The notes: generated by a model from the letters alone, not told the origin. Positions 1 through 58,784 are shown, counted from the whole stretch's first letter. The stretch: 58,784 bases of DNA, filler included, from Sphacelaria rigidula (GCA_964200075.2; 7 parts of 7 records of this genome joined end to end with filler, not necessarily neighbours in it), one strand, 5' to 3'. Numbers and translations are program-made.

Positions 1-368
1 ACTTTTTTTCGCGTATCCGCCCTTCCCCAGCCCTCCCACCTCGCCCACCTCCTCAACCCATTACCCCCCCCCCCCCCGCCCCCCCGCCCCCCGCCCCCCA
101 ACAGATTTGGTATTTTAGAGTTACTCTCGGTTTTTCCTTATCGGTCATCATTGCAGACCGGGTTCAGATGCGCATAAATATTCCCGGGAACGCATGAAAA
201 ACAGCACACCTCCTACGAGTACCGGTACGATTCCACCACGCACCTTCAACGCCCCGCGTCGCTGTACAATCCCCGCAAAGCGCCCGCCCCAATGAGGCCA
301 GCAAGCATGGAGTCATCGACACATATCACCCGAATATATTCTTCTTATGTCGCTCTTCTTGAGCGCCC

Positions 369-3300
369 ATGATCACGCACCCTTGCTGCCGTTCCGATGG
401 CCACTTGCCTCTCCGCCTGAATGACGTTGAGCTGAGCAGGAGTGACAGAAATTGTGATGAGGATGACCTCAGCAGTGCCCTGTCCAAGCTTTCTGTTCGG
501 GAAACCTCAAGGCAGTCGGGTGCCACAGTCCCCACCTTGTCGGCTTCCACGTCAGCCGCAAGTGCAGTGGGAAGTGAACATTCCCATGGTGGAAATTTGG
601 TGCCTACGGCGAGTGTGGGTCACAGTGCGCTCAGCAGGGGTAGCAGCAGGTGCGACGATGATGATCTCACCAATGCTATGTCCAAGCTCTCCGTTAGAGA
701 ACCTCCTGGCCACTCGGGTGTGACAGTCCCCCCATTGGCAGCGTTCACATTCAATGGGAGTGCCGTCGCTGGCGAGCATGTCCGGGTTATGGAATCTGTG
801 GGAACGGCTGAGCCTATCCCGACGAGCTACAGCGAAATCGACGAATATCTTGAGGTGTGTGCTGGTCAGTCATATACCACTTCTCTTTGATTGTATACTT
901 GATAATTATGGTAGATGAGTGAAGTTTACATGCGTGACGTTTTGCATGTACTGCATAACGTGCTTGAAGGCCGGGCAATCGGGGCAAATGCGTTCTGCTG
1001 AGTCAGGACTTGTTGGAGGAAGTAAACAAGTGTGTTCAGCAGGCACTACTCTTCACAACCGTATTGCGTATCAAGTCTCAATGAAATTCCATAAACCATG
1101 GCAGCCCCTGCCGGCGGCGGCCTATGCTCACTTTCTGCCATTTGAACAAAAGACGCCCAACGTTGAGTTTATTTGGGGAATCACAGTAGCGCAGCATGTC
1201 GTTTGAGATCCCAAAGATAATGTCTAGCCAAAGGATGTTGGAAGGCTTCCTAGAACTGACGTGTGCAGGATGTCTAGGTCGGTATGAGGCTGATCAGAAA
1301 AGTGCCCCACTTTCAAATATCAGTGATTGATATGAGGATACTCCTCCCTCGTTTTATTTTTTGGCGTCAACTACAAGCCATCAGCCACGAATTCTCCCCC
1401 TATGCAACACGCTCGTGAACGTGACAACCTAGCCCTGAACATGCACCAAATACTAGGCAATGCAAGCGCACACCCAGCTTGAGTTTGAGGCGTCGGTCAA
1501 CCAAGGCTTCATCGTGGCAGAGCGTCAGAAGGACAACGGGTGGCTGAACGTGACTTGCAAACAGGAAGACGCGAATCACCATCCTGACCGTATGTCGTTT
1601 TACGTGGATGGCCGGAAGACAAACGGCATTGGCGCCGAAGAGAGCGGGCACAATTTCAAGACCGACCCCTGGACACGGCACGCCATCCAGTTCGCAGGAT
1701 TACCTGTCCCCGCACTTGTTGTGAAGTGCCGGAATGGCCCCAGCGACTACGAAGCATATCTCACCGTCGCCGGCACCGGCACCAACGGCCGTGGTGGTGT
1801 GCCGTTGCGTGACCAAGACCTTCAAACTCGGGTGCGATCTCTGGGTTACGTTGGATCCTTTCTTCGGGAATACAGCAGTGCTGCAGACCTGCTGGCTGGC
1901 GCGCGCAGCAGCCCCTTGCTTTCTGTTGTGACTGCCCCCGGACAGCATCAAGGTGAAGGAACCTTTGTTCCAGCGGATGATGCAGCAATCGACAGTTCCC
2001 GGGTCCCGCTGAACAGCACACAGCGTCGCGCTGTGACAAGCCTCAGCGGGGGTTTGGACATCATCATCGGGCCTCCAGGTGGAGTAGCACTAAACTTCAC
2101 CTTACACCCGTGAAATTCACGTGGTGTGTGACCCCTGAATCTCCTTGAAACGACTCAGAACCATAAATGGACCTTACTACATAACAAGCGAGTAGCGGCG
2201 CCCACGTCCTTCCCCGTTCAGTCTGCTAATATCATATATGCATCCGTTTTTGTTCTTGTCGTCACAAGGTACGGGCAAGTCTACAACGATATGGCACATC
2301 ATCAACTCCCGAGTCGCTCACGGTGCCCGCACGCTCGTGACGTGCACAAGAAACCAGGCTATAGATGCCGTGACGCGCAAAGTGGAGAGCTTTGGCGTGT
2401 TGGTGAGTTGGTGAGCCAGACGGTATGTAACATGTCCAACGGCCGTAGATGACGAGTACCCTGCCCAGCGTCCTGAAGATGTAATCTGTAAGAGTAATCC
2501 GTCGGCACGCCTGAACGATGCGTGACTCTGTAGTCATTGTTTCTCTGGTCATTTCCGCAGGCTGGCTATGGCGACTGTCAGAAACAGCAGACGCTTTTCA
2601 GTATTAAAGTCATTGCTCATCTGTGACTATATGTGTGGATGATGGAGTAGATTTGCTCAAATTTATCTGATGGCTGTATTTGGTCTCATCGTACAAGTGT
2701 GCCTCTTGAACTGGGGGTCATCTCTTGTAGTGGCGCCCAAGCGCTTGTTGGGTGCCCTTGAACGATAGCACACCCACGCACACGGTTCAGCGTGCTTTAC
2801 AACAAGCCTATGTTTCGCGTGATGTGCCACCTACCTGAATTGTCCACCTCTCATTCCAGGTGTTTGGAAGCGACATGCGTTTGGGCGAGTTCACCCGCGA
2901 GTTCACGATAGAGGGAAGGATGCGCAACGATCCTGAATTAGTGTTCTGGCGCCGGCAGGTTGAGTCTTGGAGCAAGGCATACAGCAACGCGATGGCCGTT
3001 TCGTGGACGAAGCTTCACCTTGCCTCCTTTCCCGGAATTCAGAAACTCCGGGATGTGCACAACAGTGGTGGCGCGGCTTGCACCTCCTCGAGCAGGGTAG
3101 ACCAAGCAGAGACGGAAAAGAAACGAAAAAGAGCGGCGGGCTTATGGATCGTCGCTCTCACTCACGTGCTGCACGAGGTGTACATGATTCGTCTGAAAAA
3201 TGGCACTAAAGAACAGCGACTCACCTATAAGCAGGCCTGTGCTTTCCAAAAATGGCGGCCGTTACTGAAAAGTGGGTTATCCAGGGCGGCAGCCATACTC

Positions 3301-6300
3301 GCGAGACTGGAAATTCTCACCCGCTACCGCATTTATGCGCAGACAAGGGTACTCCTTTGCACCGTGGATAGTAGCGAGCGAATGGTGCGAGAGATGGAGG
3401 AGGGCATGTTTGCTGCACGCCGTGCCGTCGGATCGGCAGCGGCTCTCTCGAGATCAAAAGAGCGCCTGAAAGTGGACACAGCTATCATGGATGAAGCGGC
3501 TTGCGTGCTTGAGACCGCGGTGCCCGTTATTCTCGCCCTAGGCGTGAACAATCTCACCTTGATTGGGGATCAACACCAACTGCAACCGTTTTCGCAGGTG
3601 CGGGCCGACGGTGGCAACAGCAACCATTCGAGGTCTCTTATGGAACGCGCCATCGACGCGGGAGCCGCAAGTCACTTTCTGGAGGTTCAATACAGGATGC
3701 ACCCGGCGATTTGTGAGGTGTGAGAACATTCATCGCCTTGGTGAGGTAACATGTGAAAACTGTTTGCCTTGCGCACTTGACTTGAGCCCTATAATCCGAT
3801 GGGGGTAGACAGCATTCGTTGTTCGTTTCCATCTGCGCAATCAGGCTTATTCATGTCGGGTATATGAGTTCTTGGGCGTGGTCCCCTCATAGATGTCAAT
3901 TGCTAAGCAGCCGAACGAGCTACAGCGATGTCCCCGCCGTCTTCTGTGCATGCTCTAGTTCACAGTAGAAATCCTCGTATCCTATCGTGTCACGTTTGCC
4001 GTGCCGCGGGCAGATGATATCGTCCACGTTCTACAAGGGAAAACTCATGACTGCCGCCGAGACAGCGAGTGTACGCCAAGCTCCCGCGCCGTTAAAATGG
4101 ATCAACGTCAGCGGAGGGGAAATGAAGCACCAAGGCCGGGTAAGCAGTAAGTATACCGACGCAAAGGGAGCGGGGGTCCCTCTAAATGGTTCGATTGGGG
4201 TAGTTGTGCCCAGTTGATCGTCAGGGAGCGAAAATATGTCGGCCTAATATTGGCCTTTTGTAAGCGTACACCACTGGTATACGGTGCGCCCAACCTGCTC
4301 CTTGGGAAACGGGTCCACCACGATACTCGAGGTTTGTTCGTTTCACCTCGCTGTGTCTTTGCGTTGCACCACTCTAGAATCCGGTCATGATTGTCATCAA
4401 CCACCGGGTCGTGATAACCGAGAACGCTTGAGACATTGCCGATGTTCATGACTCGGTCGCAGTAGAGACCCAGCTTCAGTCCTAGTGTCGTAATTTTTTC
4501 CTGTCGCGCCAGGTATCATGAGGATCCTGGAAAATGGGAACGGGATCTCTTTATTGGAACGAAGTCACGTCGAAATTCAAAAACAAATACCATTATATAC
4601 TACCGGTCAAGGGAACCTTCCGAGCCCCCTGCAGGTGCAACGGCTGCCTTGATCTTCTCTATTATATATGAATGTTGAAAAACTACGGTGGCCATCCGGC
4701 CATGTGTCGAAAATTGATTACCGCTCAATTGATCCACCGAAATACAAGCACAACACTCGATCGCCCACATTCGCAGCGGCAGCAGTACAGTGTAGTGTTC
4801 GTAGTACAACAATCAAACAGCGCGTCCACGCGTACAGTCCATCTGTATCGATTGACTGGGGTGGGTGATGCATCCACCCCAGTCAATATTTACGATTAGA
4901 TTGCCCTCACGGAGCTGTTGGAGCGTAGTTCGCTCTGTATTGTTTGGGGATAAATAATGCGACGCGTTGTCCTGGGTCAACGTGCTATTGAATATGCTAT
5001 ACTATCATTTTGCGTGACCCTAAAGTCTGATTCTTCTAGTAGTTCACATCCTCTCGATTACTGTTCCTAGTTTCTTACCCATCACAGAGATATTGATTTT
5101 TTCGCCTCATAAGAGATGAGTACCAGTTGCCAAGGAACGTTGCACACCCTGCACAAGAGATTATATTGTCAAAACGTGTACTGCGTACAGTATGGAATGT
5201 CCTGTATATTGCATTAGACGCGATGGTCGATACTGTACGCAGCACACTTTTGGACAACGTCATTTATTACCATTGTTCAGGGTGTCGAAGACTGCAAGCG
5301 CATTGTAAAAGCTCCCACAAGTTCTTTGTAGTTAGTTTTGCTCCTTACTGTTTTTCATTTCGTCATTTCGAAAGCAACATTGGGGTATACCGTTGTCTGT
5401 GGTGTGCTGTACAGACGGTAGTACTGTACGGTAGAGAGAAATCATCTCTATTGATACTGAATCGGCAAGGTCATTTTGATTTTAAATGTTGACTCGCGTG
5501 GAAACAACACCCACCCCAGTCAATCCAAAGAGGCCGTAAGCGTGGACCCGCTGTTTGACCATGTTATGCTGTGCACATTGCACTATACAAGCTGGGCCAG
5601 CCTAAAAACGGATTTAGGCTCTCGCAGCAATACCTCATCGACACAGGTAAATTGGGCCGTGATTCGCTCCTCTTTTTGATCGTGTAATGAAGGGGAAGAT
5701 GCCCATGCTCGAGAATCTGGGCAATTTCTTCTCGTTGATTGAATGCAATGACAAGTAATTCCTGTGGCGTACGGAGATACAATCCACACTAAGTCTAAAC
5801 GAAACCCATAACGAGATATACAGCTGATGATGGCAATGATTAATGTGGACATTCCCTGGAGCACGGGAAACGATCGATACCCTCATATTCACCTAATTCG
5901 TCATCTATCTCGAGATATGGCGCACTTCAGATTCCATACTAAACTCAAAGAGTTACGAGCAGAGGCACTGAATGCACTAAATTTGGATTCTGCGTCTCAG
6001 TTCTCGAGAGTTGTGGTTTGAAATTCGGTATGGGGGATCGCTAGGGCGTGATGAAAGAAACTTCAGCTCCTTCATTTTTTTTTTAATCTTTTGCCATTTT
6101 TTTTTCGTTTTTTAGGAACCTTGTGGCGGGAAATGGATATTGTTGTGGCCCTCACCTTATTTCTCAGTTCAATATTTTGAATTGTGATTTGAAATTGAGT
6201 ATGAAAGATCATGAGAGCATACTGAAAGAAAGAATGGAACTTAATTTCTTCGTTTGGTGAGTTACGGGCATAGTGCCCAAGTACCAAACCTAGGCCGTTA

Positions 6301-7252
6301 AGTAACCTGAAAAGTACTGTTCCGAACTTCGACCGGCCCGGATTCTAAATCGCCCGTTCTCACATCAATTTTGATAGTTGGATTTAAAAATTTGGTATGA
6401 AGAATATGCAGGGTATACATGAAGGAAACAGGTCGGGACATGAAGATTTTGTTCACTTCATGAGTTGAGGGCAACAGTCAAGATCGAGTTTTCAGGTAAA
6501 GTGTTCTTCAACTCATGAGAAGAAGACATAACCTACCTATGTCGGCATTTGCTTGTTTTTTTTCCCCATTCATTCTGCATACCAGATTTAAAAGTCCAGT
6601 CTTAAAATTGAGGTGAAAATGGGCCTACAACGTACAGACCCGCACCTAGGCTGGACCAGCTGGTGGTGGTGCTACTGCTGCTGTGAGAGTCGACGGTCGG
6701 GTACTTGTGTTGGTATTTCACAGGAAAAATCCGGCTGTATCACTTAATCGACTGTGTACGACTATGTGCTGCATGAATCTCTGTGAGACATTTGCACGGT
6801 TTCCACCGTCTGTATGCAACAGTACCTGCGGTTTAAAAAGTGGGCTGGAATCCATATTATGATCAATTACGTGACGATTCCGTTCCTCGATGGGCCTGGT
6901 CCGTTGAATTGGGGAAATGACCCACCCACTCTCAGGCAGGGCCTACCCGCACCCCTGGCCGGTGAGACTATCAATGAATCTGCGGAAGTAGGCCTCGCGA
7001 TGTGAATAAGCGCAATTCCAACCTCTTGTGCTAACCCTCGCTATCCATGAAACGGTCTCGTAATCCGCCACACCCCAGGGCTACTCCAACTCTCGTGAGG
7101 TTCCTGAGGTGGTGAACCAAGCTCGAACAGCGATCAAAATATACGGCTCCGGCGCGGAAATCCGGGTGATAACGTTCTACAACATGCAAAAGTATGAACT
7201 GGAGCGTGAGTTCAAGAAGCACCCCGATCTCTCTCGCGTGCACATTGCTTCG
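369..7252 (+). CDS. UPF1/SEN1-like superfamily 1B helicase (DNA2/NAM7-type), multi-exon, 3'-partial, 5' end uncertain
   Basis: Predicted exons ~369-854, 1457-2078, 2269-2402, 2860-3717, 4014-4139 and 7079-7252, all GT..AG and phase-compatible. The spliced product has LNSTQRRAV (Q motif), IIGPPG/TGKSTT (Walker A, split by the 2079-2268 intron), LVTCTRNQAIDAV (Ia), AIMDEAACVLE (Walker B), LIGDQHQLQP (III), LEVQYRMHPAICE, FYKGKL, YSNSREV and IRVITFYNMQ. The exons for motifs V-VI are not in this contig. Confidence 0.88.
5588..6663. mobile_element. MITE-like element in helicase intron (Tc1/mariner-like ends)
   Basis: Left end TA|CAAGCTGGGCCAGCCTA and inverted right end TAGGCTGGACCAGCTGG (~6647-6663). 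The first ~240 bp recur at ~16235-16460 and ~57552-57750. Confidence 0.55.
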
Positions 7253-8313
7253 GTGAGAAGTCCTCCTCTAGAATACCTGACAACACGGTGACTACAAGCG
7301 GGCCTAGAGACTGGAATACGTTTTACACAGCCCCCGATTCTCGAAAGTCTCACTCTTGGCGACGAGGGAGGGGGGAAGGGGGAGGGGAGAGGGGGGAGGG
7401 GTGGGTACCCCTTGATCAGATGAAGAATGAGTAATGGCGATAGTAGGTACTGCTTTTCCCGGCTTGTGCCAGGCTTGTGTACAAGTTGTGCATGCTACGG
7501 TTGCACGGCAGGTGGTAGGATTGTGTATGCTACGTTCAGGTCCCTTTTGTTCTTCGTGGGAACAGCATCCTCTCGTAATGAGTCATACGCATGGCATAGA
7601 TGTCGATGCCATTCACGCCTCATGGTAAGTGTGGATGGCATGTACAATCGATTCATGCCGCATTTTTTACAGGGGATTAGGATGTGCCCATGATCTACCC
7701 CTTATGATCTGAAGGTAGGAAACAGGTACGGTTGATGGTGTACTGCACGACACAAGAGCTCAAATCTGTATAAATTACGAATGATGTTCGAATCGTATGT
7801 TTTTTTCGTTGAAATGATGAGCATGAGTTGAATCATGATTTTATTTGTCCTAACCGTGTAATAATCGACTCGACAGCATGCGGCACGACACATGAATCTG
7901 TCAAAAGTTCTGGAAACGTGAGTCGGGGTCGTTGTAAGACCCGCATTTGTTGGAACAGATGATTCCGGCATGAAAACAGAATACAGAACTGTGACTTGTT
8001 GACTTCTTTCTTCAGCGACACCATCTATACGAGATTCTCATTTGTCTCTTCTACCTGTGTCGCTGTGCAGCATGCTGACCTTTAGAGATTGCCCCTCGAC
8101 ACAGCTGTCCGAACGCGGGCACTGCCTACGCGGGCACCAGGTGATCATCCTCGAATCACTATAATCGGTTGATACCATCGCAGCAGCACTGTCGAAATAT
8201 TTTTATGCGTTGTGTGTGTATTGTCGTCCCATTTATTCTGGGCGCCAGTCTAGCCCTTTCGGGATATGTGGGCACAACAGCCGGGGTCACAGGAGGAAGG
8301 TCAACACAGGAGC

Positions 8314-8413
8314 NNNNNNNNNNNNNNNNNNNNNNNNNNNNNNNNNNNNNNNNNNNNTTAATTAATTAANNNNNNNNNNNNNNNNNNNNNNNNNNNNNNN
8401 NNNNNNNNNNNNN
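8314..8413. other. Artificial contig linker (N44-TTAATTAATTAA-N44); also at 16726-16825, 25138-25237, 33550-33649, 41962-42061, 50374-50473
   Basis: Identical 100-bp spacers with stops in all six frames, recurring exactly every 8412 bp. Confidence 0.98.
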
Positions 8414-8417
8414 TACG

Positions 8418-8632
8418 TCAATGCACGTACGTCACCTCGAAAAAATCGGGGGAGTCACGATCTCGGAACGTTTTTCCCCGATTTTTCGGCAAAATCGGGG
8501 AAAACCGTTCCGAGATCGTGACCCCCGATTTTTTCGGCCCCCATGTGGCCCAAATCGGTGTCCATAAAATGCGTTCCCCGATTTTTTTTCCCCCGATTTT
8601 GAAAAAATCAAGATTCGTGCTTGCCATAAAAG
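8418..8632 (+). repeat. Dispersed repeat with AAAATCGGGG/CCCCGATTTT sub-repeats, probable DNA-transposon end
   Basis: Inverted homologue at ~57190-57405 (TGCACGTA.GTC.C...AAAATCGGGGG...GCCATAAAAG). Confidence 0.6.
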
Positions 8633-9965
8633 TGGGTCTTAGGGGACATATCGTGTGTTTTTGGTGTTGGCATTCGGAAATATTTCACGGAGGTCAGACC
8701 CGCGGCGACGTAGTCAATACGTTAAATAAACATCTACGGCGACAGACAGCAGCCCAACAACCGCGCCGAATCAGCAGCCTCAAGTCTCAAACTGAAATCG
8801 GTAGCAAATCGGCGATCGTCAAATACTCTGAGGTGCTGCGGGCCAAAAATGCCGAAATTTCGGCGCCCAACGTAGCGCCGCCCCCATTTGCATCCCTGGT
8901 ATCTCCGGTATTGTACTGTAGTCCAAGGACCCTTCAACAGCGCAGTACCACGGGTCTGCGGGCTACTGTGCCAATGTAAAAATTTGAAAATATGATGGAT
9001 TGTAGAACCCCCCGGCGATCCATTGTTCACTCACAATTTCAATAACTGGGCAGCCACCTCATCGATAGCTGTGTTGTTGGGGACAACCTCAACAAGATAT
9101 TTCGATATATGACATATTTCAGGAATTCGCAAGGTTTCCTGTGTAGTCGATGTGTTTCTCTCGGTGTCACTCGTACAACGTACAGGTTGCGACAAGTCTT
9201 CATGTCCATGAACTTCACCCAGATTTATCCTGTCCGGTTGGACGATCAGTGTGACGGTACTGATGAGACATACCGTGTGGCAACCCCACCATGCAACGAC
9301 TATCACGAATCGCACTCCAAGTTACCTTTAATCATGATCCTATTCTGGTTGTGGGCACCGCTCTCCTCTTTCCTTGTGTGCTGTTCCGGAGGAGACGGTG
9401 TATATCACCCGCACGTGGTCCACTTTTTGAAGCTCGATTTTGTCAAAAAGCCAGCACCTTGAAGTCCAGAGACAGGGCAGGTCCGAAGGCTCTGGATGGG
9501 AAGCTACGAATGGAAAAATCTGCTGCGTGGCTGCCGTAGTTCTCGAGGAGGGTTCGAAACCTGAGCAGGAGAGGGTAGCTCCGTCACCCCCACTGTTCTC
9601 CTCCAATGCAACTGCGGGCAATCAGTATGCCCAGCTGCCCGACTGGAGTCTGATTTCCCGTGTAGTGTTACTTGGTTCTCTCGATCTCACCGCACGAACC
9701 GGTTCTCCTGTGGCGAGTTTCAGTTGCTTTGGTACGAGTAATTGATCTCCTCGCTCGCCAAGACATTGACCAACACACGAAATGACCGGGAAAGCCCGCG
9801 CGACATCCCGCAGAGACGTATCCCGCCAGCAATATCCGTCAGCACATGTTATACCATGTAGCAGGCTCAAGAACCTTCTCCAGTCCGACAAATGTACCTG
9901 GTTCTTCGTTGGACAGTTACGATATGTCGCTAGGTGAGCATGTTTCTTGATTCGAAGTGCAGCTA

Positions 9966-10846
9966 CAGGCTGGTTCACGGAATACCCCCCGAAAACACTC
10001 ATCGGCAAAACTTCACGCCGTTTTGGGGAGTTAGACCCTGAACTTTTGCACAGGTGTGCTATGGGTCAGTACGCAACTTTGTATGGACGAGTTTTTTTTT
10101 TTCACCTTTTGACTTTTTTCGCCGTTTTTCCGGGATCCCAGTTTTTTCGGCAAAACTTCGATCCAGTCGGACCCCCGTAGAACGGTAAAAAATTCGTCCA
10201 TACAAAGGTTGCGTAATGAACCATAGAACACCTGTGGAAAATTTCAGGGTCTAACTCCTCAAAACGGCGTGAAGATTTTCGCGTTTGTGCGATGAACCTT
10301 GCCGTGCCACGGTGAAACGGCAAACTACTCTATTTTAGTATGAAAGTGGTGTTTTGGGGCCTTTTTCGACGTGAACATGAAAGTTCAAGCACCAGTCGAT
10401 CGAGTTTGGCCACGAAACGTTTTGGGGCTCTTCCTTGGGTTTTGCGGCGGCAGAGCGTTCGCGAGAAAATACTGCAGTGCCGGTTTTCCGGGGTCCCAGA
10501 ATGGATGACTTCGAAAAATGACTTGGATCCCGTCAGACCCCCGAAAAACGGTAGAAAAAATCAAGAAGAAAAAAAATCTCGTTGATCGAAACTTGCGTAG
10601 TGATTCATAGCACATTTGTACAAATTTTCAGGGTCTCACTCCTAATAAATGCGTGGAGGTTTGCGCGTTTGTGCGAGTATGTGAGCTTAAAAGGTGCAAA
10701 CTCCTAACTACTTGGTTTGAGTATGAAAACATCTTTTATGGTGAATTTTACGTCAAGGCAGGAAAAATTGTATGAAATTTTCGAGTTCGTGAACATGACC
10801 ACATTGTGGCATGTACACTCCTTCCCGGTTTTCCCACTCCATCCTG
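9966..10846. mobile_element. ~880-bp Tc1/mariner-like MITE with internal inverted repeats
   Basis: Begins TA|CAGGCTGG and ends CCATCCTG. Colinear copy at 57755-58643 flanked by TA on both sides. Internal inverted GAGTTAGACCCTGAA/TTCAGGGTCTAACTC motifs. Confidence 0.65.
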
Positions 10847-11779
10847 TGTTAGTGTAATTACTACGTTTTAGTATAGGCTGGCGACCCAAAAAATCTCCTG
10901 GGAAAAACCCGGAAACGCCATACTGGATGCAAGTAATAAATAAGCCATGCTCCGAGAAGCCTGGCTTCAGAAACCTGGGAAGGCTCATCTGGGCCAGGGA
11001 TAGAGCCCCCACACGATCTCTGCAGTGACATCACACTCGGCAACAGTCCCCGAGCTGGTCGTTCGGGTCTGGTCGGTAAATTTCGCCTCGCCGTGATTAG
11101 GCAGGTCGCTCCCTGACTTATTTTTTACTATTTTACGAAGACATGGTCAACCTCTTGTTAGTGGGGGGGTCGGTCCCATGCAAAAGGGTTAGTAGGGCGA
11201 GTACTCGAGTCACTGCTCGTTGTAAAGAAAAGTTATGACTCGAGCGCTCGAGTCATCATGCTCGTTGTGTTTTCAAATAACATCCGCGAGTGCACTCGTT
11301 TCGACGAATAATGACTCGTCCGACGTGTGAAAAATACACGACTAAATATTGATGACAGAAATGCTGCCATACTGTTTGTTCAAAACATTCGCAAGGCACG
11401 ACACTGTCATCACACGGATGGATTCGCCTCAGCACAGGTTCCCGATCCGAAATCTCTCAGCATCCGTTTACCCCCAGCACATAGACAGTTATAACAAACA
11501 TATTGTTCAAGAGTACCGTGCGCCATACTGTTTCGGCCATGCCTACCCACATCTCCTGGTGATTTTTATCGACCGAGTAAAGGTTCAAAAATATCGTCGG
11601 TCACACCTTACATCACTTTTTCTCAAGATATATTCACTTGTCACCCGCAAATATCAGTAGCCATACAAATTGTGCAACTCCCCACCATGGTCTCTTCATA
11701 ATTCCAGAGTGTAAAAAAAAGGAATACACCCAGTGTTGTGCAGCTAATCCTGCCATCTCACACAGCAAGTCCCTACTGT

Positions 11780-12400
11780 CTCGTGTTGACGTCTAAAAAG
11801 TTGCTTACAAAAACACGATCATGTCAGAATCATCAACGGTAGTTGTCCACTACCACCGACGCTGGTCGAATAGGGAATCATGACAAAAGTATCACAAGCG
11901 CGATATCTATGTATCTACGGAGATATTCAAATGTGTCCACAAAAAAACCCCTGGCGGTTCATCTGCCTTGTCCACCAGCTCTATTCATCAGTTTGAAAAT
12001 GATTGCTTAGTCTAATTTTGACCAAATGAGTTACTATCTTCATTTCGTCCAGTATCTCAAAATGTCATGCCCTCTGGTACATTCAGCCTTTCGTTCTTTC
12101 ATGTCTTGGTCATATCACTCAACAGTATACTCATCAGAGCAGGTATTATAGTTGAAACTCTCACACGCGTTGTTAGACACGGATGACTTGAATCCAATCC
12201 AGTACTCTATTTTCCTCTTAGATTTGACGGAGTAGCCGGCTTGACACCGTCATATCTGGGAGGTGATGTGAGTACCAGGGTAGTCCGCAAGTCTCACACG
12301 TGTCCACAACCTCGACGGGACGGTATCTCCCTCAGCGTAGTTCCCGAGAATATCTTATGGATCCCTCCGCTCCGTTTCATGAAAGTTCATACCTCCGGCA
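11780..12400 (-). pseudogene. Possible degenerate MULE/Mutator transposase remnant
   Basis: Minus strand reads EYWIGFKSSVSNNACESFN (NNACESFN at 12151-12174), like the MULE TNNxxESFN motif, with a CFCKQ stretch near 11800-11815. Many stops. Confidence 0.3.
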
Positions 12401-12787
12401 TAGTTCCAGGAAGGTTCCCTCTGGAACACTGGTCTGTCCTCTCGGGTCATTGTGTATCCCGTCCCCGGAGTAATGTCATACTCCACAACTCGAGGTGACA
12501 CCTGTCCCGGTGCCCTCTCAAGGCACTTCTCATCTCGACCCTGAGGTTTTCCTCCACACAAGAACGAACTGTCTAGGCACGTCCCACGGCCAAGTCCGTG
12601 GCTCCCTGAGACTACTCCACTCCTAGGCGTAGTAGCCTCAGCAATATCTTTCTCTGCATGCTCTTTAAGCTATATTGCCATCGCAAGTTTCCCATGTCTC
12701 TGTTAGTTTCAAGTAGGTGCATTCCCAACTCTGGCGGGGGGGTGTACTCATGATTATGCTTGCCATAGTCATGATCATGAGTACACT

Positions 12788-13358
12788 CTGGCGGGGGGGG
12801 GTGGTGTACTCATGATCATGCATGCCATAGTTATAAGACCATTGACCTCGCATCCCTACAAAGCTGGACCAGGTCGCACTCAATCACCAAGCGCGAAGCG
12901 CCGTGATGTGTACGGCGAGTCGCATGAAGGATGAGCTGCATCCTGCTATGATTGTTCGGCCCGAAGCGTACTGATCATCTTGCAGTTCGATGACAGCCTA
13001 TATAATGAGTTGCTTTATTTTCTGGTATCGCCACTTCCAAAGACAGCCACGGCTTATACACTGCCTCATGGGTGTCTCACCATGTACACACTACGTAGTA
13101 CGATCATCGCCGTTGTGCCGAGTTGCGGGTCTCCCATGCCGCACAACATGATCTAGCTCGGTCACCATCACCGTTACCGCAAAAAAAATGCAAGCGCGCA
13201 TAACAAGTCGATAACCTAGTTGCCTAGCTTACGCAGTGAGTGGCGTAGTTATGGCGTCATCGCCAACCGACGCCAACCGCATCGGAGGTCCGCCTCTACA
13301 GAGCCGGGTCGGAGCGCGCCGGGTTTTCACCGGACCAGGCTTCTGGCGAGGGGGGGGG
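12788..13358 (+). mobile_element. ~570-bp non-coding element bounded by G-runs (long form of the GTACTCAT family)
   Basis: Colinear copy at 49570-50157. Starts G-run+GTACTCATGATC and ends (C)TGGCG+G-run. Confidence 0.7.
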
Positions 13359-14459
13359 CATTTCAATGGCTTCGATTGGTCGGTTGGTGCACTACAGTAT
13401 GTTCCCTGTACAGATAGTTTATGCCGGAGTTCTTCGTAGCCATGTCCTATTTTACCTTGTGGCGATCACTCAACCAATGAAGCGCACAATATCCAGGTGA
13501 TACGCCTTGCTCCTCGTGCCGGTTCAATGTTGGAAATGGTGCGCCCCTAGAGATGAGTGCTGCTTCTGATTTACAGTATGCAGTTTTGCGCATGCGTAGC
13601 CCAGATGCTGCACACACCGTGCCTGCATTGAGCTGTCAGGCGAGAGCGGCCACGCGCCCCTTTTTCGAGTGAGCATTGACGAGCAGGGTACAATGAGCAG
13701 GCCTTGGCCGTAGACATCCAGGTTGTCCGGGAATTTCCGCCAATTTTGCATTTCCCTTGTTAGCGGGCCGGTCTCACTTTGCCTTCCTTTGTTCGATTGT
13801 TGATTCGAATTTGATCAATACCATCCCTATGGTGGTACGATTTCTCCGCGTGAAGAGGGGTGGAGGTGGGGAAGCGAGCCCTACCATCGGCGATTTACCC
13901 TCGAAGGTGGCGCCGGTAGCCCAGCAAGGGCGTCCACATAATAGCTCCCTCGCGCCTTTGCGGCGGCCAACCAGACTCGAGCAACAATACTGAGAAAGGA
14001 AGGGAGCAATGTTTCCAACTACATCAGTCTGATCCTGCACAGCACCCGGAACGTGATCGGGGTAGGCAGAAGATGCGGTTGTCCGCCGGAGATGTCATTC
14101 TGGCTACAAGGCTGGCGGGCTGATGCTGTGGTGGAATACTCGCGAGGATCGGTCAGTTTAGGCAATGTCAGAGAGGGAAGTGCACGGAGGCGGGGGTGAG
14201 CCACACTGCGGGTTGGAACGAGGACGAGGAGCTGATTATAGACGAATGTGATACTGCTGCTGTCTGAACGTAGCTTCATTGATAACTCGGGTGTGTCGCA
14301 AGTCATCAAATGTGGGTGAATATCCAATCCGACCGGCAAAACGTACGGCAGCAGGACGTGCACATGCTGGAAACGTTACAACAATGAGCCCTCCACCTTC
14401 TGCAACTTTTTTGTTTTTTATTTGTTCATCGCTCTTCGAACCCCTCTCCTTCCTCGAGA

Positions 14460-14720
14460 CGAGTCCGTGATCTCCAGGGATCAACCGATCTCTCCCCGGT
14501 ACACGCCTTGCATTTTGGTCTCGCGGATTGGGTCAACACTCCAACACCGCGTCAACTCTCGTCAAGCAAACTCACTCAACTACTCTTTGTTTCCTCACGT
14601 ACTCACGCTTTCGACGGTGGAAATCAGATACTCCAAAGGAAAAAAACAACCCATCGGGAACCGAATACACGTTCACTCCACCCTAATGGTTACAGTCGGG
14701 CCATTACACCACTAGGGCGT
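14460..14720 (-). mobile_element. tRNA-derived SINE
   Basis: Minus strand has box A-like TGGTGTAATGG and box B-like ATTCGGTTCCC, then a body shared with 39388-39645 and 56351-56987. Confidence 0.65.
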
Positions 14721-14959
14721 GGCAACTGCGGCCGTGCTTGTTTGTCTGAGAAAACTGTACAGTTCGCTGTGCGCACACACCCGGTTGTTATCGGCGTCGG
14801 TAAAGGTGTAGAAGCTGGTGTCAGTGTCGGGGGAAAGGAAGGACTCGCTGCCGTCGCGCTGGGCAGGGAAGAATGAAGGGGTGAATCCCGGACAGGCGCA
14901 AGAGCCGTGGGGTGGAGCCGTCGAAGCCGAAAGAATCGGGGGTAAACCAAGTTCTAGCA

Positions 14960-15302
14960 GGGAATTCTATCAAATGAGGTTGACCAATAAAATGAGGTTT
15001 GAGGAGGCTAGCCAGTATGCGACAAAAACCCGAGGAAAGTACCGTCCGCAAGTGCCTTCGATCATTTCCGGGGGGTGGGGCGTACTCATTTGTTGCTTGC
15101 CTTAGTCGTTTGACTATCGACCTTTCGAGACGGGGCGTGGTCAATGGTCAAACGACTAAGGCAAGCAACAAATGAGTACGCCCCACCCCCCCGGAAATGA
15201 TCGAAGGCACTTGCGGACGGTACTTCCCTCGGGTTTTTGTCGCATGCTGGCTAGGCTCCTCAAACCTCATTTCATTGATCAACCTCGTTTGATAGAATCC
15301 CC
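14960..15302. repeat. ~340-bp palindrome (arms ~163 bp, loop ~16 nt)
   Basis: 14960-15122 is the reverse complement of 15139-15302 with few mismatches. Confidence 0.92.
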
Positions 15303-16234
15303 CGTTTTCTGATGAAGGAGACGCGGGTGTTGCAGCGTGAGGTCAAGGAGAGAGGGACAATTTGCAGGTGAAGGTTCATCGTGGTACGGTGATGCTGAGC
15401 AGGGATCGCTGACGACGGTGCTTGGGCGGACGTTAGCGACGGCGAAGATGGAGATTGAAGGCCGTGCTATACGCGTTCTGACCCGGCGGGAATGATACGC
15501 GCTAACGTGAGTGAGTTATTGCGAACACGATTGTTCTGCAATTGTCTCGACAGCTCTGCATATGTTCGCGCTGTATACAGTGTGCTACGTATATGAACGG
15601 CGCTCCGTGCCGTGACGGATGTGCGTTACTCTTCACGTCCGGCATGCAGTTGGTTTGGCACATGACGGCTTCTCCCTAGATATTGAAGAGCACTACCCTC
15701 GGTAGTGCAGGTAGTAACTATGGCTCGAGGTGTTGTGCTTTACCCGACATTCGACTCAAGCGAGCATCGTGTCTACCGGCCTCCATCGCTTCTTGTACTT
15801 TGATATTTTGTTCAGCACGTTTGAATGGCTGTTGACAAAGTTTCGGATCAGTATTCCGGTGAGTCTGGACCCGGCTTCCTCAATTGGACTAGTATTGTTG
15901 CTTCGTACCGGGCATTCGGTCACCATTCACCGACGGCATGTCGACTCCAGGCATGGAAGACTTGAAGACAATAGACAAAAGTGGATACACGCACCCCTTT
16001 TTCAGCCAGAACGTGGATACAGGTGAACACGAAACTTGGAGTCGCCCGTACTTGGCCCGAACAACTCAAAACTCAAGCCTAAGGCAAAAGCAACACACCC
16101 ACGGCCCATGCAGAGCATGTACGTCACGATTTAAGGGCCAAGCAGTACCGCGGGGCACAAGGGTCCTACAAAACACCCACTTTTGCCCGACAATCAGCCA
16201 GGGCTACTAACCACGAGCTACTACGAGCTACCAC

Positions 16235-16460
16235 GAGCTGGGCCAGGCTAAAAACGGATTTAAGCTCTAAAAGCAATATCTCATCGACACAGACGAGTTG
16301 GGCGGTGATCCGCATATCGCATTAATCGTGTAATCAAGGGGAAGGTGTCATCTGCTCAAAAGTTTGGACCAATATTTTCTCGTTGATCAAACCCCATGTC
16401 TAGTAATTCCTACACCTAAGGAAGATAGCGCCAATACAAAAATCTCTATGAAACTCCCGA
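16235..16460 (+). repeat. MITE-family left end (C.AGCTGGGCCAG family)
   Basis: Aligns with 5588-5830 and 57552-57750. Confidence 0.6.
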
Positions 16461-16825
16461 TCGAAGCATTCAGCGGATGGCGACGAATTTTGGTGTGGAG
16501 AACCGCAAAACAGTGCCGGATAAAAAAAAATGGGCCTTCCATTTTTTTATTTTTCCATAGAGGTTAGGGCATTTTCGTGAAATATGGTCTTTACAATAGT
16601 AAAACTCCCTAAATCAGTGGAAAAAATTGAAAAAAAATCAACCTGACCCACTTCTGTTTTTGTTGATTATGCCCTAGCCACGCCCCACATAAAGTTTCGA
16701 TACACAAACACCAAACGTGGGCCGGNNNNNNNNNNNNNNNNNNNNNNNNNNNNNNNNNNNNNNNNNNNNTTAATTAATTAANNNNNNNNNNNNNNNNNNN
16801 NNNNNNNNNNNNNNNNNNNNNNNNN

Positions 16826-19800
16826 TGCTGGTGTTCAGCTCGGGCACCAGCAGCTCCGGCAACACCGGCATGGTCCAGATCGGCAGCGGGGCGGCCACGT
16901 CCGGATCGGGCGGCGACGTGAGCTTGACGGTGGGCACGGGCGACCTGGCGACAGGCGGTGGGTTGACATTGTCGGGCGGTACGGGCGTGACAGGAGGCGT
17001 TGTATCACTGGCGGCCGGGATGGGAAGCACGGGTACCGGCGGCGAGGTGGCGATGGCTGCGGGCGTCGGATCGACGGGCGGGACGTTGGAAGTGGTGGCC
17101 GGCGAGGGGACGACGGCGTCCGGTGGGTCGGTGACGGTGACAGCGGGATTGGGAGCGACGGTGGGTGGAGCTGTGAGCATAGCGGCTGGGGCCGGTGTGG
17201 CAGATGGAGGAGGCGACGTGAGCGTTTCGGCCGGGTTGAGCTCGGCGGTCACCGGCGGCGACTTGACGATGGTGGCCGGCAGCGGCAGCACAGGCGGCGG
17301 CGCGGTGACAGTATCAAGCGGCGCCGTGACGAGCGGGAACAGCGGAACCATCACCATTAGTTCACCCCCAGCTGGTACCTCAGGAAACAGCGGCGCCATG
17401 ACCTTCAGTTCCGGGTCTACCACCATCGGGGACAGCGGAGATATCATGATCGGAAGCGGAGACGCTCTCGGCGGCTCCGGCGGACCGCTCAGCTTGACCG
17501 CCGGCGCCGGTGACACGGGTCAGGGCGGTCTCGTGCAAGTGACGGCCGGAGCGTCCACCGCTACAACGGCCGGCACCGGCGGGTCGGTGACGATCCTCAG
17601 CGGCGAGGGCACCGAGACCACCAGCGGGTCCGTGACGATCCGTTCGCCGAACGCCGGGACGGACGGCGTGAGCGGCGTGTTGGTGTTCAGCTCGGGCACC
17701 AGCAGCTCCGGCAATACCGGCATGGTCCAGATCGGCAGCGGGGCGGCCACGTCCGGGTCGGGCGGCGACGTGAGCTTGACGGTGGGCACGGGCAACCTGG
17801 CGACGGGCGGCGCGTTGACGTTGACGGGTGGCACGGGCGTGACGGGAGGCGCCGTGTCGCTGGCGGCCGGGACGGGAAGCACGGGCACCGGCGGGGAGGT
17901 GGCGATGGCGGCGGGCGTGGGGTCTCGGGCGGGTCGTTCGACGTGGTGGCGGGCGAGGGCACGACGGCTTCTGGCGGGTCGGTGACGGTGACAGCTGGAC
18001 TGGGAGCAACGGTGGGTGGGGCCGTGAGCATAGCGGCCGGGGCTGGTGGGGCTGATGAAGGAGGCGACGTGAGCGTGTCGGCCGGGGTGAGCTCGGCCGT
18101 CATGGGCGGCGACTTGACGATGGTGGCCGGCAGCGGCAGCACGGGTGGTGGTGCCGCATCGCTCGCCAGCGGGGCGGTGACGAGCGGCAACAGCGGAACC
18201 GTCACTATCACTTCCCCCGCAGCCGGCACGGCTGGAAATAGCGGAACCATGACCTTCAGCTCTGGGCCTACAACGGTTGGAGACAGCGGAGACATCATGA
18301 TCGGAAGCGGAAATGCTCTCGGCGGTTCGGGCGGGCTGCTGAGCTTGACCGTCGGCGCCGGTGACACGGGTCAGGGCGGTCTCGTGCAGCTGACGGCCGG
18401 AGCGTCCACCGCGGCCACGGCCGGCACGGGCGGGTCGGTGACGATCCTCAGCGGCGAGGGCACCGAGACCACCAGCGGGTCCGTGACGATCCGCTCGCCG
18501 AACGCCGGTACTGACGGCGTGAGCGGCGTGCTGGTGTTCAGCTCGGGCACCAGCAGCTCCGGCAACACCGGCATGGTCCAGATCGGCAGCGGCGCAGCTA
18601 CGTCGGGATCGGGCGGCGATGTGAGCTTGACGGTGGGCACGGGCGATCTGGCGACGGGCGGCGCGTTGACGTTGACGGGCGGTACGGGCGTGACGGGAGG
18701 CGCCGTATCGCTGGCGGCCGGGACGGGAAGCACGGGCACCGGGGGCGAGGTGGCGATGGCGGCGGGCTTTGGATCGACGGGCGGTGCGTTCGACGTGGTG
18801 GCCGGCGAGGGTGTGAGCGACGCAGGAGGATCCGTGAGTGTCGTTGCGGGGATGGGTGCAACGGCCGGGGGCGGCTTGACGATGGTGGCCGGCAGCGGCA
18901 GCGTGGGCGGCGGAGCCGTGTCGGTAGCAAGCGGAGCCGTGACCAGCGGAAACAGCGGAACCGTCACCATCACGTCGCCCCCAGCCGGTACCGCCGGAAA
19001 CAGCGGAACCGTGACCTTTAGCTCCGGCTCCACCACCGTAGGAGACAGCGGAGACATCATGATCGGAAGCGGGGCTGCCCTCGGCGGCTCCGGAGGTTTG
19101 TTGAGCTTGACGGTCGGCGCCGGCGACACGGGCCAGGGCGGTCTTGTCCGAATTACGGCCGGAGCGTCCACTGCGGCCACATCTGGCACGGGTGGGTCGG
19201 TGACCATGCTGAGCGGTGAAGGCACCGAGACCACCAGTGGGTCCGTGACGATACGCTCGCCGAACGCCGGTACGGACGGCGTGAGCGGCGTGCTGGTGTT
19301 CAGCTCGGGCACCAGCAGCTCCGGCAACACTGGTACGATTGAGATCGGCAGCGGGGCGGCCACGTCCGGATCGGGCGGCGACGTGAGCTTGGTGGTAGGC
19401 ACGGGTGACCTGGCGACGGGTGGTGCGTTGACGTTGACGGGCGGCACAGGCGTGACGGGAGGCGCCGTGTCGCTGGCGGCGGGGATGGGAAGCACGGGCA
19501 CTGGCGGCGACGTGGCTATGGCTGCGGGCGTCGGGTCTACAGGTGGCGTTTTTGACGTGTTGGCCGGTGAGGGCACGTCGGCCTCTGGCGGGTCGGTGAC
19601 GATGACGGCTGGACTGGGAGCGACGGTGGGTGGAGCTGTGAGCATAGCAGCCGGGATGGGCGTAGGAGGAGATGGTGGCGACGTGAGCGTGTCGGCCGGA
19701 GTGAGCTCGGCGGTCACAGGAGGCGACTTGACTATGGTAGCCGGCAGCGGCAGCACAGGGGGCGGGGCAGTGCTACTGTCCAGCGGAGCGGGCACTAGTG

Positions 19801-22800
19801 GAAACAGCGGGACTGTCACCATCACGTCTCCGACCGCCGGTACGGCCGGGAGTAGCGGCGTCATGACCTTCAGCTCCGGTTCTACCACTGTCGGTGACAG
19901 CGGAGACATCATGATCGGAAGCGGCACCGCCCTGGGTGGCTCCGGGGGACTGCTGAGCCTGACCGTTGGCGCAGGCGATACGGATCAGGGCGGTCTCGTT
20001 CGAATCACGGCCGGAGCGTCCACAGCAGCCACAGCCGGCACCGGTGGGTCGGTGACGATCCTCAGCGGCGAGGGTACCGAGACCACCAGCGGGTCCGTGA
20101 CGATCCGCTCGCCGAACGCCGGCACGGACGGCGTGAGTGGCTTGTTGGCGTTTACCACGGGAACCAGCAGCTCCGGCAACACTGGCACGGTTCAGATCGG
20201 CAGCGGCACAGCTACGTCGGGTTCGGGCGGCGACGTGAGCTTGACGGTGGGCACGGGCGACCTGGCGACGGGCGGCGCATTGACGTTGACGGGCGGCACG
20301 GGCGTGACGGGAGGCGCCGTATCGCTAGCGGCGGGGACAGGGAGTACGGGCACTGGCGGCGGGGTGGCGATGGCAGCGGGCATCGGTTCTACGGGTGGCA
20401 CATTCAATGTAGTCGCCGGCGAGGGTACATCGGCCTCTGGTGGACTGATGACGATTACGGCTGGACTAGGAGCAACGGTGGGTGGGGCTGTGAGCATAAT
20501 TGCCGGGGCCGGTGTTTCGGATGAGGGAGGCGATGTGATGATGTCTGCTGGCCTGAGTTCGGCTGTCACCGGTGGTGAACTGAACTTGATTGCCGGTAGC
20601 GGTAGTACGGGTGGGGGTGCAGTGGCCGTCACCAGTGGAGCCGTCACCAGCGGAAACAGCGGGACCGTCACCATCACTTCGCCCCCAGCTGGTGCCGCCG
20701 GACATAGCGGAACCATGACCTTCAGCTCCGGTTCCACCACCATAGGAGACAGCGGAGACATCATGATCGGGAGCGGGGCCGCCCTCGGCGGCTCCGGAGG
20801 TTTGCTTAGCTTGACGGTTGGCGCCGGCGACACCGGCCAGGGCGGTCTTGTCCAAATCACCGCCGGAGCGTCCACCGCGGCCACGACCAGCACGGGCGGG
20901 TCGGTGACGATCCTCAGCGGCGAGGGCACAGAGACTACCAGCGGGTCCGTGACGATACGCTCGCCGAACGCCGGGACGGACGGCGTGAGCGGCGTGCTGG
21001 TGTTCAGCTCGGGCACCAGCAGCTCGGGAAACACCGGCATGGTCCAGATCGGCAGCGGAGCAGCTACGTCCGGGTCGGGCGGCGATGTGAGCTTGACGGT
21101 GGGCACGGGCGACCTGGCGACGGGCGGCGCATTGACGTTGACGGGCGGTACGGGCGTGACGGGAGGCGCCGTGTCGCTGGCGGCCGGGACGGGAAGCACG
21201 GGCACAGGGGGCAAGGTGACGATGATGGCGGGCGTCGGGTCGATGGGCGGCGCGTTCGACGTGGTGGCCGGCGAGGGTACATCGGCCTCTGGTGGATCGG
21301 TCGCCATTACCGCGGGGGAAGGTTCGACATCAGGTGGAGGTCTCTCTTTCACTGCGGGGGACGGTGGAACGAGTGGTGGTGCGGTTTCCTTGACGGCGGG
21401 TGCTGTAACGAGCGGCAACAGTGGGACCGTCACTATCACGTCGCCGGCAGCCGGTACGGTAGGGAACAGCGGAACCATGACATTCAGCTCCGGATCCACC
21501 ACCATCGGAGACAGCGGAGACATCATGATCGGCAGCGGGACCGCCCTCGGCGGCTCCGGTGGAATGCTCAGCTTGACCGTCGGCACCGGCGACACGAGCC
21601 AGGGCGGTGAAGTGCAGTTGATGGCCGGATCGTCCACCGCGGCCACGACCGGCACCGGCGGTTCGGTGACGATCCTCAGCGGCGAGGGAACAGAGACCAC
21701 CAGCGGGTCCGTGACGATCCGCTCGCCGAACGCCGGCATTGACGGAGTGAGCGGCGTGCTGGTGTTCAGCTCGGGCACCAGCAGCTCCGGCAACACCGGC
21801 ATGGTCCAGATCGGCAGCGGTGCAGCCACGTCCGGTTCGGGCGGCGACGTGAGCTTGACGGTGGGCACGGGAGACCTAGCGACGGGCGGCGCGTTGACGT
21901 TGACGGGCGGCACGGGCGTGACGGGAGGCGACGTTTCGCTGGCGGCCGGGACGGGAAGCACGGGCACCGGGGGCGAGGTGGCGATGGCTGCGGGCGTCGG
22001 GTCGACGGGCGGGTTGTTCAACGTGGTAGCCGGCGAGGGTACATCGGCCTCCGGCGGGTCGGTAGCAGTGACAGCGGGACAGGGAGCGACGGTGGGTGGG
22101 TCTGTGAGCATAACCGGCGGGATCGGTGTGGCTGGGGGAGGAGGCGACGTGAGCGTATCAGCCGGGACAAGTTCCACGGTATCGGGAGGTGACTTGACGA
22201 TGGTAGCCGGCAGCGGCAGCACGGGCGGCGGTGCATTGACCCTTTCCAGCGGAGCTGTGACGAGCGGGAACAGCGGGACCGTCATCATTACGTCACCTCC
22301 AGCCGGGACGGCCGGAAATAGCGGCATCATGACCTTCAGCTCCGGCTCCACCACCGTAGGAGACAGCGGAGACGTCATGATCGGAAGCGGCGCCGCCCTT
22401 GGCGGCTCGGGCGGTGCACTGAGCTTGACGGTCGGCACAGGTGACACGGGCCAGGGCGGTGCAGTGCAGGTGACGGCCGGAGCGTCCACCGCGGCTACGG
22501 CCGGTACCGGCGGGTCGGTGACGATCCTCAGCGGCGAGGGCACAGAGACCACCAGCGGGTCCGTGACGATACGATCGCCGAACGCCGGCACGAACGGCGT
22601 GAGCGGCGTGCTGGTGTTCAGCTCGGGCACCAGCAGCTCCGGCAACACCGGTACGATTGAGATCGGCAGCGGAGCAGCTACGTCGGGTTCGGGCGGTGAT
22701 GTGAGCTTGACGGTGGGCACCGGCGACCTGGCGACGGGCGGCGCGTTGACGTTGACGGGCGGCACGGGCGTGACGGGAGGCGCCGTGTCGCTGGCGGCCG

Positions 22801-25137
22801 GGACGGGAAGCACGGGCACTGGCGGTGAGGTGGCGATGGCTGCGGGCGTCGGGTCGACGGGCGGTGCGTTCGACGTGGTGGCCGGCGAGGGCACGACGGC
22901 CTTCGGCGGGTCGGTGACGATGACTGCTGGACTGGGAGCGACGGTGGGGGGGGCTGTGAGCATAGCGGCCGGAGCTGGTGTGGCGGATGAAGGAGGCGAC
23001 GTGAGCGTATCGGCCGGATTGAGTTCGGCCGTTACGGGAGGAGACTTGACGATGGTGGCCGGCAGCGGCAGCACGGGCGGCGGCGCCGTATCGGTCGCCA
23101 GCGGAGCCGTGACCAGCGGCAACAGCGGAACCGTCACCATCACGTCGCCCCCAGCCGGTACCGCCGGAAATAGCGGAACCATGACCTTCAGCTCCGGATC
23201 CACCACCGTAGGAGACAGCGGAGACATCATGATCGGAAGCGGAGACGCTCCCGGCGGCTCCGGCGGACTGCTAAGCTTGACCGTCGGCGCCGGCGATACC
23301 GGCCGGGGCGGCCTTGTCCAAATCACCGCCGGAGCGTCCACCGCGGCCACAGCCGGTACCGGCGGGTCGGTGACGATCCTCAGCGGCGAGGGCACAGAGA
23401 CCACCAGCGGGTCCGTGACGATCCGCTCGCCGAACGCCGGGACGGACGGCGTGAGCGGCGTGCTGGTGTTCAGCTCGGGCACCAGCAGCTCGGGAAACAC
23501 CGGCATGGTCCAGATCGGCAGCGGTGCGGCCACGTCTGGGTCGGGCGGCGACGTGAGCTTGACGGTGGGCACGGGCGATCTGGCGACGGGCGGCGCGTTG
23601 ACGTTGACGGGCGGCACGGGCGTGACGGGAGGCGCCGTGTCGCTGGCGGCCGGGACGGGAAGCACGGGCACCGGCGGTGAGGTGGCGATGGCTGCGAGCG
23701 TCGGGTCGACGGGCGGTGCGTTCGACGTGGTGGCCGGCGAGGGCACGTCGGCCTCCGGCGGGTCGGTGACGATTTCTGCCGGCGATGGTGCCACAGTGGG
23801 TGGTGAATTATCTTTCGCAGCTGGGTCCGGGGGTACGGGTGGTGGTGCCGTGGCCTTGACCAGCGGGACCACGACCAGCGGCAACAGCGGGACCGTCACC
23901 ATCACGTCGCCCCCAGCCGGTACCGCCGGAAATAGCGGAACCATGACCTTCAGCTCCGGATCCACCACCGTAGGAGACAGCGGAGACATCATGATCGGAA
24001 GCGGAGACGCTCTCGGCGGCTCGGGCGGGCTGCTCAGCTTGACCGTCGGCGCCGGCGATACCGGCCAGGGCGGCCTTGTCCAAATCACCGCCGGAGCGTC
24101 CACCGCGGCCACGACCGGTACCGGCGGGTCGGTGACGATCCTCAGCGGCGAGGGCACAGAGACCACCAGCGGGTCCGTGACGATCCGCTCGCCGAACGCC
24201 GGGACGGACGGCGTGAGCGGCGTGCTGGTGTTCAGCTCGGGCACCAGCAGCTCCGGCAACACCGGCATGGTCCAGATCGGCAGCGGGGCGGCCACGTCTG
24301 GGTCGGGCGGCGACGTGAGCTTGACGGTGGGCACCAGTACATTCACCACAGGAGGTGAACTCACTCTATCGTCGGGTACAGGAAACACGGGGGGTCCCGT
24401 CAACATGGCTGCGGGTACAGGCGTAGCAGGAACGGGTGGAGCTGTGACGGTGGTCGCTGGGGACGCGGCCACGGGCGGGGCGGTTAGTGTTGCTGCTGGA
24501 GACGGGACATCTGGCACTGGCGGGGCAATGACGCTTCAAGCTGGGGTAGGATCTACGTCGGGTGGAGCATTGAGCATCGCAGCGGGAGCTGGAACAGCGA
24601 ATAGCGGAGGCTCGTTGAGTATGGAGGCCGGCTCCGGTGCTGAGACCGGTGGGAGCGTGAGTATCGTCGCCGGTACCGGAGGCTCCGGGGTGGGAGGAGA
24701 CATGAGCGTATCAGCCGGGGTGAGCTCAACTGTGATCGGCGGTGACTTGACGATGGTGGCCGGCAGCGGCAGCACGGGCGGCGGTGCAGTATCTGTGACC
24801 AGCGGAGCCGTGACCAGCGGCAACAGCGGGACCGTCACCATCACGTCGCCCCCAGCCGGTACCGCCGGAAATAGCGGCATCATGACCTTCAGCTCCGGAT
24901 CCACCACCGTAGGAGACAGCGGAGACATCATGATCGGAAGCGGAGACGCCCTCGGCGGCTCCGGCGGGCTGCTAAGCTTGACCGTCGGCGCTGGCGATAC
25001 CGGCCAGGGCGGCCTTGTCCAAATCACCGCCGGAGCGTCCACCGCGGCCACGACCGGTACCGGCGGGTCGGTGACGATCCTCAGCGGCGAGGGCACAGAG
25101 ACCACCAGCGGGTCCGTGACGATCCGCTCGCCGAACG
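16826..25137 (+). CDS. Giant Gly/Ser/Thr/Ala/Val-rich tandem-repeat protein, probable extracellular beta-solenoid; partial at both ends; 1-nt frameshift at 17925/17926
   Basis: Open reading across the whole 8312-bp contig (ORFs 16831-17985 and 17943-end). GC-rich third positions, with many synonymous differences between repeats. Rung consensus G-x-[VLM]-x-[ILV]-x-[AS]-G. Blocks of 284, 254 and 313 aa. Confidence 0.9.
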
Positions 25138-25237
25138 NNNNNNNNNNNNNNNNNNNNNNNNNNNNNNNNNNNNNNNNNNNNTTAATTAATTAANNNNNNN
25201 NNNNNNNNNNNNNNNNNNNNNNNNNNNNNNNNNNNNN

Positions 25238-25378
25238 AAAGGGATGCGTGGTCAATGGTCACACGACTAAGGCAAGCAACAAATGAGTATGCCCCCCCCC
25301 CTCCCCCCCCCTTGAAAGTCATGCGTGTTCGATTGTCACACGACTAAGGCAAGCAACAAATGAGGACGCCCCCCCCCA
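25238..25378 (-). repeat. Two tandem copies of the short G-run/GTACTCAT element
   Basis: Reverse complement of GGGGCGTACTCATTTGTTGCTTGCCTTAGTCGT, present twice. Same motif at 15070-15192, 33650, 41174-41240 and 41713-41790. Confidence 0.8.
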
Positions 25379-27229
25379 TCCGTCATATACTCAATTGTTC
25401 CTCTTCGTCGGGACGAGTATATAGCCTCAAGGACTTATCGGGCGGTCTCCTGATCTATCAACACAGCGGACATTGAAACGACAATATTCACATGATTACT
25501 ACCGCGCACTCATATCTCCGCCTCATGCTGCCGGCAGAAAGGACTACCGTAGACAGCTAAACATTCACGACGCAAACAGGCGACCGATAGGACGACGATG
25601 ATACACGGAAGGTTGACTCTCAATACTGCACGAGGCAGGCGTTGTTAGCTTCTCGCAGTGTATTTTCGTGTCTGCAATACTATAGAGTAGGTCGATTCTG
25701 GAGCTTGATGCACATCCCTAGTAAGCCGGCAGCGGAGCACACCCGTTTTGCCCATACCATCCATATCCTACTCATTTTCATATCCATATATGTGTGGAGG
25801 CTATCATCGCATATGTGCGGAGTGATTACTTCTGTGACATGGCCGTTACAGAATCAGGTGGAACTATGGAGTGTTCGAGAGACCCCAAACTCCCATGTCT
25901 GTACAGCCGAGTTCTAGGGCCCTAGGCCACAGGATCTCGTCGGTGGAAGGGTTCAACATATCAAGAGTCACCGCCGAGCCCTGGAAGTCACAAGCCACTC
26001 TGTACACGGAGGAGGTCGGCTCAGCAGCCTACCACCCGACCACGGTCAATCCTTGCTTCAAAGTCAAGGAATAAAGTCACACCTCACCTTGCGCACCACA
26101 CCGCTCCACATACGAGGTGCTTTATATCGTGTGATCTTACGATGCTTCGTCTGTGCCGCGTATGAAAGTTTTTTTTTTGCGGGGTGCAAATCCTATCTCA
26201 TCGGGAGGTCTTCACAAAGGCCTTGGACTATCTAGCATCAAGTCCCACTGATGGTAAGAACGACCTATTTTTTTCATATTTTCCTCCCCGGAAAAATAGG
26301 CGAACTATCGCCATTTTCGGGCCAGCTGTTTTATTTTCGGCCGTCGGCTCATGCAAGGTAATGCGCAAACAAACAAAATATGGAACTCGAAAAATGACGA
26401 AGATTTCAATCAAATTTCCGCCTGAGGCACGGGCACGTTCAAGGGTCCGTATAAGCGCAAAATAATTTACTCATGACATCAAGGGAGTATATATATTTCA
26501 CACGTCGGACAGATCAGCTCGTGACAGATCTGGGTCAGCTCATTAGAGGTATAGATTGTGATCTGTCCGCGGTGTGCTGTCACGCGTGCACGTTTGTCCG
26601 GTGGTGATCTGTAGGGCCCGCGTGACCCGTACATATTTGCCGGCCGACGATCTGTAGGACCAGCTTCACACACACACACTTTCGAGCACAACTGGTCTGC
26701 AGAACTGTGTCATCTGTACAACATCACATGATTGTCATTTATATAACTTGGCTCAGGCAAGCACCGCAGCTTGACGTCGACCCGCGCGATTTGAATCTCC
26801 TGTATACCAAAAGCTACCCCTCACCCGTGGAACCCCAAAGCTAGTATACAATAAACAGTTTCCCGCACCCATAAGATCCGGATCAAGTGTACAAGGAACA
26901 GTATTAAATATTTACCTTCACCTGCTAACCTGTATGGCCCGGGTACAATGCATGTTGACGAGTACGTAGGTTGACTGTACCAGCAGTCACATGGAACATG
27001 AGGTATGTATATGTATATTTATTCCGAGTCGTTCCACGGTAGGAGTGCACATTTTTTCTGAAGGTATGCACTGTCGGAGCACCCCTTGCAAATATACAGT
27101 AAACGGTATTCTGTGTTTCTCGCCTACTAATTTTCATGGCCCGGGTACAATGTGCATGTTCACAAGTCCGTAGGTTGCAGGTTGACTGTAACAGCCCGGC
27201 ATATGGGACATGACGTACGTATATTTATT

Positions 27230-27458
27230 GACACTTATCATCACATATCAGAATTTTGTGGCATGGGAAAAGTTAAGCGTCGGGTCAGCCTAGCACTACG
27301 GTTGGGGACCACGTGGGGAGCCCTGATTTGACCACTTTCACTTCGTGTGTTCACTTTGAACAGGGTCCCCTACGTCGCTCTCCACCGAAGTACTAGCCTG
27401 GACCGACGCTTAACTTTTCGCATGTAACAAATCCTGACATATTACGATGAGCGCCCTG
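27230..27458. mobile_element. hAT-like fold-back MITE with 5S rRNA-derived segments in both arms
   Basis: Arms ~27230-27325 and ~27361-27458 are inverted. The left arm contains AAGTTAAGCG..CTAGCACTACGGTTGGGGACCACGTGGGGAGCCCTG (5S box A/IE/box C). The right terminus reads CAGGG. Flanks are TATTTATT and AATTTATT. The empty site is visible in the neighbouring tandem duplicate. Confidence 0.72.
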
Positions 27459-30277
27459 AATTTATTTCGAGTCGTTCCACGCGCACATTTTGTTCTGAAG
27501 CTGTGCACTCACAGGAAACTTTGACCTGCTCGCATACTCAACGCAGTGTGTATCTGTGGACGAAACGGTACGTGTCATGATCCTGAGGAGCGAGGTCATC
27601 TCGCAAAACGCCCACCGTTTCGCTGACTGCAACACCCACTCAGTTCACACTCAAATAGTATCTGCAGCAGCGGCCTCTAAGCATGAGCATTGACTACCGT
27701 CAGCCACCTTTTTGTGCAACAATGTCAGCAACAGTAGGAGGCCAGCCCGATGTCCTTGTAGTGGCACTTCTTCACTCCAGTAGCAGTAGCAGTAGTGGTG
27801 AAGAATAGTGGTTGTGATTTATGTAGATGACACGTATGGTCAGTTGTGCCAGCGGCAGTAAGGACGACTGTTTTCGTATTTCCTCGTTCAGGGTGCACAC
27901 TCAAGCGTGGCGGGAAAAGGAAGAAACATGATACAGCTATGTGCTCAATTGACTCATCATAACGTTGTTCGACCAGCGTCTGGCGAAAAATTCCGGAGAA
28001 GAGTCGTCGACGTGTACATTGCCGGCGTTTATGACGCACGGGTACCTCCCGTAAGCGTGCTCGACAATCAGCCGTATAACCCTTGCAATTTGTGATTGAT
28101 CTGTATCCGCATGATCCGTTCAACTGATGCACACTTTCCGTGTGGTGCACATTTTCCGTGTGGTGACCTGTAGAACCCGGTTGCTCTGCACACACGGCCT
28201 AATGAATGATCTATCTGGTCCATGTGATTCGTACAAGTCTGCCTGATGGTGATCTGTATGATTCGAGTATTCGTACAAGCCTGCCATAATAGGTGATTTG
28301 TATAATCTGTTCATCCGTACATCACCTCCTTGGGCACACCTGTGTAATCCGAATCAAGTGTACTCGAGACGTCACCAACAACCTGTGTAGTGTATCCTCA
28401 TAACTCGTACAAAATACCTCCCTCGTGGTAGATGATACCCGGAACACGATGAACGTTCCATGACTGGTTGAACTGTGTCATTCGAATCGTGTACACTAAT
28501 GTGTTCAAATTCCACCTGTATGACCTAGGTCCCATAGAAAATGACATGTCCGACGTGTGATACTTGTGCCGATACATTAGACCAGGTCCATTTTCAACCC
28601 CAAAGGCATCCCTACCGCACATTGTTTTCAGCTGAATCACGGCATTTTGTACCATTCAGGCAAGGTGAATGATGAACGACGTTTTCGTAAGTGTGGCTTG
28701 GCAGCATGCCTCCTGCCTTAGCTCAGTTCCTCGGCGAAGGCTTTGGAAATGTTGAGTCAAACTAGACTGTGGCTGTGCAGCACATGCGCATATTATATAC
28801 ACACACATACTTCGTATACATAGTATATATTTATATATATATATAATATTTCGAACTCACGAGCGTCAAGTATACTTTGTAACAAGGCGTCCACGAGATT
28901 CAATGCTGATTTTGGTGCGCAAGTTCCTCCGCACCCGCCCCGAGAGATGACTGTTCGGGTCAATACCAATGCCAGGGGTCCGGTTAGCAGATTCGTACTT
29001 TACTGTGTGCGGGGGTACACATGCGTTCGCGACCGTTCGAACGGACGCGCGATCGCGGTGGTCCTGCAATGTTTCCGGCGGGCATGAACATTTCGAGAGA
29101 AGATCTATTCTCACGAGGGCTTGGCAAGGCAAGAATACCGAGACCCTCGAAAAACGCGGACGGGACCGGGGCGCAGCCCCGGGTCCCGTACGGCTGGTGT
29201 GTGTGTGTGTGTGTATAGCGGTCAGATGAGTTCCAATATATCATAACTACGCAGAGCTGTCTATAAAGATATATATCGCTATTCTGCTCCAAGGGATCCG
29301 CGCAAACTCATCGGTGATGCACCATTTGACCGCGGCGGGCCCCCTAAGCCTTAATAAAGAGGGTGCGTACGTGTTGAAGTCTTCCGAGGAAAACGAGTAG
29401 CACGAAGTACGATTACTGCTTCTCAGAGAGGGCCCGCAAGGCATTTAATAGGCACCATAGGCTCGAAGGTACATATTCGGCGGCGAACAGCCAGGAGGAG
29501 GGGGGGGGGACCACGCTCGCTAGGGTGTTTTCATCCGTCCTCTCGCAGAAATTCTGAGATACCATTTGCTGTGCCTGTTGTTTGAATTCGTTCGTGATAC
29601 AGCTGTTCTTTTCTCTTCTTCTGTCCCCACCTTCTCTTTCCTTGGGTATCACTGCGTCTACTGGATACGTATACTGCGACAATCTCCTCATGACTTCCAC
29701 CTGACTTAATGGTATGCCGTTGCTCGGGTGTTCCCCCCCTTTGTCGTGCTGATGACTGCTAGTTCTTTGTGTGGGGAAATAGGGGAAATACCCACCTGCA
29801 GCTCACCACTGCTTTTGGGACACGAACCTGCTCAGCCTTTCGGGTGTTCCCAAATCCGCCGGCGTAACCCGGCGGTGGCATGACGTTGGTCTTTGTTCCT
29901 TTTACCAATGGAGTTGCGTTTACACTGAATCATGAACCAATTTCCACTCAAGTCGTAGCGCGCGTCCGACACGTATGTATGCGTCTTGCAGGCCGTGTTT
30001 TGCGGGATCCTAAAGACAAAGCGTTTCGAAGCCCTGACAACCAAACGCTACTTCCCAGCCATCATCTTTGTGAGGTGAGCACAGCCAACATCGTCTCCGG
30101 TACTTCTTGACAGGCCCGGCACTACCATTACCAGTACAGGATAAGGGATGGTACGAGAGAAGTGGAACGAACCGGGATTCAAATAACAGTCATACGAGGG
30201 GGGTCACCGCCGTGGGCTGTGTAGAATCCGTGACTTGAGTTGGTGTTGTGCCATGAATAATCTTGTACAACATATTG

Positions 30278-32724
30278 GTGAGATTAGGAATGAATTCTCG
30301 TTTTCGAAACGGGTCCGGAAACGATTTGGGGCATATGGCCGTCGATCATTTTCAGGAAGGTAAGTTGAAGACGTGTGCTTGTTTCTTCACGAAGAGCTTG
30401 CGAACAGAAGAGGGAAAGATTATCTCGTTTCAACGGCGATTCGGATAAGCGGCGGTGCCAAACCAAGAGAGAGAGGCGGTGACTTTTTCTCTCTTTGTAT
30501 CCTACACTAGAGACCTCTTTTTGCTGTCACCCGTCAGCATTGGGGCGTAGGGCACAAGGGGCAGGCTGCTAGCACAACACGTCCTGTACAACCGCAGGTA
30601 GATGTGCCCTAAATTATCCGTATCCTTCTCCAACATGCACAATGACCTGCAGAGATCGGGATCTTTATACACAATCGTTCAAGGGCAAGTCGGGTCAGTA
30701 GGGCTGTGCTCCTAGCGTGCGCAAAACGCGCTTTTGTTGACATCGGCGCCTGTGGCAACAGCGATTACCAAATGGTCGGAATCAATGGTTGTTGCTTGAT
30801 TTATAATGAACACCGATATTCGGGTCCTGAGAGGGGCTGATAGTGCCCAAGTGCTCCTAGCTCGTCCAAAACGTGTTTTTGTCCGAAATCGGCGCCTACG
30901 GCGGCGATTCGAGGTCTGCCAACGCACACTTTACCTGGAAACTCTCTGCACCCCCCGTGCCCGAGGGTTCTCTTATGCCTTAGTCGGGCTTGGGCTTCGG
31001 GTTAGCGTGAGGCTTGTCGGTATCTCATATATGATATCAACCACTATTTCCAACCATTTAGTACAGTACACAGCGCTCGCCTGCGCCGCCGATTTGAGGT
31101 CTCGTAACGCACACCTTGCCTGAGAAGCACTTTGCACCTCCCTCGCCCGAGGATTCTTGACATGCCTTCGTTGGGGTGAGGGTGAGAGTTAGAGTTATTC
31201 GAAGTAATACTTTCTCGAGGAAATCATCACCCCTACCAAGTGGTAAACTAACTTTGGTCGGGTAGGATATGCTCGATATTTTGGTATTTGATACGTCGGA
31301 CATGCCAGACAGACGGTTATCCTTCACTTGGACGAGCTCGTACAGGGACACACCCTATGCTCGGTACGCTCACACCGCACGTTCCTGCAGTGGTAGTACT
31401 ACTGTCTTGTACACTTGCAGTGTCCTCTGTACTGACCTTTTGTTGTACGTTACTCCACTGTGTTGTGCTGTAGTGTAGTGTAGTGTAGTGTACGGCATTT
31501 ACTGGCGTTGGAAATTTGTGTTTTTCAATTATTCAGCTGTAATACACCTCTCTCCCGGTCTGTTTCGGTTTCCGAAGTGATCACTATCAGCTGACCAATC
31601 AAACAGACCGTTGTACTGTATGTCGAACTCAGTCTTGAAAAAACGATCGTTGGACTTGTGAGCCCAAACACTTGATGCGAAAACTGAGCCACCTGTGTTC
31701 GCCGGTAACCGAAACAGCACGAGGGGAAAAATATTTGCTCAGAGTAGACTGCATGGTAGTCAATTGATTGCAGAAAGTTTCGAGATCTTATTCGCTCCAC
31801 ATCAAAAAGCAGTAAGTGCTCATAACTGAAATCCTAGGAACAACAACGATTCAAATATATTGTGAAAGCTCTCCCGCAAAGAAGCGCTTTTCGAAAAATC
31901 TGGCAAGTAGTTAGGGTAGAGCTCGGAAATGGTACCAGGTATAACTGGCCATTATCGTTATAATGGTGATAGTGGTAGAGGTTGTATGATTTTTTGGATA
32001 ATGGTTTCAAACCATTATTTACCGTTACCGGCTTTATAAGCCGTTACCGGCTACGTGTGCTATACACAGCCCTTGAAAATTGGCCCACATTTGACGTATT
32101 TTTTAGCTCTGGTGAAACCAAATCGACTAAAAACGTGCCCCCGGCACGGCGTCTCCAGTGGGGCCCCCTCTGCCGGGGGTATACTTATGATGCCGGGGGG
32201 GGGGGCTCTTTGGCTCGCGGCTGCGCCGCTCGATAACCAAACCATTACGTACCATTCAACTGGTTAATGGTTAGACAAACCATTTCCGAGCTCCAAGTTA
32301 GGGTGTACTCGTACCCCATGCTAATAACTGCGGATCTCGACCTGTATAGATCATTGTGCAAGGTTAAGGGAGGTACGGATGATTTGTGGCGCATCTACCC
32401 GCGGTTGTACAGAACACGTTGTGCCAGCAATCTGCCCCGTGTGCCCCACGCCCCAATATTGGCTGATGACAACACGCAGAGGCCTCTAGTTTAGGATACA
32501 AAGAGAGAAAAAGTCACCATCTCTCTCTATCTCTCTTGGTTTGGCACCGTCGCTAATCCCAATCGCCGTTGGAACGAAATCATCTCTCTCTTCTGTTCGC
32601 AAGCTTTTAGTGAAGAAAAAAAGCAGGCACACGTCTTGAACCTACCTTCCTGAAATTGTTCGACGGCCGTATGCCTCAAATCGTTTCCGGGCCCGCTCCG
32701 AAACGAGAACTCGTTCCTGATTTC
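30278..32724. mobile_element. ~2.45-kb non-autonomous element with ~410-bp terminal inverted repeats
   Basis: 30278-30690 is the reverse complement of ~32320-32724. No intact ORF inside. Confidence 0.75.
31917..32295. mobile_element. hAT-type MITE nested in the long-TIR element
   Basis: TIRs TAGAGCTCGGAAATGGT / ACCATTTCCGAGCTCCA. Perfect 8-bp target duplication AGTTAGGG (31909-31916, 32296-32303). Confidence 0.85.
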
Positions 32725-33861
32725 ACGCACATGTTATCTTGTATATACAAATACGGCGAACAAATCCACGAATATAGCAATAAAGTGACGCCTGGTTGGA
32801 GCAGTACTGCAAATTAAATGTCAAGTATCATCCTCTCGGCCGTGTGTTTTCATATTAATACCTCAATGTACGTTTATTAAAATAATTGCACTCACATAGA
32901 TACTGTTGCGCATGGAACTCTCCACGATAAGTCGCTCGCAGAGAAGACAACCAAGGCAAACAATTCAAGATGTGAATAAACGGTCCATGAGTAGGATGAT
33001 GACGATACTGAGAAGTGATGTGATAATACTGCACGAGCTAGGCGTTAGCGTTTTGCGGAATATTCTTTTCTGTTATTCAACATATACGTATGTATATATA
33101 TATATATATATATATGCTCGTGTACGAGGTGAACGAGATCGACACGTTTTACACGAGGTCGTGAAGCCACCGCACCCCGGTGGTCTAAATTAAAGTCAAA
33201 CGACTGAAATCAGGTGGGGCGGAAGAACGCGAATGCGAATCCCGGCAAACGCCTTATTTTGCCCCTCTCAGAGGAATCTGCTGTCAGCCATTGAAACATG
33301 AGGACGTGAGTTACAAAGCACCTTGTTCGACGACAGTCGACTGGGTGCGGTCGTGCTGTGCTGATCTAATATGCGACACCAAAATGTGTGGCGCGTACCG
33401 ATGGAGAGATGGATTGATCCCTCAAGACCACGGATTCGTCCAGAGGGGGGCGCACGCGACGGGGGGGGGGGGGGGGGGGGGGGGTGAAAAAAAAGGGCAC
33501 TCCCCATGGGGGGGAGACGGAATCCCTGTGGAACAGGGGGGCCGCCTGTNNNNNNNNNNNNNNNNNNNNNNNNNNNNNNNNNNNNNNNNNNNNTTAATTA
33601 ATTAANNNNNNNNNNNNNNNNNNNNNNNNNNNNNNNNNNNNNNNNNNNNTGTTGCTTGCCTTAGTCGTTCGACCATTGACCACGCATCCCTTTCGAGACG
33701 GAGCACGGGTAGGGGGGGGGGAGAGATACAACAGGGTACGTCTACTTAGGAGGCATGGCTCCATCGAGATGTCTGATGCGACCCTCAAGAAGTCCAACGC
33801 GTCGACGCAGCAGACTCTTGTCATCGTCGACCTACCCGCACTATTACTATTACTATTGCTA

Positions 33862-35094
33862 TTGCTATTGCTACCAGCTCGGCCAGCCAATAGTAGGTGC
33901 GAATCTTGCTGAAGCGACGCACGGCGTGATATTAGGAGTTCGACGTTGAAATTTTCGCAGCAGCTTTTTATGACCGACATGCAGAACATCACGTGATCAG
34001 AAAAGTAAAAAATATAACACGAGGAAGTCGTGGGGATTCGAAATTTGAGCAAAAACAAGATAATGTCATGATTCCAGGAAAAAAATCAGAATCTGCAGCT
34101 GCTCACGTGATGTATCATTTCCTTGGATGCAGAAGGTCTTCCTGAAATTTCCAGTGGTTGAACAGTTTTGTAGGGACGTATGTCTTGCCTTACTAGTGAG
34201 CGATTGAAAACCTCAGGACTTGGCGTTTTACGTGTATCAGTACATTCAGAACATTTACGATGGGAAGGTCTCGATGAAGGAAGTGAGTGCTGAGGTAAAG
34301 GTAAATGGCAAGCCAACTGGGAAGTACAAGGCGGAAAACAGGAGATTCATAATAGTTGAGGACGAGAGTGGAAGATCAAGGCTGGCCAGACCCGATCTGG
34401 ATCACGTAGTTGGAGCTGTGGCTTCCTCCGTGAACAAAGCGTACTAACTTCTGCTGGCTTCCCAGATGTTACAACTCTAGTGGAGCAACGAGAGTTGTAA
34501 CATCTGGGAAGTCTAGAACGCTTTGTTCACGGAGGAAGCCACAGCTCTAACTACGTGATCCAGATCGGGTCTGGGCAGCCTTCATCCTCCACTCTCGTCC
34601 TCAACTATTTTGACACTCCTGTTCTCCGCCTTGTACTTCCCAGTTGGCTTGCCATTTACCTTTACCTCAGCACTTCCTTCCTTCATCGAGACCTTCCCAT
34701 CGTAAATGTTCTGAATGTACTGATACACATGAAACGCCATGTCCTGAGGTTTTCAATCGTTCACCAGTAAGGCAAGACATACGTCCCTACAAAACTGTCT
34801 GACCACTATAACTCTTACTATTGCTACAAGCTGGGCCAGCCAAGAGTAGGTGCGAATCTTGCTCAAGCGACGCGCGGCGTGATATTAGGAGTTTGGCGCT
34901 GAAATTTTGATAGCAGCTTTTTATGACCGATATGCAGAACATCACGTGAGCGGAAAAGGAAAAAAAAAAAACACGAGGAAGTTGTGGGGGTTCAAAATTT
35001 CAGCAAGAACAAGATAATGTCATGAGTCCAAGATGAGAATCTGCAGCTGTTCACGTGATGTATCAGTTCCTTGGATGCAGAAGGTCTTCCTGAA
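33862..35094. repeat. Two ~280-bp direct repeats flanking a long hairpin
   Basis: 33862-34146 and 34817-35094 align throughout, from GCTAC.AGCT.GGCCAGCCAA to GCAGAAGGTCTTCCTGAA. Confidence 0.85.
34153..34807. repeat. 655-bp near-perfect inverted repeat (12-nt loop at 34479-34490); candidate hairpin-RNA locus
   Basis: Arms 34153-34478 and 34491-34807 are reverse complements with scattered mismatches and a small indel near 34443-34457. Confidence 0.93.
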
Positions 35095-35109
35095 TGTCAG
35101 CTCAAGGGT

Positions 35110-35262
35110 CATCGAATTGGGCCGTGCGTGCAACATTTACGTGACGCTGCTGCACCCCTACAATTCAAGTGATTGGAGACTCCAATTATGGAGGTCACGA
35201 GTTCGAATCCCGACATATATGTATATTTTTTGCTGACCGTCGTTGAGATCATACATTATGCA
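35110..35262 (+). repeat. Repeat with tRNA-like head
   Basis: Box B-like GAGTTCGAATCC at ~35199-35210. Inverted homologue at ~47526-47672. Confidence 0.5.
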
Positions 35263-35437
35263 GCACATTTTTTTTCAATATTTTTTTTTGTTTAGCGGCG
35301 GTGCTGTATGTCACCAGGTTGGTCTCCACTTCACAGTGACATGCGTACATTGGATTCATCCGGGAAACTGGGGAAACTGTGGTATGGGCAACTGTTACTA
35401 CGAGCTGGACCGCCCATGAAGCCACCAGTAATGTTAG

Positions 35438-35728
35438 AGCGCGTTTTCTTCGCTCAATTTTGGATTGTTTTCGACGAAATTTTGACACGATGTACGGGAC
35501 GTACGTGCGAATACCTAACATTTCCCCCTATAATGTATACATGTGTATATTTTTCGTGAGTTATTGGCAATTTTGTTCCGAGAAAGTGTTCTGAAATGTC
35601 CCGTCACCAATAACTCACGGAGGAAAAAAACATAAGGGGAAAGGTTTGGTATTCGCACATAAGTTGTCCTGTACATTGTGTCAAAATTTCATCGAAAACA
35701 ATTCAAAATTGAACGAAGAAAATGCGTC
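35438..35728. mobile_element. ~290-bp fold-back (MITE-like)
   Basis: GCGTTTTCTTCGCTCAATTTTGG...CGTGAGTTATTGG is inverted at CCAATAACTCACGG...AAAATTGAACGAAGAAAATGCG. Confidence 0.7.
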
Positions 35729-36329
35729 ATTTCGTCGACAACCCTAACCGTGGCGACTTGGATCACGCTATCAATCGGAGCCAGAACAACCAACGCAGAA
35801 TACAGTCAGTAACACAACAGTAACATGATGTCGCACTCTCTCTCATCTCCCACCACCTGTCGCGTGGTCGAGTCTGCGTGACTTCCCACTGCCAGCTCTG
35901 ACGTAAAAATATGCCCTGTGTCGATTATTTCAAAGCTCACAATTTCATGCTCGCTTACTTCCCATCCATGTTTGTATGATACACACCTATATTATCGAAT
36001 AAAAATAAGAGAGGAGACGCTGAGAAAACAGATGAGAAATAGCCTCCGCAGAGTTCATCGTGATGAAGAAAAAAAACTAGAGCTCTTCAGATAAGCTGGG
36101 AGCCATAGCGAGAAAAAGAGAAAGACAGGAAAGGACAGGTGACAAAAGGGGACTAGCATGGCTATCAAGCGAGGGTCAACTCAACAAACAGACATCCTTA
36201 TGGACAACTGCTGAAGCTATTCGGGAAGGCAGCAGATGCACTAGTGAGTATACTACGCGATGGGCTACTGGTTACTTTCCGGAGGTCCTCGGTAGGTACT
36301 TGGGGAACTCTAGCGGTACAACAGCGAAC

Positions 36330-37500
36330 AGTTCCCTAGCATGGAGTTGTTTGGCCCAGGCTGCCATGTACATGTTGGCCCCCTGCTCCACGACTCGGGA
36401 CCATTCGGACACATCTTGGGCAACCGGCGTCCACGATGTCGCGTTTATTCTGAAGGAAGAATAGTTTTCCCGTGACAGTGCTGTAGGCGTTTTGCTGGTC
36501 GGCCTGCCTCCGTCTTCCCTCCGACCATCACCTCACGCATGGCAATGTTGGGGAGGCGTTCATCGTGCATGCGCACAACACGGCGGGCGTGCAGGAGGAT
36601 TCGTAGCATCACGGTGGCCTTGATCGACACGCAGCTAGTTCTTTCGCGGACCTCGTAGTATGGCGGCATTTATTAGTTGGGGGTGGTGCGGTTCAATGTA
36701 TGCCCGTTGAGGCACCTCGGTAAGAAGCCGCGATGGGCCTCCCGAAACGCGCCGAAATTGTCGTGAGCGATCTCCCAGGCCACGCGTCCGTATAGCATTA
36801 CCTCGATCACTTCAGTCTTCAGGAGACCAGCCTTGGTGGCCAGGGCGATATACGAGTTGTTGTATACCGCTCGGCTGTACTTGTGGAAGCACGTCTAGGC
36901 CTAGCCAATGCGGCTGTGGATCCCAGCAGTGACATCGCAGATGCTGCTGATTTTCCCGCCAAGGTAAAGGGAACTGAACGCTCAGCTTTCTTGTATCTTT
37001 GGCCCGCCGCCTCCACCTTGACCACATGAGGCTCCATCTTCGAGGAACGCATGTGCATGGTGACTGCTGTCTTCTTTTCCGCCACGACGAGGCCGAATGC
37101 CGCACACACTTCGATGATGGCCGTCATCATCTTTGCCAGAATTACTTGAGACTGCGAGGCGATGCCAGCCTTGTCGGTGTATAGCATAACCCGAAGCATT
37201 TCGCTGAGTTCGTCCCTGGTCTTCCCGCCCCTTCCAGCAATGCGGATGAAATCCTGCGCCACCGCTTTATTGGTCAAGAAGCGGTCGAACGTCACCGTCA
37301 GCCCCGCCGCGAAAAATGTGTTGACCAATCCGGAGGAAAACACGCAGCCCTGGCCGAGGCCCTGGTTAACGTAAAATCATCAGATGTCTCGCCGCCGTCA
37401 AGGCACACGCATGCTGGCATGCCGTCGTGGAACTGGCGGATGATGGGAGTCATCTTGGCGGAGATTCCGTTGCGTGCTAGAACTTCCCAGAGAAGAGCAT
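36330..37500 (-). mobile_element. Degenerate, 5'-truncated non-LTR retrotransposon (RTE-like) reverse transcriptase
   Basis: Minus-strand pieces LWEVLARNGI..IIRQFHDGM, VNQGLGQGCVFS..LVNTFF (GxxQG motif), MLYTDKAGI (decayed YADD), FGLVVAEKKT and VVRMHDERLP..GRP. Frameshifts present. Confidence 0.85.
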
Positions 37501-38454
37501 AAGCCAGAGGAAGCGACGAACGGCAGATTGCTCCCTGGGGCTAAAAGGAGAAGCCGCGTCAACGGAGAATGTTTTCACGAATGGCAGCGCCAATTACCTC
37601 AGGGAATTTGTCGGGCACAGTTGGCTTTTTCGTGCTGCCACCAGGTCATCGTGGACTTCGATAGCCGTACACATCACACAACGCACGATAAAACTAACGC
37701 TTTGGTGTTTGTAGACAAGAACGGGGTATGTATCGTAGGGTACAGGGCATTGAACAGCAAACAAAGCGCGTGATCAGGACAGAGGAAGCACATCAGCCAC
37801 AGCCGAAGTATCGTGTGGATACAAACTGAACGCGAACGTAGATCTACAATAGTACATACTAACCCTTCCTCTCGGCGCGAAGAACTACCAATCGCCATGA
37901 TGGATGACACCCATTTTCCACTCGTCATCTTTGTTCGTGCTCGCTCAATGTTGTGGTTGTTCGTCGAGATGTGTCATGGCGCTAGACGTCCGTTTGCTCG
38001 TGATCTTAATCATTCGTTTGTTGCGGCATTCCTCGCCCGTCTGGCTAAAAAAAAACTGGCCCCTCTCGATCGACTCCCCCTTCTGATCATCAGTCCATTC
38101 TTGCTCCCTCTTTGGTGCCCAACCTCACGCCCCCAAAAATCAAAAACCCCGGGTCTTCGGCTGTTCGGGCGTGCGACAAAAAAAACTTCGCTCGGGGTGC
38201 AGTTGTTGATGGTTATTTGCACTGGAGTCGGCAAGTCATCTGGAAACTTCAGCCTTGCTGCCTTGCCGTGCGAACCACCTCTCTGCTCGTGGTCATTGGG
38301 GCAAGCACAGCAGGTGGTGCTGCCCCTGCACCCTCAGATGGTGTTTGTGTACAGTCGACACTCCTGAAATGGGATGTGATGGAGCTGTGGTGCTGTTCGT
38401 TGATGGCATCGGTGGATCACGCCGCGTTCGGGTCTTCGGCATGATGCAATGTAC

Positions 38455-38644
38455 GCAGGTCGAGAATACTCAATTACGGGGTATTTTGAAACTCGTACTT
38501 GAAGTACACAAATTGGGGGTAGGGTTTCAGGGATCGCTTTCCAGTTATTTTTTGGGTACGTCTCCCAACACTCTACACTAATTTGAGTACCCCAAGTACA
38601 TCTTTCGAAATAACCCGTAAGTGAGTATACTCTACTCGACCTGC
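38455..38644. mobile_element. Small fold-back/MITE
   Basis: GCAGGTCGAG..TACTCAATTACGGG..GTACTTGAAGTAC is inverted at GTACCCCAAGTAC..CCCGTAAGTGAGTA..CTCGACCTGC. Confidence 0.55.
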
Positions 38645-39387
38645 CCTCGCGATGTACGTAATATTCTGTACCTGTACAGATTACAGGTTATGTACCAATA
38701 CCATACCCTGGACCACAGGCATTGTCAAAACGTGTATTGCGTACAGTATCCAATATTTTGCCTATTGTATAACACGATGTATTCAATTAGCACGGAAGAT
38801 TCTTCCTGACACATGTAAATTATTGTCCAAGTTATGGACGATATCCACGTAACGGCATTGACCTGCAGAGCAGGGTTATAAATAGGGCCTGCCGGCCCGC
38901 AGATATTTTGGTAAAATTGGGCCCAGCGCAGGTCCGCGGAGCGGCAATCTGCGGCTTGCCGCAGGAAAAAAATGGGCTGCACTTTTTCGCCTACGAAGAT
39001 TTTTTTCTGAGGCCTTATTTTTTGCCTACGGCGAAAAATAAATTGGGGCGTTTTTTTTCCGTTGCAGGAGGTTACTGCACACATGATACGGCAAAAATGT
39101 GGCCATTTTGACCAATTTCCAAGGGTATTTAAAACGTTGAAGCCCATTTTTGCTTGCGCTCTATTTACAGCCCTGCTGCAGAGCACTATATACGCATTAC
39201 ATCATGGGCCTGTGGGGCCACCGTTCGATGTGATGTATTCTCCAAGGTTCGATATGCACAAAGCCCAATTGACCTGTAGAGAACGATACGCACGTAACCT
39301 TATCGACCTGTGGGACTATCGCTCATGACCGAACTGATCTCTGAAGTTTTCAGTGTACTGCTTTTTTTTTTTTCAGCCTACTGCCAT

Positions 39388-39645
39388 GCCCCGGTAGGGT
39401 AAATTATAATGGTCCAGTGTAACGATTAGGGTGGAAATGACGTGGGTTCGATTCCCGATGCGTTGTGTTTTTATTTGAAGTATCTGATTGTTACCGTCGA
39501 AAACGTGAGTACATGGGTACAGTAAAGAAGTAGTTGAACTGAGTTAGTTAGACGAGAATTGACGCAGTGCGGGAGTGTTGATCCAATCCGCGAGACCGAA
39601 AGGCAAGGCGCGTACCGGGGAGAGATTTGTTGATACCTCGAGACC
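39388..39645 (+). mobile_element. tRNA-derived SINE
   Basis: Box B GGGTTCGATTCCC at ~39444-39456. Body homologous to 14460-14720 and 56760-56987. Confidence 0.65.
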
Positions 39646-40440
39646 GTGCAAGGTGCGACAAATAAATAAGTACATGAAAAATAAAAACCCAGTTTGTTCG
39701 TTCCACCTTTCTGATTTCCTCCCTTTTCTTCAGCGATTGTTTCTGTTTTGTTCAACTTGGGTACGTTCATCTTGTGGATAATGACCACGGCTGGGTGGAT
39801 AATGACTCTCGGGTACCAGTTAACGTACGGCAATCAACCGATCAGGCATGCCAACAAGCAGCAATGCGATGAGTGAGGCACTATCTTGTCCTTGTCTTTT
39901 CCCCTTGTAGAGTTCCCTTATAATAGCGGGTGTTTCCCCATTTTTTCTGCTCGGGTAGAGTCATGCTGCGATAGAGGGGAGGGGGGGGGGCGTACTCAGA
40001 GGGGAGGGGAGGGGGGAGGGGTGGGGGGGGTGATCCCACCACAAAAACGGCTCATAAGTGTATCAGATGACCTGACACATCCGCGGTGCGCGCTTGTACT
40101 TGGGGTATAAGACGGTGTCAAGCGGTGTGAATGAGTGTTGCTTTTACTCACGGGTACCAAGCGCTTTCAAACGATCGTTGCTGCTTCCAGCTACGAGCTA
40201 CAGAAAAATTCTGTGGAAGCAATAACTCAAAATACCCCCCCTCCTCCTCCTTTCCCTATCGTAGCATCACTCGATTCTACATAGCTTGTGACCACCGCTG
40301 GATTCCTGTCACAGTGGTCACAGTGGTCACAATGGATAAATTGATGTGCAATATTCAATATTCGACTGATTAATCAATGTTTCGTTGGTTGTTGTTCGCT
40401 CAACTGGGCTATGCTTCTTTCTTTCTTTTTTCCTGTTCAG

Positions 40441-41619
40441 GTACGATTTGACGCGACTAGCGCAGCCTTACCTCAAGGAGCTCCTCGACTTGCGAGACGG
40501 ATCTTTCGCCTTGTCAATTGCGAAGAGTTTCGCAAAGAAGGTGGGTCAAGTCCTACATCCTTTTATTACTATCATGTTTTTTTTTTTTTTCGTCTCCGTT
40601 TCCCTGAAGTTTGAAAGACTGGACGACGCAAGCCACTTGTCCCCATGTGCAGGACTATTTTTTCCCGCTCACCATCCACTCGAAATCGTTCGTTCGATCG
40701 AATGTCAAAACTCAACATTCGCACAAAAAAAAAAGGTAATGAAGAAATGCGTGATTTGAAACATAACATGAAAAGTGCAATTTTTTCGTTGGAATATATT
40801 TATTGCTTTGTTTTTTCCCCGTCGTTTTCACGCAAACAATGCCCTTGCTTCGAGAAACGGAAGATTTGTCCGAAGATTTTTCCCCGGATCACTGCGAAAA
40901 AAAGTCGTTCCGAGCCGAAAGTTTCGGACGTGACAGAAATAGGTGATATGTACATGGATTTTTGCCGGTTGGTCCCGTGCAAAATACGATTCGAAACGTT
41001 GAACGATAAGTGCCGTATGTGGAGAGCCGTATATATCAGTTTGTGCGCGTTTTGTGAGCCTTGAATTATCGTCCTCAAGGCGGAAGGACGGGGTTGAATG
41101 TTCCGAGTTGTGACAAGCGGTGCAAATCAAGGTTCATCTTTTCCGGCGGAAGCGCTCCCCCCCCTCCCCCAAAGTCGAAAGGGATGCGTGGTCAATTATC
41201 ACACGACTAAGATAAGCAACAAATGAGTAGGCCCCCCACTCCCCCCAAAGATCCACAATGGAAGAGAAAAAAATGAGAAAACAAAACGAAGGCAAAGGCA
41301 ACAACATCCATTGTTACCTCCGTCGTATGTCTTCATACATTATGTACGTGCACACATATATTTTCTCCGCTGTGTTTTATAAACCAGTCATGAACGGAGG
41401 AATAAACCCCAAATCGGACGAAAAAAAGCCGGGGTAATTCCCGCTGTGCCCCATCGCTTTCCCACTCCCCTCTCCCCCTTTTTCTTTCATATTTTTGCCT
41501 TTCTCCCGCAGGTGGGGTGGCGACCCGAGGACCTGGAGGCCGTGGTGAAGAGCCCTAGAAACGTAGCCTACGTTGAAGGCGTCACGCGGAAGCTAGAGCA
41601 AGGCGACCTCAAGCTGAGG
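40441..41619 (+). CDS. ABC1/AarF-family kinase (ABC1K7/ABC1K8-like), two C-terminal-region exons
   Basis: Exons 40441-40540 (YDLTRLAQPYLKELLDLRDG..AKK) and 41512-41619 (VGWRPEDL..KSPRNVAYVEGVTRKLEQGDLKLR). Both have polypyrimidine-AG and GT boundaries and are in phase. LEQGDLKLR is typical of plastid/cyanobacterial ABC1 kinases. Confidence 0.78.
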
Positions 41620-42608
41620 GTGAGTACCGTGCGGTATCTTGACAATACTGTGCTGTAGTGCCAGGAGAGAGATAGGGTTGATATCTTTGAGACCACTGAC
41701 TCGTTCGGAGAAGGGGGGGGGGGCGTCGTACTCATTTGTTGCTTGTCTTGGTCGTTTGACCATTGACCACGCGTCCCTTTCGAGACGGAGGAATTTGAAG
41801 CGTGACGATACAAAAAAGAAAAGGAGGACGACAAATTAATATCACGGGAAGAAGAAAACGGGCATTCTATTTGAAAGGCGTCCTTCGAGAAGGAGGGAGG
41901 GAGGAGGGGTGTACTCATGATCATGCTTGCCATAGTCATAAGACCATTGACCTCGCATCCCNNNNNNNNNNNNNNNNNNNNNNNNNNNNNNNNNNNNNNN
42001 NNNNNTTAATTAATTAANNNNNNNNNNNNNNNNNNNNNNNNNNNNNNNNNNNNNNNNNNNNGCGTGGCCGCCGCACCCCTTCTGCCCGTCCGTCTCCCCC
42101 TTGCGGTCTCTGTGGGCGCACTAGCCGGGGTCACACACGAGTTTTTTTTTTTCTATTTGTTTTTAGTGCCCCACCTTCCTTCTGCGGTGTTTGCCTTTAC
42201 TTTTTTTTCGTGAGAGGGGTACAGCAGTCCCTTTCCCTCGTCGACCGTTAAGTCGAATTTTGTGTACCCACGACATAGTCGTTCTCGACTGTTGGGCATG
42301 GTGTGAGAAAAAATCCCAGATCACTCAAAGATTTAAACTCACGACCCAACCGTCGGAATGTTTCGAGGTTACCAACTGAGCCACTGGGGCGACCGGCTAT
42401 GCGCTGTGCACATATAATATTCGGGAGAGGAGGGGCAGCTCGACGCAACTCAGCAATGGTTGACACACACTTTGCTTTTTTCGCAACTAACGCTAGCGCT
42501 ACCGCCAACCCAAGGCAGTCCGACAGTCCTCGGGAAGACACGCACATGGGAGTTTCGTACGCAAACACACACACACACACAAACATTAGCTAGAGCCGTA
42601 TCCCCCAC

Positions 42609-45042
42609 CTTCACCACGGGGGACACGTTGACCACGTCCTCGAGGGCGAAGGGCTCCGGCGTGTCGAAGTCGTAGCCCCGGCTGAGAACCCGCAAGCCTA
42701 GCCTCTGGCACACCCGCCGAAGAAGCGGAAGCTTGTGTGCACGGTATGCCATCTGTTCAAAAAGAGGCATCGGGCGATAGCGGGGCCAGGAAAGGTGGTT
42801 GGCGCTCGCCAAGGGGTACTGTTGAACATGACAACTTCACGATTCCGGCGGGAGAGTAATCGAGCAGAAAGACATGGCTGACCTGGCCAATTATTTTTCA
42901 GCCAGTGGATGAAAAAGAAGAACGGCAGGGGGGAGGTGCAAAGCCCAGCACTTCGACTACTGCTGCTGCTGCTGCTGCTACTACTACTACCACTATATAT
43001 AGTATTACCACTATTGCTACTACTCTTCCTCCTTCTACAAAGCTCCAAAAGGCTATTTTTCGCCCTGAACACAATAAAAACGTCGTTTGTCGTTCACGTT
43101 CGCTCCATTGAAGAAAAAAGTAAAAGCTCCAGGCTCTGAATGCACTCATGCGCAAAATTGCACTGCGAAAAAAACCAAGTGAAGATAGAGCACACATACG
43201 ACAAAAATAAACAACAAAAAAAGGGGTAAAGATAGAAAAATCGGAAAGAAAAAAAATCGCAATACAAACCTTGGGGTCCTGCAAGTGCCGTCCCCAGATG
43301 AACAAGTCATGTCTAAACCTAGCCGCCACTTCTGCCGTCAAAGACGCCCACAACCCCTCCCGCGTCATTGCCGCCAATCCATCACCGTCCGCGGACGATT
43401 TCATACTCCAACTAATGCTACCCTCCTTTACTGCACCCCCCGCCCCCATCGCGCCCCCGCCCGGCGCCCCCGTCCCTGCCCCGGAACCCGCGGCTGTGGC
43501 TGCCGCACTCGCCGAAGTAATGGCTCCCACAGCCGGCGACGGGCTCGTTGATCCATTGCTGGAAGCGTGTGCTCCGGCCTGCTATCGTTCCGCATTAGCG
43601 TTCAGTGGGGGTATGTTTATCGTACAAAAATGACCACGCCCAGTGTGCAGATCAATAATATCTGGCTCCGGGTTCTATATCTTAGCGCACCAAGGGTAGG
43701 TGTAGTCAGGCGTTTCCTTTTTTGTTATTTCCGCACAACAGGGGATATATATATATATATATATATGTGTGTATACTAAGGTGGAACGAGCGTAAAAATC
43801 TAGGCAAACTGAAGATGTACCGGGACATAATCTACCAAATCAAATTAGAGGGCGAAAATCCGCATCACGAGCCAGACATCCCACACACAGATAAAGAGTA
43901 AACCAAAGTGAAGTGAAAGAAGCGCGAATATGGCCGAGTGTTCGAACTGGGTACTCGCATAAAATTGAGGACCTGCCCAAAATCAGACGGGGACTGAAAC
44001 ATGGGACATGTCCTGCTTTACTACTGTAACGCAGCAAAAACACCCTGAAGTCTCCTCTCACGCGTTGGACCTTTCACTGCCTGTGCTGTTGTGGTGTACT
44101 TACGCACTGTGAATAAAGGCTCGAACAGCATGAGCTGCGATATTGTCGTTGTGCTCGTCTCTGCAAAGAATAGTGTTGGTCGGCACGGAGTGCTAGCTGC
44201 ACACGGTTGGAAACTTCGTGTGTGTTTGGCTGTTTCGTCTTCCGTAAAGCGAACAAGGTGCCGTCCGTTGGAGCCGTGGAATATACTGCACAACTGCATT
44301 GTGTTGGAACCCATGCTATGAGATTAGACCGCACGACCACCAGGTTGTACAGTACTCTCTTGGCAATCCCCAAGTAGAATGGAGCGACCTGATTGGTAGT
44401 TACCCGTTAAATTCTGTCCCGCTGCAAGCTCAGCCTGCCAAAACCTACATCTCGGAATGGTGAAAGGTGAAAAACGACCTCAACCAAGTACAATGGACAT
44501 ACCGTAGTAAAACGCCATACACAGTTTGAGTAAGTCCCCTTGCTGCCTGCTTGCACCCACCCACCCGCACACACACAAATTTGGTGTCTTGTCAGGTGAT
44601 GTCGCAATTGCGCAAAAAAAAACTGAACCAGCTTTGATGATACCAAACCCCGAACGGAGACGGGACCTACTGTATCCCGCGTCGAGGCCGATAAACGGAA
44701 TGAACAAGCGACTTTGGCTCCGCCACTCTTCTGTTCATGTTCGTCATTCTACAGTTTCAACCCCTCCACTTCCCCTTTCCCTCGCACGGGTCGGATCTGC
44801 AGAGCTCGAAGGATCACCAACACATCTTTCTCCTCCCGTACTCGTACACGGCTGGCATTCGCGGAATGGGTGAAGCAGTGCGGGTCCGCGCGAACACTGT
44901 AGGGCGTACTTTCACCTTTGAGTCAGTCTTCGCAGACCCTCCGAGAAGACAGTTCAGGAACCGCTGTATGGCCCGTCCGGGGGCACAGCGTACCGTTGTT
45001 GCCCCGGCCGCCATGTAGCGGTTGAACACGTGAGTTGTCGCC
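42609..45042 (-). CDS. CLU (clustered mitochondria, CLUH/Clu1/TIF31) family protein, three internal exons
   Basis: Exons 45042-44916 (RATTHVFNRYM..IQRFLNCLLG), 43578-43270 (..GLWASLTAEVAARFRHDL..) and 42752-42609 (KLPLLRRVCQRLGLRVLSRGYDFDTPEPFALEDVVNVSPVVK). GT-AG boundaries in phase. The motifs match the CLU central domain. Confidence 0.85.
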
Positions 45043-46715
45043 CTGTGATTTGCAGAACCAAGGAAAGAAAAAAAACACACACATAACACCGCCACTATGA
45101 GTTTCATAGAAAGGAGAAACAGAGAAGAACGACGAATAAGACGAGACGATTCTGTCGGTTCATGTTTGAACGGAATGTACTTACAATGATTCGGGGGGGA
45201 GGGGAGGACGGGGGGAAAGAAGTATGCTGTGCTATGTGAAATCGTTTTCCTCTGACCGGAACGACAGACGTACTTCGCGTATGTGTCATTATCCATCCGT
45301 CACCGATCTTGAGGCTAAAACACACAACACACCACCAAGGAGGAGCTCAGTACAACCCATAAACTGTTTCGATCAGAACAGGGCTCCTCTCTTCTACATG
45401 CGCCCCGAGTGCTACACGATATGCGCCCAAAGTACGACGGAACATGCGCTCAAAACACGCTAGTGAAGATAAATTGTACTTATGCGTAGACTCAAATCTT
45501 TGTACAAGTCATGAACGCCACTTAGACGAGAAAGACCAGTCAGTAGCACGACGTCGAGACCCCAACCCTCAGGCATCCCATACTACCTCTTGGCACTACG
45601 GTACTATATCGGTACCTCCAGTACTGTTGAGCACTTCCTTCAGTGCGGGGTACGGCCATAGCGCGGTCGGTCGTCACCCCGGCATAACCGCACTATACGG
45701 ACACCCTGTGCTGTACTCGTATAGCGCAACAACTTGATATAAGTGTGGTGAGCCGGACTTGTGACGAGTGATTTCAGCCACACTGTGGTGGGACCCCGCA
45801 CTTTAAAAAGACCACACTACGGTGGGACCCCTGCTGGATACACTCGCCTCTGAAGAGCTCCCCCGGGTGACAAGCCTTGGAATCCCCAAAAAGTCATCAT
45901 CTACTCATGAATGAGCATATCCACCATTTTCTACAGCATATATGACTATTATGGGCAGCGTACAGAACATTCACGTTTCGAATTCCCATCCACGGCGAGG
46001 TAGTATGTCCATCATCCATTTACACTGCAAGTGCGTATGTACGGTACCTGGCTGTCATCTCCGTCTCCAGCATCTCGAGCCAGAACAGCGGCATCCTCCA
46101 ACGACGGAGTTTGCCCTCTGCGCGAACCCTGATGTTGGAAAGGAAAAAGACACATATTCGACGACGAGGGGAATGCAAGGGAACGGAATCATTCGACCTT
46201 TCGGACTTCCAACGTTGATCGAGGGCTGTGCTCATGATATTCCATGATGTAGTCATGAGACCATTGACCTCACAACCCTACAAAGCCGGGACGGAGCACG
46301 CTGCGTTTTTCGCCGGACCAGGCTCGGGGGGATGGACTGATGACATATGAGACCACGGACTCAGTGAGTGTCTTGGCACACTTTTTTGATCGAAAAACTG
46401 CGGTGGAAAATCAATTTCTGATCTGATAGGTCCACGGCATTTCTGTTCCTATTTTTCACAGCTTCAACTATTTTTGCAATTGTCATAGTGGCGCGAGGGT
46501 GGAAAATAAAGAACAACGCGAGCTGGGCCAGCAGTAAGTTCCGCATTCGCTTTCCAAACCACAGCTCCTCAAGTTTCCCGAATCAGCGTGACTTGAGCAT
46601 ATCGCTATGAATTGCAGACAAACCTGATAGCACACGGCAGCGCCACTGAATGAAGGAAAAAAAATTATATATATATATATATATATATGTAAATATATAT
46701 ATATATATATATATA

Positions 46716-47522
46716 CTTCCTCTGTCCCATATGTCTGGTCGGTCATGTTTGTACGAGCCCTTAACGTTGTCCGATCCGATTTTCGATGTTTTTTTCTATG
46801 TCTTCGTCGTTTTTTTAGGTTGAACAACTTGTTTTTTGCACCACGCTGTTAAACCATGCGGCCGAACGGCCGCGAAAAAATCAGTCGGCCAAAAAATGGC
46901 CATATTTCGCCCCTTTCGAATCGTGCCAAAAAATGGCGGATTCTGCTTGTTGACCTTCTTCAGCGCCGCCACCTTGGTGGGGGTGAGGAGCAACGGACGT
47001 CCAGTTCTTGCTGTTCGAAAGGTCGACCTCCTGGGTAGCGTCCATCTGTGCTCTGGCGTTTTTCCACAATTTAGTCGGGTACTCGGGACCAACACCGTAG
47101 CGTTCGCAAATTGGCCGTAGCGTTCGCAAATTGGCCCCAGTGAACCCTTGGGCACCCTAGTCTTGCCCGGTGGAATAGCGAGCGCAACCTCCATTGCAAT
47201 CGCATAGCGGCGACCCAATGGAAGCTCACCACGCGTTTTGCGATGGGGGGGGAAGGGGTACTTGGGGGCAAGTCCATCGTATTGTGATGTCTGTGGGCTA
47301 GATGTAGGGCAGTCATCACGAATTCTCATGAAAATTCTCAAAAATGGCCAAAATGGGGTATATTTTGACCTAATTTTAGTATCGCAAATGTTTTTGTTTT
47401 TTTTAATCTGCTGCGTCTGCGTTTTATCCTTCTAAAGAATCGAACTATAGGATAATCATCAACACCGTTCCACCCAAACAAAAAAACGCCCATAACCGAC
47501 CAGACTTATGGGACAGAGGAAG
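46716..47522 (-). mobile_element. Internally deleted Tc1/mariner element with Stowaway/DD39D-like TIRs and transposase N-terminal remnant
   Basis: TA|CTTCCTCTGTCCCATA.GTCTGGTCGGT TIRs with TA on both sides. Minus-strand remnant RRYAIAMEV..ICERYGV..TKLWKNAR..VDLSNSK..GRP. A 20-bp duplication at ~47095-47134 shifts the frame. Confidence 0.82.
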
Positions 47523-47949
47523 TACTGCATTATATATGACCTCGACGACGGACAAAAAAAATAATCTGCGGGGATTTAAACTCATGATCCCCATAACTGG
47601 AGTCTCTTGTACCACTTGAATTAAAGGGGTGCGGCCGTGTCACACGAAAAGCACGACGCAAAGCCCAATTTGAGGTATTTTTGGCCGAAACTTGACCAGG
47701 ATGTCGTTGACGCGAGTGCCCATATGTGTTGGAGCGTTGTCGTCGTTTTCATCGACTGTGAAAAAAGTTATAGAGTTTTTGCTGTTTTCGCTGAAACTTC
47801 AACTCGCTCTAGCTTCATAATTCTTGTTTTTTTGCTCTGCACTCCCAGTAGGGTTGCGCGGGTTGATGATAAACAATGTCGCGTCAAAATTTCAGCGCCT
47901 AACTCTTCGATTTACCAATGGCATCTCCACTCTTCGTACACAAATCGCT

Positions 47950-49170
47950 GTCAGTAGCGAAACTAGTGGGGGTTCCGACGAACGTGAACGGGAAGCAGTA
48001 ATGCAACACGACAACGACGAGAGCAACGAGGAGGGGGTACTTCTGTAAGCAGCTCTTCCTCTCTGCTGTCTTCAGTTGACGTGCCGCACTCCTGCTCCTC
48101 ATCCACGCTCGTCGGACCCCCCACGGGTTTCGCCGTCTCGCCGGCCACTTCTCTCCTCAACATCCACGTTCACAGGGGCAAATTTTAGGCAAAAAAATCC
48201 CCAAGAACTTCAGTTGCCATGACGCACGGCAGGGGCAGTCGCCGGTTGGACGAATATTGCTCGTTCCCACGGCTAGTCTTTGAACGTGTGCATTCAAGGA
48301 AGACGTGGCCGGCGAGACGGCGAAACTAGTGGGGGTTCCGACGAACGTGGACGGGAAGCAGAAGTGCAATAGACGTGCCGCACTCCTGATTCTCATCCAC
48401 GCTCGTCGGAATCCCCACGAGTTCTGCGGTATCGCCAGCCAAGCTTCCCCCCGACAAGGGTTTTCACAGACGCATGAACAAAGATCACAAGTATACTGAG
48501 CTGCCATCGCACTCGGCAGTGACCTTCGCCGGTTGGGCCGAGATTGCTCGTTCCCATGACTCGTCTACGAACATACGTGTTCGGGGGAGACGGGGCCAAG
48601 ACAGCAAAACAGGTGGGAATTCCGACGACCATAGACGGGATTCAGGAGTGCGACACGTCAACAGAAAAAAACAGAGAGGAAGAGATACTTATGTAATTGA
48701 CTATTTTTCTCTGTTGTCTTCAATTGACGCGCCGCACTTCTTCTTCCCGTCCACGTTCGTCGCAATTTTCACTAGTTTTGCTGTCTCGCCGGCCACGTTT
48801 CCTCCGAACACGCACGGTCACAGACGCATAGGCAAGGATTCCAAGTACTGAAACTCGCCATCACACACGGCGGTGACATGTTGCCGGTTGGCCTAAGGTT
48901 ACTCGTTCTCGTGATTCGTCTGTAAATGTGCATGTTCAGGAGAGACGTAGCCGGAGATGTCGTTGCACTTGTCGAGGTTCCGAGGAGATTGTGGGAGGGG
49001 AGGAGGCGTGCGGCACATTAGCTGAAGAGACAGCAGAGAGATATGTAAGTGCTTTCTCTCTGCTGTCTTCAGTTCATGTGCCGCACGCCTTCTTCCTATC
49101 CACAGTCGTCGGAACCCCGACGAGTTTGGCGGCATCGCCGGCCACGTCCCCCTGACCGGCCACGTTCACA
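47950..49170. repeat. Tandem array of about four diverged fold-back units
   Basis: Alternating copies of GGCGAGACGGCGAAACTAGTGGGGGTTCCGACGAACGTGGACGGGAAGCAG and its reverse complement. The unit marker CTCGTTC.C recurs at ~48260, ~48547 and ~48902. Confidence 0.75.
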
Positions 49171-49569
49171 GACCAGTCATGGAAACGAGGAACCCTGGTT
49201 CAACGGGTGAATGCCACTGGTATGTGTAAATATGGCTGTAGTCCTTGGGGTCGTCCCTGTGCGTTACAAGGCACGTGCCGTTTCAGGGAAGCTCCGCAAA
49301 TATATGTATATATCGCTACATTCCATCACACAACAGAGAGCACTCGAACTAGCGCGCCAGAATGATCCACCACAAGCTACTCGTAGTTGACTAGCTAGCT
49401 ATTATTATTATAGGTAACTACAATGCAATACTGCACACGTGGACCGCCCATCAATTCCAACGAAGGATCTGGAAACATGTTGAGATTAGGGAAACACTGC
49501 ACAGTGAGTGCCTCATCTATCAGCGCCGACTCATGGTGGTTCGCTATGATAGAAACGTGCAGAAAGGGA

Positions 49570-50157
49570 AGGGGGGTGGGGGGGTACTCATGATCTTCCA
49601 TGCCATAGTCATGAGATCATTGACCCCGCATCCCTACATCACCTGCGACGGAGCACGACGGGTTTTCGCCGGACCAGGCCCGCAATCAATGACCTAGCGC
49701 GAAGCACCATGGTGTGCTCGGCGAGTCGCATGCTGTTAGATTGTTCGGCCCCAAGCGTACTGATTATCTCGCATGTGGATGACAGCCTGCAATGATTTGC
49801 TTTATTATCTGGTATCGCCACTTCCTGAGACAGTCACGGCACATAAGCTGCCGCATGGGCGTCTCACCATGAAAACATAACGTATTATAGTACAACCACC
49901 CCCTTCGCGCAGAGTTGAGCTTCCCCCACTCCGCACAATATATGATCTAGCTCGACCACCGTCATGGTTACCGCAACAAAAAAAAAAATACGCGAGAGCG
50001 CAGAAAAATAGGTAACCTGGTGGCCTAGCTTTCGCAGTGAGTGGCGTGTTTTACAGCGTCATCGCCAACCGACAACAACCCCATAGGGGGTCCGCCTCTA
50101 CAAAGCCGAGACGGCGCACGCTGGCTTCTCGCCGGCCTAGGCTGGTGGCGGGGGGGG
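49570..50157 (+). mobile_element. ~590-bp element, second copy of 12788-13358
   Basis: Colinear similarity. An internal ~45-bp motif (GACGG.GCACG..GG.TT.TCGCCGG.C.AGGC) occurs near both ends. Confidence 0.7.
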
Positions 50158-52674
50158 TCAAAAGTGTTTTGCGAGAAATAACGTCAAGGAAAAATCCGCT
50201 AAAAGAAAAACAAACACGCCGCCGTTGGTAGCTGTGATCCCGTACACGCGCCTGCAAGGGGCGGCACGAAGTGCGCAAACCGCACAGAAGTAGGCAATAC
50301 AGCCTCGTGACGAGGTTAGTGGGGGGGGGGGGGGGGGGGGGTGAGGCCCAGTGCACAAGCAACCCTTTACAGGNNNNNNNNNNNNNNNNNNNNNNNNNNN
50401 NNNNNNNNNNNNNNNNNTTAATTAATTAANNNNNNNNNNNNNNNNNNNNNNNNNNNNNNNNNNNNNNNNNNNNATACGAAGATTTCAATTCTCCGGGTTT
50501 CTCATCCCCAATAAAAGGCCCATCCCCAATTTGTAAGATCCCGTCTTTCGGGCTGTTTGCGCAGATACAACAGCAGATCACAGCATCACGAAGCAGTTCG
50601 TTGCTCGTGGCAATAGACCGTGTGGTTGGAACCAAGACTGTATGTTGTAATCAAGTCACGCGTCGGATAGCCCCTTCATATATGTCCCGCTTGACCATTT
50701 TTACAGTCGGTATATTCATTTATTCGTGTTTATGAATGCTGCTGCTGCATTCCGGGAGAGACCACGAGGTGTTTGTCAGTCAGGTGACCTCGGGTAATCA
50801 TCGCTGTTAGAAACAAATGTTGCTGATGACGGTGATCCCTCAAGTACAGTACTTCCTCTGTGCCATAAGTATAGTATTTTACGGGTTGCAGATAGTTTTT
50901 CCCCAACGAAGATGCTCACGATGCTTCAGTCAGGCTTGTTGAAAGAAAAATTGTGCTTCTCATTAAAAAATGAAAACGATTCAAATTTTTTTTACTGAGA
51001 AAATTGGGCTCGAAATTTGGAGATTTTCGGGGGGTCAATGTGGAACGTACCGGGCTATCGGCGCGGCAGAGGGCAGGAACGTTGGAAAGGGTGGTAAAAT
51101 ACGATCAGGAAGCCTTCACTAAGGCCCGAGGCTACCTAGCATCAAGTTCCAGTGATGGCGAGGACGGTTGACTTTTACTTTTATGCGCCCCCCCCCCCCC
51201 CCCGGAATGAAGGTGGCATGAAATCGTTTGATGCATCAGACAGTGGCGAAAAAACGATGGTTATTCTAGGAAATAGATGGCCACACACGCCGAAACAGGA
51301 CGGGGATAAGATATGACGATAATGGCTATTGGCAGATTGTATGCCAAACCTATTGATGACGGCAATCGCTATTGATCAGTGTTGCACCAAAAGAAAAAAA
51401 AACATTTTTCGGAACAGAATTTGACCCGTTTTCCCCCTACTGCGCACTGCTGCAACGCGCAGCACCAGGAATAGTGATGTGGAACCGTTGACTGTGGTTC
51501 TCATAACATATGGTCGAAGTGACAGCACCTTTCAGCGTCTACAGCGCGCGTAGGGGCGTGCATCATGAACTGCGCACATCTGCAGACAAAATGCCGATCG
51601 GTACACTGCCGAATGGTCGTGGTCCAGAAAGGACCGCAGTGCAGAGCGGTGTCAGTTTGCTACAATGTCGGCCGCCCAGCCGCTCAGCATGGTAAAGTTA
51701 GTGGACGTGCGAGTACATGTATGCATTCATCTCTAGTACGCGGAGTCTGGACTGCGGGATAGCCGCTTTGAGGGCGCATCGACGGCATTCCCCGAAAGTG
51801 CTTGTGGCCATGTCAGTAATTTGTGCGGGGCTCAATCGTGCGGGCGCTTGGCGCATGTGTTGCCTGTGTTGTGTCCGACTCGTGCGCACAGTTTTATGAG
51901 GAAACACAAAGTCGCAGGCGACAAATCTACAACGAAAGTTGCTCTGAAAATTGGAAGTTCAACGTATTGGGAAGTATCCAAATAAACACGAGATTCGGTT
52001 ACGCTCTGGATACGCCGCATGTCAGATGTGCTCACACAGTATTACGGTACTGTCAAATGCAGCACAACCAGTACAGACAGTACCTTGCATCAGCATTATA
52101 TTGCACTTTATAATGGTCGAGACAGGAGTGCCCAAGAAAAAACCTCCGAGACCCTATGTACCCTCTCCCCCCCCTCTGGCGGTCGTAGGATCTTTTTGTT
52201 TTTTCACGTTAAGAAACACTCAATAATAGCCATTTTGGGGCGACTCAGGTGAGGTAGCGCCTATGGTTATTGGCCCTATCTGCCACCACAAGATGCGATG
52301 CAAATTGGACGCAAATTGGCGGTGCACATAGATGCGTTTAGCTTGATTGAGCAAGCATTGCAGGGCATTGCTGTATTTGTCGTGGAAGTGTGATGTGCAA
52401 TGTATAGCCGAAACTCACAAATATAACTTGGCCTTATTTGGCTCCGAAGGCATGCGAAGAATTAAAGCTTCATTGATCGGCAAAGGTACATTGACTTACA
52501 TTGGCTCTGCGTTATCGACGTCATGTTTGGTAGATCGGCACCTGAATTACTGAGAAGCCAACAACGACTTGGAACAAAGCCAAAACTGCCCCTTTCATAA
52601 GCTATCATTCCCATGCCAGCGTTTTCGCGGCCGGGGCTCCCGGCTTCTCCTGCTTTTTTTACGCTGGAGCCTGT

Positions 52675-55540
52675 TCAGGCCGTCCGCGGGGCTGCCCCCC
52701 GCCTCCACGTCTTCCCCGACCCCGTCCCCGTTCCCGCCCTCTTCCTTCTGCTCCTCTCCGGCTCCTCCAGCTCCTCCAGCTCCTCCTCCTCCTCGTTCTT
52801 CGTGTCCCCCTCGTCTTCCGATTTTTCTTCCTCGTCCATTGGTGGTCCAGACGGCAGTCGACGTTTGCCGCCTCTCCTTCTTGTGCTGTCCGCCTGGACG
52901 TCGTCGTCGTCGTCGTCGTCTTCGTCATCATCGCTTGAAGAAGATCCATTGCCGTCGCTGGAGACCTCGCTTCCCTCCTCGGTGTCTTCGTCCTTGCTTA
53001 CGGCTGCAGTCTTATTCTTCCCTCGAACACCCACAACCCTGGCTCTTCCTCGTTCCCCCTTGCGTACGAGATGAGCTTGCAGCTTCTTGGTGACAGCTTT
53101 TTCTCCCTCCTCGCTCACAACAAAGCTAGCCATGAACTTTGCGCACTCTGTGTCCTTTTGCCTCAGAACAGATTCATGAGGGTGCAACTCACCCACGTGG
53201 CGTTTCATAGAGTATCACCATTCGACGTGGCCGTCGGGACAAAATATGCACTTCATCGGCGCGTTGGTGCACGGTGAGGTCGCAGTGGACTCAAGTGCTG
53301 AGGCCAACGTTATTGATGCCGACGAACCTTGGTCAGCAGGTTTCCTAGGCGCAAGTAGGCATCTAGAATGGATGCGTGGTGCTTTCGAGCCGGTCGATGG
53401 TTTGTGTATCCACGACTTGCAATCCTGGCGGCCACAGAAGCCGCAAATGCCGCTCTTCTGTAGGTTCTGTAAAATGATTGGAACGCAATAAGAAGTGGCG
53501 ATTTCAGGGGTCATAGTCGTACCTCCGAACGACCCACGAGAAGACTGTATGCAAAAACAAAGAAAGTATCACACACACCCTACAAGCACTTTACACTATA
53601 CCTCATTGCCCTCGGTGAGGATGTGACCCGATATGTAGTCGCATTTGGTCTGCCGGTATCTCCAAGGAACAGAGGGCGCGAGCGGCCTTCCCACCATTAT
53701 ATGATGTCGAGACTCCCTCCAACGACCCAGCTTCGACCGAGGTGTGAACCAGGTCGACATCTAGAGGTAGAGGTGGCGTCACGCTTGCTCGTGTGGTGCC
53801 GAGGGCCGGCACGGCACCCCATCCTTCGAGGCCGCCTACTGTGGATACCAACATCTCGTGTACCGTCTACAAATCTTCCTTGTCAAAGAGTATGTCAACT
53901 CTTCGGTCATTGCGGGGTTCAGCTCCACCGTCAACTTCAGAGGGCAGGCATAGGTGCGAGCGTACAACCGCCGGCTCTTCCACTTCATCTGTGAGTCATC
54001 TCCCCTATGGCCCAGTTCCATGAGACGACCCTTCACCACGTGTCCCCCGAACCCCCCGACGCGGTCGTCTGCGCTAGGTGGTGCACTAGCCGTCAGAACT
54101 CCAACATCATATGAGGTTGACTTCTTGTGTTGCGCCGGCAGTTTCAAAAGTGTGGCGAACGGGTCGCCGACCTGCATTGTCGAGAGGGCATCATCGTCAG
54201 TGGTGCATCCTGCGACACCATGGACTCTCTGACGCGCTGAAGTCGGTCCCACGAAGCTTTGTAACGTTACAGTCTAGTGTAGTGAGAGATCGCAGATGCC
54301 TTGTTCGCCTGCATCAATGTTCGGCGTTGGAGAAATGCAAGGATGAATTCAGTGGAACAAAAGATGGGCAGAGGTACATGGGAGGTGCAGATGGTTTCCT
54401 GCATGGAAAAAAATAAGCATCCTCGACCAGCCCGCAATCTCAGTGATCCCAAAGCAACTCGGCGGCCAATGTCGACCACACTTACATCGTTTCCGCCAAC
54501 TCTATGAAAATCTGGGAGTGCGGTGTGTCGACGTCGTTTGCCTCCAGCACCTGGTCGAGGTCCTCGTCGTCTGGGCCCCTTCATCCTCACCCGCCTGCGT
54601 AGTCGATGCGTTCTTGTCCTTTTCGGGGTGGGTGTCCTGGTCTCTGTCGTTCTCCGAACTGGCATCCTCGTCGGACGTAACATCGACTCCGGGCATGTCT
54701 CCCGCCGACCTAAATGTAGAGACAGCGAGGACGTGGAATCTTCACGATACGCTCGTATACGGAGACGACCGAGGAGGCAATGAGGAGGCTGCTACGAACA
54801 TGGTGAACGGTCAAACTGCCGTTTATGTATTTCTTTCAACCGGATCGACAACATTGGCGAGCACTGGACACGAGAATCGTAGTACCCACCCGAACGGCCT
54901 GAACATTGTGACACCCTCGCCGCCCCAGGCAATGAACACCAGCAGGCTGACGTCACTGAAGTCGGGGCGATGTTCCAGTATATCAACGGCGTCCGACCTC
55001 CTGTCATCCAGCAGTCGATCACAACCCCATTGCAAACGCCACAGTTCCCCGGGGCTTCCTCATTTGGGCCCCTGTTCAGCCATGCCCTGACATTCATGTG
55101 GTTGAGACTCTCGTTTAAACGGCGAGAGATCCGCTTCCAGTCGGAGTTTCTGTTGAAAGGTCCCTCCAGCGTAACCGCAGCACCGAAACGGTCACGTAGT
55201 TCCTTAGTGTCGAAGTCGCTACCGTGGGTCAGGGTTCTCGCCATGGCAAAAAGATTCTCGGGACCGTCCGTTCATCTTTGGCAAAGGAACATGGGCTCTG
55301 TTGGAATCTGATAAATATCTTGCAAGAAAGTTGACAAAAGAACAAAGACGACATTTTCCGAAAACATTTCCTCCGAGAGGTGTGGGGGGGTCTACGTGTC
55401 CGGAACATTTCTCCGCGCTGCCCCCGCATGTCCCATGTTCTTCAGTCCTCCGCCTGATCTTGGACAGGCCATCAATTTTGGGCGAGTGTCGAGTTTGAAC
55501 GCTCCGCCATAGTCGCGCTTCTTTCAATCCATATTGGGTT
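52675..55540 (-). pseudogene. Decayed large transposase-like gene with C-terminal Cys/His-rich domain and acidic/basic tail
   Basis: Colinear minus-strand fragments MARTLTHGSDFDTKELRDRFGAA..WKRISRRLNESLNHMNVRAW, ILEHRPDFS, QMRLHIGSH, CGFCGRQDC..SRC..SPCTNAPMKCIFC..W*YSMKRHVGELH and a D/E-rich tail. Several frameshifts and stops. Probable 57-bp intron at 53545-53601. Confidence 0.55.
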
Positions 55541-56350
55541 GCCCTTGTATATGTGTGTGGGAGGTCTGGCTTGTGATACGGGCTTCCCCCGCTAATTTAT
55601 TCAAGTAAATTCCGTCCCGGTACATGTTCAGTTTGCCGGAGCTCCATGTATGTGCCGCTTTTTGTACATACATAGGTGCGATTCGTCACACTCTGGTAAG
55701 AAAGGTGAAGTGGGAGCGAGCGCACGCAATCGTCCAGAGAAAACGCTTTGCTTGGTGTCCATGTATGCCGATTTATGAGCACGAAAACCGCGGAAAGTCT
55801 AAAACATACTACGTAGTAGGTGTTTCCGTTGTGGGTTCCTTGCCCTGGGAAAAACCAGGTTGAGCGCTTCATCGAGACCGTCTCTCATCGAGGTAGGGAT
55901 GATGCCGCGCGGTAGCTCTCCTCCATACCAGCCGCACAACTATCACGGCGAAAATGGGCGTACAGGGCATGATGCCTAATTTCAGACTTTATGGACCACT
56001 CATACGGGCGACAATGGCGAAAACGATCTCAAGCATGAGAGTGCCCAGCTGCTCGTTCGTTGTGCTCGGTTTATGCGAATTACATGTAAATTTTTCCTCC
56101 GCTAACCAGACATTTTTCGGGAGGGGGGGAGGACGGGGTACTCATGATCTTGCATGCCCCAGTCATATCACCTTTGACCTCGCGTCGTTACAAAGCCGGG
56201 ACGAAGCACGCCGGGCTTTCGTCGGGCAAGGGGGGACTATCGAGGTACACTTGTAGCAATGTATGTTTTCTCTCACCTGTTCGCTTTTCACCCCCCGTGA
56301 TTGGTCGGTGCAATGTACAATTCCTCAACAGTGGGAAAAAAATAATGGCC

Positions 56351-56987
56351 GCGCCCCGGTGGTGTAATGGTCCGACTGTCGCCATTAGAGTGGAGAGAAC
56401 GACACACGCGGCCATTTGACTACCCCTCCAAATGCCCCCAGAGGGATACGCGGCTCTTCAGAGGCAAAACAAACTTCCGGAGGCCTTGAATCGCTCCGGA
56501 GGAAACCTGAACACTACCTACCTGGAGGGCCGCGCACCCTTCCGGATGTATTTGGGGGTAGAAAAGTGCCGTCGAAGAGATGCGCGGCCCTCCAGAGGCA
56601 AAAACAAGCCTCAGGTGGCGTTTAATTCCTCTGGAGGAATAGAAAAACTCCTTTGGTTGGCCGCGCACCCCTCCGTAGGCGTGTCATTCCTCTGAAGGTT
56701 CGTAAAGTTGACCGACCTGGAGGAAGTTTTGGGGTAGCCAAGTGGCCCCCGTGTGGACGGTTCGGTTCTCGATGCCTTAGGTTTTCCCTCGCAATATCTG
56801 ATTTCCACCGTGAAAAGCGTGGGAACGTGAGTAGACAAAGTACTACTACTGCTGTAGTAGACGGAGTTCGTTTGATGGTGTGAGTTGACGCGGTGCGGGA
56901 GTGCTGATAGTCATGACCCAGTACGCGAGACCAAAATGCAAGGCGTGTACAAGGGGGGAGATGGGACGATCCCTTGAGACCACGGAC
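56351..56987 (+). mobile_element. tRNA-derived SINE interrupted by a MITE
   Basis: Head GCCCCGGTGGTGTAATGG at ~56353. The sequence resumes at CGGTTCGGTTC (~56758) and ends GAGACCACGGACT. Confidence 0.7.
56403..56755. mobile_element. CAC..GTG-ended MITE (CACTA/CMC-like) with 2-bp TSD
   Basis: TIRs CACACGCGGCCATTTGACTACCCC / GGGGTAGCCAAGTGGCCCCCGTGTG, flanked by GA on both sides. Internal CCTCC.GAGG-type sub-repeats. Absent from the other two SINE copies. Confidence 0.75.
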
Positions 56988-57754
56988 TTAGCACGATGAA
57001 GGGGCGGGGCTCAAAGTGCGACGAAAAAAAAAGGTATAGAATGCGACAGATGTCAAGAATTGCGCATAAGTTAAGAATTCTTGGCTTGTTTTTTTTAATC
57101 GAGAATCAGCGGGTAAGAATTTGTGCTGAACTCGAGGGGAAAATAAGATATAGAAATCGGAAAGTGCAAAGGGGGTCGGTAGGTAAGCCAGTCTTTTATG
57201 GCAGTCACCAATCTCGATTTTTTTGAGCATTGGCGGGAAAAAATCGGGGGAAGTATTTTATGAACCCCGATTTGGACCAAATCGGGGGAGAAAAATCGGG
57301 GGGTCACAATCTCAGAACGATTTCCCCCGATTTTTCGAAAAATCGGGGGCAAATCGCTCCGTTTTCGTGACCGCCCCCGATTTTGAGGACGCGACCTACG
57401 TGCATATTTACTGATCTTTGACGGTGATACTCAAACTCATGCGAGCACACTCTCGGCTGAAACGCGAGATACTAGACTGTATATCCATCATTAACGGTGA
57501 AACCCAAACTCTGCGCGTCAAAAAATTAAAAGGTCGGATGCATATATCACTTACGAGCTGGGCCGGCCTAGACGCCGATTTAAGCTCTCAAGGCAATATC
57601 TCATCGACACAGACGAGTTGGGCCGTGATCTGCATATCGTATTAAGTGTCTGATCATACGGAAGGTGCCATGTGATCAAAGGTCTGAGCCCACGTTCTCT
57701 CGTCGATTAAATCCCATGTCCAGTAATCCCTATACCGTACGGATATAGCGTCTA

Positions 57755-58643
57755 CAGGCTGGTTAACGGAAAATAAAACAAAAACACTCATCGGAAAAAG
57801 TTCACGTCGTTTTCAGGAGTTAGACCCTGAATGTTTGCACAGGTGATCTACGGATCATTACGCGACTTTCCACGGTAGAGTTTTTTTCTTAACCGTTTTT
57901 CCGGGGTCCCAATTTCTTCGGGGAAACTTCGATCCAATCGGACCCCCGTAGAACGGTAAAGAGAAAAAAACTCGTCCATTCACAGTTGCGTCATGACCCA
58001 TAGCATAGTTTTGAAAAATATCAGGATCTAACTCCTTCAAACGGCGTGAAGTTTTTCGCGTTTGTGCGATAAACCTCGCCATGCCAAGGTGAAACGGCAA
58101 ACTCCCAAATTTTAGTATGAAAATGGCGTTTTTTGGGTCTTCCTTGACGTGAACAGACATTTCAAGCAACAATTTACCGAGTGCGGCGACGAAACTTCGT
58201 GGAGTTCTTCCTTGGGTTTTGCGGCGACAGAGCGTTCGCGAAAACAATGAAAAAATACCGTACTGCCGGTTTTACAGGGTCCCAGAATGGACGACTTCGA
58301 AAAAACGACTTGGATCCCGTCGGACCCCCGAAAAACGGTAAAAAATCCAAGAATTAGAAAAACCTTGTTGATCGGAACTTGCGCAATGATTCAAAGCACA
58401 TTTGTGCAAAATGTAAGGGTCTAACTCCTAATAAATGCGCGAAGATTTGCGCGTTTGTGGGAAGATGTGAGCTTAACGTGCGAACTCCTTACTACTTCGT
58501 TAGAGTATGAAAACATATTTTTGGGTGAACTTTACGCCAAGGCACGAAATGTTTTTTTATTGTCTCCACCAAACTTCGTACATGTGTTCCCTGGATCATC
58601 CCGGGACGCATCATGTTATTATTTTTTCCCTTCAGTCCTTCTG
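57755..58643. mobile_element. ~890-bp Tc1/mariner-like MITE (copy of 9966-10846)
   Basis: TA|CAGGCTGG ... CTTCTG|TA. Directly abuts and truncates the 57552-57754 repeat. Confidence 0.7.
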
Positions 58644-58784
58644 TACCGCTTTTCGGGAGTCTTTGTACTAGGGCCCCCGGAAGCCGGTATAGAACGGAGA
58701 AACATTGAACCTTTGCAAGGGGCGGACAAATAATGATTCGTCTGGAAATTACTTGGTTTTAGTATGATGAGTCGACTCATGACG

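Follow-up and report, generated by a model that had tools for sequence, protein, structure and literature searches.

We identified, in a window of 58,784 nt (the whole stretch of DNA that was analysed), a fragment of a giant repeat gene at positions 16826..25137 (+ strand, 8312 nt) that is coding throughout, with about 2770 codons in about 185 rungs, and is under purifying selection, as seen from its reading frames, dN/dS and homologues. Judged by its sequence, the fragment belongs to a family that we define here by a shared NAGxxGVSG module, an unnamed family of apparently secreted, large proteins with a wide distribution among algae and protists. We put at about 50% the probability that the encoded protein is a secreted homotrimeric shaft, resembling a phage tail fibre, of the cell surface or extracellular matrix; as the gene ends lie outside the piece, secretion of this particular protein, its trimeric state, its fold and its role are what we infer.

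Reading frame and repeat architecture

The window consists of 7 pieces of 8312 nt each, joined by artificial, non-genomic 100-nt spacers (N44 + TTAATTAATTAA + N44), and the repeat gene fragment is exactly piece 3, bounded by the piece 2/piece 3 spacer at 16726..16825 and the piece 3/piece 4 spacer at 25138..25237. Both ends of the piece are cuts that fall mid-module rather than assembly ends, and the neighbouring pieces need not be linked to it. As its pieces are separate stretches joined end to end, the window permits no valid argument from adjacent genes, and the contrast drawn by the first-pass annotation between an exon of more than 8 kb and nearby short-exon genes has to be dropped as a comparison of unlinked DNA.

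The same annotation described a single uninterrupted exon, a description that the assembled sequence does not bear out: it gives two ORFs (16828-17982 and 17514-25136), with the frame broken near 17925. The open frame runs for 7.6 kb, plus 1.1 kb ahead of a single missing base, which an alignment of blocks locates at 17924..17926 (+ strand), where this block has 1 base fewer than all others. An extra A behind 17925 is present in short-read contigs of runs X1, X2 and X3, and the 1-nt frameshift is probably an assembly error. Selection was estimated from 28 block pairs, which gave a median dN/dS of 0.17 at a median dS of 0.52. Over 2211 aa, the translation is composed of G 27.2, T 15.6, S 15.0, A 11.3 and V 9.4%, so that Gly, Ser and Thr make up 57.8% of residues, and this count agrees with the earlier remark that Cys, Trp and Tyr are absent and Lys nearly so (K and H both about 0).

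The Arg codons of the VTIRSPN marker were recovered where they had been reported, at 17641, 18492, 19254, 20106, 20958, 21720, 22572, 23424, 24186 and 25125, and they delimit ten blocks, all on the + strand, of 254, 284 or 313 aa. These are B0 (16826..17640; partial L, 815 nt), B1 (17641..18491; L, 851 nt, a spacing that results from the base missing at about 17925), B2 (18492..19253; S, 254 aa, 762 nt), B3 (19254..20105; L, 284 aa, 852 nt), B4 (20106..20957; L, 284 aa, 852 nt), B5 (20958..21719; S, 254 aa, 762 nt), B6 (21720..22571; L, 284 aa, 852 nt), B7 (22572..23423; L, 284 aa, 852 nt), B8 (23424..24185; S, 254 aa, 762 nt) and B9 (24186..25124; XL, 313 aa, 939 nt). DNA identity between blocks is 77-91%, and at the best self-comparison lag, 2466 nt, 67% of positions are identical, where the median is 29%; the repeat periodicity is far beyond chance.

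Within blocks, the proposed division of an L block into 19 rungs of 13-18 aa (as in B7) was confirmed, the commonest rung being 15 aa (84 of 150 parsed rungs), with the autocorrelations of hydrophobic residues and of Gly both peaking at lag 15. Rungs follow the consensus G-x-V-[ST]-[ILV]-x-[SAV]-G plus seven further residues, mostly Gly, Ser or Thr; there is one hydrophobic strand per rung, Gly occupies the turns, and the aliphatic residues fall at rung positions 3 and 5. Two rungs are lost or gained at a single site, as the suggested gain and loss of rungs in pairs would have it, and in the block alignment this site is the same for the S blocks (-30 aa) and the XL block (+29 aa). In B7 this hot spot lies at 22947..23036 (+ strand), the two rungs there (30 aa) being those missing from S blocks, while the two extra XL rungs (29 aa) are inserted at the same hot spot at 24600..24686 (+ strand).

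Each block also contains two copies, A and B, of a five-rung module. An example of module A (SGSVTIRSPNAG..GVSG..) is found at 23406..23615 (+ strand) and is conserved family-wide, the same module occurring in the relatives P0003, P0156, P0017 and P0009; an example of module B (SGTVTITSPPAG..) is found at 23124..23333 (+ strand) and is an older internal copy of module A, with 39/70 positions identical in a gapless alignment (E 1e-14), in line with the older within-block duplication already noted. The L-L-S order of blocks, by comparison, survives as a length pattern and is not supported as an 822-aa duplication unit. The block tree is a star in which only B5 and B8 group (support 100/98), a clade of L2-slot blocks is rejected (p-AU 0.006), and any L1/L2/S slot grouping is supported by 0-1 of 84 informative sites. 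With no sorting of the blocks by L1/L2/S slot, evidence for the super-repeat is confined to block lengths; block order is taken solely from the assembly, as the longest short-read contig on the gene piece is at most 565 nt.

An unnamed family of algal and protist proteins

As the first-pass annotation had anticipated, the protein could not be assigned to a named family, with no sequence match in Pfam, NCBIfam, PHROGs or the PDB. Pfam searches of the whole translation at E values up to 10 returned no match to Fil_haemagg, Hep_Hag, Beta_helix, ice-binding or adenovirus shaft profiles, nor to single-chain beta-helix adhesin profiles of the FhaB/TpsA and pectate-lyase-like kinds; Hep_Hag is the profile of YadA-like head repeats (14 residues), and a YadA-like phage protein appeared in BFVD at no better than E 4.7. 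Peptidase_S74 (PF13884) was not found by Pfam in the 2211+365 aa of this fragment, the gene ends lying outside the piece. A GAF domain (PF13492, about 129 positions) scored 37.1 bits over 2211 aa as a part-match to profile positions 54-103 that recurs once per super-repeat, at E 0.053 in one super-repeat, and was judged a repeat-summed artefact.

Relatives were numerous: the representative clusters that matched number 670 at E<=1e-3, of which 121 remain at <=1e-10 and 3 at <=1e-30. Leading among them are P0156 (CAMPEP_0182854040, a 3798-aa transcriptome product of Nephroselmis pyriformis; E 3e-112) and P0003 (an unnamed 1158-aa product of Ectocarpus sp. CCAP 1310/34; E 1e-102), both 34% identical over 89-99% of the 822-aa query. 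The similarity is not due to composition, because none of the 159 reached E<=1e-3 with reversed and shuffled query controls, whose top score was 13.9 bits. The shared element is the module, about 70 aa long, whose core reads S-G-x-V-x-I-x-[ST]-x-N-A-G-x-x-G-V-S-G and whose later Gly residues are spaced in a fixed way; it is present once per block in piece 3 as NAGxxGVSG and, as N[AS][GA]xxG[VI]SG, in 76 of 159 relatives. An alignment of the module from piece 3 and 6 relatives has 24 invariant columns and no gaps, and the module is gapless over 46 positions from green alga to stramenopile. We take the gene piece to come from a stramenopile alga, with Ectocarpus as the nearest named database relative.

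Several relatives carry additional domains. Peptidase_S74 was detected in 15 of 159 (8/30, 2/6 and 5/123 in the three sets scanned), EGF domains in 3 and Kringle in 1; S74 is absent from the other 144, most of which are short fragments, but also from the long P0012, P0156, P0157 and P0158. By eye, P0017 reads as signal peptide, EGF, four modules and S74 in that order, the start of P0156, which carries the same module, looks signal-peptide-like, and the C-terminal end of P0036 comprises a coiled coil and a hydrophobic anchor. The order of shaft followed by chaperone is not universal, because S74 lies ahead of the repeats rather than behind them in P0026, P0104, P0110, P0135, P0153, P0159 and P0160. 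A phage T7 tail-fibre N-terminal domain occurs in P0161, which is a distant relative.

Structure models and competing explanations

Two AlphaFold monomer models were obtained, both of middling confidence. The first, of block B7, is poor, with a pLDDT of 64.2 and 75 residues below 50; the second, an AlphaFold2 model of 164 aa, has a pLDDT of 74.6, a pTM of 0.59 and no residue below 50, and its chain is long and extended without an intrachain ladder. Neither model contains DSSP strands or stacked strands, even at pLDDT 70-86. When the second model was compared with 48,161 PDB chains, only 4 reached Z>=2, namely three streptococcal phage hyaluronidase tail fibres and one Streptomyces hyaluronidase, the best neighbours being 2c3f (Z 4.0, rmsd 4.4, 136 residues aligned) and 6wv2 (Z 3.9). 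The same entries lead for the first model (2c3f, Z 2.8), and all of these matches are weak, every Z being below 5 where models without a clear match typically have a best Z of 7-8. Foldseek against the PDB returned 0 matches for both models, and the top three BFVD matches were uncultured tailed-phage proteins at E 1.7e-3 to 1.3e-2.

Between the two folds put forward by the first-pass annotation, a beta-solenoid and a trimeric beta-helix fibre, the evidence leans toward the trimeric one, through S74 in relatives and the weak HylP-type neighbours, and a self-contained monomeric solenoid is unsupported, no strands being stacked in either of these middling-confidence models. In the trimeric fibre that we propose, three chains would wind into a shaft of the triple-stranded beta-helix type, like that of phage tail fibres, with two aliphatic residues per rung pointing into the core and Ser, Thr and Gly covering the shaft surface. 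Its expected location is the cell surface or the extracellular matrix, and the number of rungs would set its length.

A monomeric beta-solenoid, in which each 15-aa rung forms one coil as in FhaB/TpsA adhesins, YadA heads or ice-binding proteins and the protein serves as an adhesin or as an ice or polysaccharide binder, seems to us unlikely. The regularity of the 15-aa rungs, their Gly turns and their inward-type aliphatics (positions 3 and 5) would suit it, as would FhaB-like beta-helices reported beside S74 in algal giant viruses in two papers, and the adhesin EtpA (8vba) reached Z 2.5 against the first model. EtpA, however, disappeared with the better second model, neither monomer model forms stacked strands, the Pfam profiles of such proteins went unmatched, and one hydrophobic strand per 15 residues would be few for a closed single-chain coil. 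Less probable again is a disordered, mucin-like Gly/Ser/Thr spacer with no fixed fold and probably heavy O-glycosylation: the Gly/Ser/Thr content, the lack of Trp, Tyr and Cys, the low-confidence residues of the first model and the missing DSSP structure in both models count in its favour, whereas the strict 15-aa period with conserved aliphatic positions, the dN/dS value, the gapless conservation of the module and the absence of residues below pLDDT 50 from the second model (with its pTM of 0.59) speak against it, and we regard such a spacer as highly improbable.

Two further explanations concern the origin of the gene and share one observation, namely that piece 3 has no introns and a GC content of 69%, where the six remaining pieces have 48-51%. 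Derivation from a giant virus or polinton-like virus (PLV), as a fibre gene integrated in the algal genome or assembled from a co-sequenced virus, would also fit the T7-type domain of P0161 and the S74-bearing fibre and adhesin genes described for algal giant viruses and PLVs in PMC12220804, PMC13659346, PMC13620141 and bioRxiv 10.1101/2025.08.15.670463. However, GC at codon positions 1/2/3 of the repeat gene is 59/71/77%, the high value stemming largely from Gly/Ala/Ser/Thr/Val codons, and a helicase exon in piece 1 already has a GC3 of 64%. A protein scan of 2.9 million viral contigs, sensitive to close relatives only, found none, metagenome contigs and phage records likewise yielded no close relative, and PHROGs gave no match; relatives carry the cellular extracellular domains EGF and Kringle, and PMC12220804 reports that S74 genes were not seen in ochrophyte PLVs. 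We therefore consider a viral derivation rather improbable. An origin of piece 3 in a bacterium of high GC that lives on the alga, a possibility also raised by the label 'algae metagenome' on one sequencing run containing this sequence, is the least credible of these explanations: the best relatives are eukaryotic (Ectocarpus and Nephroselmis, and others with EGF and Kringle), a scan of 185,579 prokaryote species, with one genome each and sensitivity to close relatives only, found none, NCBIfam gave no match, and the same Ectocarpus strain is the first match for piece 3 and for the piece 1 helicase exon (54% identity, E 1e-102).

More broadly, and only tentatively, algal nuclear genomes (here that of a brown-alga relative) may carry genes of their own for three-chain beta-helix fibres of the phage tail-fibre type with S74 as chaperone, tens of nm or longer, with a 15-aa rung and a five-rung module named in no database as building units. 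Changes of two rungs at a single hot spot per block would then adjust shaft length, the family would form a pool of fibre parts common to algae and their giant viruses and PLVs, and such fibres would constitute a novel class of fibres for the extracellular matrix or adhesion in eukaryotes. The protein parts of extracellular matrices in brown algae and their relatives are poorly known, and a large, conserved and widely distributed family of secreted proteins, if it does fold like phage tail fibres, would be a new structural element on algal cell surfaces, a structural family without any solved member, and a concrete link from cellular genes to the fast-varying fibre and adhesin genes of algal viruses. 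The paired-rung length changes would provide a natural and simple way of testing how register is kept in such shafts.

Comparison with known fibre systems

The closest structural analogues are phage tail fibres and tail spikes of the triple-stranded beta-helix kind, such as HylP1, the streptococcal phage hyaluronate lyase (PDB 2c3f). They are the sole PDB group to reach Z>=2 with both models, weakly (4.0, with 136 of 164 residues, and 2.8). Their sequences are not similar to that of the algal protein: the structural alignments show 8-16% identity, and searching the PDB by sequence gave nothing. The algal protein differs from them in having no lyase domain, a shaft many times longer, a 15-aa Gly-rich rung, and a eukaryotic alga rather than a phage as its host.

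A second point of comparison is the Peptidase_S74 intramolecular chaperone, in which the K1F endosialidase and the T5 L-shaped tail fibre both end. Its occurrence in 15 of the 159 relatives connects the family to such proteins, but none is present in the 2576 aa of this gene, whose ends lie outside the piece, and some relatives have a membrane anchor instead, or S74 ahead of the repeats. The domain is also described, in PMC12220804 and PMC13659346, in fibre proteins of algal PLVs and giant viruses, and it drives trimerisation and then cuts itself off (PMC12220804, citing Schwarzer 2007). The repeats of PLV fibres, as listed in PMC12220804 (laminin G, collagen, adenovirus fibre and phage tail repeat), do not include the algal module.

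The adenovirus fibre shaft is a trimeric triple beta-spiral with a 15-residue pseudo-repeat and a conserved Gly/Pro turn, and thus has the same repeat length as the algal protein. It differs in that its Pfam profile is unmatched (E up to 10), that it is absent among the structural neighbours, and that the algal rung has one hydrophobic strand, not two.

The last comparison is with P0003 and P0156 themselves. The 254/284/313-aa block pattern is not evident in them by eye, P0003 looks like a broken gene model, and P0156 has Cys, Trp, Tyr and Lys and begins with about 850 aa of sequence outside the repeats, but both share with the present protein the same five-rung N-A-G-x-x-G-V-S-G module and Gly/Ser/Thr-rich rungs.

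Extent, reading frame and dimensions of the repeat

The 58,784-base window is a concatenation of seven pieces, each 8312 bases give or take one, and features therefore cannot be argued from neighbours across the spacers. The six artificial spacers (8314-8413, 16726-16825, 25138-25237, 33550-33649, 41962-42061 and 50374-50473) are identical, each 100 nt long and reading N44 + TTAATTAATTAA + N44. The repeat region at 16826-25137 (plus strand) coincides exactly with the third piece, opening on the residues ..LVFSSG and closing on VTIRSPN, both mid-module. Because it fills one whole piece between spacers its termini are cuts, and the piece is one cut part of a much longer gene. Adjacency of this piece to the other six has no support in the data, and the contrast that the first-pass annotation drew with "short-exon genes elsewhere in the window" carries no weight, the compared genes sitting in unlinked pieces.

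The repeat is real, and its earlier measurements were right. Arg codons of the VTIRSPN marker fall where they had been placed, the one at 17641 in the piece's third frame and the other nine (18492-25125) in its second, delimiting ten blocks (B0 to B9) with spacings of 815 (partial), 851, 762, 852, 852, 762, 852, 852, 762 and 939 nt, of which the 851 reflects a frameshift. This odd spacing arises because the reading frame changes in B1, which in the block alignment is one base short at ~17925 compared with the other nine blocks (GGGTC-TCGGGC vs. GGGTC[GT]ACGGGC). The single uninterrupted exon proposed earlier is thus not what was assembled: coding falls into two ORFs, 16828-17982 and 17514-25136. 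The frame break is probably an assembly error, since short-read contigs of all three public runs concerned, from two studies, have an additional A after 17925, supported by 21.3/21.3, 176.2/207.4 and 173.6/173.6 of the depth; none of these contigs exceeds 565 bases, and roughly half of them fit two repeat positions.

A long (L) block comprises 19 rungs, each 13-18 aa long, as first described, and the block alignment places the 30 aa fewer of the short (S) blocks and the 29 aa more of the extra-long (XL) block at the identical site. Autocorrelation peaks at lag 15 for both hydrophobic residues (0.37) and glycine (0.36), and 84 of the 150 parsed rungs are 15 aa long. Their consensus runs G1, V3 (61 %), S/T4, I/L/V5, S/A/V7 and G8 (93 %) followed by a Gly/Ser/Thr-rich tail, with values at positions 1, 3, 5 and 8 inflated because those positions defined the search pattern. 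The within-block duplication also stands, as two gap-free modules of four to five rungs with 39/70 residues identical (E 1e-14), as does the unusual composition, which over 2211 in-frame aa is 27.2 % G, 15.6 % T, 15.0 % S, 11.3 % A and 9.4 % V, with Cys, Trp and Tyr at zero and Lys and His near zero.

Block history and support for the gene

Three levels of the four-level hierarchy proposed in the first-pass annotation (rungs, modules and blocks) hold, while the 2466-nt L-L-S super-repeat is a pattern of lengths only. Self-identity is highest at lag 2466 (0.672, with 0.58 at lag 852), a peak that is expected because no other lag holds all blocks in register. The maximum-likelihood tree of the ten blocks, an analysis suggested earlier for clustering of the L1, L2 and S slots, did not recover such clusters: it is a star whose sole supported group (100/98) joins two S blocks, B5 and B8. 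Slot-clade tests rejected L2 (p-AU 0.006), were borderline for L1 (0.057) and did not reject S (0.13), and among two-state informative sites (n = 84) any slot grouping was backed by 0-1, against 7 for B5+B8. The star tree and the scarcity of slot sites thus suggest either a near-simultaneous spread of blocks or mixing by gene conversion, and an L-L-S unit of descent is not shown by these alignments. By our own count, a strict period of three occurs in 3/84 arrangements of three S among nine blocks, so that periodic placement of S blocks beyond chance is suggestive, not strong.

Judged by its coding pattern, the repeat is a real gene. Blocks are 77-91 % identical to one another in DNA and 78-91 % in protein, and the 28 pairs among B2-B9 (B0 and B1 being excluded as cut and frameshifted, respectively) gave a median dN/dS of 0.17 at a median dS of 0.52. 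These are old copies under purifying selection, which makes a collapsed-repeat artefact impossible. Contigs from three runs covered all 30 bins of the piece, and in one of these runs (X1) 227/451 contigs were at least 99 % alike to it. Block order rests on the assembly alone because no contig spans a whole block. Apparent joints in short-read contigs within the repeat, with skips of 1421-5180 nt and sides of ~30 nt, were taken as repeat-induced joins rather than shorter alleles. None of the matching runs is listed as RNA, and a further run, X8, whose label as RNA is a guess, yielded three contigs on 23100-24924 that were 90-99 % alike, none of them at least 99 %, and that could come from a paralogue.

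We also observed loose ends in contigs of runs X1-X3, at 21079, 21111, 22616, 22655 and 23099, where a match to the repeat gives way to unlike sequence. Two of these flanks recur in two runs each (X1 and X3 for the first, X1 and X2 for the second), which suggests that the organism has additional members of the family or copies flanked by different sequence. On the opposite strand, an open frame of 1447 codons at 20192-24535 (minus strand) is accompanied by several of 180-750 codons; we took these as by-products of a GC-rich, stop-poor repeat, homology and dN/dS both arguing for the plus-strand frame.

Relatives of the repeat protein

Using one 822-aa super-repeat as the query, we searched 1.84 billion representative proteins exhaustively with HMMER and obtained 670 matches at E <= 1e-3, of which 121 passed 1e-10 and 3 passed 1e-30. 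The best named relatives are an unnamed 1158-aa protein of Ectocarpus sp. CCAP 1310/34 (P0003, E 1e-102) and a 3798-aa transcriptome product of Nephroselmis pyriformis (P0156, E 3e-112, with 99 % of the query aligned at 34 % identity). By eye, the latter has a signal-peptide-like start and ~850 non-repeat residues followed by many module copies, and its transcriptome origin implies expression of at least one family member. Reversed and shuffled control queries recovered 0/159 of the relatives scanned for domains (top score 13.9 bits), so the similarity is more than composition. The window and six fragments have in common a gap-free module of ~70 aa with 24 invariant columns (S-G-x-V-x-I-x-[ST]-x-N-A-G-x-x-G-V-S-G-x-L-x-F-S-x-G..), and P0156 has the same glycine spacing. 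The protein is a member of a family that is widespread in algae and protists and has no name.

As the first-pass annotation had found, no named family can be assigned: Pfam, NCBIfam and PHROGs hold no model for the module. PHROGs gave no match for the window protein, P0003 or a further relative (P0008), NCBIfam none for the window protein, and PDB sequence searches none for the module profile or P0156. The window protein's sole PDB sequence match, TbRib26b (0.0085), is of the composition type and was discarded. We likewise rejected a Pfam GAF_3 match at 18492-25124 (plus strand), whose 37.1 bits over 2211 aa exceed the gathering score of 27 while covering positions 54-103 only (50/129), summed over repeats; such a part-match is a trap in automatic annotation of this module family. 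In the ESM Atlas, recognition was low (815) and the nearest clusters were unnamed, one labelled as a Peptidase S74 fragment and one from diatoms, which we treat as leads only. A literature search, with most subscription journals and supplements outside its reach, found no paper on the module repeat family in brown or other algae.

Fold, domain company and origin

We modelled two monomers with AlphaFold2. Block B7 (77-row alignment) reached pLDDT 64.2 and pTM 0.46, with residues 170-284 at 70-86 and DSSP strands almost absent, and a 164-aa target comprising module B, two rungs and module A (60 rows) reached pLDDT 74.6 and pTM 0.59, with no residue below 50 and zero DSSP secondary structure. Foldseek, the comparison proposed earlier, returned 0 PDB matches for either model. 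An independent aligner run over 48,161 PDB chains gave Z >= 2 in five chains for the B7 model and four for the 164-aa model. In each list the leading entries were tail-fibre hyaluronate lyases of streptococcal phages: 2c3f scored Z 2.8 against the B7 model and 4.0 against the 164-aa model (the latter with 136 residues aligned at rmsd 4.4), 6wv2 scored 2.5 and 3.9, and 2wb3 scored 2.5 and 2.4. The Streptomyces hyaluronidase 4ufq reached 2.3 and 3.0. By the aligner's own yardstick these Z scores are low, and the predicted likeness is a lead, not proof. HylP1 folds as a triple-stranded beta-helix, so that a single chain has no ladder partner, and a lone chain of that kind would explain a fairly confident model without DSSP strands. 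In a library of viral predicted structures, the best three matches were uncharacterised proteins of uncultured tailed phages (E 1.7e-3 to 1.3e-2). A three-copy complex prediction for B7 scored 0.00 in two runs and is neutral as to a trimer.

Peptidase_S74, a self-cleaving intramolecular chaperone in phage tail spikes and fibres, occurs in 15/159 relatives (8/30, 2/6 and 5/123 in three scans), those lacking it being mostly short fragments. Teneurin-type EGF domains stand at the start of P0017, P0020 and P0022, Kringle domains occur in P0041, and the distant relative P0161 has a phage T7 tail-fibre N-terminal domain. Read by eye, P0017 runs from a signal peptide through EGF, short repeats, four modules and further repeats to S74 and a coiled coil, and P0036 has a coiled coil followed by a hydrophobic anchor at its end. 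Domains of this sort are typical of proteins that are secreted, sit on the cell surface and form trimers; both ends of the window's own gene, where they would be expected, lie outside the piece. P0145 consists of two consecutive repeats-S74 units, and P0010 has three S74 stretches. S74 ahead of the repeats, or serial units of this kind, occur among these two and P0026, P0104, P0110, P0135, P0153, P0159 and P0160, which could be polyproteins that cleave themselves into a number of fibres, or gene models in which tandem genes were fused.

The best-supported reading, to which we give a probability of about one half, is that the protein forms a secreted, three-chain, tail-fibre-like shaft. Of the two folds put forward in the first-pass annotation, the three-chain fibre is therefore favoured over a single-chain solenoid, which we consider unlikely given models with almost no DSSP strands. 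A disordered mucin-like chain seems very doubtful.

A viral origin would be improbable, and a contaminant source hardly credible. The GC content of the piece is 69 %, compared with 48-51 % in the other pieces, and its codon positions 1/2/3 stand at 59/71/77 %; this high value is in large part explained by amino-acid make-up. In the first piece, an open helicase exon (2839-3720, plus strand; part of an Upf1/Sen1-like helicase, Pfam AAA_11 and AAA_12) has a GC3 of 64 %, and its top relative (54 % identity, E 1e-102) comes from the same Ectocarpus strain as P0003. The window thus seems to derive from a stramenopile alga that is a relative of Ectocarpus, though not a near one. One study among the runs matching the window bears the label "algae metagenome". 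Against either source, a single-block query met no related locus in viral, metagenome or prokaryote genome contigs, scans in which only close relatives are detectable, and phage records (tblastn, low-complexity filter on) gave no match, in line with PHROGs and NCBIfam; within that range, nothing spoke for a bacterium or a virus as the source. Elsewhere in the window, an ORF at 36822-37376 (minus strand) weakly resembles a reverse transcriptase (RVT_1, E 3.9e-4, short of the Pfam cut-off) and may be a retroelement remnant, and the start of the fourth piece (25258-25380) holds a ~30-nt word (..GTCACACGACTAAGGCAAGCAACAAATGAG..) twice, with a C-run after each copy.

As partner repeats of S74, PMC12220804 names laminin G, collagen, adenovirus fibre and phage tail repeats, and none of those equals the module described here. 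Among viruses of algae, three further reports describe a Heterosigma virus gene with S74 and an FhaB-type domain (PMC13659346), adhesin-type genes, S74 included, enriched in genomic islands of giant viruses (PMC13620141), and a prasinovirus hypervariable region with S74 and FhaB-like right-handed beta-helices (bioRxiv 10.1101/2025.08.15.670463).
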